Assembly: GCA_964505005.1 (NCBI GenBank)
Contig: CAZDFQ010000002.1
Location: forward strand, 92,310 to 156,309
From: an uncultured Candidatus Saccharibacteria bacterium
GTDB taxonomy: Bacteria; Patescibacteriota; Minisyncoccia; UBA6257; 2-01-FULL-56-20
DNA length: 64,000 bases
Reading direction: 5' to 3'
The notes below the pieces were generated by a model, which was not told the origin of the DNA, made no database searches, and saw only the letters and a program-made list of their open reading frames with translations. The translations under genes were made by a program, and so were the position numbers. Below, one piece after another: positions 1 to 64,000 of this stretch (position 1 is the first letter of the stretch; the number at the start of each line of letters is the position of its first letter).

Positions 1-2400
1 TGCCAAGATTTCAATCCCTTTAGTTTTTGCTTCGTTCACGAGAAAAGCGATTCTTTCAATGTCTCCCAGTTCGGCGTTAAGAAGCGCGGCCATGAATTCT
101 TCCGGATAGTGGGCTTTGAGAAAAGCCGTGCGAAAGCCGATTAAGGCGTAGCAGACGCCGTGGCTGCGGTTGAAGCCGTAACGGGCAAACGGCTCGAACC
201 ACTTCCAAATTTCTTTCGCCTTTTTTTCTTCGACGCCATTTCTAACCATCCCTTTGACCATTTTGTCTTCCTGTTCAAGAAGGAGCGATTTTATTTTTTT
301 GCCCACGGCCTTTCTCAAAGTGTCAGCTTCGGAAAAAGTGAAACCAGCCAGCTCCCGGGCGATTTCCATCAATTGTTCCTGATAAAGCATTATTCCATAA
401 GTTCTTTTGAGAATCGGTTCGAGCTTCGGGTGGAGATAAGTTATTTTTTCCCTGCCGTGTTTGCGATTGATGTATTTTGGCACCATGCCGGTTTCCAAAG
501 TTCCCGGTCGGTAGAGCGAAATCATGGCCACGACGTCTTCGAATTCTGTGGGCACCAATTCTTTGAGATAATGCCGCATGCCTTCGCCTTCCAGCTGGAA
601 AACGCCGGTCGTGTCAGCTTTTTGGAGTAATTCGAAAGTCTTTTTGTCATCAAGGCTGAGCTCCGATACTTTTATTTCTTCGCCGCGCAGTTCTTTGATG
701 AGTCGAATCGTTTCTTCGATGATAGTCAGATTTTTCAAGCCCAAGAGGTCCATTTTAAGAAGCCCCAAGTCCTCGATGCTGTGCATTTCGAATTGAGTGA
801 TGACAATGTCTTTGCCCTGCGGGGCAAACTGGAGCGGCACATATTCGGTCAGCGGCTCTTTGGAAATCACCGTACCGCAGGCGTGGACCGAAGCGTGTCT
901 GGCCACGCCCTCTAAGTGTCTGGCTGCGTCAAGAAGTTTTTTGGCATCGTCGTTCGTCTCGTAAAACTCTTTCAATTCCGGCACCTTCTTCACGGCGTCT
1001 TCCAGTTTCAATTGAAAAGGAATGAGTTTGGCAATTTGGTCGCAAAAGCCGTAGCTCAAGCCCATGGCCCGGCCGGCGTCGCGCACCGCGGCCCGGGCCG
1101 CCATGGTTCCGAAAGTAATTATCTGAGCCACCCGATTTTCGCCATATTTTTCGCGGCTGTAAGCCAGCACCTCGTCGCGCCGGGTGTCCGCGAAGTCAAT
1201 GTCGATGTCCGGCATTTGCACCCTTTCCGGATTCAGGAATCGTTCAAAAAGAAGATTGTATTTGAGCGGGTCAACATCGGTGATGCCGAGAATATAGGAA
1301 ACCAAGCTGCCGGCTGAGGAGCCGCGGCCCGGGCCCACGGCAATGCCGTGCGTTTTCGCCCAGGACACCAAATCCTGCACAATGAGGAAATAATCGGCAA
1401 AACCGGTTTTGGTGATGACGCCCAGTTCGTATTCCAGCCGCTCCTTCAATTCCGGTGTTTGTTCATCCGGCGCAAAGCGCTGATTGATTTTTTGATTGAT
1501 TAATTCGCGGAGATATTCGTTGGCTGATTGATTGTTCGGCGTCGGGAAACTCGGCAGGTGGATTTTATTGAGTTCCAGTTCGACATTGCACTGGTCGGCA
1601 ATTTTCGCGGTATTGGCCGCGGCCTCGGGAATTTCTTTGAACACTTCAGCCATTTTCTCCGGGGAAGTCATCGAATAATCGTCGGCTTTCAGAGTCATTC
1701 GGTCATCGTCGCTCAGCCGGCTGCCGGTTTGGACTGCGAGGAGAATGTCATGGTATTCGGAGTCCTCGGCTTCAGCATAATGAATGTCCTGGGTCGCGAC
1801 CAAAGGAGTTTTTGTTGTCCGGCTTAATTCAATCAATCTCCTCCAAACCTTTTTGTGCCACTCCGGATTGAAATTCGGATGATGACCGATTTCCAGAAAG
1901 AAATTTTCCGGACCGAAAATTTCTTTGTATTCATCAATAATGGGTTCCGCTGGCTTGTCGTTCAAAATCGCCTGGACCAATTCGCCGGAATAGCACCCGG
2001 ACAGGGCGATGAGCCCGTCTTTGTACTGGCGCAAGAGGTCTTTATCAACCCGCGGCCGATAATAAAATCCTTCGAGATGCGCTTTGGTAACGAGCTGAAT
2101 CAGATTTTTCCAGCCCTCGTGATTTTTGGCGAGCAGTATCAGATGGTAATAACGTTCGTTCGGCTCGCGGCTGAACCGGTCGCGCGGCGCCACATAAGTT
2201 TCCACGCCTAAAATCGGCTTGAGGCCGGCCGCCTTGGCTTTTTTGTAAAATTCCACGGCACCGTAGAGCGCTCCGTGGTCAGTCAACGCCAGGGCCTCCA
2301 TCCCGAGCGCTTTGGCTTGGCTGATTAAATCGTCAATTTTAGCCAAGCCATCGAGCAGGGAATAGTGAGAATGAGTATGGAGATGAACGAATTTCGACAT
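1..2400 (-). CDS. dnaE: DNA polymerase III alpha subunit, N-terminal part (PHP domain onward). The gene runs off the window start; start codon at 2400-2398.
   Basis: Minus-strand translation begins MSKFVHLHTHSHYSLLDGLAKIDDLISQAKALGMEALALTDHGALYGAVEFYKKAKAAGLKPILGVE..., the classic PHP-domain N-terminus of DnaE. The + strand ORFs at 160-2211 are mirror-frame artefacts. Confidence 0.85.
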   Translation of the reverse strand, partial: MSKFVHLHTHSHYSLLDGLAKIDDLISQAKALGMEALALTDHGALYGAVEFYKKAKAAGLKPILGVETYVAPRDRFSREPNERYYHLILLAKNHEGWKNLIQLVTKAHLEGFYYRPRVDKDLLRQYKDGLIALSGCYSGELVQAILNDKPAEPIIDEYKEIFGPENFFLEIGHHPNFNPEWHKKVWRRLIELSRTTKTPLVATQDIHYAEAEDSEYHDILLAVQTGSRLSDDDRMTLKADDYSMTSPEKMAEVFKEIPEAAANTAKIADQCNVELELNKIHLPSFPTPNNQSANEYLRELINQKINQRFAPDEQTPELKERLEYELGVITKTGFADYFLIVQDLVSWAKTHGIAVGPGRGSSAGSLVSYILGITDVDPLKYNLLFERFLNPERVQMPDIDIDFADTRRDEVLAYSREKYGENRVAQIITFGTMAARAAVRDAGRAMGLSYGFCDQIAKLIPFQLKLEDAVKKVPELKEFYETNDDAKKLLDAARHLEGVARHASVHACGTVISKEPLTEYVPLQFAPQGKDIVITQFEMHSIEDLGLLKMDLLGLKNLTIIEETIRLIKELRGEEIKVSELSLDDKKTFELLQKADTTGVFQLEGEGMRHYLKELVPTEFEDVVAMISLYRPGTLETGMVPKYINRKHGREKITYLHPKLEPILKRTYGIMLYQEQLMEIARELAGFTFSEADTLRKAVGKKIKSLLLEQEDKMVKGMVRNGVEEKKAKEIWKWFEPFARYGFNRSHGVCYALIGFRTAFLKAHYPEEFMAALLNAELGDIERIAFLVNEAKTKGIEILA

Positions 2401-2501
2401 AGTAAAGAGAACGAAAATTCTTTTCAATTGTAATAGATTGTCCGCCGAAAAGGAAGCCTTTTTGCATTTTAGGCGGCTTTTAATAGAATAATAAAGCAAT
2501 T

Positions 2502-2574
2502 GCCACCTTAGCTCAGCTGGTAGAGCAGCACTTTTGTAAAGTGACGGTCCCCGGTTCGAGCCCGGGAGGTGGCT
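2502..2574 (+). tRNA. tRNA-Thr (anticodon TGT)
   Basis: Cloverleaf: acceptor gccacct/aggtggc, D-arm gctcagctggtagagc, anticodon loop tttgtaa, T-arm cccgg-ttcgagc-ccggg, short variable loop. No CCA encoded. Confidence 0.6.
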
Positions 2575-2583
2575 CAAAAAATT

Positions 2584-2994
2584 ATGCAGGACCAATTATT
2601 TTATGTCGGCCAAAAGGCCTTTATCGAGAAGAGTGGCGCAGTTTTGGTGATGTACGATAAAAGCGGTCGGCTTGATTTTCCCGGCGGCAAGATTCAAGAA
2701 AGCGAAGATGACCTCGTTGAATCGTTGAAACGTGAGGTTTTTGAAGAAACCGGTTTGGAGATTGAGGTCGGCGAGCCGTTTTATGTTTGGCATTTTACTT
2801 TACCGCCGGAGCATAAAAATGCCGGCAAAAAAGTTTTTCTCGTCGGGTTCAGGTGCCGTTATGTTGGCGGAGAGTTAAAAGAATCGGCCAGCCATCGCGA
2901 TTACGAGTGGGTGACTCGCGAAACATATGGTAAATTAAATTTCGGAAATTACATCCATTTCAAAGCGCTTGAAAAATATTTTGAGGCCAGGTAA
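2584..2994 (+). CDS. NUDIX hydrolase
   Basis: Nudix box GGKIQESEDDLVESLKREVFEETGLEI (GX5EX7REUXEEXGU). The start was moved to the ATG at 2584 to avoid overlapping the upstream tRNA. Confidence 0.75.
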   Translation: MQDQLFYVGQKAFIEKSGAVLVMYDKSGRLDFPGGKIQESEDDLVESLKREVFEETGLEIEVGEPFYVWHFTLPPEHKNAGKKVFLVGFRCRYVGGELKESASHRDYEWVTRETYGKLNFGNYIHFKALEKYFEAR

Positions 2995-3008
2995 GTTTAA
3001 TAGAGGCC

Positions 3009-3081
3009 GCCGATGTAGCTCAGCTGGTAGAGCAACTCCATGGTAAGGAGTAGGCCGCCGGTTCAAGTCCGGCCATCGGCT
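3009..3081 (+). tRNA. tRNA-Thr (anticodon GGT)
   Basis: Acceptor gccgatg/catcggc, anticodon stem actcc/ggagt with loop atggtaa, T-arm gccgg-ttcaagt-ccggc. Confidence 0.65.
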
Positions 3082-3122
3082 CAATTTACAAAATAGGCTT
3101 TATTTGTTAATATCCCGCCGCA

Positions 3123-3302
3123 ATGGCAAAATTGAAGTATTCAGAAAACTTAATCGCGCTCAAATGTTCGGCCTGCAACCGCCGGAATTATTACACGCGC
3201 AAAAACAAAAAAACTATTGAGCGGAAAATCGAGTTCAAGAAGTTTTGCAAATGGTGTCGAAAACATACATTACATAAAGAGGTTAAAATTACAGGGAAAT
3301 AG
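3123..3302 (+). CDS. rpmG: 50S ribosomal protein L33
   Basis: 59 aa: MAKLKYSENLIALKCSACNRRNYYTRKNKKTIERKIEFKKFCKWCRKHTLHKEVKITGK, with the L33 zinc-ribbon CxxC...CxxC. It is shorter than the ORF-track cutoff, so it was found by manual translation. Confidence 0.8.
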   Translation: MAKLKYSENLIALKCSACNRRNYYTRKNKKTIERKIEFKKFCKWCRKHTLHKEVKITGK

Positions 3303-3498
3303 TTTTCGCACCATTTGCGGGAAAGGGGTTCCGCCAGAGGCGGACAGGCGGGAAAACGGGAGTTTCCCCGTGGCGGAAGTCTTGAAACCGCTGGGTTTCA
3401 AAGAGCGCGAGCGAGTCCACCCAGTTGAGCGAGCGCGAGCAGATGGTGTCACGCACACTATTCACAAGGAGACGAAAATCAGCGGCAAATAGTTTTTT

Positions 3499-3574
3499 GG
3501 GGGCATAGTTTCAATCGGCAAAATATTTCTCTCCAAAAGAAAAGTTCCAGGTTCGAGCCCTGGTGCCCCCGCCA
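3499..3574 (+). tRNA. tRNA-Trp (anticodon CCA), with encoded 3' CCA
   Basis: Acceptor gggggca/tgccccc, anticodon stem tttct/agaaa with loop ctccaaa, T-arm ccagg-ttcgagc-cctgg, then gcca. rpmG followed by tRNA-Trp is a conserved gene order. Confidence 0.6.
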
Positions 3575-3576
3575 TA

Positions 3577-3822
3577 ATGAGGAAAATAACTTTCAACTCC
3601 GTAGCCCAGACTTGTCTCGTGGTTTTTACGATACTGGGATTTTTATTGACTTCGCTGAAATTGCCTCAATATGGTCTTATAGCGGCGCTGATTTCTCAAA
3701 TTTTTTGGCTCTATAGTTCTTACCGGGCCTGGCGTGAAGCCGATCAGATAGGCATATTTATAACGACTATTTTTATAATAATTACGATAGTGTACGGACT
3801 GATAAATTATTGGTTGTTGTAA
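3577..3822 (+). CDS. Small hypothetical membrane protein (81 aa, 2-3 TM). It sits where secE is usually found but does not look like SecE.
   Basis: ORF begins 2 nt after the tRNA-Trp CCA. Hydrophobic segments LVVFTILGFLLTSL, LIAALISQIFWLY and IFITTIFIIITIVYGLINYWLL. Confidence 0.35.
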   Translation: MRKITFNSVAQTCLVVFTILGFLLTSLKLPQYGLIAALISQIFWLYSSYRAWREADQIGIFITTIFIIITIVYGLINYWLL

Positions 3823-3869
3823 TTTGACAGATATTCTGATTTACTATCACCAGCGTTGATGTCTTTACA

Positions 3870-4598
3870 TTGCTTGATAAGGAGGATAAAGCCATGGACG
3901 AATGTCGCGAGGCGCCAGTCAGGCCCTGGAAGCGTCCTGAAACACTTTCCGCTTGGGTCGAAATGTTCGGCAGGATCTACGATGAGCACGACGAGGAGAC
4001 GTACCCCGCCGACAAGGAACTCCTAGCCCGCCTCTATGAAGAATGCCTTCGTCTCTTGGAGCCGCTGCGGAAGGAGCAGTTCGAGAAAATCCGAGCCAGG
4101 TTGCCATACCTCTTCGTATGGTTCGTTGCCTGTTTGAGCCGTGCGAAAGTCGGCCTCGCCCGGGCAGCCTGGCACAAGTATCCCGCGGTCTGCCCCTACA
4201 GGTTCGAAGAAGAGAACTGTACTTGCATCATCATTAGGGGCAGCACCTACCGGCCGGATGATCCGCGACTCATTTCGTATCGGGAGGATATCCGCAAGAT
4301 GCCGCAGTCGCTCTATGAGTGGCAGAGCATGTTCCGCCATCTTTTTGGGGCATGCAACGAGCGGGGGCAGACGACGATGGCGGTTCTCTGCCACTTGGGT
4401 GAAGAGGCACAGGAATTCGGCGAGCAATTCCGGTTCGGGAACAAGGGCAGGATGGAGGAGGCCGCCGATTTCTTCGCTTGGTGGTGCGGGGCCGCGACGA
4501 AACTCGGTATCCAAAATGCGGAGGATCTTCTCTGGCGGCATTACCCCGGAGTGTGCGATGTTTGCGCGCTCCCGCGATGCCGCTGTCCGAAGGTTTGA
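3870..4598 (+). CDS. Cys-rich hypothetical protein with a MazG-like NTP pyrophosphohydrolase-type helical motif, in a GC-rich foreign-looking patch
   Basis: LGEEAQEFGEQFRF...EEAADFFAWWCGAATKLGI resembles the MazG EExxE / EExxD motif pair. C-terminal CDVCALPRCRCP. Local GC is far above neighbouring genes, and overlapping shadow ORFs appear on both strands. Confidence 0.4.
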   Translation: MLDKEDKAMDECREAPVRPWKRPETLSAWVEMFGRIYDEHDEETYPADKELLARLYEECLRLLEPLRKEQFEKIRARLPYLFVWFVACLSRAKVGLARAAWHKYPAVCPYRFEEENCTCIIIRGSTYRPDDPRLISYREDIRKMPQSLYEWQSMFRHLFGACNERGQTTMAVLCHLGEEAQEFGEQFRFGNKGRMEEAADFFAWWCGAATKLGIQNAEDLLWRHYPGVCDVCALPRCRCPKV

Positions 4599-4726
4599 AT
4601 CGGAATGAACTAAGATTGCGGCCTGCTCGATTCTATCGGGTGGGCCGCAAATCATTTCAAAAGGATTTTCGGCAGACGAGCAGCAGTTATCTAACTAATA
4701 TGCTAAAAATGCTAATATAGTTCATT

Positions 4727-5968
4727 GTGTCCGCTTCACTTTCCAAAAAGCAGATTTTCCGGCTCTCCGCGGTTTTTGCTTTGATTTATTTTTTCTCGCC
4801 GAACGGCATGGCTTCTTTGCCCGGCCTGACCGTCAGTTTTCTTTTAAAAGATGTTTTGAAAATAACCGCCACAGCCGCTTCGTATTTCAGCGCGGTTACG
4901 ATTCTCGGCTGGGCAATCAAGCCGCTCTGGGGAATAATTTCCGACACTGTGCCGATTGCCGGTTATCGCCGCAAACCCTATCTCATCATTACGGCAATTT
5001 TGGCAGCCGTTATCTGGTTTTCCCTCGGCCAAATTGAGAATTACACTATCAAAATTTTACTGGTGCTTTTCACTTTATCGTCGTTCGCCTATGCGTTTAT
5101 GGATGTGATTGGTGACGGTTTGATGGTGGAAACCGGCAAGCCCCACAACCTCACTGGCCGGTTCCAGTCAATTCAGTGGACCGCGGTTTATACTGCCTCA
5201 ATCATCACCGGCGTTGCCGGCGGCTGGGTCGCCGAACATCTGAAACCCCAAATCGTCTTTTCTATCAATGCGATTTTCCCTCTTGTTGTTCTCTTAGGGG
5301 TCTTATTGCTTAAAGAAACAAAAGCGCTCGAATATAAAGAGCAGGTCAAAACGAGTTTACGGGCCTTGAAAGAATCATTCAGTAAGCCCACTCTCTGGCT
5401 CTTGGCGTTTTTCCTGTTTTTCTGGACTTTTAGCCCCTCGTTCGGTGCGCCGTTTTTTTATTACGCAGTTGATAATTTGAAATTCGGCAAATTATTTTTC
5501 GGCGTGGTCGGTTCAATCGGCGCGGCAGCGGCGGCTTTGGGTGCGGTGATTTACGGCAAATATCAGCCGAAATTCCGAACTCGTTCCTTGGTAAAATTCG
5601 CTATCATCATCGGCGTCATCGCCACGCTTTTCGATTTGGTTTACTTCACGCCGTTCATTACCCAGCATCTCGAGCGCGCGAGAATGATTTACATTTTGTC
5701 CGCGGCAATTCTCGGCGTCATCGGCAGCATCACTTTTTTGGTGATGCTCAATGCCGCGGCTTTGGCTTCGCCCAGATACAGCGAAGGCACGACTTTTGCC
5801 TTGCTGACCTCCTTCTGGAACATCGGTCTTATCGGTTCGGATATTTTAGGCGGCTATCTTTTCAGTAAAATCGGTTTGCAACCGTTAATCTGGATTTCCG
5901 CTGGGTTCACAGCCGCGGCCTGGCTGATTCTTCCTTATCTCAAATTCGGCGACGAGTCCCGCCCATAA
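4727..5968 (+). CDS. Folate-biopterin transporter (BT1) family MFS permease
   Basis: YFSAVTILGWAIKPLWGIISDTVPIAGYRRKPYLII matches the BT1 family signature. About 12 TM segments. GTG start at 4727; an alternative ATG lies near 4806. Confidence 0.7.
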   Translation: MSASLSKKQIFRLSAVFALIYFFSPNGMASLPGLTVSFLLKDVLKITATAASYFSAVTILGWAIKPLWGIISDTVPIAGYRRKPYLIITAILAAVIWFSLGQIENYTIKILLVLFTLSSFAYAFMDVIGDGLMVETGKPHNLTGRFQSIQWTAVYTASIITGVAGGWVAEHLKPQIVFSINAIFPLVVLLGVLLLKETKALEYKEQVKTSLRALKESFSKPTLWLLAFFLFFWTFSPSFGAPFFYYAVDNLKFGKLFFGVVGSIGAAAAALGAVIYGKYQPKFRTRSLVKFAIIIGVIATLFDLVYFTPFITQHLERARMIYILSAAILGVIGSITFLVMLNAAALASPRYSEGTTFALLTSFWNIGLIGSDILGGYLFSKIGLQPLIWISAGFTAAAWLILPYLKFGDESRP

Positions 5969-6073
5969 TAAAATTATGTGTCGATTTGCATTTTCTCAAT
6001 TATTTTTGTATAATTTAGCCGGTATTTCGGGAAAGTTAGCCGGCCTTACCCAGCCGGCAAGGAGGAGGAAATT

Positions 6074-6256
6074 ATGCGGATTGGGAGGTATTTGTTCAGC
6101 CGCCGGCGGATTTGTCCGTTCTGCGGCTCCGGCTCCGTCACCAAAGTCGGCGAGGAACGGCTGGTCGTCTGCTTGCAGCGGCTGTACTGTTGCAAGCGGT
6201 GCGACCGCACTTTCCGCGGCCGGCGATTTCTCCTCTTTCGGGCTTGCTGGGAATAA
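6074..6256 (+). pseudogene. Remnant of an IS1595-family-like transposase N-terminal zinc-ribbon (60 aa, standalone)
   Basis: Strong RBS aggaggagg 6 nt upstream of the ATG. RRRICPFCGSGSVTKVGEERLVVCLQRLYCCKRCDRTFR resembles the Zn_Tnp_IS1595 ribbon (CPxCG...YxCKxCxxxF). No DDE catalytic domain follows. The surrounding 5970-6410 is GC-rich. Confidence 0.4.
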
Positions 6257-6452
6257 GCCGGCCACAGGCAATCAGGCGTCTCGCCAGATGTTGTTTCAGA
6301 CGACTGGCGAGGCGCCATCTCTTTTATTGTTGCCAGAAAATAAAATTTGGTATAAGCTTCTAAACGCGATGCGAATGACGCGAATGCCATCCGAATGTCG
6401 CGAATAAAAATTTAATTCGTTCGCATTCGTAGTTATTTGTAGCATTTGTAGT

Positions 6453-6815
6453 ATGTTGACTATAAGATTACAGCGCATCGGCAAAAAACATCAGCCAAGC
6501 TACCGCCTGGTGGTGGCTGAAAAACGTTCCAAGCTCGGCGGTCCAGCCAAGGAAGATTTGGGTTTTTACAATCCTCTTCGGAAAGACGCCGGCTTTAAAG
6601 CCGAGCGGATTTTGTACTGGCTCGGCGTCGGCGCCAAGCCCTCGGCCATGGTCCACAATCTTTTGGTCAGACACAATATCCTTAAGGGACCGAAAATAAA
6701 AATTTCCATCAAGAAAAAATCGTCTTCAGAAGCAGCTCCGAAGCCGGCTGAAACCGCTGCCGAATCTTCGGTTGAAATGACGACCGAAATGTCGGCCGAC
6801 GCTTCAACTGCCTAA
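6453..6815 (+). CDS. rpsP: 30S ribosomal protein S16 with a C-terminal low-complexity extension
   Basis: MLTIRLQRIGKKHQPSYRLVVAEKRSKLGGPAKEDLGFYNP... Confidence 0.9.
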   Translation: MLTIRLQRIGKKHQPSYRLVVAEKRSKLGGPAKEDLGFYNPLRKDAGFKAERILYWLGVGAKPSAMVHNLLVRHNILKGPKIKISIKKKSSSEAAPKPAETAAESSVEMTTEMSADASTA

Positions 6816-7100
6816 TTCAATTTAATTTTTTGACAAATATTCTGCAATTTGTATAATCTTTTCATACTTTTCGGCTATTGATGCAAAGATATGCATAACT
6901 TAATTCGGATGGGCGCATTTGTAGTGCGCTATTTGGATGCATAGAAAGGTCGAAAGAAATTCAGCATCACTTGTACATTTGGCAGCGAGGCAACGCAAAA
7001 ATAACCAAACTTTTGTGATTGCCGAGCGAACCAAATGATGGAACGAAGTTCCATGATTTTTGTGGTGAGTTTGGACCACTAGAGTGAGCTTAGAGAATAA

Positions 7101-7397
7101 ATGGCACAAAGCGATCAGGAATTTCTGGAATTTCTCGTCAAGGCGTTGGTTGACCACCCGGACGATGTGAAAGTGGACAGGAAAGTGGACGAGATGGGCG
7201 TGCTTTTGTCTTTGAGGGTTAACCCTCAGGACATGGGACAGGTGGTTGGTCGGCAGGGAGCCACGGCTAAAGCCATCCGCTCGCTGCTTCGAATTGTGGG
7301 AGTGAAGAACAACGCCCGCGTCAATCTGAAAATTGAAGAGCCGGAAGGCAGCACTCGTTCGCCCCGGCCGGCGCCGACCGGAGAAAGCAGTTATTGA
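7101..7397 (+). CDS. KH-domain RNA-binding protein (YlqC/UPF0109 family)
   Basis: VGRQGATAKAIRSLLRIVGVKNNARVNLKI contains the KH GxxG core. Its position after rpsP is conserved. Confidence 0.8.
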   Translation: MAQSDQEFLEFLVKALVDHPDDVKVDRKVDEMGVLLSLRVNPQDMGQVVGRQGATAKAIRSLLRIVGVKNNARVNLKIEEPEGSTRSPRPAPTGESSY

Positions 7398-7458
7398 TTT
7401 TTAATTCGGATGGGCGCATTTGTAGTGCGCTATCCGGATGCCAATAATTGCCAATGCA

Positions 7459-7492
7459 AAAACCGCCCTGAGCTTGTCGAAGGGCGGTTTTT
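7459..7492 (+). terminator. Rho-independent terminator after the KH-protein gene
   Basis: aaaaccgccctgagcttgtcgaagggcggttttt: a GC stem followed by a U-run. Confidence 0.6.
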
Positions 7493-7700
7493 GTTGTGCC
7501 TAATTGACCCCGCACCTTTTGGTAAGAATTCACGCAGCACTTTCTTTCATCATAAAATATATGTAACTCGTGCGCCAAAAGGTGCGGGGTTGACTCTTTT
7601 CACTGTTCTGTGGTAGTTTGGCTTCAGCATAATCCAGCCGCACAGCAATGGGCTGTGAGGGCCGGCCGCTAATGACAATCGAATAGAGGAGGGAACTGCA

Positions 7701-8570
7701 ATGTCTAGAAACTTTCGTGAGTTACTCGAGGCGAAGTGGTCGGAAGGGAAGTTCGTTTGCGTCGGACTCGACAGCGAGTTCGGGAAGATTCCCGAATCTG
7801 CTCGCCGTCCCGGCAACGAGCGCGACATCGATGTCGCCAACACCATCGTCGAGTTCAACCGCGCCATCGTGGAAGCGACCAAGGACATCGTCTGCGCCTA
7901 CAAGCCGAACATCGCGTTTTACGAGGCGCACGGCAGCGAGGGGCTCGCGGCCTTGCACCGCACCATCGTGGACATCCACATTCTCGCGCCGGATGTGCCG
8001 GTGATTCTCGACGCCAAGCGCGCGGACATCGGCAACACCAACAATGGATATTGCCAGATGGCGTTCGAGTGGCTTGGGGCGGATGCGATCACGGTGCATC
8101 CGTACTTCGGAGCCGATGCGCTCCAGCCGTTCCTCGACCGAGCGGATAAGGGCGTTATCGTGCTCTGTCGCACGTCCAACCCGGGTGCAGGCGAGTTCCA
8201 GAATCTGTCCGTGGGCGGCGAGCCGCTCTATCGCTTCGTGGCTCGTTACGTCGCAAGCGAGTGGTGGAACAGGAACGGCAACTGCGCGGTGGTCGTCGGC
8301 GCGACTTATCCCGAGGAGCTTCGGGAAGTCCGCGGCATCGTCGGCGACCTGCCGATTCTCATTCCGGGGGTCGGCTTCCAGCAGAAGGATGTGCCTCTCG
8401 AAGAGCAGGTGCGGCAGGTCGTTTCCGCCGGCAAGGACAGCCGCGGCTGGGGGATGATTATCAATTCCTCGCGCGGCATCATCTTTGCCTCCAAGGGGCC
8501 GGACTTTGCCGAGGCAGCCCGGCGCGAGGCAGGCAAACTCCACGAGCTCATCATCCGCTGCCTTGGCTAG
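7701..8570 (+). CDS. pyrF: Orotidine 5'-phosphate decarboxylase, type 2 (long form)
   Basis: VCVGLDSEF... and DAKRADIGNT (the DxKxxDIxxT active-site motif). About 289 aa, as in type 2 ODCases. GC3 is very high compared with flanking genes. The minus-strand ORF 7722-8618 is a GC shadow ORF. Confidence 0.8.
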   Translation: MSRNFRELLEAKWSEGKFVCVGLDSEFGKIPESARRPGNERDIDVANTIVEFNRAIVEATKDIVCAYKPNIAFYEAHGSEGLAALHRTIVDIHILAPDVPVILDAKRADIGNTNNGYCQMAFEWLGADAITVHPYFGADALQPFLDRADKGVIVLCRTSNPGAGEFQNLSVGGEPLYRFVARYVASEWWNRNGNCAVVVGATYPEELREVRGIVGDLPILIPGVGFQQKDVPLEEQVRQVVSAGKDSRGWGMIINSSRGIIFASKGPDFAEAARREAGKLHELIIRCLG

Positions 8571-8603
8571 CCGGAGCCAAGGCATAGGATGGTAGAAAAG
8601 CGA

Positions 8604-8645
8604 GGGGTCGTTGCTCAAAAGGCAACGACCCCTTTGAAATTTTAT
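8604..8645 (+). terminator. Rho-independent terminator after pyrF
   Basis: ggggtcgttgc-tcaaaag-gcaacgacccc followed by tttgaaatttta. Confidence 0.5.
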
Positions 8646-8686
8646 TTACATTTATGTTATAAATCGTTCGTATTAGATATTCAAAT

Positions 8687-9259
8687 ATGTTGTCAATCAA
8701 CGACCTCAAAAATGGAATAATCGTCAAAATCGGCAGCGACCCCTTTGTCGTTTTGTCGGTTAAGCATCTTCATATGGGCCGGGGCGGTTCGAGCGTGCAA
8801 ACGCGAATCAAGAACCTTAAAACCGGCCAGGTTCTGGAGCGGAATTTCAAGCCCGCGGATGAATTTGAAGAAGCGGAAATCGAGAAAATATCGTGCGTTT
8901 TTATTTACGAGAGCCGCGGCGATTATTGGTTCAATGAAGCCGGGAATCCGAAAAACCGCTTCTCGCTTAAAGCCGACGATTTAGCCGAGTCGGCTCAATT
9001 CCTGAAGCCGAATTTAGAGGTTCAGGCGATAAAATACGATGACAAAATTATCAACATCGAGTTGCCGATAAAAGTTGACTATAAAGTCATTGAGGCGCCG
9101 CCTTCAGTGAAAGGAAATACTGCTCAAGGCGGCAGCAAAGTTGTCATTCTTGAAACCGGCGCCAAAATTTCCACACCCCTTTTTATAAATGCCGGCGACA
9201 TCATCCGGGTCAATACCCAGACCGGCGAATACACGGAACGGGTAGAGAAAGCCGCTTAA
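8687..9259 (+). CDS. efp: Elongation factor P
   Basis: MLSINDLKNGIIVKIGSDPFVVLSVKHLHMGRGGSSVQTRIKNLKTGQVLERNFK...; typical EF-P length. Confidence 0.9.
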   Translation: MLSINDLKNGIIVKIGSDPFVVLSVKHLHMGRGGSSVQTRIKNLKTGQVLERNFKPADEFEEAEIEKISCVFIYESRGDYWFNEAGNPKNRFSLKADDLAESAQFLKPNLEVQAIKYDDKIINIELPIKVDYKVIEAPPSVKGNTAQGGSKVVILETGAKISTPLFINAGDIIRVNTQTGEYTERVEKAA

Positions 9260-9354
9260 TATTCGCATGAGCGCATTCGCATTTTCCGCCAGAGGCGGAC
9301 CCGCCTCTGGCGGGCGCGTCACCTCTAAGGCGCGAGCGAGCGCTTTTCGCATGC

Positions 9355-9621
9355 CTAGAATTGGATTACATACAATCCTTTTTCTTCGATTTCTTTTTTC
9401 TGGCCGTAGTCGTCCAAATTGAATTTCATTACTAATTCAACTTTCTTTTCAAGCCGGCGACCAGTGTAATTTTTTATCTGCGGGTCCCATTCTTCAAGAA
9501 TCAGCATATCGCCTTCTTTGATGTCAAAGTCAGCCAGCCGCAGTTCAAATCTTTTTCGGCCGGAATTGACGGCTTCAAAATTGACCGGCCAGATTTTTTT
9601 CCTAACCCCTGTCATAATCAA
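9355..9621 (-). CDS. Hypothetical small protein (possible ASCH/PUA-like fold, DUF3850-like)
   Basis: 88 aa: MIMTGVRKKIWPVNFEAVNSGRKRFELRLADFDIKEGDMLILEEWD.... The family assignment is only by weak resemblance. Confidence 0.3.
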   Translation of the reverse strand: MIMTGVRKKIWPVNFEAVNSGRKRFELRLADFDIKEGDMLILEEWDPQIKNYTGRRLEKKVELVMKFNLDDYGQKKEIEEKGLYVIQF

Positions 9622-9865
9622 CGAAATTTTTATTTAACGCCTCTAAAATTCTCGCGCCCTTTTCCCCGTAGGAAATAAAGCGTAGGCCGTCAGAGGGTGC
9701 AGGAGTTGCAGAATAATTGCCGCCCCTCTTTATTTTCTCGGTTTATTATGGTTTCTGCTCGCATCACGCTTTTCCCCGTAGGAATTAATTCCTACGGGGT
9801 TTTCTGGCAATTTCCTACGGGGCTTGCGATTGAATTGCCTCTACTTACTGCTCACCACCTACTAC

Positions 9866-10213
9866 TTACTGAGTAGCAAATTTATTATATAGCCAGCCGA
9901 AGACCCAGCCGAGGATAAATCCGAGAATCAGATTTTCGATAACAACTATCACCAGCCCTGTCCAGGAATAACTGAAAAACGGGTGAAAGCCGCCGAGCGT
10001 AGAAATCGTAAGGTAACCGATGCCAGTCAGAAGCGAAAACCCCATCGCCAGTAGCCAGGAGCCGGCGGCCACAATCGCTGCCGTATAGCCCAGCGCCTTA
10101 GGATTGAATTGCATATAGTTTTCATTTTTTGCGACCTTTCTGCTTTGAATATTTAAAAAACTCAATCTACTTCCTGTTTCAGTCGTTTCTCGGCTTCTTC
10201 TTTGGTATCGCAT
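9866..10213 (-). CDS. Hypothetical membrane protein (3 TM). The true start may be the internal Met near 10114.
   Basis: MQFNPKALGYTAAIVAAGSWLLAMGFSLLTGIGYLTISTLGGFHPFFSYSWTGLVIVVIENLILGFILGWVFGWLY. Confidence 0.4.
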   Translation of the reverse strand: MRYQRRSRETTETGSRLSFLNIQSRKVAKNENYMQFNPKALGYTAAIVAAGSWLLAMGFSLLTGIGYLTISTLGGFHPFFSYSWTGLVIVVIENLILGFILGWVFGWLYNKFATQ

Positions 10214-10397
10214 CTTCCGAAAACCCGGCCGGTGGTTTCCGGAAGAATCACATACTTATCTTTGATTTTTTAATCATAACATTCCTGCAGGCTGGCAGAT
10301 AGACAAGGCGCCTGCCAATGTGAAGTCCGCCACGAATTCGTTATGCCTAAGTCGGCTGTTATGCTATAGCACAACACTCGGTTGTTTATTGCGCCCC

Positions 10398-11093
10398 TCA
10401 TAACTCCTCGAGTTTTTTGGCTTGCCCGATGTCAATGTTGCCGATTCTCGTCCGCCGCAATTCTTGAAGCATTGCCGGAACGCCGAGTCGCCGGCCGATT
10501 TCTTCAGCCACCGCCCGAGCATAAGTTCCTTTTTCCGCTTTCATTTCGATTCGGAGAATAATTTGCTTCGGCCACTGGATTATTTTTAGAAGTTTTAGAT
10601 AGAAAATTTTCGTTTGGCGGAATCTCTGTTCAATTGGCAGTCCTCGGCGCGCGTATTTATAAAGGGGAACACCTTTGTGTTTTACAGCTGAATAGTGGGG
10701 GATAGGCAATTCGAGTTCACCCTCCATCTCTTTAAGAATTTTTTTGAGAAACTGAATATCCACTTTTTTTGCCTTTTTGTTATTCTCTAATTCGTTCGAA
10801 TTAGAGAAGATAACTTTCTCTTCTTCGATAATTTTCCCTTCCGGGTCGCCAGTATCAGTGCATCTGCCGAGAAGAACAGCCAGCCGATAGGTTTTCGGCA
10901 AACTGGCATATTCTTTCAGTTTTTTCGTCCCCTTGCCGACGCCGATTATCAGAAGGCCGGTGGCGAACGGGTCCAGGGTGCCGCTGTGCCCCATTTTTTT
11001 GATGCCTAATTTCTTTCTCAATTGCCGGATGACATCAAAAGAGCTTAGGCCTTTCGGTTTATCAATGAAAATTATTTCCGGCGGCTGTTCCAT
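10398..11093 (-). CDS. truB: tRNA pseudouridine(55) synthase TruB. It contains a 26-bp palindrome in-frame.
   Basis: IDKPKGLSSFDVIRQLRKKLGIKKMGHSGTLDPFATGLLIIGVGKGTKKL (TruB catalytic Asp motif) and PHYSAVKHKGVPLYKYARRG. Confidence 0.85.
   Translation of the reverse strand: MEQPPEIIFIDKPKGLSSFDVIRQLRKKLGIKKMGHSGTLDPFATGLLIIGVGKGTKKLKEYASLPKTYRLAVLLGRCTDTGDPEGKIIEEEKVIFSNSNELENNKKAKKVDIQFLKKILKEMEGELELPIPHYSAVKHKGVPLYKYARRGLPIEQRFRQTKIFYLKLLKIIQWPKQIILRIEMKAEKGTYARAVAEEIGRRLGVPAMLQELRRTRIGNIDIGQAKKLEEL
10783..10808. repeat. 26-bp near-perfect palindrome ttctctaattcg-tt-cgaattagagaa lying inside the truB reading frame
   Basis: The left half is the reverse complement of the right half, separated by a 2-nt centre. 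It encodes part of the SNSNELENNK segment of TruB. Confidence 0.6.
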
Positions 11094-11489
11094 TTATCTT
11101 ACTCTGGTTTTCTTATCCAAACGTTTAGCTTGATGCCCCGCCGGCGCGTTATTCTCGTTTTGGTGGGCAGGCAGGGCCGCCAAGTCCGCTGGCGTTCGTA
11201 AATCGTTTTTTCGGCAATAAAACGCCTCGGCGTCCGGAAAGCAGTTTTGCCCCTTTTGGTTCGTCTGGAAGAATAGTTTTTCATCGTTAAAGTAATTTTA
11301 TCAATTCTTCAGGTGACTACAAAATTTAGGGGTAAATTATTTTACCTTTCTTTATTTTTAGAAAAGGCGTCGGTTTATCGAATGGGCGTTGCCGCAGTAG
11401 CGGCAACGCCCTTCTTGCTTTTCAAGTTGTCTAAATCCGCTTTTTTTGTTACATTACGAAAACAGAGTTTTTACAATCCGCCAGCTGAA

Positions 11490-12833
11490 ATGGTTCTCAG
11501 TAAAAGAAAAAATTTAGACAAAAAAGCTCGTGTATTCGTGGCAATGTCCGGCGGCGTGGATTCGTCGGTCGCGGCTTGGCTGTTGCAAAAGCAGGGTTAT
11601 GATGTTATCGGCGTTTTTATGAAATGTGTCGGCCCCTCGACGGGGTTCGGGGTAGACTGTGCCGAGAGCGATGCCGAGGATGCCCGCCGGGTTGCTGAAA
11701 AATTAAGTATTCCTTTTTATGTTTGGGATTTTGAAGAGGAATACAAGCGCCGGGTGATGGATTATATGATTGACGGCTACCGGCAAGGGCTGACGCCGAA
11801 TCCGGATGTGATGTGTAACCGCGAAATTAAATTTGGGCTTTTTTTGGAGAGAGCGCTCGAAATGGGGGCGGATTATGTGGCAACAGGGCACTATGTGCGG
11901 AAACTTTGTTTTGCGAGAACCGGCGTCGCTCCGACTCCGGCGGTCGGAGCGCGCCTGCATCTCGGTTCTGCGGCTCGCTTACGGCGAGACCAAGCCCGCA
12001 GAACCTCCGATAGCTTCTCGCAAAACAAAGTTTCCTTTGGATTGGGTATTGCAAGGGATTTGAATAAGGACCAATCCTACTTCCTCTGGACTCTGAATCA
12101 GGAGCAGTTGAAGCCCTGCCTTTTTCCAATTGGCGATTATCTTAAATCCGAAGTTCGGGAAATCGCCCGTCAAGCCGGTTTGCCGACCGCCGACAAAAAG
12201 GATTCCCAGGGTATTTGTTTTTTGGGTAAGGTAACGCTTGATGAGTTTCTGAAGCAATATATTCCGGCGCGGCGCGGGGCGGTTTTAACGACTACCGGCC
12301 AGGAAATCGGCGAACATCAGGGTGCCCAGTTTTATACAATCGGACAAAGGCATATTTCGATCGCGAATCGCCAAGGGCAAATCGCCAATAGTCAGCCGCT
12401 CTATGTTGCCGAAAAAGATGTTGCAGCTAATATGCTGGTAGTCGCCGAAGGCGAGGACAATCCGATGCTCTATAAAGAGGAAGTTGAATTAAAGGATGTC
12501 AATTTTATCAGCCCAGAACATTCTAACATTCTGCAGAATGTTAGAATGTCAGTATCGGCTCGAGTTCGTTATCGCCAACCGTTGGTACCGGCAATCCTCT
12601 ATAAGCTAAAAGCTAAAAGCTATAAACTCGTTTTTGACCAGCCGGTCAAATTCGTGGCCCCGGGTCAGTCCGCGGTGTTTTACAAAAAGGGACAAGGGAC
12701 AAGGGACCCCGCACCAAAGCCCCGAAGGAGAACAAGTTCCCTACGGGGCAGGCAAGCTTGGTACGGGGCAGGCAAGAGAGAGGGAGAGTTCGAGCTGCTG
12801 GGCGGCGGAATAATAAAAACTGTTATGCTATAG
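11490..12833 (+). CDS. mnmA: tRNA-specific 2-thiouridylase MnmA, enlarged by two in-frame repeat insertions
   Basis: VFVAMSGGVDSSVAAWLL (PP-loop), ATGHYVR, NKDQSYFLW, KKDSQGICFLG and ELLGGGII. About 447 aa from the ATG at 11490, versus about 360 aa for the canonical protein. Upstream hairpin gggcgttgccgc-agta-gcggcaacgccc plus a U-run at 11384-11420. Confidence 0.85.
   Translation: MVLSKRKNLDKKARVFVAMSGGVDSSVAAWLLQKQGYDVIGVFMKCVGPSTGFGVDCAESDAEDARRVAEKLSIPFYVWDFEEEYKRRVMDYMIDGYRQGLTPNPDVMCNREIKFGLFLERALEMGADYVATGHYVRKLCFARTGVAPTPAVGARLHLGSAARLRRDQARRTSDSFSQNKVSFGLGIARDLNKDQSYFLWTLNQEQLKPCLFPIGDYLKSEVREIARQAGLPTADKKDSQGICFLGKVTLDEFLKQYIPARRGAVLTTTGQEIGEHQGAQFYTIGQRHISIANRQGQIANSQPLYVAEKDVAANMLVVAEGEDNPMLYKEEVELKDVNFISPEHSNILQNVRMSVSARVRYRQPLVPAILYKLKAKSYKLVFDQPVKFVAPGQSAVFYKKGQGTRDPAPKPRRRTSSLRGRQAWYGAGKREGEFELLGGGIIKTVML
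11899..12035. repeat. 137-bp palindromic element with perfect 21-bp terminal inverted repeats, inserted in-frame in mnmA
   Basis: Left IR ggaaactttgttttgcgagaa (11899-11919) is the exact reverse complement of the right IR ttctcgcaaaacaaagtttcc (12015-12035). The interior carries nested palindromes such as cgctccgac...gtcggagcg. It encodes a ~45-aa extra block between ATGHYVRK and GLGIARDLNKDQSYFL. Confidence 0.7.
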
Positions 12834-12912
12834 CATAACACCTGCACTTCTTGTTTATACGATTGCCATTTTTCACCAATGGTACAGATTCAGTAATCTT
12901 AGCTTTACAACT

Positions 12913-13482
12913 ATGATTTTATTATTTACTGGGAACGGTAAAGGTAAGACGACCGCTTCGCTTGGGCAGATGGTCCGTGTTCTTGGCCGCGGCAAAAACG
13001 CTTTGATGATTCAATTTATCAAAGGGCTGTGGAAATCAGGAGAAGACGAGTTCGCCAATATGTTTAATGAGACAAGAGACAAGAAACAAGGTAAAAAATC
13101 CGTGTCCCGTGTCCCGTGTCCCATGTTTCAGATTCGCAAAATGGGGCTCGGTTTTGTCGGCATTCTCGGTGATAAACTGCCGCGGAAAGAGCATCAGAAA
13201 GCCGCGGAAAAAGCCCTGGAGTATTTCAAAGACCAGGTAAGAACCGGCCAATGGTATTTAATTGTCCTGGATGAGATTAATGTGGCTGTTTCCTTGGGGC
13301 TGCTTACTGTCAAAGCGGTTAGGGAAGCCATCGAAGATTTTCCCAAAGACCGGCTTTTGATTTTAACCGGCCGCCAGGCCGCGCCGGAACTTATTGAAAT
13401 TGCTGACCTGGTTACGGAAATGAAGGAAATAAAACATCCGTTTAAAGAAGGCAAGCTGGCAGAATACGGCATAGAATTCTGA
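12913..13482 (+). CDS. Cob(I)alamin / corrinoid adenosyltransferase family protein (CobO/BtuR-like P-loop)
   Basis: FTGNGKGKTTASLG P-loop, IQFIKG, LIVLDEI and LILTGRQAAPELIEIADLVTEMKEIKH. It contains an inserted heptamer-repeat block at 13069-13122. Confidence 0.65.
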   Translation: MILLFTGNGKGKTTASLGQMVRVLGRGKNALMIQFIKGLWKSGEDEFANMFNETRDKKQGKKSVSRVPCPMFQIRKMGLGFVGILGDKLPRKEHQKAAEKALEYFKDQVRTGQWYLIVLDEINVAVSLGLLTVKAVREAIEDFPKDRLLILTGRQAAPELIEIADLVTEMKEIKHPFKEGKLAEYGIEF

Positions 13483-13575
13483 ACTTTACATTTGTTTGCC
13501 TCTCTTTTATAATTGCCAATCGAGGGAGAAGTAAAGAATCCCTGTTTTTGTTTCGAAAAGAAAATAATTTTTTCT

Positions 13576-14418
13576 ATGCCTGAAACAACCAATAATAAAA
13601 TTAGTAGTCCTGACAATAATGTTGCAGCCGTTGACTTGTATCCTGATGAACGGTTCAAAGAATTGATTGAGGCCGGCGTCTTTTACGGCCGGAAAAAGAC
13701 CAAGACCAATCCACGGATGAGGCCGTTTATTTTGGCAACCAGAAATAACATTGAAATCATCAATCTCCAGAAAACTTTGGAAGGCCTGGAAAAAGCCCTG
13801 GTTTTTTTGAAAGAAAAATTCAGAAACAAAGAGACAATTCTTTTGGTTGGCACCCAGCCCCAGGCGAGCGACGACACAGCCAAACTCGCCGAAGAATTTA
13901 ATTTGCCTTTAGTGAACACCAGATGGCCCGGTGGACTCCTGACCAATTTCAAAATAATTTCCAAGCGCGTCGATTATTATAAAAAGTTGAAGAGCGAACT
14001 TCAGAGCGGCGCCCTGGAAAAATACACCAAAAAAGAGCGACTGGGCTTTGAGCGGGAAATCCGGCGCTTGAAAGAACTTTTTGCCGGCTTGGAGAATCTC
14101 GTTTCTTTGCCCGGGGCAGTCGTTGTCATTGACTCCAATGTCCATTCAACCGCGATTCGCGAGGCCCGACGCCTGAAAATTCCTATAGTTGCTTATGTTA
14201 ATACTGACGTTGACCCGGAATCAGTTGATTATCCGGTTATTGGCAACACCAAGGCGCGGAAGAGCATCGATTGGTTTTTAAGCAAAGTGGCTGAAGCTCT
14301 TAAAGAAGCAGCAGTAGCGCCAGTTCCAGTAGTCGAAGCTGAAGCGTCGGTCGGGTCAGCCAGCGAAAGTGAAAAAAACCGGCTGACCAAAATATCTGAG
14401 CATCAAGTCAATGGCTGA
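13576..14418 (+). CDS. rpsB: 30S ribosomal protein S2
   Basis: LIEAGVFYGRKKTKTNPRMRPFI...LLVGTQPQA...WPGGLLTNF...AVVVIDSNVHSTAIREARRLKIPIVAYVNTDVDP. Start moved to the ATG at 13576. Confidence 0.9.
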   Translation: MPETTNNKISSPDNNVAAVDLYPDERFKELIEAGVFYGRKKTKTNPRMRPFILATRNNIEIINLQKTLEGLEKALVFLKEKFRNKETILLVGTQPQASDDTAKLAEEFNLPLVNTRWPGGLLTNFKIISKRVDYYKKLKSELQSGALEKYTKKERLGFEREIRRLKELFAGLENLVSLPGAVVVIDSNVHSTAIREARRLKIPIVAYVNTDVDPESVDYPVIGNTKARKSIDWFLSKVAEALKEAAVAPVPVVEAEASVGSASESEKNRLTKISEHQVNG

Positions 14419-14860
14419 CGACGTTCAAATCATAAAAAAATTAAGAGAGATTACTGGCGCCGGCGTAATGGAATGCAAGGAAGCGCTTCGTGAAGCAGCA
14501 GGTGATTTTGACAAGGCAATTAAAATTATTCATGAACGCGGCTTGGCCAAAGTGGAGAAGCGGGCTGGCCGAGAAGCCGGGGCTGGCCTTATTGAATCCT
14601 ACATTCATAATGAGAGAATCGGCGTGTTGGTGGATGTCCGGGCCGAGACGGATTTCGTAGTGCGGAGCGAACCATTCCGCCAATTAGCCCATGAAATTGC
14701 CATGCAGATTGCCGCCCTGGCGCCAGTCGATGTTGAAGAACTTTTGAAACAACCATATATTAAAGATGAGTCGAAAACAATCGGCGATTTGATAAAAGAA
14801 ACCATTGCCAAAGTCGGCGAGAATATAAAAATCAGGGCCTTTTCGCGAATGGAAATATAG
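14411..14860 (+). CDS. tsf: Elongation factor Ts (short ~150 aa form)
   Basis: IKKLREITGAGVMECKEALREAAGDFDKAIKII (UBA-like N-terminus) plus the dimerisation core. An rpsB-tsf operon is the conserved arrangement. Confidence 0.85.
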   Translation: MADDVQIIKKLREITGAGVMECKEALREAAGDFDKAIKIIHERGLAKVEKRAGREAGAGLIESYIHNERIGVLVDVRAETDFVVRSEPFRQLAHEIAMQIAALAPVDVEELLKQPYIKDESKTIGDLIKETIAKVGENIKIRAFSRMEI

Positions 14861-14865
14861 TAGAA

Positions 14866-15012
14866 AAATCAAATATCAAATATCAAAATGCAAAATGACA
14901 GATAAAAATTCAAAAATTATTTACTTTAACCAATTTTAAATTTTACCTTGTCATTTTTCCGCCAAAGGCGGATCAGCCTCGGGCTTGAGATTTTTGAATT
15001 TTGCATTTTTAA
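14866..15012. repeat. Composite element: AT-rich inverted arms (caaaatgcaaaatg...cattttgcattttt) around a GC hairpin ccgccaaaggcgg-atcagcctcgggct. A second copy lies inverted at 38497-38575.
   Basis: The reverse complement of 38505-38575 matches 14951-15010 nearly base for base. Confidence 0.55.
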
Positions 15013-15015
15013 TTT

Positions 15016-15396
15016 ATGATACAGTTCATTCTCACCACCGTTTTAATGGTTTCGCTCGGCACGATTCTTTATCTCGTGGCGCGTTCTTTGCCGCGGATTG
15101 AAGAAGAGCAGCCGGCTGACGGCACGCTTCTTGAACGTTGGGCCGCTTCCGAGATACCGGAAAAAGTTGACGCGGCCTTCAACGGTTTTTTGATGAAATT
15201 CCTCCGTAAGCTTAAAGTGGTTCTTTTGAAAATTGACAACTATTTGACCGACCATCTCAAAAAAATCTCCTCATCCGCCAATGGCGGAGGCAACGACAAG
15301 CCGAAAATTGATTTCAAAGACATCAACGGTTCTGAACCAAACGTTGCCGACATCCCTGTCGGAGTTGAAAAAACGCCGGAATCGGGCGATAATTGA
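15016..15396 (+). CDS. Hypothetical membrane-anchored protein
   Basis: N-terminal TM FILTTVLMVSLGTILYLVA; no recognisable domain. Confidence 0.35.
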   Translation: MIQFILTTVLMVSLGTILYLVARSLPRIEEEQPADGTLLERWAASEIPEKVDAAFNGFLMKFLRKLKVVLLKIDNYLTDHLKKISSSANGGGNDKPKIDFKDINGSEPNVADIPVGVEKTPESGDN

Positions 15397-15513
15397 TTTA
15401 GAAAACTCCTTATCTGCTGAATATTATTGATAGTTGTTGCCTTTTCGTGCAGCGCGCAGGTGGCAGCCAGCCCAAGGCTGGTCGGCCTCGGGCCGAAGCG
15501 GTCAATCTTTTTC

Positions 15514-15765
15514 ATGTATTTTGTTTACATCTTGAAAAGCAATAGGAGCGGTAAGCTTTACAAAGGCTCAACTTCAGATTTAAGACGTCGCCTCAAAGAG
15601 CATAATAACAGAGAAGAATATTCTACAAAAAGTGGCATCCCATGGAAATTGGTCTATTATGAATGTTTTTTGAATAAATCAGACGCGCTTCGAGAAGAGA
15701 AATTTCTTAAATCCGGGAAGGGTAGAGAACGAATTAAATTTTTGTTAAAATATACTTTGAAATAA
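15514..15765 (+). CDS. GIY-YIG nuclease-domain protein (YhbQ/UPF0213-like), ending 3 nt before tRNA-Tyr
   Basis: MYFVYILKSNRSGKLYKGSTSDLRRRLKEHNN (GIY...YIG motifs). Start placed at the ATG 15514 by homology. Confidence 0.7.
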   Translation: MYFVYILKSNRSGKLYKGSTSDLRRRLKEHNNREEYSTKSGIPWKLVYYECFLNKSDALREEKFLKSGKGRERIKFLLKYTLK

Positions 15766-15768
15766 TTT

Positions 15769-15856
15769 GCGCAGGTGGCAGAGCGGTCAATTGCACTTGA
15801 CTGTAAATCAAGCGCCCTTTCGGGCTACGGGGGTTCGAATCCCTCCCTGCGCACCA
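15769..15856 (+). tRNA. tRNA-Tyr (anticodon GTA), long variable arm, encoded CCA
   Basis: Acceptor gcgcagg/cctgcgc, anticodon stem cttga/tcaag with loop ctgtaaa, long variable arm cgccctttcgggctac, T-arm ggggg-ttcgaat-ccctc. Confidence 0.7.
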
Positions 15857-16050
15857 ATCAGGAAAAGTCAATGCCTCGCGGCGGCTGTGCCGCCGCTCGG
15901 CTACCAAATCGTACGGATTTTTTGGGCTCAAAACGGAACTGGCGGTTTTCGGTGGGAAAAGAAAATTTTTTCATAAGGATGTTAAAGTATGAGCTTAGCT
16001 TTGAAAGGTCGACCTTTTTATAAATTATTATAAAAAAATAAAAGATAATT

Positions 16051-16551
16051 ATGGGATTTGAAACTCCTAAGATGCCGTCGCCGGAAGAAATGGCGAAACT
16101 GGAAAAAAGTAGGACATTATCTGATGCGGAATTATTAAAAAATGAGTCAGGATTTCCTGGCGAGGAAACGGCAGAATACAAGTTCGATAAACAAGGCAAT
16201 AAACAACTTGAGGTTCCAGAGGAGGACATAGAAGTTGCGAGGAGAGAAATGAATTCAGAAATAGCCATAAAGAATGCTGATTCTTTTGAAGAGTTAGGGA
16301 CCGCGCTCCTTAAAGATAAAAAATTCACTAGCGAATTAATCGGCCCTTTAGATCAATATGGGATAGAGGGTGTGGTTCGCCAAATCGAACGTTTAAGAAC
16401 AATAAAAAGAAATGGCTCATCAGAATATTTCTATAAAGATTGGATACCAGAAGGTGGAGGCTTAAGAGCAAAAGTTTTTGAATTGATGGAGAGAGAGTTT
16501 GGTAAAGATTGGTTCACAGATATTTCCTGGGGAAAGAAAAAAGAGAAATAG
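16051..16551 (+). CDS. Hypothetical protein (166 aa) in the AT-rich island
   Basis: No recognisable motif; acidic N-terminus. The local GC is well below the window average. Confidence 0.4.
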   Translation: MGFETPKMPSPEEMAKLEKSRTLSDAELLKNESGFPGEETAEYKFDKQGNKQLEVPEEDIEVARREMNSEIAIKNADSFEELGTALLKDKKFTSELIGPLDQYGIEGVVRQIERLRTIKRNGSSEYFYKDWIPEGGGLRAKVFELMEREFGKDWFTDISWGKKKEK

Positions 16552-16770
16552 AATAATCTTTGGTAAATCTTTTTAAGGTATTCTCTCCACAGACTCATTT
16601 TTATTTTCCGCCAAAGAAAAACTTGAAATTGTCAACGGTGTGGCTCCGCCGCAATTCGGATTTTTCGCGGGGGGCTTTCCTCGCCGCCGCAGGCGGCGAA
16701 ATGCGTTCGAACTATTTTAAGTATTCTGCACACTTCGATTTGCTACCGCTCGCTCAGTGTTACGCTAAAA

Positions 16771-17028
16771 ATGATAATTTTTACTAGACATGCTAGAAAT
16801 AAATTTGAAATTCTAAAAAGACATAAATTTTTAGTTCCTGAAAAACAAATTTTTAAAACTATAGAAGAACCAGATTTAATTGATAAATCCCGCTTGCCTA
16901 TTTTGATTGCTCAGCGAAAAATTGACAAAACTTATGTTTTAAGAGTAGTGTATAAAAAGGAAAATGGGATTATAAAAGTAATCACCTTCTACCCGGGGGG
17001 GCGGAAACAATATGAAAAACAAAAATAA
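16771..17028 (+). CDS. DUF4258 (BrnT-like, RelE/ParE superfamily) putative ribonuclease toxin
   Basis: RHARNKFEIL...YVLRVVYKKENGIIKVITFYPGG, the typical DUF4258 C-terminus. It overlaps the next ORF by 17 nt. Confidence 0.55.
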   Translation: MIIFTRHARNKFEILKRHKFLVPEKQIFKTIEEPDLIDKSRLPILIAQRKIDKTYVLRVVYKKENGIIKVITFYPGGRKQYEKQK

Positions 17029-17254
17029 AGCAAAAATTTCATACGAACCAGAGGCCGATGTTTTAATGTGGGAAATTACTGACAAGCCGATTGACTATGC
17101 CAGGGAAATTGGCAATGTTGTTGTTCACTTTACTAAAAACAATACACCGGTCTTAATTGAAATTTTAGAAGCCAGCAAATTTTTAGCCAGAACAAGACAT
17201 CTTGTAAAAGAAAGCAAAATTCCACTTAGAAAATCTGTTTTAGCGACTAGATAA
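17012..17254 (+). CDS. DUF2283 family protein, the usual partner (antitoxin-like) of DUF4258
   Basis: ISYEPEADVLMWEITDKPIDYAREIGNVVVHF matches DUF2283 (YDxExDxL). It is translationally coupled to the upstream ORF. Confidence 0.55.
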   Translation: MKNKNKAKISYEPEADVLMWEITDKPIDYAREIGNVVVHFTKNNTPVLIEILEASKFLARTRHLVKESKIPLRKSVLATR

Positions 17255-17345
17255 AAGCCGCCAAACCTGCCTGCGGCAGGCAGGGGGCCGGGAAAACATC
17301 GGCTCGCTTGCCCGCCGAAGCTTCAGCGGAGGAGGGAACCATATT

Positions 17346-17972
17346 TTGATTTTGGAGGAAAGAAAATTTTTAATCCTTATGATAACGGTTATTTTTGATA
17401 CCGATGGGATGGTTATCCGTCGGGAAATGTATTTTAGCCAGCGTTTTTCACAAGAATTCGGCGTACCAATGGAGAAGATACTTCCATTTTTCGAAAATGA
17501 GTTCCAATCGTGTCTTATTGGCAAAGCCGACTTAAAACAAGAGCTGGCGAAATACCTCAATCAATGGGGATGGAAGAAATTAGTTGACGACTTACTCTCA
17601 TATTGGTTTGCCAATGAAAGCGACATAAATAAAAAGATACTCGGAAGCATAAAATCTTTAAGAGATAGAGGCATACATTGTTATCTGGGCACTAATAATG
17701 AAAAATATAGAGTTCAATATCTTTTTGATAATCTCAGCTTGAAGAATTTTTTTGATGGCGTATTTTCTTCTGCTGAACTCGGATTTTTGAAATCGCAACC
17801 GGAATTTTGGCAGGCAGTTTACGACCGCCTGGGTAAACCGGCTAAATCCGAGGTATTGGTCTGGGACGACGATGAAAAGAATGTCGAGTCGGCAAAAAAT
17901 TTCGGTTTTCGCTCCGAGCTTTATTCCAGTTATAATTCCTATGAGAATCGTATGAAATCATTGGTTAGTTAA
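17346..17972 (+). CDS. HAD-superfamily hydrolase
   Basis: VIFDTDGMV (the DxDG motif I) and C-terminal LVWDDDEKNVESAKNFG (motif IV). The true start is probably the internal Met at about 17376. Confidence 0.65.
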   Translation: MILEERKFLILMITVIFDTDGMVIRREMYFSQRFSQEFGVPMEKILPFFENEFQSCLIGKADLKQELAKYLNQWGWKKLVDDLLSYWFANESDINKKILGSIKSLRDRGIHCYLGTNNEKYRVQYLFDNLSLKNFFDGVFSSAELGFLKSQPEFWQAVYDRLGKPAKSEVLVWDDDEKNVESAKNFGFRSELYSSYNSYENRMKSLVS

Positions 17973-18014
17973 TTATTTTTTACTAACGGAGAAATAAAAT
18001 AATTTCTTAATCAT

Positions 18015-18572
18015 ATGAAATTGAAATCTTTTAATGTCGCCATTTATCCTTCGCTGAGAATTTCTAAAAAAGCAATAAATATTAGTAAAAAATTGAAAAA
18101 GAAAGGCGGATTGTTTGTTTTGGATGGCAGAAATTATTTTCCGCACATAACGCTTTATATGACGGAATTTCCGCTAAAGAATGTGCCGAAAATTAGGAAG
18201 TTACTTCGCGAAATTGCTGGTAAAACAAAACCATTCCGCCTGAATTCTTTGAAATATCAGCAGAGCAGAGACGGTTATATTGAAGTTGCATATCGTAAAT
18301 CTAAACCAATCAGAGAATTTCAAAAGAAAATTATCGCTCTTCTGAATCCTTTGCGTGAAGGCCTGTTGCTCCCGAAAGACAAAGCGCAAATAAATAAATT
18401 AAGCAGAATCCGGCAACATAACATCAAGCGCTACGGCTATCGTAGCGTTGGAGCAGAATTTCCCCCTCATTTAACATTTACCAAGTTAGAAAAATTTAAT
18501 AAATCGGCTCTCACAAATATTCCCAAATCGATTTTTTCATTTAAAGTTGATAGAATCGGTCTTTTCTATTGA
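18015..18572 (+). CDS. 2H phosphoesterase superfamily protein (LigT-like 2'-5' RNA ligase / cyclic phosphodiesterase)
   Basis: Two H-x-T/S-x motifs: FPHITLYM and PPHLTFTKL. Confidence 0.6.
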   Translation: MKLKSFNVAIYPSLRISKKAINISKKLKKKGGLFVLDGRNYFPHITLYMTEFPLKNVPKIRKLLREIAGKTKPFRLNSLKYQQSRDGYIEVAYRKSKPIREFQKKIIALLNPLREGLLLPKDKAQINKLSRIRQHNIKRYGYRSVGAEFPPHLTFTKLEKFNKSALTNIPKSIFSFKVDRIGLFY

Positions 18573-18622
18573 GGCGATTATGGTACTTGCCGTAAATTGA
18601 TAGAAATTTTTGATTTGTCATA

Positions 18623-19126
18623 ATGGACATCCTCTCCCATTCTTTGCTCGGCGCCGCGGTGGTGGCTGACAAAAATCTTCTGTTGCCAGCTTTGGTTTTT
18701 GGCGCCGGGCCGGATTTGCTGAACGGCCTCCCGACTCATCTTTATATGATTCGGAAATTGCGCGCTGAAGGAAAGGAGTGGCCGGAGGTTTTTCGTTCTC
18801 TGGTTACGCCTTATGAGTGGCAAAAAGCGCCTTCTTGGACTCACACGCTTTATCTTAACTTGCATAGTTTGTTTTTCGCCTTTTTGCTGGCCGGCGCTCT
18901 TTATTTTTTCTATCCGGCCTGGCTCATTTTGATGAAGGCCTGGTTTCTTCACATCGGCCTCGATTTCTTTCTTCATCGCGGTTGGTTCGGCATCAAGCCC
19001 TTCTATCCCTTGAGCAACTATCAGTTCAATTTGGTCAACTGGTTCGAGACGCCGCTGAAATATCTGGCCCTGCCGCTTTCTTTAATTGTTTTCATAGCGG
19101 TCTATTTCAGCGGTTGGTTTCGATAG
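18623..19126 (+). CDS. Membrane-bound metal-dependent hydrolase-like protein (DUF457/YdjM family)
   Basis: MDILSHSLLGAAVV N-terminus and a multi-TM body. The antisense ORF 18578-18976 is rejected. Confidence 0.5.
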   Translation: MDILSHSLLGAAVVADKNLLLPALVFGAGPDLLNGLPTHLYMIRKLRAEGKEWPEVFRSLVTPYEWQKAPSWTHTLYLNLHSLFFAFLLAGALYFFYPAWLILMKAWFLHIGLDFFLHRGWFGIKPFYPLSNYQFNLVNWFETPLKYLALPLSLIVFIAVYFSGWFR

Positions 19127-19179
19127 CCCAATGTTCAGGACGATTGAGCGTTTTGTTCTAATTTGGTAGATTAGCCGTA

Positions 19180-19701
19180 ATGCAGGAATACTTTACCGAA
19201 GCCCTGGTTTTGGATAAAGAACCCAACGGCGATTTGGACAGCCGAATAATTATTTTAACCAAGAATTTCGGCAAGTTGATTGCCAAAGCCAAGAGCGCCA
19301 GGAGAATAACTTCTAAGTTGGCCGGGCATCTCGAACCGACTAATTTCATCAAAGTGCGTTTGGTTGAAAAAAACGGGCTTCAGATCGTCGATGCCCTGAA
19401 AACATCGCGGTCAAAAATTCCGCTGGCTGATTTATATTTTTTAAGCCAGCTTTTAGCCGAAGGGGAGCCGGAACCGGCAATCTGGGATTTGCTTTTCAAA
19501 AAAGAGTTTTCTTGGCCAAAAGCCCTGAAAATTTTGGGCTGGGACCCGGATTCGGCTTCTTGCGCGAGCTGTCCGGCTAAAGCCGCATCTTTTCATTTAA
19601 AAACTCAGGAATTTTTTTGCCAGAAGTGCCTGCCTGGCGTCTTCCGGCAGACAGGCTCTTCTAAAATTCCGGCAGCCGAGGTAATATATCTTAATAAATA
19701 A
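19180..19701 (+). CDS. recO: DNA repair protein RecO (short form with C4 zinc motif)
   Basis: TEALVLDKEPNGDLDSRIIILTKNFGKLIAKAKSARR (OB-fold N-terminus) plus CASCP...CQKC. Confidence 0.65.
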   Translation: MQEYFTEALVLDKEPNGDLDSRIIILTKNFGKLIAKAKSARRITSKLAGHLEPTNFIKVRLVEKNGLQIVDALKTSRSKIPLADLYFLSQLLAEGEPEPAIWDLLFKKEFSWPKALKILGWDPDSASCASCPAKAASFHLKTQEFFCQKCLPGVFRQTGSSKIPAAEVIYLNK

Positions 19702-19932
19702 GAGATGTGAACGTTGCTCATGTTTTCCCGCCAGCAGTTTGTCCGAAAATACGCTATCAATTTCCCCGGCGAGGAATTTGCGTTCGCTTCCCGCCCGCCT
19801 GAGTTGCTCTCCCTGCCCGCCCCGCGTTGCGGAGCAAGGCAGGCGGGAGGCAAGTCGGGCGCGGTCGGCCCGCGCGAGGGTTTTCTTAACAAGCCGTTGG
19901 CGACCGAGATAAAATCTATTAGGACTTCAAAA

Positions 19933-21648
19933 ATGAAGAGATTTCTCAAGGCTTTCATTCTGATTGTCTTAATCGCTGGCGCGGGCTGGGCTTATTATTA
20001 CTTTTTTATCAGAGTGCCCCGGCCGAATGTCGGTTTGGAATTTTCCAAACCAAGCCAAGTGCTGGTCGGTCAACCGTTCACCATCGGCGTTTCTTTTTCC
20101 AATTATTCCGACCAGATTCTCAAAAACGCCAGATTGTCGGTTATTCTGCCGGACGGTATTTCTTTTTTGAACGGCACGGCCGGCCAGCGGATTATGGAGC
20201 AGGCCATCGGCGACATCGGGCCGGGCAGCATTAATCAGCAGAGCTTTAACTTAATCGTTTTGAGCGGCAGTCAGACCCTTAAACATCTTGACGCCAAACT
20301 CAGCTACGAAACTGCCGGTTCCTCAGCCGAATTCGAAAGCCAGAGCGGCCTTGACATTCCGGTGGGTCAGTCGGCAATAACGCTCAGCTTCGACATTCCC
20401 CAAAATGTGTTTAGCGGCGCGGATTTCGACCTGACAGTCCGTTACGAAAATAATTCATCCCAGGATTTTAAGAACCTTCGTTTGCGGCTCGATTATCCGC
20501 CTCTTTTCAAATTCAAGAAAGCCGCTCCCGAGGTTTCAACCGCCAATAATCAATGGGATTTTGGAGGTGTTCCTGGGGGAGCGAGCAGCAGCGTCACCAT
20601 CAGCGGCAGCTTAACCGGCCCTGAAGGTTCCTATTACAATTTTCGCGGCATCGTAACCGCTGATTTTTTGGGGCAAAGCTATACGATTTCCGAACAAACC
20701 GCCAATATCTCTCTCTCGGCTTCACCGCTGTCAATAACACCCTCGGTCAATAATTCTTCTGATTATATTTCTCGTTTTGCCGATGATTTGAACTACAAAT
20801 TGCGCTACAGAAACAATTCCAACGCTGTTTTTGAAAATGTCACCATTAAAGCCACTCTTAGCGGAGAACTTTTCGATTTTTCGACGCTCAGGACCAATGG
20901 TTCGTTCGATCCAGCAACAAAAACTCTTACCTGGTTTACGGCTAACACGCCAGCGCTCGCGGCTCTACTGCCCGGCCAGGAAGGCGACGTAACTTTTGAA
21001 ATAAAGCTGAAAAATAATTTCCCCCTTCGGCGGTTGAGCGACAAAAATTATGTTCTGAAACTTCATAATGAGATTAATTCACCAACCGTCCCCCAAGGTA
21101 CGAAAGCCCAACAGACCATCTCCATTGCCGATTTGGAGACAAAAGTGGCTGGTCAACTGGGGCTGAATGCCAAAGCTTTTTGGCGCGACGCTTCTTCGGG
21201 CATTTTGAACAAAGGCCCTTATCCGCCGGTGGTTAATCAGCCGACCCAATACACGATTCACTGGCAGGTCGCCAATTACGCAACCGATGTCAGCGGCGCC
21301 GAGGTGAGCGCTTATCTTCAGTCCGGCAGCCGCTGGACCGGAGTGGTGAAATCGAACACTGACAGCCAGCCGACCTACAACCCTTCCAGCGGCAAGGTCA
21401 TCTGGAACATCGGGAACATTATGGCCACCAAGGGCGTTATCAATGCGCCCCTGGAAGCGATTTTCCAGATTGAATTGACGCCGGCGGCCAATCAAATCAA
21501 TCAGCTGATTACTTTTTTGGGCGAGACGGCGATTCAAGCCCAGGACACTTTTACCGGTTTGACTCTGAACGTTTCGACGCCGGCATTGACTACGGCTCTG
21601 CCTGATGATACAACGATTACCACGCAGAACCGGGGAGTAAAGCAGTAA
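19933..21648 (+). CDS. Large N-terminally anchored surface protein with repeated beta-sandwich-like segments (571 aa)
   Basis: The true start is probably MKRFLKAFILIVLIAGAGWAYYYFF (a TM anchor). The upstream part of the track ORF 19714-19932 overlaps a repeat element. Ser/Thr/Asn-rich extracellular body with recurring SGS/SxS motifs. Confidence 0.5.
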   Translation: MKRFLKAFILIVLIAGAGWAYYYFFIRVPRPNVGLEFSKPSQVLVGQPFTIGVSFSNYSDQILKNARLSVILPDGISFLNGTAGQRIMEQAIGDIGPGSINQQSFNLIVLSGSQTLKHLDAKLSYETAGSSAEFESQSGLDIPVGQSAITLSFDIPQNVFSGADFDLTVRYENNSSQDFKNLRLRLDYPPLFKFKKAAPEVSTANNQWDFGGVPGGASSSVTISGSLTGPEGSYYNFRGIVTADFLGQSYTISEQTANISLSASPLSITPSVNNSSDYISRFADDLNYKLRYRNNSNAVFENVTIKATLSGELFDFSTLRTNGSFDPATKTLTWFTANTPALAALLPGQEGDVTFEIKLKNNFPLRRLSDKNYVLKLHNEINSPTVPQGTKAQQTISIADLETKVAGQLGLNAKAFWRDASSGILNKGPYPPVVNQPTQYTIHWQVANYATDVSGAEVSAYLQSGSRWTGVVKSNTDSQPTYNPSSGKVIWNIGNIMATKGVINAPLEAIFQIELTPAANQINQLITFLGETAIQAQDTFTGLTLNVSTPALTTALPDDTTITTQNRGVKQ

Positions 21649-21687
21649 TATTAGAATGTAGAAAATAGAAAGTAGAATGTAGTGAAT

Positions 21688-23025
21688 ATGGCAGAGAAAT
21701 CAATGGAGAAAATAGTATCACTGGCGAAACGGCGGGGCTTTATTTTCCCAGGCTCAGAAATATACGGCGGCTTGGCCGGCACCTGGGACTACGGCCCTCT
21801 GGGGGTGGAATTGAAAAACAACATCAAAGCCGCCTGGTGGAAACATTTTGTTCAAAGCCGCGACGATATGTACGGCCTTGATTCGGCTATTTTGATGAAT
21901 CCCAAAGTTTGGGAATCTTCCGGCCATGTCGAAGGTTTTGTTGACCCGATGATTGATTGTAAGTCCTGCAAGTCGCGGTTTCGAGCCGACCATTTGGCCG
22001 AGGGGAAGTACGGTGAGGTAAAAACAATCAATGGCCAGCCGGCTTGCCCGGTCTGCGGTCAAACCGAACTGACCGAGGCGCGGAAATTCAACATGATGTT
22101 TAAAACCTTTATCGGGCCGATGGAAGAAACCGCCAGCCAGATTTATCTAAGGCCGGAAAACGCCCAGGGCATGTTCGTTGATTTCAAAAGCGTTTTAGAC
22201 ACGATGCATCCGAAACTGCCCTTTGGCATTGCCCAAATCGGCCGGGCTTTCCGGAACGAAATCACGCCCGGCGATTTCGTTTTCCGGGTGCGCGAATTCG
22301 ATTTGATGGAATTCGAATATTTCATCCATCCCCAAGATTGGGAGAAATTGTTTGAAATGTGGCTTGAAGAAATCAGAAAATGGGGGGATTTTTTGGGGCT
22401 GGACCGGAAAAAATTTTATTACCATGAGATTCCGGACAACGAGCGCGCTCACTATTCCAAACGGACCATTGACATTGAATATGAGTTTCCTTTTGGAATG
22501 AAAGAAGTGTGGGCCATTGCCTACCGGACGGATTACGACCTGAAGCGGCACGAAGAATATTCAGGCAAGGATTTGAGCTATTACGACGAAAAAACCGGCG
22601 AGAAATTCGTGCCGCATGTTCTGGAGCCGACTTTCGGCTTGGACCGCACGGTCCTGGCCGTCATAAGCGAGGGCTATACCGAGGAAAAAGACCGAATCGT
22701 TTTGAAATTATCGCCGAAAATCGCGCCTTACAAAGCAGCGGTTTTCCCGTTATTGGCCAATAAACCGGAACTGGTGAAACTGGCGCGGAAAATTTACGAC
22801 GAATTGCGCAAAGATCCGCCAGCCGGCGGAATGGTGGCCTGGGACGACCGCGGCAACATCGGCAAAAGATATTATTCCCAGGATGAAATCGGCACGCCAT
22901 TCTGTATCACCGTTGATTTTAAAAGTTTGGAGAAAGATGGTGTGACAGTCCGCGACCGCGACACTATGAAACAAGAAAGGATAAAAATCGAAAATATTAT
23001 TGAGTATCTTTCCGAAAAAATTTAG
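21688..23025 (+). CDS. glyQS: Glycyl-tRNA synthetase (dimeric class II GlyQS type)
   Basis: RRGFIFPGSEIYGGLAGTWDYGPLGVELKNNIKAAWWK and FRNEITPGDFVFRVREFDLMEFEYF. Confidence 0.9.
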   Translation: MAEKSMEKIVSLAKRRGFIFPGSEIYGGLAGTWDYGPLGVELKNNIKAAWWKHFVQSRDDMYGLDSAILMNPKVWESSGHVEGFVDPMIDCKSCKSRFRADHLAEGKYGEVKTINGQPACPVCGQTELTEARKFNMMFKTFIGPMEETASQIYLRPENAQGMFVDFKSVLDTMHPKLPFGIAQIGRAFRNEITPGDFVFRVREFDLMEFEYFIHPQDWEKLFEMWLEEIRKWGDFLGLDRKKFYYHEIPDNERAHYSKRTIDIEYEFPFGMKEVWAIAYRTDYDLKRHEEYSGKDLSYYDEKTGEKFVPHVLEPTFGLDRTVLAVISEGYTEEKDRIVLKLSPKIAPYKAAVFPLLANKPELVKLARKIYDELRKDPPAGGMVAWDDRGNIGKRYYSQDEIGTPFCITVDFKSLEKDGVTVRDRDTMKQERIKIENIIEYLSEKI

Positions 23026-23060
23026 ATGTCTAACGTGAACAAGTCGGTCTAGCGCGGATT

Positions 23061-24137
23061 TTGCCACCTCGGATTTACATGAAGAACACGATAGGAATAA
23101 AAAACCCCTTTGGCGCGCTAAGACGTGCAATCGTTGGGATTGTCGATGGCGCCGCCGTACCGACTCTTCATAAAGCGATGATTCCGACTTTACCCCAGAA
23201 ATATCTGTATTTTTTTAAGCAGAATGCAGGCAAGCCATTCCCCGAAAAATATGTTGAAGAAGCAAAAAAAGAACTCGAAAATTTTGTCGGGATTTTAGAG
23301 GGAGAGGACGTGATCGTAGATAGGCCTGACAAGATTGATTTCTCGAAACCCTTTATAACTCCGCATTGGTCGGAGCCAAGCGGGCTGTATGCCGCTATGC
23401 CTCGGGATATACTGCTTGTTGTAAAGAATAAAATTATCGTTGCGCCTATGTCTTGGAGGTGTCGCTACAGAGAAATCGAAGCATATCTCGATTTACTGAC
23501 GCGGTATAAAGAATTCGGGTACGAAATTGTTATCGCCCCCAGACCGGAATTAAAAGACGATTTATATGAACCGGTTGCGGGCGACATCGGAGATACATTT
23601 GAGCCGGTACTCAACGGAAGCGAACCGGTATTTGATGCGGCGGATTTTATTGTGTTAGATAAAATAATAATAGGCCAGAAAAGTCTTGTTACTAACGATG
23701 CTGGGATTAACTGGTTAAAGAGAGAAGTCAGCAATGATTTCAAAATATATATACTGAAATTTAACGACCCCCATCCAATGCATATCGATGCCACATTTCT
23801 GCCGTTGCGGGAAGGCCTTATTCTTATAAATCCTGAGCGAGTGGACGCCGAAACAGTACGTGCTCAACTGCCAACAGAAATAAAATCGTGGGAATTTGTA
23901 GAGGCTCCTTTTCCTGTCATGAAGAGTGATTCCCCGCCGAGGTTTTTTAGCAGCGACTGGTTAAATATGAACATTCTAATGCTGAATTTAAGCATGGCCA
24001 TAGTTGAGGAGAATCAAACGCCCCTGATTACGTTACTCGGGGAGCGCGGTATCAAAGCGATTAGTTGTCCTTTTCAATACTTTCAATGCTTTGGGGGGTC
24101 GTTTCACTGTGCTGTGGTTGAAACTAGCCGGCTATGA
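23061..24137 (+). CDS. Amidinotransferase/DDAH/arginine-deiminase superfamily enzyme (C-terminal GGxxHC catalytic motif)
   Basis: The C-terminus ...CFGGSFHCAVVETSR matches the GGGxHC catalytic-Cys motif of the GME/pentein fold. Confidence 0.45.
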   Translation: MPPRIYMKNTIGIKNPFGALRRAIVGIVDGAAVPTLHKAMIPTLPQKYLYFFKQNAGKPFPEKYVEEAKKELENFVGILEGEDVIVDRPDKIDFSKPFITPHWSEPSGLYAAMPRDILLVVKNKIIVAPMSWRCRYREIEAYLDLLTRYKEFGYEIVIAPRPELKDDLYEPVAGDIGDTFEPVLNGSEPVFDAADFIVLDKIIIGQKSLVTNDAGINWLKREVSNDFKIYILKFNDPHPMHIDATFLPLREGLILINPERVDAETVRAQLPTEIKSWEFVEAPFPVMKSDSPPRFFSSDWLNMNILMLNLSMAIVEENQTPLITLLGERGIKAISCPFQYFQCFGGSFHCAVVETSRL

Positions 24138-25468
24138 AGTTTCTAATCCGCGGCGGCCAGAAATTGAGCGGCGAAATCAACGTCAGCGGCGCCAAAAATT
24201 CCGTGCTCAAAGGAATGGCTGCCTCGGTTTTGTCAGCCAAGCCGGTTATCCTGGACAATGTGCCCTTAATTGAGGACGTTTTCCGGATGCGGGAATTACT
24301 GGAGCATCTCGGCGCTGAAGTGGCCATACCTGCCGGTAGACAGGGAGAAGGCGGCCCGCTTCGCCCGCCCGCTCCGACTCGGAATCGAGGCGAGCGAAGC
24401 GAGGCGAGCCGAACGCTTCGAATCAATCCCTCTTCAATCAAAAAAACCGAACTTAAAAACGAGATTGCTGAACGGCTCCGGGCTTCGATTGTTCTGGCTG
24501 GCCCGGTGCTCGCCCGTTTGGGAAAAGTAAGTTTTCCTCACCCGGGCGGCTGCGTTATCGGCAAAAGACCAATTGATGTTTTTTTGGCTGGCTGGCAGGC
24601 CATGGGCGCTAAGGTCCGGGAAAGCCAAGCTGGTTTTCTGGTTTCGGCCCGAAAATTAAAAGGCAAGGATTTTACTTTCCGCCTGGTCAGCGTTACCGGC
24701 ACGGAAACTTTGATGTTGACCGCGGCTTTGGCCTATGGCAAAACTGTTTTGCGGAATGCCGCGATGGAGCCCGAAATCCCTCACTTGGCGGAATTTCTTA
24801 ACGACTCCGGCGTGAAAATCTCCGGGGCCGGCACCCCGACCATTGAAATTATCGGCAGTAATGGCCGCCTGCTCCATCCCAAAAGTCCTTTTCAAGTCCT
24901 TAGTGACCGGATTGAAGCCGGCAGTTTTCTGATTCTGGGCGCGGCTTTGGGAAGAAAACTGAAAGTAGTTAACTGCATCCCGGAACATCTGACGGCTTTA
25001 ATCGCCGCGCTGCAGGAAGCTGGTGTCGGACTGGAGATTGGTCAGGACTGGATTTCTGTCAGTCAGCCGCGAAAATTAAAAGCCGTGGATGTCCGGACTC
25101 ATGAATACCCCGGCTTCCCAACTGACCTTCAGGCGCCTTGGGCGGTGCTGATGACTCAAGCCCAGGGAGACAGCTTGATTTTCGAAACGATTTTTGAAGG
25201 CCGATTTTCTTACATCGAAGAACTAAAGAGAATGGGCGCGAAAATTTTGACGCTTGACGAGCACCGCATTTTGGTCAAAGGCCCGGCTCATCTTCGCGGC
25301 CGGGAAATTGAAAGCCCGGACTTGCGGGCTGGCTTGGCTTTTGTCATTGCGGCTTTGCTCGCCAAAGGAGAATCAGTAATCAACAACATTTATCAAATCG
25401 ACCGCGGCTACGAAAAAATCGACGAGCGGCTGAAAAATTTAGGCGCGGACATTTCTCGTCTCAGCTGA
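24134..25468 (+). CDS. murA: UDP-N-acetylglucosamine 1-carboxyvinyltransferase MurA, carrying an in-frame ~28-aa repeat-derived insertion
   Basis: MKFLIRGGQKLSGEINVSGAKNSVLK...FPHPGGCVIGKRPIDVFL (catalytic Cys loop) ...LRAGLAFVIAAL. Confidence 0.85.
   Translation: MKFLIRGGQKLSGEINVSGAKNSVLKGMAASVLSAKPVILDNVPLIEDVFRMRELLEHLGAEVAIPAGRQGEGGPLRPPAPTRNRGERSEASRTLRINPSSIKKTELKNEIAERLRASIVLAGPVLARLGKVSFPHPGGCVIGKRPIDVFLAGWQAMGAKVRESQAGFLVSARKLKGKDFTFRLVSVTGTETLMLTAALAYGKTVLRNAAMEPEIPHLAEFLNDSGVKISGAGTPTIEIIGSNGRLLHPKSPFQVLSDRIEAGSFLILGAALGRKLKVVNCIPEHLTALIAALQEAGVGLEIGQDWISVSQPRKLKAVDVRTHEYPGFPTDLQAPWAVLMTQAQGDSLIFETIFEGRFSYIEELKRMGAKILTLDEHRILVKGPAHLRGREIESPDLRAGLAFVIAALLAKGESVINNIYQIDRGYEKIDERLKNLGADISRLS
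24341..24425. repeat. GC-rich palindromic insertion inside murA, encoding QGEGGPLRPPAPTRNRGERSEASRTLRI
   Basis: cgcttcgcccgcccgctccgactcggaatcgaggcgagcgaagcg forms a stem (cgcttcgc/gcgaagcg). It shares cgcccgcccgc with the 50613 element family and cgctccgactc with the mnmA insert. MurA homologs have about 20 residues here; this one has about 50. Confidence 0.55.
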
Positions 25469-25631
25469 AGTTTTTCTTTGCCTCTATTTTAGGTTTATAA
25501 GCGATTTTATTTACTATTATTATATCACATATGTGATTTAGTAATAGTAACTATTTTTAAGCAAACCCTTCCCCTTTTCAAAAATAAATTCAAACATTGT
25601 TTTTTAAAGGTGAGTCGTATTATACTTATTT

Positions 25632-26642
25632 TTGATGTTCACCAGACAAATCGGCATTGATTTAGGTACGGCTAATACCGTGGTTTTTGTGCCTGGCAAA
25701 GGGTTCATTATCAACGAGCCGACCATCGTGGCCTTGCGCAAGCCGGACAATTCTGTTCTGGCGGTCGGCGTTGAAGCCAAAGAGATGCTCGGTCGCACGC
25801 CCGAAGAAATTACGGCTTACAAACCTCTCAAAGACGGCGTCATTGCTGATTATTACATCACTAAGGCGCTCCTTACTTATTTCATTTCCAAAGCCATTGG
25901 TCGGCTGAATTTTTTCAAACCTGATGTGATTGTTTCTGTCCCAGCAGGTGTGACCCAAACTGAGCGCCGAGCCGTCATCAATGCGACTTTGGAAGCCGGC
26001 GCCCGGAATGCTTTCATTGTTCGCGAACCAGTTTTGGCGGCTTTGGGCGCGGGTATCCCCATCAATGCCCGGTCCGGCCATATGGTGGTCAACATCGGCG
26101 GCGGCACTTCTGAAGTAACGGTCATTGCCCTCGGCAGCATCGTTGCCTGGACCAGTTTGCGAGTGGCTGGCAATAAATTCGACCAGGCCATCGCCGATTA
26201 TGTAAAGAAAAAATATTCTTTAGCTATCGGCGAACAGACCGCCGAACAGATAAAAATCGAAATCGGCGCCGCCTTGCCGACCAAGGAAAGGATGGAATAT
26301 CAATTCCGCGGTCGCAACTTAATTACCGGCCTGCCCAAAGACATGATTATTAATGGCAATGAAATCGCCGAAGCCCTTAATCCTTTCTTAACGGAAATCG
26401 TCGGTTCAGTGCAGACGGTTTTTAATGTCACTCCGCCGGAACTGGTGGCTGACATTATGGAAAAGGGGATTATTCTTTCCGGCGGCAGCGCCCAACTCCA
26501 TTATTTGCCGGAATTTTTCGAAAGATACTTGGGGGTTTCCACCTATGTTGCCGAAGACCCGCTCTTCTGCGTGGCCAAAGGTACTGGCCTGATTCTCGAG
26601 CATCTGGATAAGTATAAGCAGACGCTTTTAAATAAAAGATAA
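25632..26642 (+). CDS. mreB: Rod shape-determining protein MreB
   Basis: IGIDLGTANTVVFVPGKGFIINEPTIVAL; actin-like ATPase. Confidence 0.9.
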   Translation: MMFTRQIGIDLGTANTVVFVPGKGFIINEPTIVALRKPDNSVLAVGVEAKEMLGRTPEEITAYKPLKDGVIADYYITKALLTYFISKAIGRLNFFKPDVIVSVPAGVTQTERRAVINATLEAGARNAFIVREPVLAALGAGIPINARSGHMVVNIGGGTSEVTVIALGSIVAWTSLRVAGNKFDQAIADYVKKKYSLAIGEQTAEQIKIEIGAALPTKERMEYQFRGRNLITGLPKDMIINGNEIAEALNPFLTEIVGSVQTVFNVTPPELVADIMEKGIILSGGSAQLHYLPEFFERYLGVSTYVAEDPLFCVAKGTGLILEHLDKYKQTLLNKR

Positions 26643-26757
26643 AATCTTAAATCCAAAGCTTAAATGTCAAATCAAATCCAAAATCCCAATGACAAAAAAT
26701 TTGGATTTTGGGCTTGAGGCTTGATTTGAAATTTGGATTTTGATATTCGGATTTTCA
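26643..26757. repeat. AT-rich nested-palindrome MITE-like element (aaatccaaa / tttggattt family), copy 1
   Basis: About 85% identical to 34322-34435. Internal dyads ccaaaatcccaa...tttggattttggg. Confidence 0.6.
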
Positions 26758-26773
26758 TTAGAAATTTAGTTTT

Positions 26774-27613
26774 ATGATTATTGGCCACCAAGAACTTATC
26801 GACGATTTCAAACGGCTCGCCAGCCAAAACGAGCTTTCTCATAGCTACTTATTTTACGGTTCGCCGCGGGTCGGCAAAAAACTTTTTGCGCTCTGTCTGG
26901 CGAATTTTCTGGAAACCGGAAATTTTTCCGACGAGCCAAGAGTATTGCAGGATGCCTTGCTTATATCGCCAAATGAAAGAGGGATTATCGGCATCGATGA
27001 AATCCGACGAATCAAGAATTTTCTTTCCCAAAAGCCAATCATCAGCCCGAAAAGGACTATGGTTGTCGATGAAGCCGAAAATATGACCGACGAGGCCCAA
27101 AATGCGCTTTTGAAAATTGCCGAAGAACCGCCAGCTTCATCGCTTTTAGTTATAATTAGCAGCGACTCAGAAAAGCTCTGGTTGACCTTGCGGTCTCGGC
27201 TCCAAAGAATATATTTCCCAGCGGTCCCCTTGGCGCTTGTCGAAAAATGGCTCAATCGGAATTTTAGTTTGGAAGAGGCCGAAGCTCATTCTTTAGCGCA
27301 TTTTTCGCGGGGGCAGCCGGGTTTGGCTTGGCGATTCCTTAAAGACGAAAAATTCCGGTCGCTCTATCAAATCGTTGGAACATTTCTGAAGTCGAATTTC
27401 TGGGCCAGACGCAATGTTATAAGAATGCTCTTGGAAGATGACAAGTTTAACATCAATGAATTTTTGGAAGTTCTTTCAATAGCGTTGGCTAACGGCAAAT
27501 TAACGCCTGATAAATTTAATCTTTGGCATGCTTTGCTCCGCTTGCGGTTACAAACTGACTACTTAAATCTTAACCCGCGGCTCCAACTGGAGAATTTAAT
27601 AACTAATAACTGA
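26774..27613 (+). CDS. holB: DNA polymerase III delta-prime subunit (AAA+ clamp-loader)
   Basis: HSYLFYGSPRVGKKLFALCLANFL (Walker A-like) and MVVDEAENMTDEAQNALLKIAEEPP. Confidence 0.7.
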   Translation: MIIGHQELIDDFKRLASQNELSHSYLFYGSPRVGKKLFALCLANFLETGNFSDEPRVLQDALLISPNERGIIGIDEIRRIKNFLSQKPIISPKRTMVVDEAENMTDEAQNALLKIAEEPPASSLLVIISSDSEKLWLTLRSRLQRIYFPAVPLALVEKWLNRNFSLEEAEAHSLAHFSRGQPGLAWRFLKDEKFRSLYQIVGTFLKSNFWARRNVIRMLLEDDKFNINEFLEVLSIALANGKLTPDKFNLWHALLRLRLQTDYLNLNPRLQLENLITNN

Positions 27614-28176
27614 TGACTATGAGTATTGACGCTATCATAAAAGAATTAGACATCTCATTAAATAATCTCTTCAAGCTCCTGAAAGACGAGTTGGCAGCAA
27701 TTAGAGGCAGTCGACCATCCGTCGCCTTGCTGGAAAATGTAAAAGTGAACTATTATGACCAAGTGGTTTCTCTCAAACAACTCGGTTCATTCGGCCTCAA
27801 GCCGCCCCGCGAAATTGAAATCCATGTTTGGGATAAAAACTCTGTCCAGCCGGTTATGAAAGCCGTTGAAGAAGCCAAAATCGGAATGACTATAACCAAT
27901 GATGGCAATGTCATCCGCGCCATCTTACCGGCACTTACCGAGGAACGCCGCCAGGAGTTAATCAAGCTTTCCAAAAAAACCACTGAAGAAATTCGCATCC
28001 AGCTCCGGGCCCATCGCGATGAAGCAGTCAAAAAACTGAAAACCTTAGAAGAAAAAAAAGAAATTACCCAAGATTATTTTTTTCAGGCCAAGGAAAAAAT
28101 CCAGAAAATAATCGATGAAACGAACAAAGGGATAGAGACCGCCCTTAATGATAAAATAAGGGAAATAGAAGGATAA
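27613..28176 (+). CDS. frr: Ribosome recycling factor
   Basis: Full-length RRF: KVNYYDQVVSLKQLGSFGL...RAILPALTEERRQELIKLSKKTTEEIRIQLR. Confidence 0.9.
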   Translation: MTMSIDAIIKELDISLNNLFKLLKDELAAIRGSRPSVALLENVKVNYYDQVVSLKQLGSFGLKPPREIEIHVWDKNSVQPVMKAVEEAKIGMTITNDGNVIRAILPALTEERRQELIKLSKKTTEEIRIQLRAHRDEAVKKLKTLEEKKEITQDYFFQAKEKIQKIIDETNKGIETALNDKIREIEG

Positions 28177-28180
28177 TGTT

Positions 28181-28297
28181 GAATCTCTAATTTCTAAATC
28201 CTAATTTCTAAACAATTTCAAATATCAAAATTCAAAATGGTTTGAGATTTGATATTTGGATTTGTTTAGGATTTAGAGATTAGGATTTAGGATTTTT
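28181..28297. repeat. AT-rich nested palindrome (taggattt/aaatccta family): outer arms aatctctaatttctaaatcctaatttctaaacaa / ttgtttaggatttagagattaggatttaggatt and an inner dyad caaatatcaaa/tttgatatttg
   Basis: Reverse complementarity of the arms seen directly. Related shorter copies at 32095-32160, 32525-32610 and 43715-43745. Confidence 0.55.
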
Positions 28298-28302
28298 AAA
28301 GT

Positions 28303-29358
28303 ATGGCTATCCTAACAATTATTCTCGTCATCATCGGACTTTCGCTTTTGATTTTGGGTCATGAAGCCGGGCATTTTCTCCTGGCCAGAATCTTTGGCTT
28401 GAAAGTCGATGAATTCGGTTTTGGTTTTCCGCCGCGAATCACGGCCAGAAAAAAGGGCGAGACCGAGTATAGTATCAATTGGCTGCCGTTCGGCGGCTTT
28501 GTAAAAATCGCCGGCGAAGAAGAAATTGCCAGCGGCGGACTGGAAGAACTGGAATCATTGCCTTTGGAAGAAAAAAGGCGTTATTTCTTTTTTCAGCCCA
28601 TTTGGAAACGATTTTCGGTTATTGCGAGCGGCGTCTTGGTTAATTTTCTCATCGGCTGGCTTTTGATTTCTTTCATATTTATGGTCGGCACCCCGCCTTT
28701 GTTGGTTGTCAGCAGCGTCCAAAAAAACTCGCCAGCTGAAAAAGCGGGGATAATGACCGGGGATGTGATAAAGAATTTCATTTTGGCAAGAGATTTCATT
28801 GATTTCGTTAATCAGCGCCGCGGCCAGCTCACCGCCATTGAAATCAGGCGAGGCAGCCAGGAATTGAGTTTTAAGGTAACGCCGCGGCTGAATACCGGGC
28901 CGACCGAGGGCCCGCTGGGCGTGTTTTTGGCCGAAGCCGGTGTGTCGCCTCGTGGTGTCTTCAGCGCCCTTCAAGAAGGGCTCAAACAGTCATTTTTTAT
29001 TGCCGGAATGACGGCGGTTGCCTTTTATAAGCTCCTCAAAAACTTGTTTCTTCATGGCTCGCTTTTGGAAGGAGTGGTTGGCCCGCTTGGAATTTTCGCG
29101 GTGGCCACCGAAACCGGCCGAGTCGGAACGCTTTATCTTCTTCAGCTTATCGGTGTTATTTCACTCAATCTGGCAGTTATTAATCTGATTCCTTTTCCAG
29201 CTTTGGATGGCGGCCGATTGTTTCTGCTCTTAGTCGAAAAAATCAAGGGTTCGCCGATTTCTTTAAAGTTTCAGATGTGGGTCAATCGTTTTGGGTTCAT
29301 CTTACTTATTCTTTTAATGGTCTTAATTACCATCCGCGACATCAGCCAGTGGTTCTAA
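28303..29358 (+). CDS. rseP: RIP zinc metalloprotease RseP (site-2 protease, M50) with PDZ domain
   Basis: HEAGHFLLAR (HExxH) and the C-terminal NLIPFPALDGGRLF (LDG motif). Confidence 0.85.
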   Translation: MAILTIILVIIGLSLLILGHEAGHFLLARIFGLKVDEFGFGFPPRITARKKGETEYSINWLPFGGFVKIAGEEEIASGGLEELESLPLEEKRRYFFFQPIWKRFSVIASGVLVNFLIGWLLISFIFMVGTPPLLVVSSVQKNSPAEKAGIMTGDVIKNFILARDFIDFVNQRRGQLTAIEIRRGSQELSFKVTPRLNTGPTEGPLGVFLAEAGVSPRGVFSALQEGLKQSFFIAGMTAVAFYKLLKNLFLHGSLLEGVVGPLGIFAVATETGRVGTLYLLQLIGVISLNLAVINLIPFPALDGGRLFLLLVEKIKGSPISLKFQMWVNRFGFILLILLMVLITIRDISQWF

Positions 29359-29477
29359 AGATATAATATGAATACTACGAATCTTTTTATGAATACTACG
29401 AATCTTTTAACGAATGATACTAATTAAACTTATTTGTAGCATTCGTATGTCATTCGCAGCATTCGCATTATGTTTTT

Positions 29478-30230
29478 ATGATTGAAGAGCCGAGAATTAT
29501 TTATGAAGACAAGAATTTCGTGGCCGCGGCCAAGCCGGCTGGCCTGCTTACCCACCCGCTAAAAGATAAAAACTATAAGCTAAAAGCCGAGGAGTACACC
29601 TTGACCGATTGGCTTGTTCGAAAATATCCGGAGATGAAGACCGTCGGCGATGCTCCGGAAACCTGCCCGACTTCGCATGGACGAAGTCCAGGCGGGCGGG
29701 TCCGCCCCGGCATTGTTCACCGCTTGGATAAAGATACTTCAGGTATTTTACTGGCCGCGAGAAACCAAAAATATTTTAAATATCTGAAGTCGCTTTTTAA
29801 GAATCGCCAGATTAAAAAAACTTATCTGGCGGTTGTTTTCGGCCGATTAAGAGATAAAGAGGGAACAATCGCCAAAGCAGTTAAAATCAAGAAAGGCACC
29901 GTCAAAAGAACGGTTTTCAGGGGCAAAATGGCCAAAGAAGCCCTGACGCATTACCGAGTGAAAAAGGTTTTCAAGATAGGAGGCGAAGAATTTTCTTTTT
30001 TGGAAATCGTTCCGGAAACCGGCCGGACGCATCAAATAAGAGTCCATCTTGCTTCAATCGGGCACCCGATTGTGGGCGACCGAATTTACGGCTTCAAAAA
30101 AACAGCCGCTACCCGATACCCGCTACCCGATACCCGATTGATGCTCCACGCCTATTCGCTGGAATTTTCCACCGAAGAGGGAAAGAGGATTAAACTGGAA
30201 GCCGAACCGCCTGACACAATGATGATATAA
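29478..30230 (+). CDS. RluA-family pseudouridine synthase, with a short tandem-repeat-encoded insertion
   Basis: GIVHRLDKDTSGILLAAR (the HRLD catalytic motif). Confidence 0.8.
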   Translation: MIEEPRIIYEDKNFVAAAKPAGLLTHPLKDKNYKLKAEEYTLTDWLVRKYPEMKTVGDAPETCPTSHGRSPGGRVRPGIVHRLDKDTSGILLAARNQKYFKYLKSLFKNRQIKKTYLAVVFGRLRDKEGTIAKAVKIKKGTVKRTVFRGKMAKEALTHYRVKKVFKIGGEEFSFLEIVPETGRTHQIRVHLASIGHPIVGDRIYGFKKTAATRYPLPDTRLMLHAYSLEFSTEEGKRIKLEAEPPDTMMI

Positions 30231-30293
30231 TGCGGATTGTGCGGATAGTGATGCGGATGATGCTGAAATATTATATTTTAGTGAATACTGATT

Positions 30294-30686
30294 ATGACAA
30301 AACATAAACTTATTTATTCTGAACTCACCTATAAAATCAACGGTATTCTATTTCGCGTTGCCAAAAAATTAGGCAGATATAGAAACGAAAAACAATATGG
30401 CGATGCAATAGAAGAAAGTCTCAAAGAAGAAAGAATCAGCTATGAGCGAGAAAAGTTTTTACCCGAGTCTTTTGCCGGCGAAGTTAAACATAGAAATAAA
30501 GTAGATTTTCTTATAGAAGACAGGGTTATCTTGGAAGTGAAAGCCAAACCGTTTATTACCAAAAGTGATTATTATCAGACAATGAGATACTTAAAATCTT
30601 TGAATAAAAAACTGGCAATCCTGGTTAATATGCGGCGCTATGTTATAGCACCTAAACGCATATTAAATAAGGATGCTAATGAGTGA
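30294..30686 (+). CDS. GxxExxY family protein
   Basis: YKINGILFRVAKKLGRYRNEKQYGDAIEESLKE...VDFLIEDRVILEVKAK; the GxxExxY-type (TIGR04256-like) architecture. Confidence 0.65.
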   Translation: MTKHKLIYSELTYKINGILFRVAKKLGRYRNEKQYGDAIEESLKEERISYEREKFLPESFAGEVKHRNKVDFLIEDRVILEVKAKPFITKSDYYQTMRYLKSLNKKLAILVNMRRYVIAPKRILNKDANE

Positions 30687-30891
30687 TAAATATAATATCG
30701 CCGGTAATAGGACTAGAGAATACCTTTCCGCATAATCCGCAAGTTATTTCGCGCCATCCGCATTATGTCGAAGTTATCCACAGCCCCCTATTTACCCCCC
30801 CCGCATTTGCTATTATTTATATTAAGCGGTGCTATTTAATACTTCCATTTTATTTAAGGTCGAAATTTAAAGGCAAAACAGACATTTTATT

Positions 30892-31482
30892 ATGCCTCAG
30901 GAACCAAAGGGCTTTACCCTTATTGAGCTTTTAATCGTGGTCGCCATTATCGCCATTTTGGCCGTGGTCGTGATTCTAACCTTGAACCCGGCGCAGCTGC
31001 TCGCTCAGGCCCGGGATGCCCAGAGAATATCTGATATGTCCACCTTAAAAAGCGCCATCTCCTTCTACTTAGCTGATGTGAGTTCGCCGGGCGGCAATGG
31101 TTCGAGCTGGACATCCAGCAAATGTTATAGTTCCAATAGCACCTCAACGCCATCAACTGCGGGCTGCGGAGGCCGAATGGCTGGCACTGACACTACCACC
31201 ACCAGCACCACGCCGACAAAAACCGACGGCACTGGCTGGATACCCATAAATTTCGGCGCCATCAGTTCTGGCTCGCCGTTGGGCACCGAACCGGTTGACC
31301 CCATTAACAACGCCACCTATTTTTACAGCTTTGCCACCAATGGTTCGTCCAACTGGCAGTTTGAGATTGACGCGGCTATGGAAAGTTCCAAGTACGGAGC
31401 CAGCGGCTCCAGCGATGTGGTGACCACTGATGGCGGCAACAGCAGTAGTACTTATGAAGTGGGGACTAAATTGGATTTGTAA
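30892..31482 (+). CDS. Type IV pilin (major pilin candidate) with class III signal peptide and Thr/Ser-rich C-terminal region
   Basis: MPQEPKG|FTLIELLIVVAIIAILAVVVIL: a G-F cleavage site with E at +5. C-terminal TTTTSTTPTKTDGTG. Confidence 0.8.
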   Translation: MPQEPKGFTLIELLIVVAIIAILAVVVILTLNPAQLLAQARDAQRISDMSTLKSAISFYLADVSSPGGNGSSWTSSKCYSSNSTSTPSTAGCGGRMAGTDTTTTSTTPTKTDGTGWIPINFGAISSGSPLGTEPVDPINNATYFYSFATNGSSNWQFEIDAAMESSKYGASGSSDVVTTDGGNSSSTYEVGTKLDL

Positions 31483-31510
31483 ATAAGCATCTTTTTACTA
31501 TTATCTTAGG

Positions 31511-32089
31511 ATGGCCGGGCTCTCTTTGACCGACAGATTCGGCGTGGTAATTTTGATTTTGGCGGAAGTCGCTCTTATCTTTCGGCGCCCGGTGCTCATC
31601 GGTTATCTTAAATCAGTTTGGTTGTTCAGCTTAATCGCTGTTTTCGGCTCTTCTTTTTACCTGGCTTGGCTCCAGTATCAGGCCTGGGCCAGCAGCGGCT
31701 CTTTCGGGAAATTTCTTCTGCCGCCCTATCAGAAGATTTATTTTTTTTATTATGTGGGCTGGCGGATTTTTACTCCTTGGTTAGTCGCTCTGGCCGCGGC
31801 TATTATCATCAGCCAGTTGGCTGGTTTTTTAAATAAACGATTTGGCGAAAAATTTTTAGAGCCGGAGGAAATTAAGCTATTAGCTCTTGGTATTTTTTTG
31901 ACCGGCTGGCCCGGTCTTCTCTTTTTTATTGCCGTCGCGTTATTCAGCGGTTTACTGTGGTCAGTCACTTATCATTTTCTGGGCAAAGGCCGGGCGCCGC
32001 TTTTTTATTTATGGCTGCCGGCGGCAATTTTTGCTATACTGATAGAAAGCATGTTGCCATCGGAGATATTAAATGTATTTATCCTTTAA
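31511..32089 (+). CDS. Polytopic membrane protein with a divergent prepilin-peptidase-like motif
   Basis: PEEIKLLALGIFLTGW aligns to the A24 peptidase GGDVKLLAALGAWLGW block, but with Glu where the catalytic Asp is expected. Only 192 aa and no N-terminal Cys cluster. Confidence 0.35.
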   Translation: MAGLSLTDRFGVVILILAEVALIFRRPVLIGYLKSVWLFSLIAVFGSSFYLAWLQYQAWASSGSFGKFLLPPYQKIYFFYYVGWRIFTPWLVALAAAIIISQLAGFLNKRFGEKFLEPEEIKLLALGIFLTGWPGLLFFIAVALFSGLLWSVTYHFLGKGRAPLFYLWLPAAIFAILIESMLPSEILNVFIL

Positions 32090-32160
32090 TTCGTTGCCGT
32101 TCTTATTCAATTTTCTTTTAAAATCCTAAATTCTAAATCCTAAACTCTAAATAAATTCCA

Positions 32161-32523
32161 ATGGCCGAAATTCAAAATTCTAAACAATACGACTTAGAAA
32201 AACGGACCTTAGAATTTGCAAGAAATGTAAGATTGTTTATTAAAAAATTACCGCGGACGTTATCAAATACAAAAGACACAAAACAAGCCATCAGGTCATC
32301 CGGTTCCATCGGCGCAAATTATATTGAAGCCAACGAATCTTTAAGCAAAAAAGATTTCTCTATGAGAATTAAGATTTGTCGTAAAGAGGCAAAAGAGACA
32401 GAATACTGGTTGCAGCTTTTGGATACCGGAGGAGAAGTCGGATTAGAAAACGAAAAGGAGAATCTTATAAAAGAGGCTATTGAACTAAGAAAGATTTTCG
32501 GCTCTATCTTGAAAAAATCATAA
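32161..32523 (+). CDS. Four-helix-bundle protein (23S rRNA intervening-sequence protein family)
   Basis: LEFARNVRLFIKKLP...SIGANYIEANESLSKKDF...EYWLQLL matches TIGR02436. It is flanked by AT-rich inverted repeats. Confidence 0.75.
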   Translation: MAEIQNSKQYDLEKRTLEFARNVRLFIKKLPRTLSNTKDTKQAIRSSGSIGANYIEANESLSKKDFSMRIKICRKEAKETEYWLQLLDTGGEVGLENEKENLIKEAIELRKIFGSILKKS

Positions 32524-32608
32524 TAGGTTTGCTAAAAGTTTTGGTCATTTGAATTTAGGATTTTGAATTTATTTAGGATTTAGATATTAGGATTTAGGAT
32601 TTATTTTT

Positions 32609-34321
32609 ATGCGCCTCCCCGTACCTATCCCCCAGCTTAAAGACAAATTGCTTCAGGAGAATCTTATTTCTCCAGAACGTTTCGACGCCCTGCTCGCCGA
32701 AGTTGAAAGGAAGAAAGAAAACATTCTCGATGTTTTGGTTTCAGAAAACATCGTTGAAAGAAATTACATAAATGAATTCGTCGCTTCCGCGCTGGGAGTT
32801 GAGCTGGCTAATTTGTCAGCAAAAAAAATTGATGAAAATGTCGTCAAGCTGTTGCCCGAAGACCTGGCCCGGCAACGCCGCGTTATTTTATTCGGCAAAG
32901 AGCCGGATGGCGCGCTTGAGGTGGCGATGGCTGAGCCGAGCGACCTTGAAACCATTGAATTTTTGGAAGAACGCCTGAAAGCAAAAGTTAAACCGTATTT
33001 AGCAACCCCAGAAGATTTAAACCGCAGCTTTTCGATTTACGGCTTGGAATTAACTCAAAATTTCAAAAAAATTATTGAAGAGAATATCCAGGAATCGCTC
33101 CGCAGCCGCACTAAGACCATTGAAGAAGCGGCGGCCCAGTTGCCGATTGTTGCTATCGTTGACAATCTTTTATCTTACGCTACTTCCTTGCGCGCTTCTG
33201 ACATTCATCTGGAAATTTTGGAAGAAGATACGCTCGTCAGATACCGCATTGATGGCATCCTTTATGAGATTTTAAGAATTCCCAAAGAAGTTCATCCGGC
33301 TTTGGTAGCGCGGATTAAAATTTTAAGCGGTCTTAAAATCGACGAACATTATAAACCTCAGGACGGTCGATTCCGTCACAGTGTTGCTAATCAGGTTGTC
33401 GATGTCCGGGTCTCGGTGATGCCGACTTTTTACGGCGAGAAAATAGAGATGCGGCTGCTGGAATCAACCGAGAGACCTTTGTCGCTTGAAGAATTGGGGA
33501 TGCTTGAGGAAGTTGAAAAAATTGTTTCGGAAAATTTGAAAAAGGCCTATGGGATGATTTTAGTTTGCGGGCCGACCGGTTCCGGAAAGACAACGACTCT
33601 TTACGCTATGATGAATATTTTGAATAAACCGACGGTGAACATCGTGACCATCGAAGACCCGATTGAGTACAACATCCGCTATGTCAATCAGACGCAGATT
33701 AATCCGGCGGCCGGCATTACTTTTGCTTCGGGGTTGCGCTCTATTTTACGACAAGACCCCAATATAATTATGGTCGGTGAAGTCAGGGACAGCGAGACGG
33801 CCGGCATAGCGGTGCAGTCGGCACTGACCGGGCACCTGATTCTTTCTTCGCTCCATACTAATGACGCGCCAACGGCCGTACCTCGGCTTTTTGACTTGGA
33901 GGTGCCGCCGTTTTTGGTGGCGGCCACTCTTAACTTAGTGGTGGCTCAGCGTTTGGTCAGAAAAATCTGCACTCAATGCATTTACTCATACAAGATAACG
34001 CCGGCCATCAAAGAGTCAGTCGAAGAACAGCTTGGAGTTTTAGGCATAAAAGGCGGAGAAACCATCCCCACCATTCTTTTTAAAGGTAAAGGATGTCCGG
34101 CTTGCAATTTTGCCGGCTATCGGGGCCGACTCGGCATCTTCGAAATTTTAGAGATTAATGAATCAATCAAAAAAACGATAATTGACCCGCGCTTTAGCTT
34201 AGAAACCGTCCGCCAGGCCGTCAGAGAAAACAGCTTCAAAACGATGTTCGAAGACGGTTTATTGAAGGTTCAACTGGGATTGACTACAATTGAAGAAGTA
34301 CTGAGAGTGATAAGAGAATAA
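32609..34321 (+). CDS. pilB: Type IV pilus assembly ATPase PilB (GspE family)
   Basis: N-terminal T2SSE_N domain. LVCGPTGSGKTTTLYAMM Walker A; Asp/His boxes; C-terminal tetracysteine CPACNFAGYRGRLG. Confidence 0.9.
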   Translation: MRLPVPIPQLKDKLLQENLISPERFDALLAEVERKKENILDVLVSENIVERNYINEFVASALGVELANLSAKKIDENVVKLLPEDLARQRRVILFGKEPDGALEVAMAEPSDLETIEFLEERLKAKVKPYLATPEDLNRSFSIYGLELTQNFKKIIEENIQESLRSRTKTIEEAAAQLPIVAIVDNLLSYATSLRASDIHLEILEEDTLVRYRIDGILYEILRIPKEVHPALVARIKILSGLKIDEHYKPQDGRFRHSVANQVVDVRVSVMPTFYGEKIEMRLLESTERPLSLEELGMLEEVEKIVSENLKKAYGMILVCGPTGSGKTTTLYAMMNILNKPTVNIVTIEDPIEYNIRYVNQTQINPAAGITFASGLRSILRQDPNIIMVGEVRDSETAGIAVQSALTGHLILSSLHTNDAPTAVPRLFDLEVPPFLVAATLNLVVAQRLVRKICTQCIYSYKITPAIKESVEEQLGVLGIKGGETIPTILFKGKGCPACNFAGYRGRLGIFEILEINESIKKTIIDPRFSLETVRQAVRENSFKTMFEDGLLKVQLGLTTIEEVLRVIRE

Positions 34322-34435
34322 AAATCCAAATGTCAAAATCCAAATTCCAAATCAAATCCAAAATCCCAATGGCAAAAATTTGGATTTTGAACTTCGAGCT
34401 TGATTTGACATTTGAGTTTTAGATTTAGGATTTTA
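34322..34435. repeat. AT-rich nested-palindrome MITE-like element, copy 2
   Basis: See 26643-26757. Confidence 0.6.
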
Positions 34436-34443
34436 ATATATTC

Positions 34444-35649
34444 ATGCTTTATCGCTACACCGCTTCGGATAAAACAGGCAAAATCGTCGAAGATGAATTG
34501 GAAGCCGATGATTTAAACCAGGCGCTTCACTACCTGGCCTCCAGAGAGCTTCGGCCGATTTCCGTCAAGCCGTTGCGCACTGAACGCGCCGGCTTATTAG
34601 GAGCGTTCCGCGGCATCACCACCGCTGATAAAATTTTCCTGACGAAATATTTAGCTTTGATGCTTAAAGTCGGAACCGACCTTCTTTCCGCCATTAATAT
34701 TTTAATCGCCGATTTCGACAAACCCGCAATGAGGAATTTTCTTCTTGAAATTCGGGAGAATCTCAGCCGGGGGAGACCGTTCTATCAGGCCTTTGCCGAA
34801 CATCCCAAAGATTTTTCCGTTGTTTTTATAAATCTTATCAAAGCTTCTGAAGTTTCCGGCAATCTCCAGCAGACCTTTGAAAGCTTGAGTGTTTCTTTGC
34901 AGCGGGAAGCCGAGCTCAGGTCGAACATCCGTTCGGCCTTCGTCTATCCGATTATTCTTTCGATTATGGCCATTGTCATCATCGCTTTTCTAGTTACTTT
35001 CGCTCTGCCGAGAATTGCCACCGCTTTTTCTCAAACCGGAATAAGACCGCCATTTTTTTCAAGAATCGTTTTTGGCGTCGGTCTTTTCATTGGTCAGAAT
35101 ATTTATCTTCTGACAATTATTTTTTTGGCAATTGTCATTCCGGCTGTTTATTTCTTTTGGCAAAATCCAGTAGGCCGAAAAATCATGAGTCAATTATTGA
35201 TGCGCTTACCGGTTATCAGAGGGATTTACCGGGACCTGGCCATTCAAAGATTCGCTTCAACTTTCAGCGCCTTGATGGAAGCCGGTCTGCCGATAATTCA
35301 GGCGACTACTGTTACGGCCGAAGTCGTTGGTCATGAAGATTTCCGATTCAGCTTGATGAGAATCGCCGACGAAGGACTGACCAAGGGACTGACCATTGGA
35401 GAGGCGTTCCGGCGCGAAGAAGTCTTTCCTAAAGTTGTTACCAACCTCGTTGCTATTTCGGAGAAGGCGGGTCACCTTGGAGAAGTCCTGAAGACCTTGG
35501 CTGATTTTTATCAATCGAATGTCGAAGCCGGCATCCGCACGCTGGTTTCTTTTCTTGAACCGGCCCTGCTCCTCATTATGGGACTATTGGTGGCCACCAT
35601 TGCTTTGGCTATTATCGTGCCAATTTATCAGTTAACCGCCCAATTCTAA
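34444..35649 (+). CDS. pilC: Type IV pilus platform protein PilC (GspF family)
   Basis: Two T2SSF repeats: LSRGRPFYQAFAEHPKDFSVVFINLIKASEVSGNL and the second GxxL repeat. Confidence 0.9.
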   Translation: MLYRYTASDKTGKIVEDELEADDLNQALHYLASRELRPISVKPLRTERAGLLGAFRGITTADKIFLTKYLALMLKVGTDLLSAINILIADFDKPAMRNFLLEIRENLSRGRPFYQAFAEHPKDFSVVFINLIKASEVSGNLQQTFESLSVSLQREAELRSNIRSAFVYPIILSIMAIVIIAFLVTFALPRIATAFSQTGIRPPFFSRIVFGVGLFIGQNIYLLTIIFLAIVIPAVYFFWQNPVGRKIMSQLLMRLPVIRGIYRDLAIQRFASTFSALMEAGLPIIQATTVTAEVVGHEDFRFSLMRIADEGLTKGLTIGEAFRREEVFPKVVTNLVAISEKAGHLGEVLKTLADFYQSNVEAGIRTLVSFLEPALLLIMGLLVATIALAIIVPIYQLTAQF

Positions 35650-35698
35650 GACCTATAGGGCCATAAGTCCTATAGGTCCTATAAGTCCTATATGTTTA

Positions 35699-36166
35699 AT
35701 GTTTAATAAAGGCACAACTTTAGTCGAGCTTATCATCGTCGTTGCCTTAATCAGCATTCTCGCGGTTTTCTCTTTTTTTACTCTTCTGCAGAGAAAAGGT
35801 CAGAATGATTTTGATAATGCGGGCCAGAGTATGGCGGCAATGCTTCGCGAAGCGAGAAGCCGCTCGGTCAGCCAAAGCTCGAGCACCAGCTGGGGCGTCC
35901 ATTTCGAAAATAGTACAACCACAACTCCTTTCTACGCTCTTTTCCCCGGAAGCTATGCGACCGCCACTATCATCGGTTATTATCGTCTGCCGACAACCGT
36001 CGGCTATGTTACTTCAAGCCTTGCTTCAGGCGCCTCTAAAGAAATAACTTTTTCTCAGATAACCGGCTTGGCCTCTCAATCAACCTCGATTGCCATTTAC
36101 AGCTTAAGCAATTCGGCAAATTCTTCGACTATCAATGTGGCTTCTTCAGGCGCCGTCAGCTACTAA
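35699..36166 (+). CDS. Pilin-like protein with prepilin N-terminal cleavage/methylation domain
   Basis: MFNKG|TTLVELIIVVALISILAVF, with E at +5. Confidence 0.7.
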   Translation: MFNKGTTLVELIIVVALISILAVFSFFTLLQRKGQNDFDNAGQSMAAMLREARSRSVSQSSSTSWGVHFENSTTTTPFYALFPGSYATATIIGYYRLPTTVGYVTSSLASGASKEITFSQITGLASQSTSIAIYSLSNSANSSTINVASSGAVSY

Positions 36167-36336
36167 CCGAAGAATCTAGAATCTAGAATTTAGAAAATAT
36201 GAAACTTCGTTTCATCAATTGGTTCGCTCGGCGAAAATAAATGTATAATTCATTTACTTTCTCCTCGCTGCCAATTGTAGAATCTAGAATTTGAAAATTG
36301 GTAAAATATGTAAGACGGTAGCAGTGGCGATAAAAA

Positions 36337-36984
<648 letters not shown>

Positions 36985-37118
36985 ATGATTCGTATTTAAA
37001 GACCACATAATCCGAATATACGAATGCACCCGAATAACCCGAATTATAATCGCTTTATTCGGAACATTCGGATATATTCGGGTATTCGGATTATGCGATA
37101 CATCCTAATTTAACATAA

Positions 37119-37994
37119 ATGCCTAAAACTTTCTCAAAAAATTTTTTCGGCCTACTTGTTTTCTTAGCGCTCATTTTTTTAAACATTTTTATTCTTTCAA
37201 ACATTGCCGAATCAGCCACTAACATCAGCGCCTCAACTACTGCTCACTGGGCCTGGAATGATATTATCGGCTGGATAGATTTTTACAATACGAATACGAT
37301 AACCGTCAGCTCCTACAATTTGACTGGCTATGCCAGTTCTTCGGCCGGCGACATTTCTCTTGACTGCCATACGACGAGAAACGGGAACATTTGTTCTCAA
37401 AGCAATTATCAGGTGACGAACGACGGCAGCGGTAATCTTTCCGGTTTCGGCTGGAACGACCAGTACGGCTGGGTAAGTTTTGACTGCAATAATAACGGCG
37501 GCTGTGGCCAGTCCAATTATCGGGTTTATATTGATGGCAGCGGCAATTTCTGGAATTACGCCTGGAATGACACCATCGGCTGGATAAGCTTCAATTGCGC
37601 CGACCCCGGCGTTTGCGGAACATCCAATTACAAAGTAGTAACGAGCTGGGCGGCTACTTCGGCCATCGGTTATCTTGATTCCAGTACCTACGACACCGGC
37701 TCGGCAAGCGGCGCCCAGTTGAATTCTGTTTTGTGGCATGGCAATCTGCCATCTGGCACGGCCGTGCGCTTCCAGTTTGCGGTAAGTAATTCCTCGAGCG
37801 GGCCCTGGACTTTTGTCGGCACGGATGGCACGAGCAATACTTATTACAACACCGGCCCAGATGCCTCGCTGAAGCTCGATTATACTTTTTTCAACAATTT
37901 CCGTTATTTCCGCTACCGGGGGTATCTGGTCTCGGATTTGGCGCAGCGCTTGACCCCCCGCGTGGACGAAGTGCTTGTGAACTGGAGCCCTTAG
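37119..37994 (+). CDS. Secreted protein with three internal ~45-aa Cys-containing repeats (W-N-D-x-x-G-W-[IV]-[DS]-F-x-C...C-[GS]-x-S-N-Y); candidate pilus-associated adhesin
   Basis: Signal peptide MPKTFSKNFFGLLVFLALIFLNIFILSNIAES. Repeats AWNDIIGWIDF...C...ICSQSNYQV, GWNDQYGWVSFDCNNNGGCGQSNYRV and AWNDTIGWISFNCADPGVCGTSNYKV. Confidence 0.5.
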   Translation: MPKTFSKNFFGLLVFLALIFLNIFILSNIAESATNISASTTAHWAWNDIIGWIDFYNTNTITVSSYNLTGYASSSAGDISLDCHTTRNGNICSQSNYQVTNDGSGNLSGFGWNDQYGWVSFDCNNNGGCGQSNYRVYIDGSGNFWNYAWNDTIGWISFNCADPGVCGTSNYKVVTSWAATSAIGYLDSSTYDTGSASGAQLNSVLWHGNLPSGTAVRFQFAVSNSSSGPWTFVGTDGTSNTYYNTGPDASLKLDYTFFNNFRYFRYRGYLVSDLAQRLTPRVDEVLVNWSP

Positions 37995-38057
37995 TTTAGA
38001 ATCTAGAATTTAGAAAGTAGAATTTAGGAGCAATTTTGTTATTATTTAGGATAGGGT

Positions 38058-38495
38058 ATGAATATTCTACTTTCTACTTTCTATTTTCTACCTTCTCGTA
38101 AGGGGCAGACCGCTCTTTCCCTGGTTTTCCTGATAGGCATAGTTATAGTTTCTATAGGAGCGACAATCGCATTTTTATCCTCGAGTTTTTTGAGTTCGGG
38201 CTACGGATTTCAGGCGGCCAACCGGGCCTTAGCCATTGCGACCGCCGGAGTCGAGGACGGCTTGGTAAAATTAATTCGGAACAAAGATTTTTCAGCCGGA
38301 ACGCCTTATTCCGTTCCCGTTGACAATGATTCAGCGACCGTTACAGTCACTCAGAACTCTCCCGTTGCCGGCCAAGCAACCATTATTTCTTCCGGGACAG
38401 CCCTCTTCCGTCAGAGAAAAATTCAGGTTATTGTGGCGATAAACAGCACCACCAGCGAAGTCAGCGTTATTTCCTGGCAGCTTCTGACCCTATAA
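38058..38495 (+). CDS. Pseudopilin-like protein; its 5' end carries the same heptamer repeat as 36337
   Basis: MNILLSTFYFLPSRKG|QTALSLVFLIGIVIVSIGATIAF. Confidence 0.45.
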   Translation: MNILLSTFYFLPSRKGQTALSLVFLIGIVIVSIGATIAFLSSSFLSSGYGFQAANRALAIATAGVEDGLVKLIRNKDFSAGTPYSVPVDNDSATVTVTQNSPVAGQATIISSGTALFRQRKIQVIVAINSTTSEVSVISWQLLTL

Positions 38496-38586
38496 TAAAA
38501 ATGCAAAATGCAAGGTTCAAAAATCTCAGCCCGAGGCTGATCCGCCTTGGGCGGAGAGATTTGATTTTTGAATTCATATAGAATAT

Positions 38587-40185
38587 ATGGACATGAATGA
38601 TTTAGCCAACAATCTCGACTCCATAAAAAGTGAGCGGGCCGCGACAACTGGAAAAAGCGCGGCAGTTCTTCCGTTCCTGTTGGACAAATTTTTGTCGTTT
38701 TTGCGGGCGAAAGCCAGGGTTGCTGGTCTAGAAATTTCCGACACGGCCTTACGCTTTGTTTATTTTAAGGATGGTCTGCCGGAAGCAATTAGCTTGCGTC
38801 TGCCGCCAGGAATCATTGAAAACGGAGAAATAAAAAATCCAGGAGATTTTGTTGATGCCTTGAAGGAGCTGCGCCAGCGAATTCCAAGTGAATTCGTTGG
38901 CGGCCCATTATCGTCCAGAAAAAATCCCGTTAACGTCGTTGTGACTTTGAGCTCAGTTCGTATCTACATTCAAGTTTTTAGCCTGCCTTTAGTAAAAGAA
39001 GAAAATTTGGAAGAAGCGATTCAGCTTAACATTCGGATGATTTCTCCGGTGGACCTTTCTCAAGCTTATGCTGGCTGGCAACTTGTAAATCAGAATCAGA
39101 ATGAGCTTCGGATAGAAATTTTGACGGCTTTTGCCAGCAAGTCGTTCATCGACCAGTTAAGCGCCTTTTTGAAAGAGGGAGGATTTTCTCCATTAGCTAT
39201 AGAATCCGGCGCTCTATCTTTGACTCGCTTGGTTCGCGAGAAAGGCGCGGGCTTTGAGAGAAACAAATTCTATCTTATTTTGAATATCGATAACCAAGGT
39301 CTTCAATTTTTGATTATAAAGCGAGGCCAGCTTAATTTTGAATATTTTACCTCTTGGGAAGACATTCGAGGTGAAGCCAAGGAAATTTCTTGGCGCGATT
39401 TCGAAGCCGCTATTAAAAAAAATCTTCACCAAGTGCTCAATTTTTACAGCAGTCATTGGTCTGAGCCGCTTACCGACATCTTCTTTGTCACCCCAAGTTT
39501 TGTCGAAGAAATAGAAAAAATCATCAGAGAAAATTTTTCTTTGAATGTCAACCAATTAAAATTGAGATTTGGAGAACCAGTCCCGAAAGAGTGGTTTGGA
39601 GCAATCGGTGCCGCCCTTCGCGGTGAGCTATCCCGTTTTCAAGACCACGACATAAATCTTTTGGGGATACCAGTTCAGGAAGAATTCCGCCGGCAGGAAA
39701 TAATCTATTTCTTGCGATTCTGGGAACTTTTGATACCCGCGTCTCTCGGTTTGCTTCTGGTGGCCTTCAGTTTGGCTTACTATTTTACCGCTAATCTTAG
39801 TCGTTCTCTTGAATCGCAAGCGGCTTTTCTGACTGTTGGCGAGCAAGTTAAAGAAATCAATTCTCTTCAATCTCAGATTAATGATTTTAATCAATCCGTT
39901 TCCTTAATTGCTTCTTTACAGAATTCCTTGAAGCCAAAAATGACTATTTTAAATAAGATTGATTCTTTGGTGGTTGCCAAAGGATTGATTCTCGACCGCC
40001 TGTATCTTCAGCCCGGCGGCTTGCCGGCGGTCCTGAGCGGTGAAGCGCCGTCGCAGGACCAGATTCTTGACTTCAAAAATTCTTTAGCAGCGGATCAGGC
40101 ATTTCAAAATATCAACCTGCCGCTCGCTGATATTCAGCCAAGAGGGGACGGATTTTCGTTCACCATAAACTTCACTTTGAAATAG
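38587..40185 (+). CDS. pilM: Type IV pilus assembly protein PilM (actin-like) fused to a PilN/PilO-like TM plus coiled-coil C-terminal region
   Basis: N-terminal actin-like fold (ALRFVYFKDG...NVVVTLSSVRIYIQVFSLP...). A TM segment follows (LIPASLGLLLVAFSLAYYF), then a coiled coil (LESQAAFLTVGEQVKEINSLQSQINDFN) and a periplasmic domain. Confidence 0.7.
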   Translation: MDMNDLANNLDSIKSERAATTGKSAAVLPFLLDKFLSFLRAKARVAGLEISDTALRFVYFKDGLPEAISLRLPPGIIENGEIKNPGDFVDALKELRQRIPSEFVGGPLSSRKNPVNVVVTLSSVRIYIQVFSLPLVKEENLEEAIQLNIRMISPVDLSQAYAGWQLVNQNQNELRIEILTAFASKSFIDQLSAFLKEGGFSPLAIESGALSLTRLVREKGAGFERNKFYLILNIDNQGLQFLIIKRGQLNFEYFTSWEDIRGEAKEISWRDFEAAIKKNLHQVLNFYSSHWSEPLTDIFFVTPSFVEEIEKIIRENFSLNVNQLKLRFGEPVPKEWFGAIGAALRGELSRFQDHDINLLGIPVQEEFRRQEIIYFLRFWELLIPASLGLLLVAFSLAYYFTANLSRSLESQAAFLTVGEQVKEINSLQSQINDFNQSVSLIASLQNSLKPKMTILNKIDSLVVAKGLILDRLYLQPGGLPAVLSGEAPSQDQILDFKNSLAADQAFQNINLPLADIQPRGDGFSFTINFTLK

Positions 40186-40277
40186 CAATTCGAATCTACG
40201 AATGCATCAGAATGCCCTGAATAAATCCAGAAAAAATATTAAATTTATCTGGCTGAATTCGGAATATTCGGATGAAA

Positions 40278-40970
40278 TTAGGATTGTTTGGGTTGCTTAT
40301 AAAATTTCTTCCCAATCTCTTCAAACGCCTGAGCAAGAGTCTTTTTATCCCGACTGTTGATTTTTTTAAGCACAAATTCGCCCGCTTTCATTCTGAAAGC
40401 CGCTGATTCACGCAGATTTTTACGCTGATTTATGCTGATATTATCCGCGTTTATCTGCGTTTCTAATCCGCGTTTATCGGCGTTCCGGCGGATACCTATC
40501 CGCAGTCGCCAGAAATTTTTCGTTTTAAGTTTCCGAATGACCGATTCTACTCCTTGATGTCCTGCCGAGCTCCGGCCGAAGGAAATCTTATATTTGCCTA
40601 ATTCGATATCTGAGTCGTCATGAACTATTAAAACTTCTTGCGGCTGGAGGTGATATTTTTTTAAAGTTTTGTCAACAAAATTTCCCGATTCATTCATATG
40701 GGTTCCGGCTTTTAGCAGTTTAAATTTATGAAATTTCGTTTCCTCAATTAGTTCGCCCCGCCCGCCTGAGTTGCTCAGGCAAGTCGGGCGGGTCGTCGAA
40801 AACAAACTGGTGTTTGCTTTCTTCTCGCTGCCGATTGGAAAATTTAAGAGAGGATTTTTACTTAGATAATCGACAGCCAAAAACCCAACATTATGGTAGG
40901 TGCCTTCGTACCTTTTTCCAGGATTGCCCAGGCCAATGATGATTTTAATTTTAGAAAGCTCCTTAAACAT
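40278..40970 (-). CDS. pth: Peptidyl-tRNA hydrolase, carrying an in-frame repeat-element insertion
   Basis: IIIGLGNPGKRYEGTYHNVGFLAVDYL...KFKLLKAGTHMNESGNFV...LIVHDDSDIELGKYKISFGRSSAGHQGVESVI. 230 aa versus about 190 aa for the canonical protein. Confidence 0.8.
   Translation of the reverse strand: MFKELSKIKIIIGLGNPGKRYEGTYHNVGFLAVDYLSKNPLLNFPIGSEKKANTSLFSTTRPTCLSNSGGRGELIEETKFHKFKLLKAGTHMNESGNFVDKTLKKYHLQPQEVLIVHDDSDIELGKYKISFGRSSAGHQGVESVIRKLKTKNFWRLRIGIRRNADKRGLETQINADNISINQRKNLRESAAFRMKAGEFVLKKINSRDKKTLAQAFEEIGKKFYKQPKQS
40745..40840. repeat. Copy of the cccgcccgcctgagttgctcaggcaagtcgggcggg-core element, inserted in-frame in pth
   Basis: About 85% identical over ~95 bp to the intergenic copy at 50613-50730, including the ...tttgctttcttctcgctgccgattgg right arm. 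Confidence 0.7.
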
Positions 40971-41189
40971 GATGTCAATCTGCGGATGAAATGCGAATTA
41001 GGCGAATCAGGAGGCTAAGTGAACATAATTTACATTCGCAGTATTCGCACAAAGATTCGCATCATTCGCATTATGTCAAGCGGCTCGACCGATGCGAATG
41101 ACCCGAATTATACACGAATGACACGAATAGATTAAAAATGTGATACAGCCCTTGAATTCTCTATTTCTATACTATACAATACCCCATTA

Positions 41190-41738
41190 ATGAAGCAATT
41201 CTTAGCGTCGTTTCTTGAAGTTGTTGAGATAGTCATTGTTGCCTTTGGGGCAGTTTTTTTAATCCGGAGTTTTCTTGTTCAGCCGTTTTTAGTGAGCGGT
41301 TCGAGTATGGTCCCCAACTTTTCAAATGGCGACTATCTTTTGGTGGATGAAGTTACCTATCGTTTTCGGCCGCCCGAACGGGGCGAGGTGGTTGTTTTTC
41401 GCTACCCCAAAGATGACTCGGTTTATTTCATTAAAAGAATAATCGGACTTCCCGGCGAGCGAGTCCAAATTAAAGACGGTCAATTGATTGTCTTCAATAA
41501 GGAGTATCCTTCAGGACTAAGATTAAATGAAAAATATCTTCCGCTCGGCCTGACAACAGCAGGAAATCTAATCTTTCAGGTTCCGGAAAATGATTATTTT
41601 GTTTTGGGGGATAATCGGTCTTACAGTCTTGATTCGAGAACTTGGGGGATGTTGCCAGTCAATGATATTGTCGGCTTGGTCCAGTTGCGACTGTGGCCCC
41701 CGACTTCTTTCAAGGTTTTTGCGGCGCCGCCATATTAA
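41190..41738 (+). CDS. lepB: Signal peptidase I (S26)
   Basis: VSGSSMVPNF (catalytic Ser box), FIKRIIGLPGERV (Lys box) and GDNRSYSLDSRTWG. Confidence 0.85.
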   Translation: MKQFLASFLEVVEIVIVAFGAVFLIRSFLVQPFLVSGSSMVPNFSNGDYLLVDEVTYRFRPPERGEVVVFRYPKDDSVYFIKRIIGLPGERVQIKDGQLIVFNKEYPSGLRLNEKYLPLGLTTAGNLIFQVPENDYFVLGDNRSYSLDSRTWGMLPVNDIVGLVQLRLWPPTSFKVFAAPPY

Positions 41739-41781
41739 TAATAAGTCCTATTAGTCCTATAAGTCCTATTGGTCCTATATT

Positions 41782-43110
41782 ATGAGAATAAAGAAAACAA
41801 GCGAGAAAAAAAATAAAAAAAATGTAGAAGTTATTTTGCGGGCGCCGCGAGGTATGCACGATGTACTGCCGGCTGAAATGGGTTGGTGGGATAAAATTTG
41901 GAAAGCCGTCGATAAACTGGCTGATTTTTATAATTTTCAACAAATTGAGACCCCGATTTTAGAATATGCCGCCCTGTTCCAAAGGGGCGTCGGCGAGGAA
42001 ACCGACCTGGTTGCTAAAGAAATGTATTATGTAAAAACAAAAGGCGAAGATGCTTTAGTGCTTCGACCGGAGGGCACGGCGCCAATGGCCCGAGCTTATC
42101 TTGAACACCACCTCGGCCGAACCTCTTCTCTTCAGAAATTGTTCTATAAAGGGCCGATGTTCCGTCACGAACGTCCCCAAGCCGGCCGTTTCCGCCAGAG
42201 CACCCAGGCCGGTTTTGAGATAATCGGCGGCCCCAATGATTCAATCTACGATGCCCAGATTATTTTGGTATTCGAACGACTATTAGAAGAACTCAAAATT
42301 AAAAATCCGGTTCTTAAAATAAATTCCATCGGTTGCCGGGTCTGCCGGCCGCTGTACAAACGCCAGCTCCAGAGTTATTACAAGGACAAAGAAAAGAAGC
42401 TTTGTCTTGATTGTCAGCGCCGGCTTAAAACCAATCCGCTGCGACTTCTCGATTGCAAAAACGAATCCTGCCAGCCGTTTAAAAGCAGCGCGCCCAATCT
42501 TCTTGATAAACTCTGCACGGCTTGCAACTCTCATTTCAAAAGCGTTCTCGAATATCTTGAGGAATTGAATTTGCCGTATCTGGTGGATAACACTCTGGTT
42601 CGCGGCCTTGATTATTACAATCGGACGGTTTTCGAATTTTTCGTTGAGGGTTCGGGTTCGGAAGTCGGCGCTTTGGCCGGCGGCGGCCGGTATGATTACC
42701 TTGTCGAGATGCTCGGCGGCCGGCTGACGCCGGCGGTCGGCGGCGCTGTGGGCATCGAGCGTCTAATTGCGGTTATGAAAGCCCGGGGGATTGAAGCGTC
42801 GAAACAACCAGCCAAAAAAGTTTTCATCATCCATGTCGGAGAGCTGGCTAAGAAAAAATCGTTGAATCTTTTGGAAGCTTTGCGGAACGCCGGAATTTCG
42901 GCCAGCGAAGCCCTGAGCCGCGATTCGCTCAAAACCCAGTTACGGCTGGCTGACCGCGAAGGCGTCAAGATCGCTTTGATTTTCGGCCAAAAGGAAATTT
43001 TTGAAAATAGCATTATCATTCGAGATTTTGAAACCCACTTGCAGGAAACGGTGCCAATGGATAAAATCGTCGAGGAAGTAAAAGTCCGGCTGAAGAATAA
43101 AAAAGATTAG
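41782..43110 (+). CDS. hisS: Histidyl-tRNA synthetase
   Basis: LRAPRGMHDVLP, class II motifs (...LRPEGTAPMARAY..., FRHERPQAGRFRQSTQAGFEIIG, GGGRYD) and a C-terminal anticodon-binding domain. Confidence 0.9.
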   Translation: MRIKKTSEKKNKKNVEVILRAPRGMHDVLPAEMGWWDKIWKAVDKLADFYNFQQIETPILEYAALFQRGVGEETDLVAKEMYYVKTKGEDALVLRPEGTAPMARAYLEHHLGRTSSLQKLFYKGPMFRHERPQAGRFRQSTQAGFEIIGGPNDSIYDAQIILVFERLLEELKIKNPVLKINSIGCRVCRPLYKRQLQSYYKDKEKKLCLDCQRRLKTNPLRLLDCKNESCQPFKSSAPNLLDKLCTACNSHFKSVLEYLEELNLPYLVDNTLVRGLDYYNRTVFEFFVEGSGSEVGALAGGGRYDYLVEMLGGRLTPAVGGAVGIERLIAVMKARGIEASKQPAKKVFIIHVGELAKKKSLNLLEALRNAGISASEALSRDSLKTQLRLADREGVKIALIFGQKEIFENSIIIRDFETHLQETVPMDKIVEEVKVRLKNKKD

Positions 43111-43289
43111 AAATAGCCCCCTAAATCAATTTATATTCGCAGCATTCGCATCTATTCGCCCGCCCGCCTGAGTTGCTCAGGCAAGTCGGGCAGGTAGATT
43201 CGCATTATATTCAAGCCGCTTGACATAATGCGAATGATGCGAATCATATGCGAATGTCGCGAAAAACCGGATTATGATAGATTAAAATT

Positions 43290-43709
43290 ATGGACTGCCT
43301 TTTTTGTAAAATCGGGGGAAAGGAAATTCCTTCGGAAATGATTTATGAAGATGAGGCCACTTTCGCGGTACTCGACATCCACCCGCGGGCGCCAGGACAT
43401 ACGATGGTGATGCCGAAAGTTCACCGCGAGACAATCCTTGATTTGAAAGAAAATGAATTCCAGCCGCTTTTTTCAGCCGTCAAGAATACCGCTGAGCTTC
43501 TCAAAAAGGCATTGGCGCCAGCTGGTTTCACCATCGGCATAAATCAGGGTAAAGCCAGCGGCCAAACCATCGACCATCTTCACATTCACATTATTCCCCG
43601 TTTTAATAATGACGGCGGTGGTTCAATCCATTCAGTAGTGGATAATCCGCCGGATAAAGATATTGCTGAAATCGCCAAAATGATAATGATAAAGAAAGGT
43701 CAAAATTAA
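43290..43709 (+). CDS. HIT-family (histidine triad) hydrolase
   Basis: HLHIHIIPR, the HxHxHxx triad. Confidence 0.85.
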   Translation: MDCLFCKIGGKEIPSEMIYEDEATFAVLDIHPRAPGHTMVMPKVHRETILDLKENEFQPLFSAVKNTAELLKKALAPAGFTIGINQGKASGQTIDHLHIHIIPRFNNDGGGSIHSVVDNPPDKDIAEIAKMIMIKKGQN

Positions 43710-43747
43710 GGGGAGGATTTGTTTAGGATTTAGGATTTTATTTTAAT

Positions 43748-43966
43748 ATGCCAACCATTGAAACAAAAAAACGCCAAGGAGAATCAACCAGTTCGTTTCT
43801 TCACCGGTTCTCTAAAAGAGTTAAACAAAGCGGCCTAATTAAGGAGTTCAGAAAGCGAAAATTCCGGGAGCGACCAATAAGTCGACAGAAAAGAAAACTC
43901 TCGGCACTTCATCGTGAAAATAAAAAAGCGGAACTGAAAAGGCTCAAAAAATTAGGCCTCCTCTAA
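43748..43966 (+). CDS. rpsU: 30S ribosomal protein S21
   Basis: MPTIETKKRQGESTSSFLHRFSKRVKQSGLIKEFRKRKFRERPISRQKRK. Confidence 0.8.
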   Translation: MPTIETKKRQGESTSSFLHRFSKRVKQSGLIKEFRKRKFRERPISRQKRKLSALHRENKKAELKRLKKLGLL

Positions 43967-44132
43967 GCATCCGAATAGCGCGCCTCCGCCCCTGGCTTCA
44001 GCAATCCGAATGTGCCCACCCGGATGAAATAAGCATAATGCGAAAATTGCGAATAATATTATATACAAATATTGCGAAATTTTCCGCATCATTCGCATAA
44101 TTAATTCGTAGATCTGCATTATGTTCAATTAA

Positions 44133-44585
44133 ATGGAAAACCTCAAAGACAAAATAGAAAACGACCTGAAGAACGCCCTGAAGAGCGGCCGGACAGATAA
44201 TGCTAATATTTTGCGTTTTTTACTGGCCCAGCTTCATAATCGCGAAATTGAAAAAAGAAGCACTGGTCAGGCGCCGACTCTGGCCGACGAAGAAGTTACC
44301 GAAGTTCTTCAAAAAGAAGTGAAAAAAAGAAAGGAAGCCATCGAGCTTTTTCAGAAAGGCGGCCGCTTAGAACTTGCCGGCAAAGAAGAAAAAGAACTCG
44401 CCTTGATAAACGAATATCTGCCGGCTCAGCTGAGCCGCGAAGAGCTGGAAAAAATTATTGATGAGCTGAAAAACAGCGGCTTGACCGACTTTAATTCTTT
44501 GATGAAGGAAGCAATGAAAAAAGTTAAGGGCCGGGCCAACGGCAAACTGGTGAGCGAAGTCGTGAAAGAAAAACTGAGGGGTTGA
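44133..44585 (+). CDS. GatB/YqeY domain protein
   Basis: LKNALKSGRTDNANILRFLLAQL...EIEL...; conserved rpsU-yqeY linkage. Confidence 0.8.
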   Translation: MENLKDKIENDLKNALKSGRTDNANILRFLLAQLHNREIEKRSTGQAPTLADEEVTEVLQKEVKKRKEAIELFQKGGRLELAGKEEKELALINEYLPAQLSREELEKIIDELKNSGLTDFNSLMKEAMKKVKGRANGKLVSEVVKEKLRG

Positions 44586-44586
44586 G

Positions 44587-45003
44587 ATGACAAAGAAATT
44601 CGGGGTCCGCGCAAAAAATATCCATTTGGAGCGCAAATTAAAGATAATTTCCAAGAATCTATTGAAAACTATCGGCAAAAATGGCTCCAAACAAGTGGAT
44701 ATTTTTTTATTAAGCCACCGGGAAATGACGATTTTAAAGAAGAAATTCCTGCCCAAAGAGAGGGGATCGGCCAATGTTTTGTCTTTTGCCGAGCCGAAAA
44801 ACTGGCCGGTTTTGAACAAAAAGACGAGGAAGCTCGGCGAGGTTTATCTCAACCGGGATTTGGCAAAAGGGGATGCCAAAGAACTGAGCCGGCTCCTTAT
44901 CCACGGAGTTCTCCATCTTTTGGGCTATGACCACCAGAAAAAAAATGATAGGATAAAAATGGAACGAATGGAAAAGAAAGTAATTGAGCAATTGGATAAT
45001 TAA
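44587..45003 (+). CDS. ybeY: Endoribonuclease YbeY (rRNA maturation factor)
   Basis: LLIHGVLHLLGYDH (H3xH5xH zinc motif). Confidence 0.8.
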   Translation: MTKKFGVRAKNIHLERKLKIISKNLLKTIGKNGSKQVDIFLLSHREMTILKKKFLPKERGSANVLSFAEPKNWPVLNKKTRKLGEVYLNRDLAKGDAKELSRLLIHGVLHLLGYDHQKKNDRIKMERMEKKVIEQLDN

Positions 45004-45057
45004 GTAATTTTTCGGTTAACCCAATAACTCACTTACTCAATAACTTATTATCATATT

Positions 45058-46275
45058 ATGAATTATATCGTCGGCCTTGACATCGGCACCTCCATGCTCA
45101 AAGCGGCCGTGGCCGAAATTAAAAACAACCGGCCGGTCCTCCGGGCCGTTTTTAAAGAACCGGCCGTCGGCTTAAGGCACGGCGCGGTCATTGAAATCGG
45201 TGAAGTTTCGCCGGCCGTGGGCCGGCTTTTCAGCGAGGTGAAAAAAAATTACAAGCCGGCCCTGAAAAATGTCTATATCAACATCGGCACCCCGCAGATA
45301 AAAGTTCAGGCCTCCCGCGGGATTGTGCCGGTCTCCCGGGCCGACAGCGAGATTTACCGCGACGACATCGAAAAAGCCGTCAAAGCCAGCCAGGCGATAA
45401 ACCTCCCCCAGAACCGGCTGATTATCCACAATGTCACCCGGGAATTCATCGTTGACGGCGTGGGAGACATCATCGACCCCCTGGGATTGAGCGGCAGCCG
45501 TTTGGAGGTCAATTGTTTCGTCATCGATGCTTTCAGTCCTCATGTGAAAAATTTGATGAGGGCCGTGGAAATCGCCGGCGCCAGAATTTCCGGACTGGTT
45601 TTCAATTCTTTAATATCGAGCCGGGCGGCTTTAAGTAAATCTCAGAAAGATTTGGGGACGGTTCTAATTGACATCGGTTCCGGCGTGACGAGCTTCGCCG
45701 TTTTTGAAGAAAATAAATTGGTCGGCGCCGGCATCATTCCTTTGGGTGCCGGCAATATAACCAACGATTTGGCCGTCGGCCTGAAGATTCCGGTGGCTGC
45801 CGCGGAAAATCTGAAGCTCCACTACGGTTATGCTTTGGCGAAAGAAGTAAGTTCAAAAGAAACGATTGAGCTTAAAAAATTTTCTCCGAATGATAAGGGT
45901 ATGGCTTCGCGGCGTTTTATGGCCGAGATAATCGAGTCGCGGCTTGCCGAAATTCTGGAATTCGTCGATAATGAACTGAAATCGTTCGGGAAATCGGGCA
46001 AGCTGGCTGGCGGTGTGGTCCTGGTCGGCGGCGGCGCGAAAATGCCCGGCCTGACCGAACTCGCCAAACAAGAGCTGAAACTTTCCGCTCAAATCGGCCT
46101 GACCCTGCGCGAGGAATGGGGAAACGAAGGCAATGACTTCCTCGATGTTTTCGAGGACCCGGAATTCGTCAATGCCTTGGGCTTGGTTCTCTGGGCTTTT
46201 GACAACGAACGCCGCCAGTCGTCAGCAGTTTCCATTTCCAAATTCAAGGATTTCTGGAAATATTTTATGCCCTAA
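45058..46275 (+). CDS. ftsA: Cell division protein FtsA
   Basis: MNYIVGLDIGTSMLKAAVAE; actin-like with the SHS2 insert. Confidence 0.85.
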   Translation: MNYIVGLDIGTSMLKAAVAEIKNNRPVLRAVFKEPAVGLRHGAVIEIGEVSPAVGRLFSEVKKNYKPALKNVYINIGTPQIKVQASRGIVPVSRADSEIYRDDIEKAVKASQAINLPQNRLIIHNVTREFIVDGVGDIIDPLGLSGSRLEVNCFVIDAFSPHVKNLMRAVEIAGARISGLVFNSLISSRAALSKSQKDLGTVLIDIGSGVTSFAVFEENKLVGAGIIPLGAGNITNDLAVGLKIPVAAAENLKLHYGYALAKEVSSKETIELKKFSPNDKGMASRRFMAEIIESRLAEILEFVDNELKSFGKSGKLAGGVVLVGGGAKMPGLTELAKQELKLSAQIGLTLREEWGNEGNDFLDVFEDPEFVNALGLVLWAFDNERRQSSAVSISKFKDFWKYFMP

Positions 46276-46417
46276 ATGAAATCCTGAAATGGGGTATATA
46301 AATTCGTAGCATTCGCATCCATTCGCAGATTAGCATTATATTCAAGCCGCTTAACCATAATGCGAATGACCCGAATTATATATGCGAATGATGCGAAAAA
46401 TAATTAAGATTAAGATT

Positions 46418-47635
46418 ATGAAGATGAAAAGGGTCCATCCGAGAATCAAAAAGGAGAAAACGAGCAATGCTTCGATAAACATCAAGGTTGTCGGCATTGG
46501 CGGCGGTGGCGGCAATGCGGTATCCCGAATGAGCAGGAATTTCATCCGCGGCGTGGAATTCATCGCCATTAACACCGACCATCAGGATTTGGACCACACC
46601 TCGGTCCGCCGGAAAATTTACATCGGCCGAAATCTGACCAGGGGCCTGGGCACGGGCATGAACCCCGAGCTCGGCCGCCAGGCCGCTGAAGAGAACCGGA
46701 GTGAAATCGCCGAGACCCTGAAAGGCGCGGATTTGATTTTTATCGCCGCGGGCCTGGGCGGCGGCACCGGCAGTGGGGCCGCGCCAGTGGTCGCGGAGAT
46801 CGCCAAACAATCCGGCGCCCTGACCCTGGCTTTCGTGACCAGACCATTTGCTTTCGAAGGCGTGCAGCGCGAGCGCATTGCTCAGGAAGGCATTGTCAAG
46901 CTCCGCGACAAAGTGGACGCTTTAGTTGTCGTGCCCAATGACCGAATCTTCAGCATTATCTCCAAAGACACGCCGCTTCTGAAGGCCTTTGAAGCCATCG
47001 ACGATGTTCTGCGGAACGCGCTTCAGGGCATTGTCGAGCTGATTGTGGTGCCGGGCATTATCAATCTCGATTTCGCCGATGTGAAATCGATTATGGAAGG
47101 CACCGGCGCGGCGATTGTGGGCTTGGGCGTGGCGGCCGGACCGGAGCGGGCCGTGGAAGCGGTGCGCCAGGCGATAAATTCGCCGCTTCTCGAAATCAGC
47201 GCCGAAGGCGCCAAGGGCATTTTGCTCGGCGTGGCCGGCGGCCGGGACTTGAAAATGAATGAAGTTAACGAAGCAGCGCGGCTGGTGGCCCAGGCCGCGG
47301 ACCCGGCAGCGAGAATCATTTTCGGCGCCTACCGCGACCGGAACATCAGGCCGAACCAGCTGAAAATAATTCTCATTGCCACCGGTCTCAACGGCCTGAC
47401 GCACGCCAATTCTCTTTTCGGGACTTTTCAGGCCAAGCGGGAAAATTTGCTCAAAGAGGAAAAAGAGCCACCGTCGAGGTTAGACGAATCGCCGATTGCC
47501 GGCTCCAAAGAAAAAATTTCTCCCTTAGCTGCTGATAAAACTGCTTACCCCGAATCAAAAAAGAAACCTCCTAAAGCCGACAAGGACAGCGAAATCTGGG
47601 ACATTCCTACTTTCCTGCGTAAAAAGAGAAAGTAG
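46418..47635 (+). CDS. ftsZ: Cell division protein FtsZ. Start chosen at the ATG 46418; the track ORF begins at 46382, inside the promoter repeat.
   Basis: IKVVGIGGGGGNAVSRM...GGGTGSGAAPVVAEIAK (tubulin signature) and a C-terminal DIPTFLRKKR tail. Confidence 0.9.
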   Translation: MKMKRVHPRIKKEKTSNASINIKVVGIGGGGGNAVSRMSRNFIRGVEFIAINTDHQDLDHTSVRRKIYIGRNLTRGLGTGMNPELGRQAAEENRSEIAETLKGADLIFIAAGLGGGTGSGAAPVVAEIAKQSGALTLAFVTRPFAFEGVQRERIAQEGIVKLRDKVDALVVVPNDRIFSIISKDTPLLKAFEAIDDVLRNALQGIVELIVVPGIINLDFADVKSIMEGTGAAIVGLGVAAGPERAVEAVRQAINSPLLEISAEGAKGILLGVAGGRDLKMNEVNEAARLVAQAADPAARIIFGAYRDRNIRPNQLKIILIATGLNGLTHANSLFGTFQAKRENLLKEEKEPPSRLDESPIAGSKEKISPLAADKTAYPESKKKPPKADKDSEIWDIPTFLRKKRK

Positions 47636-47699
47636 GAATGTCCCAAGGGAAGGGGGTCGGTCAATCCACTCACCCCGACCCCCGGCTTAAGAAACCTCC

Positions 47700-48000
47700 G
47701 GTTTCTTACGTCGCTCGCTACGCTTGCTCCTATTTTTCCACCACGGGGTGAGCGGTGCGCTTCTCCCGCATCGGAAGGCAAGGAGCGAAGCGACTGTCGG
47801 AAACCGAGGGTGTCCGAGATAGTGGGGGCGGGAGAAGCGCGAAGAACGGCAGTTTCCCGTGTAGGAAATTACTCAAAACCGAGAGGTTGTGAGGGAGCTC
47901 CGACGAATGTCGGAGCGACGGGGAATTCCCGACCTTTTTGAGAAGGAAGAAAAGGTAGAGTAAATTCCATACCCCTTTAACATAAAATAGAGGCTCTCTC
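47700..48000 (+). ncRNA. Candidate structured non-coding RNA of unknown class. Strand uncertain.
   Basis: About 300 bp without a credible ORF, GC-rich. It has long-range complementarity gcgcttctcccgc (47757-47769) / gcgggagaagcgc (47833-47845) and local hairpins (gctccgac-gaat-gtcggagc). A promoter-like ttgaaa...tataat lies at 48035-48075, just before the next gene. Confidence 0.25.
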
Positions 48001-48091
48001 CACTCGATGCTCTATCGTCTACCCCAAAATGACTTGAAATTGCTTGCGTTCCATAAGTATAATAGTATAATTTACTCGAAGAATTAAAAAT

Positions 48092-48478
48092 ATGGCAGCA
48101 CGAGAAAACGAAGTGGTCAAAAAAGTAATCACATTTATTCAGAAACAACAATCGGAACGCTTCCGCGTGCTTAACAATACTGCTGGGTCGGATAAAAAGA
48201 TTATAAACGGACAGTTTCCAGACATTATCTTCTTACAGAAAGAACCGCCTCCGAACAATAACATATTGTTTGTGATGAGGGTGGAGAATGGAGGTAATAT
48301 GGTTGATAGCATCCCGGTATGGAGAGCGCTTGGAAGTGCGCCGAGTGCTTTTTATATCGTTGTCCCCAAAAATAAGGTGGATGAAGCGAAAAAACTTGCT
48401 ATTGCTACGGGTGTTCGAGCGCGATTTGCATGGTTCGAAATGGAGGGAGATAAAGTAAAACAAGTTAACTATGAGTAA
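48092..48478 (+). CDS. Hypothetical protein (128 aa), first gene of an overlapping pair
   Basis: No recognised motif. GC is lower than in flanking housekeeping genes. Its stop overlaps the next ATG by 8 nt (atgagtaa). Confidence 0.4.
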   Translation: MAARENEVVKKVITFIQKQQSERFRVLNNTAGSDKKIINGQFPDIIFLQKEPPPNNNILFVMRVENGGNMVDSIPVWRALGSAPSAFYIVVPKNKVDEAKKLAIATGVRARFAWFEMEGDKVKQVNYE

Positions 48479-48923
48479 TCTTATTATCGGTGCGTTACTT
48501 GCAGTTTTCGGCGGCTACATCGGCGACGAGATTCGTTCTTGGCGACAACGTTGCAACGAACGAAAGGCAATTAAGATTTCTCTTTGCGACGAACTTAGTA
48601 TAATAGAATCAACGATAAACAATATGCATCAAGTTTGGGAAAATGCCAAAGTTTTTCCACAAAACTTCGTTGCCGATTTATTATCCAATACCATTGCTTA
48701 CGACGGCCTTCGGACAAGGCTGTTTCTTATAAAGGATGCTACACTTCGGAAGAAAATAGTTGCTTTTTACAAGAAACTTAGGGACACAGTAAAGAAAACC
48801 GAAGGGAAAATTGGTACCCTTGCTCAAACACCAGAAGCGGCTGCGGAACAAAATGCTTTTGACACTTCATTTCAAACGCTCGGAACAGAAGCCAAAGATA
48901 TTAAAGAGGCTCTCGAAAAATAA
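48471..48923 (+). CDS. Hypothetical N-terminally membrane-anchored protein (150 aa), translationally coupled to 48092
   Basis: MSNLIIGALLAVFGGYIGDEI (TM), then a helical soluble domain. Confidence 0.4.
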   Translation: MSNLIIGALLAVFGGYIGDEIRSWRQRCNERKAIKISLCDELSIIESTINNMHQVWENAKVFPQNFVADLLSNTIAYDGLRTRLFLIKDATLRKKIVAFYKKLRDTVKKTEGKIGTLAQTPEAAAEQNAFDTSFQTLGTEAKDIKEALEK

Positions 48924-49059
48924 TTGTTTTAGAATGTCCTATTCTGTAAATTATGTTTCTACGAGATAGATTCGAAGTTGTTCATAATTTGTCTATCCTT
49001 CTATCGATTTATTGAGTGTCAGCGGTTCCGTTTCCATTGACTCGCCGGTGATTTTTGAT

Positions 49060-49187
49060 TAACCGGCCGCCGATAATTGCCCGATTTGTTTTTTAATACG
49101 GACAGGTCTTCCTTCTGTATATTTTTCAATCTTGGCAATGGAGTCCGCTATATCCTTGATGTAGAGCTCGGGTTTTCTTTTAGACAT
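49060..49187 (-). pseudogene. Truncated HepT (DUF86) toxin remnant overlapping the MNT stop (42 codons, then a stop)
   Basis: Minus-strand translation MSKRKPELYIKDIADSIAKIEKYTEGRPVRIKKQIGQLSAAG*. The N-terminus matches HepT (LxDIxxxIxxIExY). Its ATG overlaps the MNT stop in the atgtctaa arrangement. It is far shorter than the ~110-140 aa of intact HepT. Confidence 0.45.
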
Positions 49188-49512
49188 AAATTGTTTCCTG
49201 AAGAATATCTGCCTTAATGGCGTCTTTCAGCGCTTTTTTGGAAATCAAATCAACCTTTCTCCCCAGAACCTCGCTTAAAAAATTTTCCAAGCGTATAAAA
49301 TCGAAGAATCCGATGGGCGCGTCGAATTCAACGAGAATATCGACGTCACTCCCGTTTTTTTGTTCTTCGCGGGCGAAAGAGCCGAAAATACCCAGTTTTT
49401 TTATATGAAATCTGGACTTCAATAACGGCAGCTGGGCGCTTATTTTCTTTCTTATCTCTTCTTTTTCCGTTTCCATAAATTCAACTATAGGTGATATTTT
49501 GCGGCCCCGCAA
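49180..49512 (-). CDS. Nucleotidyltransferase-domain protein (MNT/MntA-type antitoxin)
   Basis: GIFGSFAREEQKNGSDVDILVEF, the GSxxRGxxxxxSDxD polymerase-beta-like NTase motif. Confidence 0.75.
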   Translation of the reverse strand: MRGRKISPIVEFMETEKEEIRKKISAQLPLLKSRFHIKKLGIFGSFAREEQKNGSDVDILVEFDAPIGFFDFIRLENFLSEVLGRKVDLISKKALKDAIKADILQETIYV

Positions 49513-49544
49513 GACGGCAGACGATTATGCGACCGCTAAAATTT

Positions 49545-50594
49545 TTATTCCTCGTTTTCCTGCGGCCGCTCCAGCGTTAGCGGCTCCGCGCCGATGGCTT
49601 CGCCGGTGATTTTCAAAATGTCCTTATCGATTTTGGAAAATTCTTTGTAGGCCGTGTTGTAGCTGGAAACGGTTTGACCGAGATTTTTGCCGACTTTGAG
49701 CAGAAAGTCGTCGAATTTCGAAAGATGGGTGGTCAGTTTTTCGATTTCTTTTTTTATCTCTTCGGTTGATTCCTGAATTTTGAACGCTCGCAAGGCCTGG
49801 AAAAGAACCTGTAGGTAAGCGGCAAAGGTCGTCGGCGAAACGATAATCACATGTTTTTCATTATAGGCGTAATCAACTAGGTCGCGGGTACTGGATTTGA
49901 CCGCGCCGACTTGATTGACGAGTAGGTCGTAATAAATCGCTTCCGAGGGAATGAACATAAAAGCGAGGTTCACGGTCCCTTCCTCGGGCTTGATGTATTT
50001 GGCGGTTTCGTCGATTCTTGATTTTAAGTCAGCCACGAATTGTTTTTCCAACCGCTCGCGGACTCCGGCATCTGCTTCGTTTATCAAGCGGTTGTAATTT
50101 TCCAAACTGAATTTGGAGTCAATCGGCACGATTTGGTTGCCGATGAAAATCACCGCATCCACCACCGTGCCGTCTTTGAAAGGATATTGCATTTGATAAC
50201 TCGATGGCGGGAGAACATTTCGGAGAATCGTTTCCAGATAATATTCGCCAAGTACACCTCGCTGTTTCGGGTTTTTCAGAATGTCCTGAAGCGTACGCAA
50301 CTGCTCGGTGATGTTCATTACCTGTTTCTGACCTTCGCCGACCTTAGTCAACTCCTGGGTAATTTCTTTGATGATTTTCGCACTCTCGCCGAATTGCTCG
50401 CGGAAAGCCCGGGTCGATTCGCCGAGTTTATTATCCATCGTGCGGGCCAATTCATTCAACTGGTTTTGAATGAGAAGAAGCGACTGGTCGGCCTCTTTTC
50501 TTCTGCTTTGGCTCTGGAGAATATAGAAAAGAATGCCGAAACCGGCCAAAAGTAAGAAAATTAGGATGAAAAGAAGCGTTGATTCCATATTCAT
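49545..50594 (-). CDS. rmuC: DNA recombination protein RmuC
   Basis: N-terminal TM and coiled coil, then RGVLGEYYLETIL...PIDSKFSLENY...FIPSEAIYYDL. Confidence 0.85.
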   Translation of the reverse strand: MNMESTLLFILIFLLLAGFGILFYILQSQSRRKEADQSLLLIQNQLNELARTMDNKLGESTRAFREQFGESAKIIKEITQELTKVGEGQKQVMNITEQLRTLQDILKNPKQRGVLGEYYLETILRNVLPPSSYQMQYPFKDGTVVDAVIFIGNQIVPIDSKFSLENYNRLINEADAGVRERLEKQFVADLKSRIDETAKYIKPEEGTVNLAFMFIPSEAIYYDLLVNQVGAVKSSTRDLVDYAYNEKHVIIVSPTTFAAYLQVLFQALRAFKIQESTEEIKKEIEKLTTHLSKFDDFLLKVGKNLGQTVSSYNTAYKEFSKIDKDILKITGEAIGAEPLTLERPQENEE

Positions 50595-50612
50595 TCGGAT
50601 GTGCCTATTCGT

Positions 50613-50730
50613 ATGAAGCTCCGCTTCATCAATCGGTTCGGCCCGCCCGCCTGAGTTGTTCAGGCAAGTCGGGCGGGTCGGCGAAAATAAATGCTTCGCA
50701 TTTACTTTCTCCTCGCTGCCGATTGTAAGG
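50613..50730. repeat. Full-length intergenic copy of the GC-core palindromic element (left arm atgaagctccgcttcat hairpin, core cccgcccgcctgagttgttcaggcaagtcgggcggg, right arm ...tttactttctcctcgctgccgattgtag)
   Basis: Related copies: 40745-40840 (in pth), 43160-43200 (core only), 19787-19870 (core with a nested insertion), 36199-36290 and 56233-56314 (arms without the core). Confidence 0.7.
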
Positions 50731-50942
50731 CCTTTCGGATACTTAATTTTAACACAATTCTTGACAAATTAGAATCAGAGCCTCTCAAAATCCTGAGATG
50801 GGGATAACTCCGTTTTCCCTAAATCACTTTATCTGTTAATATTGAAAATTATTCTTGTTGCGTTCCGGCGCAGAGACTATTTGCATACTAAACTCGTAAT
50901 TTATAATTCGCATATGCCGATTCGCTAAGGCATTCGCATACT

Positions 50943-51092
50943 ATGAAAAGCCATTATTACTGCAAAAAGTGCGACATTTATTTTTACGAAGAAGATAAAT
51001 TTCCGAACATCAACCGGATTCATTTTGAATGCGGTTCCCGGGCAAAACTTCTTAAATATTTCCCGGAACTTGAGAAAAAAGAGGAGGAGTAA
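50943..51092 (+). CDS. Small zinc-ribbon protein candidate (49 aa)
   Basis: MKSHYYCKKCDIYFYEEDKFPNINRIHFECGSRAKLLKYFPELEKKEEE (CxxC...C). Below the ORF-track size cutoff; no clear RBS. Confidence 0.25.
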   Translation: MKSHYYCKKCDIYFYEEDKFPNINRIHFECGSRAKLLKYFPELEKKEEE

Positions 51093-51186
51093 TCACTAAT
51101 AATGCGAATAACAGCAAATAACGCTAATACATTTTATTCGCGTTATTGAAAATAAATTAGCGTTATTCGCGATTACTACTTATTAG

Positions 51187-51786
51187 ATGGAATCGTTCAT
51201 CTCTCATTATCTTCTGGCTTGGCAGCCGCTCGGCTATCTGCTCGCTTTTTTGGGAATGATTTTGGAAGGCGAAGTTCTCCTGATACTGGCCGGTTTTTTG
51301 ACCAGCCAGGGTTATTTTAATTTTTTTTATATGTTTGCCGCTCTTTTACTGGGAGCGCTGTTTGGCGATTTTTTCTGGTATCGGTTCGGCCACTATCTTT
51401 TCAACACCTCCGGCCTGAAATTTCCAGAATGGCTTCACCGGCTGTCCCATCCTCTGGACATTCATTTGCGGGACCGGCCGAGAAAAACAATTTTCATTTC
51501 CAAATTCGTTTATGGCGCAAACCGCGCGACCTTGATGCGGGCCGGCGCCTCGGGTGTCAGCTTAAAAGATTTTTTTGAAAGCAATGTCTATGCCAATATC
51601 GTCTGGATTATCGTGATCGGCGGCCTGGGCTATTTATTCGGTGCTTCCTTAGCGCTCCTTAAAAAATACATCCGCTTAGCCGAGCTGGTGATTTTGATAA
51701 GCGTAATTATATTTTTGTTCGCCAGCCATTTCCTTGTCCTCAGATACAAGGATAAGCACGAAGAAGATGAATTAGAAAATGGTTAA
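51187..51786 (+). CDS. DedA-family (SNARE-associated/TVP38) membrane protein
   Basis: ISKFVYGANRATLMRAGASGVSLKDFF core motif; 4-5 TM. Confidence 0.75.
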   Translation: MESFISHYLLAWQPLGYLLAFLGMILEGEVLLILAGFLTSQGYFNFFYMFAALLLGALFGDFFWYRFGHYLFNTSGLKFPEWLHRLSHPLDIHLRDRPRKTIFISKFVYGANRATLMRAGASGVSLKDFFESNVYANIVWIIVIGGLGYLFGASLALLKKYIRLAELVILISVIIFLFASHFLVLRYKDKHEEDELENG

Positions 51787-53050
51787 AACGAAGCATCCTG
51801 GGAACTTTTGGCGAGCACTCGGCCCGGGCCTGATTACCGGCGCTTCGGATGACGACCCCTCGGGGATTCTGACCTATCTTCAGGGAGGCGCGGTGCTCGG
51901 CTTCGGCGCGCTCTGGACCGCTTTGGTTACTTTGCCGATGATGTACGCGGTTCAGGAAATGGCTGGCCGCATCGGTTTGGTGACTCAAAAAGGCCTGCTC
52001 AGAATCATTAAAGAAAATTATTCGAGAAAAATTCTTTTCCTCATCGCTTTTATTTCGATTGTTGTCATCACCATCAACATCGGCGCGGACCTCTTGGCTA
52101 TCGGCGTGGCGGTCCAGGGGCTGGCGCCGGTCAGCAATTTAATCCTTTTGCCGCTGGCCGCTACCATCATTCTTCTCGCGGTGATATTTTTTTCCTATCA
52201 GCGTTTTGCCGGCATTCTCAAATGGCTGACTTTAACTCTTTTTTTCTATGTTTTAGCAGTTATTTACTTGAAAATCGATTGGTCGGTGGCTCTTAAAGCC
52301 ACGCTTATTCCGAGAGTGTCGTTTTCTTTGGAGAATGCTTTTCTGCTCGCGGCGATTTTCGGCACCACTGTTTCCCCCTATCTTTTTTTCTGGCAGGCCA
52401 ACGAGGAGATAGAAGAGAAAGAGGAAAAAAGGCGCGACAAGCCAATTCGCCGGCTGCTCATCACCAAGAATGAACTTAAAAATTTAAAGGAAGACACTTT
52501 TATCGGCATGCTTTTTTCCAATGTTGTTACCTGGTTTATCTTTGCCGGCGCGACCAAGCTTTTTCAAACAACTAACTCAACTGCCGGCCTGGCGACTTTC
52601 CAACAGGCCTCGCTGGTTTTGAAACCGCTTCTCGGCGATTTCGCCTATCTGGCTTTTACTTTGGGAATAATCGGCACTGGATTTCTCGCGATTCCGGTGT
52701 TAGCCGGCAATATCGGCTATATGTTCGCCGAAATTTTCGATTGGCCCGAGGGCATAAATAAAAAATTCCACGAAGCCAGAGGATTTTACATCGCCATCGT
52801 CTCAGCCACGATTTTGGGAATGTTCATTAACTTCTTCCGCTTTGACCCGATAACCCTTCTCATTTACACCGCGGTCCTTTATACTTTCATAACTCCGCCG
52901 ATAATTTACATAATTCTTAAAATTTCCAATAACAACGAACTTATGAGGGGCCGCATCAATTCGGCCGCTTCCAACATTTTGGGAGCGATAACCCTGGCGA
53001 TTTCTTTATTGCTGGCCGTATTTTATCTGATACTCGCTTTTCGGAAGTAA
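51779..53050 (+). CDS. NRAMP-family divalent metal (Mn2+/Fe2+) transporter
   Basis: ALGPGLITGASDDDPSGILTYLQGGAVLGFGALWTALVTLPMMYAVQEMAGRIGLVTQKGL matches the Nramp consensus (GPG...DPGN...Q.GA..GY.LLW...MxxxxQxxxxRLG.VTG). Confidence 0.8.
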   Translation: MVKTKHPGNFWRALGPGLITGASDDDPSGILTYLQGGAVLGFGALWTALVTLPMMYAVQEMAGRIGLVTQKGLLRIIKENYSRKILFLIAFISIVVITINIGADLLAIGVAVQGLAPVSNLILLPLAATIILLAVIFFSYQRFAGILKWLTLTLFFYVLAVIYLKIDWSVALKATLIPRVSFSLENAFLLAAIFGTTVSPYLFFWQANEEIEEKEEKRRDKPIRRLLITKNELKNLKEDTFIGMLFSNVVTWFIFAGATKLFQTTNSTAGLATFQQASLVLKPLLGDFAYLAFTLGIIGTGFLAIPVLAGNIGYMFAEIFDWPEGINKKFHEARGFYIAIVSATILGMFINFFRFDPITLLIYTAVLYTFITPPIIYIILKISNNNELMRGRINSAASNILGAITLAISLLLAVFYLILAFRK

Positions 53051-53129
53051 CCCCGGCTTTTCCTCTTAAATTTAAGTATGTTAGAATTAAAGGCAATATT
53101 AAAGGTCGTTAAGACAATAAATTGAACGA

Positions 53130-53438
53130 ATGGATAAAAAAATTTTGTGGGCGTTGATTGCAATAGTGATTATTGCTGCAGCCGTTTATTATTTGACGCT
53201 TGGCCGCCGAGGCGCCGTTCCTAATCAAGCACAAGCTCCCTCGGTTGTGCCGCCGACAGCAGGAGAAACGGCTACGCAGATGCAGCCGACCAGCGACCCC
53301 GATGCCATTGTTTCCGGTCTTCTTCAGGATACCTCGGCGCTGCCGTCAACTCCGGCTGAGTCAGACCCGACGCTCTTGAACGCTAATGACCAGACAATAA
53401 GTAACTTCGATCAATCCCTGAATACTAGCCAGTTTTAG
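53130..53438 (+). CDS. Hypothetical membrane-anchored Pro/Thr/Ser-rich protein
   Basis: TM ILWALIAIVIIAAAVYYL, then a low-complexity tail. Confidence 0.3.
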   Translation: MDKKILWALIAIVIIAAAVYYLTLGRRGAVPNQAQAPSVVPPTAGETATQMQPTSDPDAIVSGLLQDTSALPSTPAESDPTLLNANDQTISNFDQSLNTSQF

Positions 53439-53449
53439 AGATTAGAAAC

Positions 53450-54250
53450 ATGAAAAAATCAATAAACATTATATTTGCTCTAACTGTAATCACCGGTCTT
53501 GTTCCAGTATTAGTTTCAGCTCAAGTTGCGACAACCTCTGCTCCGGCTAATCGGTCTGGAGCAGCTAAAGGCGGATTTTGCGAAAGATTATCGTCGCAGT
53601 TTCCCGGCTTGTCCCAGCGATTGACGAATGAGGCCTCGAACTTCCAGAATAGAAATAACAGTCGCCAGCAGGACATTGATAACCGCTGGATCGGATTTTT
53701 GTCGAGCGAAAAGGAGCGGCGCCAGGCGCGGAATAATGTGCTTTCAGAGAGTTTTTCGCGGCTTGAAGCTCAAGAAAAAAATGACGCCCAGAAACAGGCA
53801 ATCGCCGTTTTTGAAGCAGCAGTCCGTTCAGCCATCGAAACGAGAAACAAGGCCTTTGACGCGGCGCTCGAAGTTTTCCATCAGGGCGTAAAAGACGCGC
53901 TTCAGAAAAGAGAGCAGTCAACGGAAAACGCCTTGAAAGCAATGGCCGAATCGGTAAAAGCCAGCCAACAGAAAGCGGAACAGGATTGCAGCGCCGGCGT
54001 CAGCCCCCAGACCGTGCGTCAAACTTTCGTGGCGGCCGTCACCGCAGCCAGAAAAAATTTGCAGCCGGCGCGTTCTTCGAACGACGCTTTCAGGACGACA
54101 ATGCAGAATTTGACGCAGATCAAGAATGCGGCTTTGAAAAAAGCTCAGGATGATTTCCGAACAGCCCTGGAAGCCGCCCGTTCGGTTTTGAAAGCGGCCC
54201 TGGGAACTGCTACTTCTACGCCGGCAGCTTCAACATCAAGCGGGCAATAA
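53450..54250 (+). CDS. Secreted alpha-helical hypothetical protein (signal peptide, Ala/Gln/Lys-rich)
   Basis: Signal peptide MKKSINIIFALTVITGLVPVLVSAQVA. Terminator ccgtctg-attctaatcgga-gacgg plus a T-run at 54278-54318. Confidence 0.4.
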   Translation: MKKSINIIFALTVITGLVPVLVSAQVATTSAPANRSGAAKGGFCERLSSQFPGLSQRLTNEASNFQNRNNSRQQDIDNRWIGFLSSEKERRQARNNVLSESFSRLEAQEKNDAQKQAIAVFEAAVRSAIETRNKAFDAALEVFHQGVKDALQKREQSTENALKAMAESVKASQQKAEQDCSAGVSPQTVRQTFVAAVTAARKNLQPARSSNDAFRTTMQNLTQIKNAALKKAQDDFRTALEAARSVLKAALGTATSTPAASTSSGQ

Positions 54251-54376
54251 GGTCAGTCAGATTTCAATTTTTTAAGCTGCTTAAAACCGTCTGATTCTAA
54301 TCGGAGACGGCAGATTTTTTGTTGATAAATAGAATTTGCCTGTAAAAATTCAACTTGATATACTTTTATACAATAT

Positions 54377-54778
54377 ATGGTTAAATCCTGGACATCAATC
54401 ATTTTATTTATAAGTTTTGCGGGAATCGCGGTACTTGGCGCTCTGGCTATGAATCATGTGGGGAATGCCTATCATGGCTGCCTGGCGGCCACGGCTGGCG
54501 TGACCTCCTGCGCCAATGAAAACAATCCCTTCGCCTCCGCTATTTTTCACCTCGATGTCTTTAAAAGTTTTTCCACGGCAGCCGTTGTCAGTTCAATTAC
54601 GCTTCTTCTGGCAGCCGCTCTTCTGTTTGCTTTCTGGTTGATTTTTGACGTAAATCTTCCGGTGGCCGCCGGACAATCTTTTTCGCTGCTCCTAAAACCC
54701 GAGCCGGACAATCCTCCTTTCAAGAAACATTTCATCCAGTGGCTGGCTTTCCACGAGAACAGTCCGACGACTAAATAG
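54377..54778 (+). CDS. Hypothetical membrane protein (2 TM, Cys/His-containing loop)
   Basis: SIILFISFAGIAVLGALAMNHVGNAYHGCLAATAGVTSC... Confidence 0.35.
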   Translation: MVKSWTSIILFISFAGIAVLGALAMNHVGNAYHGCLAATAGVTSCANENNPFASAIFHLDVFKSFSTAAVVSSITLLLAAALLFAFWLIFDVNLPVAAGQSFSLLLKPEPDNPPFKKHFIQWLAFHENSPTTK

Positions 54779-54936
54779 GGGCGCCTTACTTCAGAGCGAC
54801 ATTCGTCGAGTTCTCTCTTGGAGGCGCCTTTCCATCCCCATTGAAAGGGGATTTTTGTTGTTTCAAATCAAGTCAACTTAAAATAATTAATTCGGATGGG
54901 CGTATCCGTAGCGCGCTATTCGAATGCCAATCAATC

Positions 54937-55440
54937 ATGAAAAACAATATAATTATACTTATACTTGTCATCACGGCAGCCGTTGTCGGATTCATTCTCT
55001 GGAATGGAAAGTCGTCTAGACCGGCAGAAACCGTCAACCTTATAACCGGCCTTACTTCGGCTAATTTAAACGAAGCGATTCCGGTTTATGATTTCGGTTC
55101 GGTGTCAATGTTCAAAGGCAATGTCGAACACGACTTCGCCGTCAAAAACACGACCGACAGCGAGCTTCTCGTAACCGGCGCGGAAACATCCTGCATGTGC
55201 ACGCGGGCGGTCTTGAAACTGCCGGACGGTCGGGAGATGGGCCCCTTCGGGATGCCGGGCCACGGCTTCAATCCCTCGCTCAATGTTAACATCAAGCCAG
55301 GAGAGTCATTAGTAGTCAGAGCTATTTTCGACCCGGCGGCTCACGGCCCGGCCGGCGTCGGCTTAGTGGAACGGCAGATTCTTCTTTCGACTAACAAAGG
55401 TCAGCTCATGATGCAATTCCGCGCCCAAGTAACACCATGA
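54937..55440 (+). CDS. DUF1573 domain protein (membrane-anchored beta-sandwich with SCxCT motif)
   Basis: YDFGSVSMFKGNVEHDFAVKNTTDSELLVTGAETSCMCTRAVLKLPDG...IKPGESLVVRAIFD matches DUF1573 (FDFG...SCGCT...PGE). Start at the ATG 54937. Confidence 0.6.
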   Translation: MKNNIIILILVITAAVVGFILWNGKSSRPAETVNLITGLTSANLNEAIPVYDFGSVSMFKGNVEHDFAVKNTTDSELLVTGAETSCMCTRAVLKLPDGREMGPFGMPGHGFNPSLNVNIKPGESLVVRAIFDPAAHGPAGVGLVERQILLSTNKGQLMMQFRAQVTP

Positions 55441-56231
55441 CGAACAATCTATTTCGAAGCAAGCTTTTTTGGCTTGGCTTGGCAGTAGTCCTTTTAATCG
55501 GCGCCGGCTTGTTTTTGGGCTCAATGGCCAGCGCGCCGCTCCTCTATAAATTCTCCAATTCCGGTACCTGGTTTATACCGCTTTTAGTGGCCGCGGCGGT
55601 TACTGACAGCATTAACATCTGCGCTTTCTCGGTCTTGCTGCTGACCGTGGCTTTCCTCATCAGTCTCGGCCGAGTCCGGACCAGCATTATGAAAATCGGC
55701 TTCAGCTACATCGCCGGCATCTTCATTGTCTATCTGCTTATCGGCTTAGGCATTCTCCAGGCGCTTCACCTCTTCAACACCCCGCACTTTATGGCTAAAG
55801 TCGGCGCGACGCTTCTTATCGTTCTGGGAGCCATTAACATCATCAATGAATTTTTCCCGGCCTTTCCTCTAAAATTGCGCCTTCCCCAGGCGGCCCACGG
55901 CAAAATGGCCGAGCTCATGGAAAAAGGGTCAATGCCAACGGCCTTTCTTTTGGGAGGTCTGGTCGGTCTTTGCGAGTTTCCTTGCACCGGCGGTCCTTAT
56001 CTGATGGTCTTAGGGCTTCTTCACGATAAAGCCACCTACTTCAAGGGAGTTGCTTATCTCTTCCTTTATAATCTCATCTTCATTCTGCCGTTAGTGGCCA
56101 TCCTGATTCTGGCGAGCAACAAGGATTTGCTCGGCAAGGTGCAGGAATGGAGAAAGGTCGAAGCCAAAAATATGCGGTTCTGGATAGGCATCGCAATGAT
56201 TGTCTTGGGCCTGCTTATTTTTGCGCTGTGA
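55437..56231 (+). CDS. ccdA: Cytochrome c biogenesis protein CcdA-like (DsbD-family transmembrane thiol-disulfide transporter)
   Basis: DSINICAFSVLL and GLCEFPCTGGPYL (the two conserved Cys in TM segments); 6+ TM. Confidence 0.75.
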   Translation: MTNNLFRSKLFWLGLAVVLLIGAGLFLGSMASAPLLYKFSNSGTWFIPLLVAAAVTDSINICAFSVLLLTVAFLISLGRVRTSIMKIGFSYIAGIFIVYLLIGLGILQALHLFNTPHFMAKVGATLLIVLGAINIINEFFPAFPLKLRLPQAAHGKMAELMEKGSMPTAFLLGGLVGLCEFPCTGGPYLMVLGLLHDKATYFKGVAYLFLYNLIFILPLVAILILASNKDLLGKVQEWRKVEAKNMRFWIGIAMIVLGLLIFAL

Positions 56232-56423
56232 TATGAAGCTTCGCTTCATCATTTGGTTCACCCGGCAATCACAAGAATCTTTTTGTTCTTGAGTTGCCTC
56301 GTTGCCAAATGTAGAATTAAATATAATGCGAATGGCGCGAATTCTTATGCGAATGTTGCGAATATTTTAATAAACCCCTCTGCGGTTATTCGTATCATTC
56401 GCACACATTCGTAAATTGGCATT

Positions 56424-56945
56424 ATGTTAATTATGGACGCCAATTCACAAAAATACCAAGAGCTGATTAAAAAAATCGAGGCGCTTAAAAAATCGGACAA
56501 GGTCGATTTGTCCACGGACGAGGACTTGAGCTTGGCGGTGATGAACCTGATTAGCCTGGAAGAACATTTTTTCTTCACCGCCGAAAAGACCGGTAAAGGA
56601 GAGTATCTTGATTTGCTCAATGAGGTACGGGCGCTGCGGAAATCATTGCTGGCTCGTTTGATTGACAAGCACGAAGGCGAAACCTGGTGCGCGAGCAAAC
56701 ATTTGCTGGCCGCGACCATGCGGTTGCTCGAAGTCGGCACCAAACTGCATTCGGACAATAAAAAGAAAGAAGCTAAAGAAATATTCGATTATGCCCATCG
56801 TTTGTATTCCATTTTCTGGGGGTTGCGCTTGAAACTTCTTGATACCAAAGGATTAAGAGAAGCAGCTGCCGAATCGGCGAAGGCGGACAAACCCTGGACT
56901 CTCGAAGATATCGTCAATAAACTGGTTGACTGTTGCGATGAGTGA
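56424..56945 (+). CDS. Hypothetical cytoplasmic helical protein
   Basis: No motif recognised. Confidence 0.35.
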   Translation: MLIMDANSQKYQELIKKIEALKKSDKVDLSTDEDLSLAVMNLISLEEHFFFTAEKTGKGEYLDLLNEVRALRKSLLARLIDKHEGETWCASKHLLAATMRLLEVGTKLHSDNKKKEAKEIFDYAHRLYSIFWGLRLKLLDTKGLREAAAESAKADKPWTLEDIVNKLVDCCDE

Positions 56946-57034
56946 TAAAAAATCAAAAATCCCCGCCTGCGCCGACCCGCACTTCGCCGTTGACTTCAGC
57001 AGGGAGAGGGCTTCGGCGGGCAGGAAAAATCAAA

Positions 57035-57412
57035 ATGCAAAATTACAATTCAAAATTTAAAATTTTAATATTTTTAATTGTCATTTTAATCTTTGCATTT
57101 TTATTTTTGATTTGGCAGCGAGGTAGCGGCACGGCACCGCAGAATTTACTCGACTCTCTTGCTAAATGTCTGGCCTCGAAGGGTATAACAATGTACGGCG
57201 CCTATTGGTGCCCGCATTGCCAGAACGAGAAAGCAGCTTTCGGCAGTTCGTTCAGATATATTCCCTATGTGGAGTGCGCGGAAAATCCGCAAAAATGTCT
57301 GGAGGTCGGCATCAAGGGTTATCCAACCTGGATTTTCTCGGATGGCCGGCGCTTTGAAGGCGAGCAAGGGCTTCAGCGGCTGGCGCAGGAAAGCGGCTGC
57401 CCATTGCCGTAA
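57035..57412 (+). CDS. Membrane-anchored thioredoxin-fold protein (WCPHC active site)
   Basis: TM ILIFLIVILIFAFLFLIW, then MYGAYWCPHCQNEKAAFG (CxxC). Confidence 0.7.
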   Translation: MQNYNSKFKILIFLIVILIFAFLFLIWQRGSGTAPQNLLDSLAKCLASKGITMYGAYWCPHCQNEKAAFGSSFRYIPYVECAENPQKCLEVGIKGYPTWIFSDGRRFEGEQGLQRLAQESGCPLP

Positions 57413-57442
57413 AATCACGAATCACAAATCATAAATCACGAA

Positions 57443-58447
57443 TTGAGAATTATGGAAAACGATATTCAAAAACCTGAAGAAAAGAGAAAAAATGGCTTCT
57501 TGCTGCCGCTAAGCATTCTGCTTTCAACGTTTATCCTTGCCGGTGCCTGGATTTACACGACTGGTTTGAAAACAGCCAAAGTCGGGCAGCGGCCTTTGGC
57601 GGCGGCCAATGTCCAGCAATCTCTGCTGGAAGGGAAATTATTGCCTTCTCAAGGAATTGTTCTACCGGTTCGCTGGGGCGATTCGGGTGCGAAGCTCGTA
57701 AAAGCCGGCGTAATTGATGGTGGGAAATTCGAATCGCTCTACAATCGGCAGGGAGAAGAAAGCAAACGAAGTTTGTTTTCGGCGAGCGAACCGATTGATG
57801 AAGCGGAAGCTTCATACGCGAATCGTTCGGTTTCTCTCAATGAGCTCAGGCGATTGCTCTACGGAGAGGATAATGGCAATTTAAAAATTACCCGGGAAAA
57901 TTCCGGAATCATCGTCAATCTTCTGTGGGCTTTAGGTCTGGGTAACAAAAACGCGATTTTGGAGAGGGGGCCGATGGCTGACCCGCGTTATATTACTGCT
58001 AATTTCGCTTCCACCGGCGGCTGGACAATTGCCAAAGGCAGCGCGATGGAACATTACAGCAAACATGAGTTTGTTACTTTAACGCCAGAACAGCAGGCAT
58101 TGGTAGAAAGAGTCAGTCAAAATATCTATCGGCCGTGTTGCGACAATGCCACTTATTTTCCGGACTGCAACCACGGGATGGCCATGCTCGGCCTGCTCGA
58201 GCTGATGGCTTCGCAAGGCGTTTCCGAGGAGGAAATGTACCGGGCAGCGCTTAAAGTAAATTCGTTTTGGTTTCCGGATGTTTACCTGACGATTGCCAAA
58301 TATTTTGAGTCAAAGGGGATTGATTGGAGCCAGACGGATTCCAAAGAGGTCTTGAGCTATAATTTTTCGAGTGCCAGCGGCTACCAGCGGATTTTGAGCC
58401 AGGTCGCGCCGCCGGAAATCAATTCTAGCAGCGGTTGCGGCGTCTAA
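57443..58447 (+). CDS. Membrane-anchored Cys-rich extracytoplasmic protein of unknown family, paralog A (YRPCCDN...DCNHG...C-terminal GCGV)
   Basis: TM LLPLSILLSTFILAGAWIY. Homologous over about 250 aa to the C-terminal half of 60946-62436. Confidence 0.5.
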   Translation: MRIMENDIQKPEEKRKNGFLLPLSILLSTFILAGAWIYTTGLKTAKVGQRPLAAANVQQSLLEGKLLPSQGIVLPVRWGDSGAKLVKAGVIDGGKFESLYNRQGEESKRSLFSASEPIDEAEASYANRSVSLNELRRLLYGEDNGNLKITRENSGIIVNLLWALGLGNKNAILERGPMADPRYITANFASTGGWTIAKGSAMEHYSKHEFVTLTPEQQALVERVSQNIYRPCCDNATYFPDCNHGMAMLGLLELMASQGVSEEEMYRAALKVNSFWFPDVYLTIAKYFESKGIDWSQTDSKEVLSYNFSSASGYQRILSQVAPPEINSSSGCGV

Positions 58448-58528
58448 GCGGTTTCTAAATTATCCCCACCTCTCTTGCATAAATACCCCGTAGGGGTATA
58501 ATTAGAATTATAGGCGAGCGATAATAAA

Positions 58529-58912
58529 ATGGATTTCGATTATACAGTTAAAACTTCAAAAGCTTTTGATTCAGTCGTGAAAGCGGTGGAAGAAGAAACC
58601 GCCAAAGCCGGCTTCCGGGTTTTGTATATCCACGATGTCCAGAATGCTTTGGCGGAAAAGGGTTTTGAAATCGAGCCGTTCAAAATCATCGAAATCTGCA
58701 ACGCCAAATCCGCTTATGCCGTTTTGAAAGCCGATATTAAAATCGGGCTCTGCCTGCCCTGCAAAATCAATGTCTATGTCAAAAACGGCGAAACTTACAT
58801 TTCCGGAATGCGGCCGCTTGTCCTCAAGCAGTTTTTCCCGGCTGCCGATTTGGGTGACCTGCCGGAAGAAGTGGACCGCCTTATCAGGTCAATAGTAGAT
58901 AATTCAAAATAA
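58529..58912 (+). CDS. DUF302 domain protein
   Basis: FDSVVKAVEEETAKAGFRVLYIHDVQNALAEKGFEIEPFKIIEICN matches DUF302. Confidence 0.7.
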   Translation: MDFDYTVKTSKAFDSVVKAVEEETAKAGFRVLYIHDVQNALAEKGFEIEPFKIIEICNAKSAYAVLKADIKIGLCLPCKINVYVKNGETYISGMRPLVLKQFFPAADLGDLPEEVDRLIRSIVDNSK

Positions 58913-58975
58913 TATATACTATGAAAAATACCTGCGGCATTTTTAAAGGTCGAATCAAAAACATTCGATTGTCTT

Positions 58976-59251
58976 ATGGAGCTTGACAAGAATAAATTCG
59001 CCTTGGCAGCCAGCGCAGCGCTGGGAATAGTCTATGTCGTCTGCGCCGTGTTCGTGACGCTCTGGCCGGATTTTTCTTTGAAGCTTTTCGGCTGGCTGGT
59101 TCATCTGGTCAATGTCGACAAGTTCGCCGGTGGCGTGGCGGTAACCGCTTCCGGATTGATTATCGGCTTGGTTCAGGTGTTGGTTTACTCCTATATTATC
59201 GGTTATCTTTTCGCCTGGCTGCATAACCGGTTTCTGAAACCGCGCCCCTAA
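58976..59251 (+). CDS. Small 2-TM membrane protein (hypothetical)
   Basis: LAASAALGIVYVVCAVFVTLW and ASGLIIGLVQVLVYSYIIGYLF. Confidence 0.4.
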   Translation: MELDKNKFALAASAALGIVYVVCAVFVTLWPDFSLKLFGWLVHLVNVDKFAGGVAVTASGLIIGLVQVLVYSYIIGYLFAWLHNRFLKPRP

Positions 59252-59267
59252 GCAGAAAACAACTTAG

Positions 59268-60131
59268 ATGGAACTACTTTTAAGCGCATCGCTCGTGGCG
59301 GCTTTCGTGGCGGGGGTGGCGGCTCTTTTCGCGCCCTGCTGCATCACGGTTCTTCTGCCAGCTTATCTCGCTTCCATTTTCCGGGAACGGTACAAAGTGT
59401 TTTTGATGACCTTTATATTTTCTCTCGGGATACTGGCGGTGTTCCTGCCGATCGGCCTGGGAGCAGCGGCGCTGGGACAATTCTTCAGTCAATATCACAA
59501 CGTCATTTTCGGTGCTGGCGCGGTTTTCCTGATTTTGCTGGGGTTTATTCTCCTAACCGGCAGTCACTTTTCACTGCCGTTCCGGGCCAACCCCTCTCTT
59601 AAAAAGCACAATGCCCTTTCTGTTTTTGTTCTGGGCGCCTTTTCCGGAGTGGCGACCGCTTGTTGCGCTCCGGTTTTGGCAGGGGTGTTGGCTCTGGCGG
59701 TTTTGCCCGGCTCTATATTGTGGGGCGGGCTTTACACTTTGAGTTATGTTTTCGGTCTGGTCGCGCCCCTCTTCTTCCTGTCTCTTGTTCTGGATAAGAC
59801 AAATTTTACCCAGAAGTTCAGCAGCGTCTTCCGGAAGCCGCTGGAATATTCGGTTGGTGGAAGGAAGTTCAGTATCGCAGTTTCCGAAGCAATCTCTGGT
59901 ATCACTTTTTTGGGAATGGGGACATTGATTCTTTATCTGGCCTTGACAAACAAACTTTTCGTTCATTCTGAATATCAGGTAAGCATCAATATATTTCTTA
60001 CAAAAATTTTGAATTCGGTGAATGGTTTTATAAAGGTCGTACCCGAATTTGTTTGGGCGGTTCTCTTGGTCGCAGCAATCGCCCTCCTCATCAGCCGCGT
60101 CAGGTCCCTGCTTCGGAAGGAAAAACTTTAA
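59268..60131 (+). CDS. DsbD_2/CcdA-like transmembrane protein with paired Cys motifs (second paralog in the island)
   Basis: LFAPCCITVLLPAYL and GVATACCAPVLAGVLALA. Confidence 0.6.
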   Translation: MELLLSASLVAAFVAGVAALFAPCCITVLLPAYLASIFRERYKVFLMTFIFSLGILAVFLPIGLGAAALGQFFSQYHNVIFGAGAVFLILLGFILLTGSHFSLPFRANPSLKKHNALSVFVLGAFSGVATACCAPVLAGVLALAVLPGSILWGGLYTLSYVFGLVAPLFFLSLVLDKTNFTQKFSSVFRKPLEYSVGGRKFSIAVSEAISGITFLGMGTLILYLALTNKLFVHSEYQVSINIFLTKILNSVNGFIKVVPEFVWAVLLVAAIALLISRVRSLLRKEKL

Positions 60132-60266
60132 TTTAATCTCAATGACTTCTGCTCTTTATTCCTGCGCCTTTAAATTGTTGATATTGCCGATCTGATGTGG
60201 TAAAATTAATCATAAATCAATTAAAATCCTCCTCAACCCAAGAGTTTCGGGGGATAAAGAACAATT

Positions 60267-60893
60267 ATGAAAAAGAACGCAACAACAATAGCCTCCGTCA
60301 TAGTAGTCATTCTGGTTGCGGGAGCGTTGCTTTATATTGGTGGCGGAAATAAATCATCCACCACTGCCCAGCCCTCCGCCCTCGACTCCAGGTATAGCGG
60401 AACAGCGAATGTTCCCTACGCGTCATTGAATAACCTCGTTGGGAAACCGGTGCCGGCCTTCTCGCTGGCGGACGGCAGCGGTAAGATTTACTTGTCAGAC
60501 AGCTTGCGCGGTAAGAAGACCGTTCTTTTTTTCACGGAAGGGCTGATGTGTTACCCGGCCTGCTGGAATCAGATTGTCGCCTTTACCAAGGACGTGCGCT
60601 TCAGGGATAGCAACACCCTGGTGCTTTCAGTGGTCGTTGAGTCAAAAGAAGATTGGCAGAAAGCAATCAACCAGATGCCGGAGCTGGCTCAGGCGGCGGT
60701 ACTCTTTGATAGCGACTCGACCGTATCAAAGCAGTTAGGTATGCTCACGGCGCCCTCTTCAATGCACCCGGGATCGCTGCCGGGCCACACCTATCTGCTC
60801 GTGGATAAAAACGGAATCATCAGATACGTCTTGGACGATCCAACGATGAGTATCCGCAATGATCAGCTGATATCAGAGATAGCGAAATTATAG
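60267..60893 (+). CDS. SCO1/SenC-like copper chaperone (thioredoxin fold, CxxxC + His)
   Basis: TM anchor, then KTVLFFTEGLMCYPACWNQ (CxxxC as in Sco CPDVCP) and ...GHTYLLVDKNGIIRYV (the conserved His / LxDxxG block). Confidence 0.55.
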   Translation: MKKNATTIASVIVVILVAGALLYIGGGNKSSTTAQPSALDSRYSGTANVPYASLNNLVGKPVPAFSLADGSGKIYLSDSLRGKKTVLFFTEGLMCYPACWNQIVAFTKDVRFRDSNTLVLSVVVESKEDWQKAINQMPELAQAAVLFDSDSTVSKQLGMLTAPSSMHPGSLPGHTYLLVDKNGIIRYVLDDPTMSIRNDQLISEIAKL

Positions 60894-60945
60894 AGATGAT
60901 AAAAGTAAAAGCTGGACGCTCTCTTTAATTGGACGCCGGTCAAGC

Positions 60946-62436
60946 CTATACTCCGCAGCCGGCGCCGCCCTGCTTTTGCGGCAAAAGACCGGGGTTTTTG
61001 GCAATAATCTCTTGAAACGGCTGGCCGATATTTTTTGCCCAGCCGGGGCCACTCGAATAGTTAAAGCCCATAATTTCTTTGGAATTGATATCTTCCCAGG
61101 CGGTGTTTTTGGCGAGTTTGTAGTAAAGCGCGGTCTCAAGGTAGATTTGCGGAAACCAGAAGGAATTGAACCGCAATGCGACTCGGTAGAGTTCTTCTTT
61201 GGAAAGCCCTTGCGAGGCGCCGAGTTCGATTAAACCTAAAAGAGCTGAGCCGTGGTTGCAGTCTTGAAAGAAAGTTGAGTTGCCGCAGCAGGGTCGGTAA
61301 GTGTTTTGCGCGACCTCTAAGGCAAGCGCTTCCTCGCTCGGCGTGAGCTTTACGATATTGAATTTGTTGAAATATTTGCCGCCGTTGTCTTCTTTGCCGA
61401 GCGTCCAGCCGCCGGTGGAGGCGAAATTGAAAAGGGAGTCGCCGTTGACCGGACTTTTTTCGTTAAATTGGGTTTTATTGGCAAGCCCCATGGGCCAGAG
61501 GAGGTTGACCAAAAGGCCGGCATTGGCGGCATCTATTTTTAGCGGTTCGCCTGAGGGTTGGCTGAGAATCAGAAGTTCCTTTTCGTTTATACCGCGGCCG
61601 GCGTAAATCTTCCGGAATTTTTCAGGGTCAATGACGCCGTTTTCTACCAGTTTGACGATGGCGTCGCCGAAAACAATTCTCGTCTGAAATCCAGCCGGCG
61701 GCAGCACCTTGGCGACGACTTCGTCGTAGAGAGTGCTGCCGGTTTTGGCGTTTTGAGTATTCTGGATTCGGTTCATAAGAAGCGTGCCGTTTTTTGCCGC
61801 TGCGCTGGCTGCAACCTGTTCTTGATTCCAAAGCGGCATTGCCAAAAAAAGAATCAAAAATAGAACCGCCAGAAGCGTCGGATAAGATAACAATGAGTCG
61901 GCTTTCGCGGGAGCAGTCGCTGCCGCCTCAGGTTTTACTTCGCAGGTTTCGCAATTTGCCGCGCCAGACAATTTTTTTGCGGATAGTGCCAGTGCGACTC
62001 CGAAAAATGCCGCGCTCAAAAATTTCAGCTCCAGTCCTTTGAGAGGCAGAATGGCAACGCCGCCGGCAATACCGATTACCGAAAAAAGAAACGAACCGCA
62101 AATAGGGCAAGCCGCGGCAAAGGCTCCGAAGGTAGCGCCAAAGACATTGCCTCCCTGGGCTTTAATGCTCTTAAGTTTGGAATGTTGCCACGAATACACC
62201 GCGATCGCCAGGCTCATTCCGAAGAGCGCCACACTCAAAAGCGTTAAGATAACATACGGCCAGAAGTAGAGCGGAACGCCTCTATACATTGAATAGAAAT
62301 TCACCCAGGTGGTGGTTTTGGAGAGCAGCCACCAGTAAAGAAGGCCGAGACCAAACGCTCCGTCAATCGCAACCAGTAGATAGAGCGGCTTCCGGAAGAT
62401 GATTTTTACAACTGACGAAAATGTTTCATGCGCCAT
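60946..62436 (-). CDS. Polytopic membrane domain (CPICG motif) fused to a Cys-rich extracytoplasmic domain, paralog B of 57443
   Basis: N-terminal ~200 aa with multiple TM segments and CPICGSF. The C-terminal half carries YRPCCGNSTFFQDCNHGSALLGLIELGASQG...GCGV, aligning with paralog A. Confidence 0.5.
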   Translation of the reverse strand: MAHETFSSVVKIIFRKPLYLLVAIDGAFGLGLLYWWLLSKTTTWVNFYSMYRGVPLYFWPYVILTLLSVALFGMSLAIAVYSWQHSKLKSIKAQGGNVFGATFGAFAAACPICGSFLFSVIGIAGGVAILPLKGLELKFLSAAFFGVALALSAKKLSGAANCETCEVKPEAAATAPAKADSLLSYPTLLAVLFLILFLAMPLWNQEQVAASAAAKNGTLLMNRIQNTQNAKTGSTLYDEVVAKVLPPAGFQTRIVFGDAIVKLVENGVIDPEKFRKIYAGRGINEKELLILSQPSGEPLKIDAANAGLLVNLLWPMGLANKTQFNEKSPVNGDSLFNFASTGGWTLGKEDNGGKYFNKFNIVKLTPSEEALALEVAQNTYRPCCGNSTFFQDCNHGSALLGLIELGASQGLSKEELYRVALRFNSFWFPQIYLETALYYKLAKNTAWEDINSKEIMGFNYSSGPGWAKNIGQPFQEIIAKNPGLLPQKQGGAGCGV

Positions 62437-62577
62437 TTGTTTCTATTATATTATAGCAAGAAAAAGCTTTCCATCAACCCCCAGTCAGTTTGATGGTCTG
62501 TTGGTTTTTGAAATCAGGGAAACTTATCCACAGCAGGAATAATTGACAAGTAGGAGGTAGGGGTATAAGGTATAAAT

Positions 62578-62850
62578 ATGCTGGACAAGAAATTGAAGAA
62601 AAGGTCTATTCACCGCGCGAAAATCATTCGTGGCCAGGTGGACGGCCTCATTAAGGCCGTCGAAAAAGAAGTGTACTGCCCCGAGCTTTTGGCCCAGTCG
62701 CTGGCCATTCAAAGGTCGCTCAAAAGTCTTGACGCCTTTCTTCTGGAGAATCATCTCCGAACCCATGTGAAGCGCCAATTGGGCCGCCGCGGCGGAGAAG
62801 AAAAGGCCGTCAGAGAATTAATCAGGATTTATACGTTGTCAAACAAATAA
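62578..62850 (+). CDS. csoR: CsoR/RcnR/FrmR-family metal-sensing transcriptional repressor
   Basis: RAKIIRGQVDGLIKAVEKEVYCPELLAQSLAIQRSLKSLDAFLLENHLRTHV: the conserved Cys in the alpha2 helix and His in the alpha3 helix, typical of CsoR. Confidence 0.7.
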   Translation: MLDKKLKKRSIHRAKIIRGQVDGLIKAVEKEVYCPELLAQSLAIQRSLKSLDAFLLENHLRTHVKRQLGRRGGEEKAVRELIRIYTLSNK

Positions 62851-63008
62851 TCAAAATCAAGATGTTAAATTTCAACTTACTGGCCGAATTATAATCTCAT
62901 TGGATTCCCCAAAGAATACGGCGATGCTTATAAAATCTGGCGCCTGGAAAAGGTAGAAATAACCAAGGCCCAAACAAAAGAAACTACTATCAGCTTAGTT
63001 CAAAGCCA

Positions 63009-63899
63009 GTGAAAAAAATTATTGTAGTCATTTTGGCCATCGGCGTTTTAATCGCAGGTTTTTTGTTTGTTAAAAATGTATTTTTCAATCACCCCTATTA
63101 TAAAGTTGATTTTTCAAAACAATATCTCGCGGCTGCATCGGACGTTCCCGGTTTTGAGATTAAAAAAAGCAGTTCGGTTTTTATCGCCTATTATCATCCG
63201 AGGAGCGAAACAAGAGCCAATAGCGCCTTAGCGACATTAGAACAGGCCGGCTTGCCTTTGTATAAAAAATATTTGGGGATTGTTCCAAAAGAAATTTCTA
63301 TTTATTTAGCGGATAAAGTTGATGAATATATTAGAATTTCCGACTTCCCGGGCGGTAAAGAAGGCGTTAAAGTTGGCGACGGCTCATCGCCTAACGGCCG
63401 AATTTACTTGTACAAACCATTTGATTTTTTGACCTTAGCCCAGGAAGCGATGGTCATTCACGAAGGAACGCATGCGGTGATATATCAATTTTTAGGCAAT
63501 ATGCGCTACTTGCCGAGTTTTTTAAATGAGGGCTTGGCTCATTTTATTGAATACATTTTTAAATCCGGACCGGATTTTGAGCCTCTCCGCGAAATTAATC
63601 CGATTTTGATAAAAGCAGCAAAAACCGGTGGTCCCAAGATTCTGACTATTTCCGAGCTTGACCAAAAATGCGAGGGGTTTATCAGCGACGAAACTCAGAG
63701 CGGCCTCTGTCGCGCAGAAGGAACTTTTATTGTTTGGTATATCAACAAAAATTACGGCGACGGTGTTTGGGGGAAATTTTTAACCGAGCTCAAACAAACC
63801 CAAAATTGGCAGAAATCTTTGCGCGCTGTAACCGGTAGAACAACCGAAGAATTAGAACGGGAAGCCAGAGAGCAATTAAAATTAATGGCCAGCAAATGA
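63009..63899 (+). CDS. Membrane-anchored gluzincin-type zinc metallopeptidase-like protein (HExxH-x18-E)
   Basis: HEGTHAVIYQFLGNMRYLPSFLNEGLAHF: HExxH followed 18 residues later by the Glu of an LNEG block, as in M1-type gluzincins. N-terminal TM. Confidence 0.5.
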   Translation: MKKIIVVILAIGVLIAGFLFVKNVFFNHPYYKVDFSKQYLAAASDVPGFEIKKSSSVFIAYYHPRSETRANSALATLEQAGLPLYKKYLGIVPKEISIYLADKVDEYIRISDFPGGKEGVKVGDGSSPNGRIYLYKPFDFLTLAQEAMVIHEGTHAVIYQFLGNMRYLPSFLNEGLAHFIEYIFKSGPDFEPLREINPILIKAAKTGGPKILTISELDQKCEGFISDETQSGLCRAEGTFIVWYINKNYGDGVWGKFLTELKQTQNWQKSLRAVTGRTTEELEREAREQLKLMASK

Positions 63900-63910
63900 A
63901 TTTTAAAATA

Positions 63911-64000
63911 TGACCTTTCTGGAAAAACCCGAGCTTATCATTGCGGTGGGCGCGATAGCGGTTATCTCATTTCTTTTAGTTATAATTCTTTCACTGATTA
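63911..64000 (+). CDS. 5' end of a membrane-protein ORF continuing beyond the window
   Basis: MTFLEKPELIIAVGAIAVISFLLVIILSL... Confidence 0.2.

Follow-up and report, generated by a model that had tools for sequence, protein, structure and literature searches.

A conserved gene cluster of Patescibacteria links a copper-sensing repressor to membrane thiol-electron transporters and to uncharacterised cysteine-rich proteins of the cell envelope. In the Patescibacteria (Parcubacteria-type) genome considered here, we favour, at a probability of roughly 0.55, the interpretation that the cluster is a copper-stress defence module, which is to say a copper-induced envelope system that reduces thiols and handles Cu(I). 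Gene assignments were made with Pfam plus other searches, to which curated cut-offs were applied.

Genes of the island

An ORF check of the window, meaning the whole 64-kb stretch of DNA that was analysed, bore out the existence and coordinates of all eleven ORFs that an earlier note had grouped as an island of copper and thiol-redox genes. The list had been presented as consecutive genes and is incomplete in that it leaves out a conserved 173-aa ORF (56424..56945, + strand). The island had also been taken to start at 54937, and its true start lies about 560 bp earlier because a conserved 133-aa membrane protein (54377..54778, + strand) is the first member of the cassette. At the other end, an ORF with the motif HEGTH-x18-E (63009-63899), which scores under the cut-off for Peptidase_MA_2, had been counted in as an HExxH-x18-E peptidase; it is absent from the cassette in all related loci (0/79) and is unrelated to the system.

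The 133-aa protein has two membrane helices, an outside loop with C35-x9-C45 and H58, and a cytoplasmic tail with W..ENSP, and it has no relative in Pfam or the PDB. It is followed by a membrane-anchored extracytoplasmic DUF1573 protein with an Ig-like fold (54937..55440, + strand; PF07610, E 3e-11) that carries the conserved motifs TSCMCT, GPFGMPGHG, and DPAAHGPAG. The next gene (55437..56231, + strand) encodes CcdA1, a DsbD/CcdA-like membrane protein of the LysE/DsbD superfamily that is assigned from weak profile matches (SfLAP, 9e-6; DsbD, 2e-6; and ArsG, every one under its curated cut-off) together with conserved cysteines in CcdA-like positions, namely C62 in helix 1 and C179-x3-C183 (FPCTGGPY). 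Because CcdA1 has additional conserved histidines (H111, H117, and H154), its sequence suggests that it could move metal instead of electrons, which, like its low scores, weighs against the copper-defence interpretation. The 173-aa protein is cytoplasmic and all-helical, with invariant H48, C89, H93, and a C-terminal CC170-171 (…VDCCDE), and it has no relative in Pfam, NCBIfam, or the PDB. The membrane-anchored extracytoplasmic thioredoxin-like protein that comes next (57035..57412, + strand) has a WCPHC motif and six conserved cysteines; its match to Pfam Thioredoxin is weak, and it is homologous to the thioredoxin-like domain fused to the Synechococcus VKOR (3kp9, E 3e-24). That domain is of the oxidising, DsbA-like kind and not of the reducing kind, a likeness that counts against the reading we favour.

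The two cysteine-rich proteins had been described as paralogues, and an identity of 40% over 284 aa (E 6e-66) confirms it. Paralogue A (57452..58447, + strand) consists of an N-terminal membrane anchor and an extracytoplasmic, mostly helical domain of ~280 aa, in which R230, C232, C233, N235, D241, C242, N243, H244, G245, and C332 are invariant, the last of these in a flexible C-terminal C-G-V tail. Paralogue B (60946..62436, - strand) has the cysteine-rich extracytoplasmic domain (60946-61716), likewise ending in CGV, fused to an N-terminal membrane domain of about five helices (aa 1-~240; 61717-62436). This N-terminal domain has no Pfam match and yields a poor AF2 model (pLDDT 65), carries the invariant motifs PLYFWPY, SACPxCGS, and PLxGLELK (alignments A2 and A3), and occurs as a standalone gene in four related loci (L023, L031, L064, and L086). 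Across the family, the cysteine-rich domain keeps four invariant cysteines, one invariant histidine, and a C-terminal C-G-[V/I/A] tail, and some members are fused to a rhodanese domain. The domain belongs to no Pfam family, it shows no significant homology in sequence to PF03918, and its sole structural match, which is weak and local, is to CcmH. Each of its extracytoplasmic partners is anchored in the membrane at the N-terminus and has invariant cysteine or histidine residues.

Between the paralogues lies a four-gene operon on the + strand. It opens with a cytoplasmic DUF302 protein (58529..58912; PF03625, E 1e-16) with conserved C57 and C75-x2-C78 and a DUF5676 protein of two membrane helices (58976..59251; PF18926, E 6e-16) with conserved C23 and H43. 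These are followed by CcdA2 (59268..60131; PF02683, E 8e-8), a thiol-disulfide transporter that by score is an ordinary DsbD_TM member (32.3 bits, the cut-off being 27.1) and has the pairs PCC and ACCAP in its two canonical helices. The last gene (60267..60893) encodes a membrane-anchored extracytoplasmic protein of the AhpC/TSA-redoxin fold (AhpC-TSA, E 2e-16; Redoxin, E 4e-12) with an invariant C95-YPA-C99 (CYPAC), H167, and H174. The earlier note had called it Sco1/SenC-like. We reject that assignment, as the protein has no SCO1-SenC match at E<=10 and Sco is absent among its PDB matches, the best of which are peroxiredoxins and DsbE/CcmG at ~1e-6; the CxxxC motif and the two histidines are nevertheless present.

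The repressor and its operator

The repressor gene (62578..62850, + strand; PF02583, CsoR/RcnR, E 3e-17) encodes a protein with a single cysteine, and aligning it to CsoR of B. subtilis and RcnR of E. coli gives the ligand set x-C34-H59-H63. A recognised class of copper sensors, the Thermus thermophilus cluster, is defined by this same C-H-H motif (PMC8643695). The earlier note proposed a search for a GC-rich palindromic CsoR operator, and a perfect 17-bp palindrome of the form TAC-N9-GTA, ATACCCCGTAGGGGTAT, was found at 58483..58499 (no strand assigned). It occurs once in the window, and none of 100 shuffles yields one. This putative operator sits between the -35 and -10 elements of the DUF302–DUF5676–CcdA2–redoxin operon, where it overlaps the spacer and the -10. 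The promoter, as read from the sequence (58475..58502, + strand), comprises a -35 TTGCAT (58475-58480), a 16-nt spacer, and a -10 TATAAT (58497-58502); an automatic scan missed it because the -35 agrees with the consensus at just 3/6 positions. CsoR of C. glutamicum has an identical box, ATACCCCnnnGGGGTAT (PMC5057107), and the operator also matches the streptomycete CsoR consensus (PMC3902906).

Among ~84 related loci, 29 carry this box, with 35 sites between them; 29 of the 35 sites are directly upstream of csoR, and the box also precedes DUF302 genes in loci L031 and L061. The csoR promoter of the present genome has the right half-site GTAGGGGTATAA (62557..62568, + strand), as read from the sequence, with the left arm missing, and no full box is found there even with 3 mismatches permitted. 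A half-site is not bound by S. lividans CsoR (PMC3902906). In this genome the operator is confined to one operon, there being no box at the genes from the 133-aa protein to paralogue A or at paralogue B, and this too weighs against the copper-defence interpretation. Operator evidence for CsoR control of the whole island, as originally put forward, extends to the DUF302–DUF5676–CcdA2–redoxin operon and not to the genes from DUF1573 to paralogue A.

Co-conservation with copper ATPases

The comparative neighbourhood analysis, also proposed in the earlier note, covered 80 species-representative genomes and was centred on the cysteine-rich gene, counting only loci with enough flanking sequence. In 47/51 loci a CcdA-type transporter is encoded at most 3 kb away, a DUF1573 or redoxin gene is nearby in 44/48, and a homologue of the 133-aa protein is upstream in 52 of 59. 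DUF1573 and CcdA-type genes are paired in most related loci, the 173-aa protein is encoded between CcdA1 and the cysteine-rich gene in 27, and homologues of the AhpC/TSA-fold protein are paired with CcdA2. The thioredoxin gene is the least conserved member of the cassette (within 2 kb upstream in 6/66 loci; 13/80 GTDB loci overall). Clustering is far beyond chance, and the cluster is real and not a chance grouping, which upholds the proposal of a co-conserved extracytoplasmic copper and thiol-redox system with a CsoR-family repressor. Such a system had been regarded as unexpected in a small genome; at least 591 species genomes of Patescibacteria encode the cysteine-rich domain, and the cassette is standard there.

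The neighbours also include copper pumps. Of 33 loci with enough flank, 31 encode a copper P-type ATPase at a distance of no more than 10 kb from the cysteine-rich gene, and these ATPases bear copper signatures, either CPC with YN, MxxSS, and CxxC, or CPH with MSxST and a His-rich N-terminus. In several loci the ATPase gene begins 4-11 nt past the cysteine-rich gene, and a DUF5676 gene is often immediately 5' of the ATPase. Neither the window nor the adjoining 2.4 kb contains a copper ATPase; the present genome is thus one of the rare cases where the cassette lies away from the pump, which counts against copper defence here.

Probable copper defence and its alternatives

How might such a cluster protect the envelope? 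We suggest that the C-H-H repressor binds ATACCCCGTAGGGGTAT over the -10 of the DUF302 operon and would leave the DNA once cytoplasmic Cu(I) rises. CcdA1 and CcdA2 would draw reducing equivalents from thiols in the cytoplasm and pass them to cysteine proteins anchored on the outer side of the membrane, the probable recipients being the DUF1573 protein (CxC) and the VKOR-type thioredoxin for CcdA1 and the AhpC/TSA-fold CxxxC-His2 protein for CcdA2. These proteins may in turn hold the four invariant cysteines of paralogues A and B in the reduced state. The cysteine-rich domain is the conserved core of the system, with a locally CcmH-like helical module that carries RPCC…DCNHG and with a mobile C-terminal cysteine tail, and it most likely binds or passes on Cu(I) exported by CopA-/CopB-type ATPases and/or returns copper-oxidised thiols of the envelope to the reduced state. 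Precedents for an envelope thiol reductase system induced by copper are Scs (PMC10907172, PMC8900818) and the P. aeruginosa dsbDEG operon (10.1101/2020.08.17.255257).

An alternative, advanced in the earlier note, is that CcdA, thioredoxin, Sco-like, and CcmH-like proteins make cysteine ligands ready and supply a dedicated extracytoplasmic client enzyme with copper or haem. The order CcdA → thioredoxin-like → CcmH-like mirrors the thio-reduction arm of cytochrome c maturation, the AhpC/TSA-fold protein resembles Sco proteins in its CxxxC and conserved histidine, and the lack of a CsoR box at the genes from the 133-aa protein to paralogue A is consistent with constitutive expression. However, the window has no CxxCH ORF, no haem lyase, cupredoxin, or oxidase subunit is labelled across ~89 neighbourhoods, the Sco family test failed, and the steady partners in relatives are CopA-/CopB-type exporters and a repressor that an excess of copper would release; we therefore judge maturation of cuproproteins or cytochromes to be unlikely, and less likely than copper defence. 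To the same degree unlikely is a Mer-like thiol relay that carries Cu(I) itself from the outer cysteine-rich domain through cysteine pairs in membrane helices (CcdA-like CC, CPxCG) to the CC-tailed 173-aa protein in the cytoplasm. It would account for the conserved Cys or CC in membrane helices of CcdA1, CcdA2, the N-terminal domain of paralogue B, and alternative modules, for the CC that ends both the 173-aa protein and its replacement module in locus L001, and for the extra conserved His and Met of CcdA1. Yet copper import beside exporters has no obvious benefit, CcdA2 scores as a normal DsbD_TM member, and no MerA-like reductase is present as a sink.

Quinone-independent oxidative folding, in which the VKOR-type thioredoxin together with cysteine-rich or membrane CPxC modules makes disulfides in the surface proteins of organisms without quinones, with copper secondary or serving as the oxidant, strikes us as quite improbable. 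The kinship of the thioredoxin to VKOR, the island's lack of a visible VKOR or DsbB, the CPxC or CC in membrane helices of paralogue B and other fused modules, and the C-terminal cysteine tail, which we take to resemble the shuttle cysteines of sulfhydryl oxidases, all speak for it. Against it, the thioredoxin gene is the one most often missing, no characterised CcdA-type protein is known to be other than reductive, and this reading offers no explanation for the close linkage with copper ATPases and CsoR. Detoxification of reactive sulfur (persulfides) under a CstR-like sensor is the most doubtful of these readings. DUF302 and rhodaneses do occur in sulfur modules regulated by the CsoR family (PMC6305408), and rhodanese is fused to some cysteine-rich family members, but CstR requires two cysteines (x-C-x-C) where the island repressor has one, the neighbours are copper ATPases, and no persulfide dioxygenase, SQR, or TauE is labelled in the neighbourhoods.

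Several known systems bear comparison with the island. It shares with the CsoR–CopA/CopZ regulons of B. subtilis, C. glutamicum, S. lividans, and T. thermophilus a PF02583 repressor (with the C-H-H ligands of the Thermus cluster), an operator over a promoter and, in relatives, the order box, csoR, CPC-type ATPase. It differs in that its box governs the DUF302 operon and not an ATPase, its csoR has a half-site only, and no CopZ is seen. Like the thio-reduction arm of cytochrome c maturation (CcdA/DsbD → CcmG/ResA → CcmH), it pairs a CcdA-type transporter with membrane-anchored thioredoxin-fold proteins, but it lacks haem lyase and cytochromes, and, compared with CcmH, its cysteine-rich domain is set apart by its length, four invariant cysteines, histidine, and tail. 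The AhpC/TSA-fold protein parallels Sco1/SenC with TlpA in being an extracytoplasmic thioredoxin-fold protein encoded beside a CcdA-type gene, whereas its histidines lie 68-75 residues past the CxxxC and it has no oxidase client. CopL of S. aureus (copBL/copXL), proposed to sequester extracellular copper, is likewise surface-exposed, membrane-tethered, CsoR-controlled, and encoded beside a copper ATPase, but it is a DUF1541 lipoprotein with no kinship in sequence or fold, and the cysteine-rich family would rely on a reducing relay. ScsABCD and the copper-induced dsbDEG follow the same logic as the island, with copper stress inducing a DsbD-like membrane reductase and thioredoxin-fold envelope partners, some of which (ScsC) also bind Cu(I) tightly. 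In contrast to these, the island has a monoderm-style, membrane-anchored layout and is under CsoR where they are under CueR or a two-component system, and DUF1573, the cysteine-rich family, and the 133-aa and 173-aa proteins are unrelated to ScsA, ScsC, and ScsD.

Since the cassette is nearly always beside copper-export pumps in relatives, the cluster most likely serves to protect the cell surface from copper and not to assemble copper enzymes. It is best read as a variant of the Scs-like and CcdA–CcmG–CcmH-like pathways that Patescibacteria have made of uncharacterised families.

Composition and conservation of the island

The island begins on the plus strand at 54377 with u133, a 133-aa protein of two membrane helices that belongs to no known family. 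It continues on the same strand with DUF1573 (54937-55440; TSCMCT motif; 43.5 bits against a cut-off of 26.1), the CcdA/DsbD-like membrane protein CcdA1 (55437-56231), a 173-aa cytoplasmic protein with a C-terminal CCDE (g3; 56424-56945), a membrane-anchored thioredoxin-like protein (g4; 57035-57412) and Cys-rich paralogue A (57452-58447). Genes for DUF302 (60.7 bits, cut-off 23), DUF5676 (59.5 bits, cut-off 27.6) and a second CcdA-type protein, CcdA2, lie between paralogue A and a gene for a membrane-anchored AhpC/TSA-redoxin protein (g9; 60267-60893), all on the plus strand. Cys-rich paralogue B (60946-62436) is on the minus strand, and a CsoR-family gene (62578-62850) and a gene for an HExxH-x18-E protein (63009-63899) follow. 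ORF listing and profile searches found all the genes named in the earlier note to be present where it had placed them, although its list omitted u133 and g3, it ended on the HExxH-x18-E protein, and its Sco and peptidase assignments have to be dropped. Every component of the island bears conserved Cys or His residues. N-terminal anchors put DUF1573, g4, paralogue A and the redoxin outside the cell, as is the loop of u133, and g3, DUF302 and the CsoR-family protein are cytoplasmic.

CcdA2, which has PCC and ACCAP pairs, is a genuine DsbD_TM protein and matches PF02683 (CcdA/DsbD) at 32.3 bits, above the cut-off of 27.1. CcdA1 falls below that cut-off, and all its profile matches (SfLAP, DsbD and ArsG) are sub-threshold. 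Both proteins have conserved cysteines in the two pseudo-symmetric membrane helices (C24/C25 and C132/C133 in CcdA2; C62 and C179/C183 in CcdA1), and these are kept in 79-100% of homologues. The thioredoxin-like protein is homologous to the Trx-like domain fused to Synechococcus VKOR (3kp9/4nv2, E 3e-24), with WCPHC aligned to WCPHC, and no VKOR membrane partner for it was found within the island. The best family for the redoxin is AhpC-TSA (60.7 bits), and its closest solved relatives are peroxiredoxins and DsbE/CcmG. The earlier note had called this protein Sco1/SenC-like. Membership in that family was rejected, as SCO1-SenC (PF02630) gave no match at a threshold as loose as E<=10 and the PDB matches included no Sco chain, but the resemblance is real because all 16 homologues keep a CxxxC motif (C95-YPA-C99) and two histidines (H167 and H174).

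To assess co-conservation, ORFs in 89 related loci were labelled by iterative profile searches seeded with the window proteins and one neighbouring ATPase, and partners were counted only in loci with enough flank. The recurrent order is u133, DUF1573, CcdA1, (g3), (Trx), Cys-rich, (CsoR), (DUF5676) and P-type ATPase, and an alternative order has a redoxin–CcdA2 pair in place of DUF1573–CcdA1. A CcdA-type gene lies within 3 kb of the Cys-rich gene in 47 of 51 loci, DUF1573 or a redoxin is present in 44 of 48, u133 in 52 of 59 and a CsoR gene in 20 of 33, and a P-type ATPase is found within 10 kb of the Cys-rich gene in 31 of 33. The possibility raised in the earlier note that the genes might not be co-conserved in relatives is thus not borne out. 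The HExxH protein scored 27.2 against Peptidase MA (PF13485; cut-off 32.4), and neither it nor the Nramp gene upstream of the island occurs in any of 79 related loci; both are therefore accidental neighbours and were rejected as parts of the system.

Other features of the window are unrelated to the island or border it. A VTT/DedA-type membrane protein and the Nramp-family metal transporter (E 5e-65) are encoded just upstream (51187-53050), and the pair is likewise absent from the 79 loci. Rfam identified four tRNAs only, all outside the island, three of them clustered at 2.5-3.6 kb (2502-3571) and one at 15769-15853. Also unrelated to the island are a surface-type protein of 644 aa (19714-21648), in which DUF11 and transglutaminase-C Ig-like repeats occur, and a type II/IV secretion ATPase that fits a pilus system (32609-34321; T2SSE, E 1e-119).

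The regulator, its operator and the neighbouring ATPases

The CsoR-family protein matches CsoR/RcnR (PF02583) at 63.3 bits (cut-off 22.8, E 3e-17). Only one Cys is present, and when the protein is aligned with B. subtilis CsoR its ligands are C34-H59-H63, an x-C-H-H motif that defines the Thermus thermophilus copper-sensor cluster (PMC8643695). In W-X-Y-Z notation, members of the Cu(I)-sensing subclass have either x-C-H-C or this x-C-H-H set. The Ni/Co sensor RcnR also has C-H-H but with an extra His3, which is absent from the protein in the window. A CstR-type persulfide sensor was rejected on account of the single Cys. Two classes of CsoR-family protein were distinguished in Patescibacteria (loci L010-L089): a C-H-C class that directly precedes CPC CopA-like ATPases in 11 of 13 cases, and the C-H-H class of the window (n=29), which is mostly embedded in the Cys-rich cassette.

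A search for the GC-rich palindromic CsoR operator proposed in the earlier note gave a clear match, ATACCCCGTAGGGGTAT at 58483-58499, which has a single occurrence in the 64 kb and none in 100 shuffles. This 17-bp palindrome is set between a TTGCAT -35 and a perfect TATAAT -10, which it overlaps, 26 nt upstream of the DUF302 start codon. It is identical letter by letter to the C. glutamicum CsoR box ATACCCCnnnGGGGTAT (PMC5057107) and also fits the streptomycete consensus ATATACCCCTNAGGGGTATAT and its TAC-N9-GTA rule (PMC3902906). As a type-2 G/C-tract pseudopalindrome at a predicted promoter, it has the character by which the Cu(I)-sensing subclass is recognized. In relatives, the box was found at 35 sites in 29 loci, 29 of them directly upstream of csoR, 2 of DUF302, 2 of u133 and 1 of an ATPase.

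No credible second operator was found in the window with up to 3 mismatches allowed. The full operator in this genome thus lies only at the DUF302–DUF5676–CcdA2–redoxin operon, and the claim that the island is under a CsoR-type repressor therefore holds for only that part of it. The csoR promoter has the right half-site alone (GTAGGGGTATAA at 62557-62568). A left-arm-like sequence with a C5 tract, ATCAACCCCCAG, is located ~70 bp upstream of this half-site (region 62476-62568), and it looks as if the operator here is split or degraded. The csoR gene may be leaderless, since its ATG is only ~8 nt past a TATAAG; csoR in related loci likewise seems leaderless, with 9-13 nt from box to ATG. Terminator-like hairpins after u133 (54834-54852) and CcdA1 (56233-56249), together with promoter-like sites before g3 and before the redoxin gene (60178-60206), suggest that the island is transcribed as several units and not as one operon.

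No DKTGT ATPase was found in the 64 kb of the window or in the 2.4 kb past its end. The ATPases adjoining the cassette in relatives include a CopA-like group with CPC, YN and MxxSS motifs and an N-terminal CxxC, and a CopB-like group with CPH and MSxST motifs and a His-rich N-terminus. We take both the CPC and CPH signatures to indicate copper, following the established P1B-ATPase classification, and from these signatures the metal handled by the cassette is predicted to be copper. A third group (loci L015, L023, L028, L038, L041, L047, L064, L066 and L085) has CPD in the metal-binding membrane helix and HMBD-like or His-rich N-termini, and is usually preceded by a DUF5676 gene; we know of no description of CPD as a P1B-type ATPase signature. 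The ATPase gene starts 4-11 nt past the Cys-rich gene in several genomes, which suggests that the two proteins are co-translated as partners.

The Cys-rich domain and other uncharacterized families

Paralogues A and B share 40% identity across 284 residues (E 6e-66). Homologues of paralogue A form more than 6,294 clusters at 90% identity, with 552 representatives at 50% identity; all those with a name belong to Patescibacteria/Parcubacteria lineages, and the homologues are without a Pfam domain. At least 591 GTDB species-representative genomes encode a relative, the best 80 of which are all from CPR lineages. These relatives place the window in a genome of Parcubacteria type. The earlier note had found such a system unexpected in a small genome, but the cassette is common in Parcubacteria-type genomes and is not an oddity of one genome. 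Our search of the literature on Patescibacteria/CPR found no description of the cassette or its core families.

The invariant residues of the Cys-rich domain are R230, C232, C233, N235, D241, C242, N243, H244, G245 and C332, the last of which is part of a C-G-[V/I/A] tail with which the protein ends. Such a tail occurs in 70 of the 6,391 ORFs in the related loci, and 69 of these are members of the Cys-rich family. The AF2 model of the domain is mostly helical (pLDDT 88, pTM 0.81) with a low-confidence tail, and a Foldseek search of the PDB with it returned no significant match. Pfam at E<=10 gave no credible match to the Cys-rich protein, g3, u133 or the membrane N-domain of paralogue B (61717-62436), and PDB sequences searched with alignments of the Cys-rich domain, g3 and u133 gave noise only. 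Like u133 and g3, the membrane N-domain is without Pfam or PDB relatives, and its AF2 model is of low confidence (pLDDT 65, pTM 0.37).

The one family that the Cys-rich domain locally resembles is CcmH/CycL/NrfF (PF03918), for which Pfam gave no match at E<=10. With hhalign, the Cys-rich alignment A1 reached a probability of ~1% (E 0.056) against a CcmH alignment. The expected register, in which RPCC aligns with RCPKC, DCNHG with DSNS/A and ELMASQGxSxxE with ELMQEGKSxxE, came out of the comparison with E. coli CcmH as well as that with the CcmH family alignment, and neither comparison was significant. Family membership was therefore rejected, and we treat the domain as bearing a CcmH-like local module.

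The fusion partners of the Cys-rich domain vary, and include a single anchor, a membrane domain of about five helices with an invariant SACPxCGS, other Cys-bearing membrane modules and rhodanese. In two homologues of paralogue A (P0146 and P0151), the membrane domain is replaced at the N-terminus by an extracytoplasmic rhodanese domain (Pfam E 3.5e-13), which hints at a connection with sulfane-sulfur or sulfenic-acid chemistry. Two alternative small membrane proteins, one with CPICAG in a helix and an NCC end and the other with SCCAHY, adjoin the Cys-rich gene (listed at L001, 7497-7979; L002, 8977-9402; L003, 8938-9120), and P0126 and P0132 carry the same modules as fusions to the Cys-rich domain. 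Locus L003 encodes a 60-aa anchored peptide whose GGGGCGI end mimics the C-terminal tail of the family. Several homologues of the paralogue B membrane domain (P0276, P0278, P0283, P0284 and P0293) carry an N-terminal cytoplasmic Cys-rich extension (YQCEECGF…KEWAEKCE.WCKEH.SCN) that resembles a zinc ribbon or metal-binding domain, with only sub-threshold Pfam matches to DUF7128 and DUF7479.

A proposed role in copper defence

What might the cassette do? On the reading with the strongest support, excess cytoplasmic Cu(I) would free CsoR from its operator, and the CcdA-type proteins would send reducing power outward to the anchored CxC, CxxC and CxxxC proteins. These proteins would in turn hold the four cysteines of the Cys-rich domain reduced, allowing it to bind or hand on Cu(I) expelled by the ATPases and/or to mend envelope thiols oxidized by copper. 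The proposed electron relay parallels that from CcdA through CcmG to CcmH. The copper-induced Scs and DsbDEG systems would offer a parallel in logic only; these include a Trx-fold protein that is in addition a very tight binder of Cu(I) (PMC10907172, PMC8900818). The logic of the cassette is thus a variant of known copper-linked envelope thiol-reductase systems, built around uncharacterized core families that are very widespread in Patescibacteria.

The copper and thiol-redox reading of the earlier note is largely right, while its emphasis on a maturation pathway gives way to copper defence. Maturation of cuproproteins or cytochromes is weakened by the lack of a client in the window or in related neighbourhoods and by a context of exporters and a repressor. 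The kinship of g4 with the Trx-like domain of VKOR suggests quinone-independent oxidative folding, but the gene for this protein is the least conserved member of the cassette. A persulfide response, for which the presence of DUF302 and the rhodanese fusions might speak, is contradicted by a regulator with a single Cys and a C-H-H motif.

A further alternative is that Cu(I) may be relayed via membrane cysteine pairs, much as the Mer system hands mercury across the membrane. In its fullest form, which we consider rather unlikely, the cassette would be an undescribed envelope machine specific to Patescibacteria, in which the Cys-rich domain and its swappable CPxCG/CC-H modules would combine with u133, cytoplasmic CC-tail proteins and CcdA-like proteins to pass Cu(I) or electrons across the membrane along a chain of cysteine pairs, and its extracytoplasmic domain, whether catalytic or binding, would belong to a new fold class. 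If true, such a machine would be the missing extracellular partner of copper ATPases in organisms that have no periplasm, respiratory chain or quinones.

A large part of the diversity of bacteria lies in Patescibacteria, which, to our knowledge, lack respiratory chains and quinones; we are aware of almost nothing on their metal handling or extracellular thiol-redox control. The cassette brings to light four families, namely u133, g3, the Cys-rich domain and the membrane N-domain of paralogue B, for which databases contain no model, and gives them a copper context, a defined regulator and operator, and specific invariant residues. If the Cys-rich domain is an extracellular acceptor or repair factor for copper pumped out by CopA/CopB, it would close a gap in the copper homeostasis of cells with a single membrane and would yield a testable marker for copper stress among communities in groundwater.

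Follow-up and report, generated by a model that had tools for sequence, protein, structure and literature searches.

To our knowledge, the CcmH fold has so far been met only in cytochrome c maturation. CcmH is a three-helix thiol oxidoreductase that is not of the thioredoxin type. The loop that joins its helices 1 and 2 carries the LRCxxC motif, whose second, exposed cysteine is the nucleophile, and CcdA-type proteins act as importers of reductant (PMC3884852). A copper-linked envelope thiol system is described in Salmonella, Proteus and Caulobacter, where the Scs proteins work together with CueP. The Scs system has a DsbD-family membrane reductase and Ig-fold carrier domains and feeds Cu(I)-binding periplasmic Cys proteins (PMC10907172, PMC8900818, PMC3322552). 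Both ScsC and ScsB bind Cu(I) and hand it to CueP (PMC10907172). The CcdA1-Etrx1-MsrAB2 system of Streptococcus pneumoniae is built from CcdA, a surface thioredoxin-fold protein and a membrane-anchored terminal acceptor (PMC3914529).

Here we describe a protein family of Patescibacteria (CPR bacteria), two members of which, ORF A and ORF B, are encoded close to each other in the stretch of 64,000 nucleotides that was analysed (the window; Table 1). CPR bacteria make up a large part of bacterial diversity and have tiny genomes, and they are taken to be single-membrane organisms. As far as we know, they lack respiratory chains, and a function has been assigned to only a minority of their conserved surface proteins.

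Table 1. Genes, domains and motifs of the locus, with positions in the window.
Feature	Position	Strand	Remarks
c2, small membrane protein with conserved H...C...CP...H	54377..54778	+	52/70 loci
DUF1573 Ig-like protein with invariant T-S-C-M-C-T and Met/His motifs	54841..55440	+	49/70 loci
CcdA/DsbD-type membrane thiol transporter, two near-invariant Cys	55437..56231	+	57/70 loci
c7, soluble protein ending C-C-D-E	56424..56945	+	
Membrane-anchored thioredoxin-like protein, WCPHC	56942..57412	+	homologue of cyanobacterial VKOR Trx domain
ORF A	57443..58447	+	334 aa, single-TM extracytoplasmic family member (predicted location)
ORF A N-terminal membrane anchor, residues 20-42	57500..57568	+	anchor segment common to 77/80 relatives
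ORF A-only 30-residue insertion, residues 105-134	57755..57844	+	
ORF A CcmH-like three-helix module, residues ~213-290	58079..58312	+	
ORF A Y-R-P-C-C-x-N-x5-D-C-N-H-G (C232, C233, C242, H244)	58127..58177	+	invariant, 105 diverse sequences
ORF A disordered C-terminal tail, end S-G-C-G-V	58406..58444	+	invariant Cys332, -3 from C-terminus
Second CcdA/DsbD_TM protein	59268..60131	+	
Membrane-anchored AhpC/TSA-Redoxin, C-Y-P-A-C and downstream His	60267..60893	+	pairs with CcdA in relatives
ORF B, 496 aa	60946..62436	-	polytopic N-domain fused to family domain
ORF B tail ...G-C-G-V	60949-60987	-	
ORF B family domain, residues 240-496	60949..61719	-	
ORF B Cys/His motif	61249-61299	-	
ORF B five-helix N-terminal membrane domain, residues 1-215	61792..62436	-	recurs in ~17/150 family representatives
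ORF B C-E-T-C	61942..61953	-	predicted cytoplasmic loop preceding last TM helix
ORF B C-P-I-C-G, residues 110-114	62095..62109	-	intramembrane, TM3 helix break (model)
CsoR/RcnR-family metal-responsive repressor, C-H-H fingerprint	62578..62850	+	divergent from ORF B

The shared domain and its relation to CcmH

A preliminary description of this DNA proposed that ORF A and the C-terminal half of ORF B are paralogues, and that their common domain falls outside known families. Both statements are borne out. BLASTP pairs residues 65-334 of A with residues 243-496 of B at 114/284 identities (40%, E=6e-66), which is far above chance. All sequence blocks quoted for the pair are present. The block NxG[IL][IL]VNLLW reads NSGIIVNLLW in A and NAGLLVNLLW in B, the YRPCC...DCNHG block is YRPCCDNATYFPDCNHGMAMLGLLEL in A and YRPCCGNSTFFQDCNHGSALLGLIEL in B, and FASTGGWT, NSFWFPxxYL and the C-terminal GCGV are found in both proteins. 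The single TM segment of A and the polytopic N-domain of B with its CPICG are also as described. Pfam and NCBIfam scans of ORF A, ORF B, the separated domains (E<=10) and 105 members left the family domain without a match. When the family alignment was used as a profile against the PDB, there were 0 matches at E<=10, and the literature searched had nothing relevant on the family, on CcmH-like proteins or on CcdA or CsoR in CPR.

The database gene model starts ORF A at ATG 57452, which gives 331 aa and is probably the true start. Basic residues precede the anchor of ORF A, so that the remainder of the protein is predicted to face outwards. Residues 105-134 are missing in all homologues and are modelled with low confidence. 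ORF A has exactly four cysteines (232, 233, 242 and 332) and ORF B has eight (110, 113, 162, 165, 383, 384, 393 and 494), all of them within named motifs. The four cysteines of A and the four matching ones of B are invariant family-wide.

Conservation was evaluated over 105 diverse members that are 32-56% identical to ORF A. Invariant positions are A189, R230, C232, C233, N235, D241, C242, N243, H244, G245 and C332, and W162, T191, W194, N273 and S310 are nearly invariant. Of 150 representatives, 141 carry the CC...DCNH motif, and the other 9 look truncated or garbled. An N-terminal hydrophobic anchor is found in 77 of 80 relatives. The C-terminus follows the pattern [GS]-C-[GS]-[VAI] with the cysteine at position -3 in 77/81 locus-encoded members, and the other four have the tail Cys at -4 or a duplicated tail. 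Swinging C-terminal arms are known from high-Mr thioredoxin reductase (GCUG) and from the mercuric reductase MerA (CC). The family tail is like these arms: it is a flexible Gly/Ser stretch, and its invariant Cys keeps a constant spacing from the free C-terminus. It differs from them in that it has a single Cys rather than a pair and belongs to an unrelated fold; selenocysteine variants of the motif or the tail were not found among 83 loci.

The AF2 model of ORF A (mean pLDDT 81, pTM 0.77) shows a core of residues 65-320 that is mostly above 85 and a disordered tail. The model of ORF B has a pLDDT of 85.8, with the family domain above 90 and the tail likewise disordered. Global Foldseek against the PDB returned nothing below E=2, and about 150 residues of the domain (65-212) matched no known fold. 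The sole specific structural match of the family domain is CcmH, a thiol:disulfide oxidoreductase (PDB 2HL7, 2KW0; PF03918), and the domain has the three-helix-bundle fold of CcmH / NrfF (PF03918). The preliminary description would have been contradicted by a confident match to a non-metal, non-redox family; the match obtained is to a redox family. Readings of the domain as a cysteine peptidase or a cell-wall enzyme were dropped, because such folds are missing among the structural matches.

At the sequence level the support for homology with CcmH is modest. When residues 205-305 of the family profile were aligned by hhalign with a 120-sequence CcmH profile, the score was 21.7 (P=0.0018) at low probability, and the register was that expected from the structure. 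In a control with 300 column shuffles (mean 11.4, sd 2.4), 1/300 reached this score. In this register helix 1 lies on helix 1, P231-C232-C233-x-N235 lies on P-K-C28-Q-N of CcmH, D241-C242-N243 on D-S-N, and G-x-S-E-E-E-M on G-K-S-D-x-E-I. Family C233 aligns with the exposed nucleophilic Cys28 of CcmH. CcmH and the family have R, P, C, N ... D-x-N and G-x-S-x-E-E in the same register, and in both the reactive Cys loop lies between helices 1 and 2 of a three-helix bundle. Both are membrane-anchored and extracytoplasmic (a predicted location for the family), and both are encoded beside CcdA/DsbD and a CcmG-like redoxin.

The loop position is kept, but the motif is Y-R-P-C-C-x-N instead of L-R-C-x-x-C, and only the second Cys aligns. 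The Ser of D-S-N is replaced by Cys, which is followed by the invariant His, giving a new Cys-x-His with which helix 2 begins. Unlike CcmH, the family has an extra C-terminal Cys on a putative swinging arm, its anchor is N-terminal, and the three-helix module is preceded by the ~150-residue subdomain that matches no known fold. PF03918 at E<=1 is unmatched in 105/105 members, so that Pfam-level membership is lacking, and CXXC is missing from all 105. Cytochromes c and Ccm genes were not found in the regions examined. The CXXCH motif occurs in 0/88 window ORFs and in 5/1549 proteins of the 83 related loci, all singletons, and no Ccm or Res families are among the recurrent neighbours. Taking the register and the fold together, we therefore conclude that the family keeps the CcmH scaffold with its centre rebuilt in three ways: the first Cys has come to stand beside the second, a Cys-x-His is new, and a tail Cys is added. 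Since the CXXC motif, the sequence profile and the cytochrome c context all fail, the domain is CcmH-like in fold, and probably in chemistry, and is not a CcmH.

Gene neighbourhood, copper genes and fusions

ORFs were called in 83 related loci and clustered, and the cluster representatives were annotated. The family gene is the last one of a co-directional array with the order c2 > DUF1573 > CcdA > c6/c7 > (Trx) > family, and positions 54377-58447 of the window have the same gene order. Upstream genes were counted in 70 loci with at least 3.5 kb of upstream sequence. CcdA lies within these 3.5 kb in 57/70 loci, DUF1573 or a redoxin in 57/70, c6 or c7 in 38/70 and a thioredoxin in 7/70. The two near-invariant cysteines of the CcdA cluster are located in PC motifs. 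The slot of c7 is elsewhere occupied by c6, a 4-TM CPICAG protein ending in CC, and that of DUF1573 is sometimes taken by an AhpC/TSA-type redoxin with CYPAC...H. DUF1573 includes Sec-containing members with a UGC motif (PMC9312934). The thioredoxin upstream of ORF A is clearly homologous to the Trx-like domain of Synechococcus VKOR (3kp9, E=3e-24), and no VKOR domain is present. The window also has a second pair of CcdA and redoxin, DUF302 and DUF5676, all of which recur among the relatives.

Thioredoxin, CcdA, Sco and CsoR had been named as neighbours, and a test for co-occurrence with Sco/CsoR had been suggested. Thioredoxin, CcdA and CsoR stand, and CsoR does recur (see below). The Sco label lacks support at the family level: the protein at 60267-60893 is scored as AhpC/TSA-Redoxin, peroxiredoxins and CcmG/DsbE come closest to it among solved structures, and its likeness to Sco is limited to the CxxxC...H motif.

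The operon resembles Scs with CueP as a copper-linked envelope thiol system, the linkage being drawn here from genes. CcdA, the Ig-like DUF1573 and the redoxin, adjoining CopA and CsoR, form the counterpart of the Scs components. As in Scs, a DsbD/CcdA-type transporter is encoded with the system (57/70 loci). However, the terminal component is not of the thioredoxin fold as in ScsC and ScsD. The family domain is helical and CcmH-like, it has no homology to ScsC or CueP, and its thioredoxin-fold partners are separate genes. The hosts differ from those of Scs in being CPR bacteria, presumably with a single membrane. The pneumococcal CcdA1-Etrx1-MsrAB2 system follows the same logic, but the terminal protein of the family is unrelated to Msr and a link to methionine sulfoxide is not visible.

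Copper genes were counted at 28 loci with at least 8 kb on either side. A CopA-type ATPase is found at 23/28 of these fully flanked loci, a CsoR-family repressor at 16/28, and any of CopA, CsoR or HMA-DsbD_2 at 27/28. The recurrent ATPase carries CPC, YN(x)4P and MxxSS, which we take to be Cu(I) signatures (P1B-1 motifs). Within the 64 kb window there is no CopA. The CsoR-like proteins have either a C-H-H fingerprint, as in the window copy, or the canonical Cu(I) C-H-C fingerprint. Neither the stretch between ORF B and csoR nor the sequence upstream of the operon contains a convincing inverted repeat that could serve as a CsoR-type operator, and it is the adjacency of CsoR that suggests copper regulation of the operon.

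Several members carry the family domain in fusions. P0151 is a c6-type CPICAG...CC protein fused to it, and P0158 is a c12-type membrane protein with an intramembrane CC fused to it. Rhodanese fusions are found in three members, and HMA, cupredoxin and DsbC_N fusions in one member each. The fusion partners are thus Cys-bearing membrane modules, sulfur/thiol domains or copper domains. The metal-binding or thiol-active function suggested in the preliminary description gains support from these fusions, from the structural match to CcmH, from the CcdA operon and from the adjacency of CopA and CsoR, all of which point to such a role. The Cys3-His cluster, the HMA and cupredoxin fusions and the CopA/CsoR linkage would fit plain Cu(I) binding equally well.

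The ORF B architecture recurs in about 17 of 150 representatives, with a five-helix membrane domain, an intramembrane A-C-P-[IV]-C-G and an outer-loop G-L-E-x-K; the cytoplasmic CxxC is usual among them, not universal. The CPxC of ORF B at the intramembrane helix break presumably resembles the CPx metal sites of P1B ATPases. Thiol-lined membrane modules are known for electrons (DsbD-beta/CcdA) and for Hg (MerT/MerC/MerF). Like these modules, the N-domain of ORF B and c6 have intramembrane and cytoplasmic Cys pairs, and they are fused to, or encoded beside, the extracytoplasmic Cys domain. Neither has detectable homology to DsbD-beta/CcdA or to MerT/MerC/MerF, and the Mer transporter families likewise show none with the ORF B N-domain. 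In BLASTP, the ORF B N-domain and the c6 CPICAG protein have nothing in common beyond the four-residue CPIC motif, so that homology between them is not claimed.

A possible thiol relay and the competing readings

Our preferred reading, to which we assign a probability of roughly 0.4, is that the family domain acts as a thiol-exchange module, the last component of an envelope relay that CcdA feeds and that is tied to copper stress. The shared domain would be tethered to the membrane on its extracytoplasmic side, and its C-terminal part would be a three-helix oxidoreductase of the CcmH type that has diverged. In it, the CXXC pair may have been remade as a vicinal Cys-Cys together with a Cys-Asn-His that opens the second helix. 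The invariant Cys on the flexible C-terminal tail would serve as a swinging arm, shuttling between this centre and partners or substrates. A CcdA-type transporter would carry reducing equivalents across the membrane, which may then pass through Cys-motif carriers, namely DUF1573, the redoxin or the VKOR-type thioredoxin. The family protein at the cell surface would finally reduce or resolve thiols that are oxidised or bound by copper. Such a relay would be functionally analogous to the Scs and CcmG/CcmH systems (PMC10907172, PMC3322552, PMC8900818). In ORF B the same module would be joined directly to its own membrane domain with the intramembrane CPxC and the cytoplasmic CxxC. What we infer in this relay is the substrate, the tie to copper stress and the way in which electrons flow; the flow may also run the other way, as the thioredoxin next to ORF A belongs to the kind that partners VKOR and works oxidatively in cyanobacteria. 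A bolder proposal, which we regard as rather unlikely, is that the family represents a new CPR-specific class of extracytoplasmic thiol/copper machinery. In that case a CcmH-derived module would have a vicinal-Cys/Cys-His centre and a swinging C-terminal Cys, and ORF B would be a self-contained relay from the cytoplasmic CxxC via the intramembrane CPxC to the surface domain, moving electrons or Cu(I) across the membrane by a route unrelated to DsbD/CcdA, VKOR/DsbB and P-type ATPases.

Almost as probable as the thiol relay, although doubtful when taken by itself, is that the domain works purely as a Cu(I) chaperone. The domain would be a chaperone or sink for Cu(I) or another soft metal, with the Cys-Cys, the Cys-x-His and the tail Cys as candidate site. 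Copper would come from CopA or from the thiol-lined membrane modules (CPxC in ORF B, c6), and the only task of the relay of CcdA and thioredoxin would be to hold the ligands in reduced form, a role that has been proposed for Scs towards CueP. This would explain why copper genes are near 27/28 fully flanked loci, why the recurrent ATPase bears the Cu(I) signatures and why HMA and cupredoxin fusions exist. Judged from the alignment, the invariant C232, C233, C242, H244 and C332 are plausible ligands, and the intramembrane CPxC of ORF B at its helix break is like a P1B site. The transfer of Cu(I) from ScsB/ScsC to CueP offers a precedent (PMC10907172). However, the sole fold match is a redox enzyme and not a metallochaperone, the invariant Arg, Asn and Asp are inherited active-site positions of CcmH, the rhodanese and DsbC_N fusion partners are non-metal domains, and CcdA, which belongs to the same operon, is linked more tightly than CopA. 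The family domain has no homology to the known Cu(I) metallochaperone folds or motifs (HMA/CopZ, CueP, CusF, CopL).

It is improbable that the domain is instead a terminal reductase for a non-protein or damaged-residue substrate, such as a sulfoxide, sulfenate, persulfide, polysulfide or metalloid, fed by CcdA and thioredoxin, with the tail Cys as resolving cysteine and MsrAB2, fed by CcdA1-Etrx1 in pneumococci, as parallel. MsrA has a C-terminal resolving Cys on a Gly-rich tail, which would be a precedent for such a function. The layout of CcdA, a Trx-like protein and a membrane-anchored terminal protein is that of the pneumococcal system (PMC3914529), the conserved polar and aromatic residues (N235, D241 and N243 invariant; W162, T191, W194, N273 and S310 nearly so) suggest a pocket, and three members are fused to rhodanese. 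Nevertheless, CcmH is the only known reductase fold with similarity, the neighbours give no clue to a substrate, and the copper linkage would be left without explanation. Still less probable is an oxidative, disulfide-forming pathway in which, in quinone-poor CPR cells, the domain would either return the VKOR-type thioredoxin to its oxidised state or itself be an oxidant like DsbA, perhaps with the help of copper. Such a pathway would agree with the similarity of the adjacent Trx to the DsbA-like Trx domain of Synechococcus VKOR, with no VKOR domain present, but this thioredoxin is present in only 7/70 loci against 57/70 for CcdA, CcdA-type proteins import reductant (PMC3884852), and CcmH works reductively. 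Least of all do we expect a genuine CcmH/NrfF orthologue for cytochrome c maturation. The fold match and the nearby CcdA and CcmG/DsbE-like redoxin would speak for it, but this role is effectively refuted by the CXXCH counts, by the missing Ccm/Res genes among the recurrent neighbours, and by the lack of both a CXXC motif and a Pfam CcmH match in the 105 members.

Distribution of the family

More than 6294 clusters at 90% identity match ORF A, and every named one is a 'hypothetical protein' of Patescibacteria. An exhaustive profile search gave 751 clusters at 50% identity (E<=1e-3), 291 of them at E<=1e-30. In GTDB contigs with one genome per species, at least 588 relative stretches were confirmed, corresponding to at least 588 species genomes. 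The 80 kept loci all belong to Patescibacteria/CPR (Paceibacterota/Parcubacteria groups, Uhrbacteria, Peribacteraceae and others).

The family is therefore present in hundreds of species, with an invariant centre of four Cys and one His and a fixed operon slot beside copper export genes. The proposed extracytoplasmic thiol relay and the CcmH scaffold are of a known kind; new are their architecture, the lineage and the setting among copper genes. If the domain is a CcmH-derived thiol/copper module, it would give a second life to a fold of cytochrome c maturation, in hosts that encode no candidate cytochromes c in the regions examined. It would also provide a testable entry to the way in which the envelope of ultra-small episymbiotic bacteria is protected against copper and oxidants, and the ORF B-type fusions hint that a so far undescribed thiol relay may run through the membrane. 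Its size, its sharp conservation and its accessibility to experiment make the family, whose function is predicted, of interest. Some representatives, among them P0209, P0217 and P0246, are rich in Ala, Arg and Pro and apparently GC-rich.

Cys-motif components of the operon

The operon that ends with ORF A, the single-TM member of the CcmH-like Cys family, is opened by a small two-TM protein (Table). A protein of this type is the first operon gene in 52 of the 70 loci with at least 3.5 kb upstream. It could not be placed in any family, and a role in metal binding or sensing is possible. The DUF1573 protein carries, besides its invariant Cys motif, the motifs G-M-P-G-H and D-P-x-A-H-G-P. Families with selenocysteine-containing members (UGC motif) include DUF1573 (review, PMC9312934), which suggests a redox-active centre in this protein. 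It may be an Ig-fold carrier, fulfilling the role of DsbD-alpha.

The slot before the family gene is occupied by either of two unrelated proteins. One, as in the window, is soluble, about 165 aa long, with a conserved EGETWC and with CCDE at the C-terminus. The other, found in relatives (e.g. L077:4503-4967), is a 4-TM protein with CPICAG and a CC at its end; in one family representative, P0151, it is fused to the family domain. Neither protein has a Pfam or PDB match. The thioredoxin-like protein of the window is clearly homologous to one part of Synechococcus VKOR (3kp9, E=3e-24), namely the Trx-like domain with its linking TM helix; a VKOR domain is absent.

Features of the operon and its surroundings
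Feature	Position	Strand	Remark
VTT/DedA-type membrane protein and Nramp divalent-metal transporter	51187-53050	+	just upstream of operon
Small two-TM protein	54377-54778	+	conserved M-x-H ... C ... C-P ... H
DUF1573 protein	54841-55440	+	invariant T-S-C-M-C-T
Soluble protein, C-terminal CCDE	56424-56945	+	slot before family gene
Thioredoxin-like protein	56942-57412	+	directly upstream of ORF A
Acidic/Ser-rich insertion of ORF A	57755-57844	+	30 residues (105-134), without counterpart in homologues
DUF302 and two-TM DUF5676	58529-59251	+	between ORF A and second CcdA
AhpC/TSA-Redoxin protein	60267-60893	+	assigned by family score
CsoR/RcnR-family repressor	62578-62850	+	C-H-H ligand fingerprint

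Redoxin, repressor and metal-related neighbours

The redoxin gene was named Sco in the preliminary description. Its family score is that of AhpC/TSA-Redoxin instead, and the closest solved structures are peroxiredoxins and CcmG/DsbE. Its conserved C-Y-P-A-C (CxxxC) is unusual, and a P-G-H-T motif further downstream recalls Sco. In several genomes a redoxin of this type takes the place of DUF1573 beside CcdA.

The fingerprint of the repressor differs from the canonical Cu(I) C-H-C, and its relatives at other loci include both C-H-H and C-H-C forms. A search of the 141 bp that separate it from the divergent ORF B, the polytopic family member, turned up no clear operator. The DUF302 and DUF5676 proteins recur in metal islands of related loci (neighbour clusters c19 and c16). 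The VTT/DedA-type and Nramp genes, whose reading frames overlap, strengthen the impression of a metal-handling region; their adjacency to the family is not kept at other loci.

ORF A insertion and assembly breaks

The insertion of ORF A is modelled with low confidence. An identical ORF A is present in two Logan contigs, L084 and L085, which were assembled independently from short reads of the same organism. L085 stops within the DUF302 gene, before the ORF B region, and L084 inside that region; these breaks may be due to the paralogous domain.
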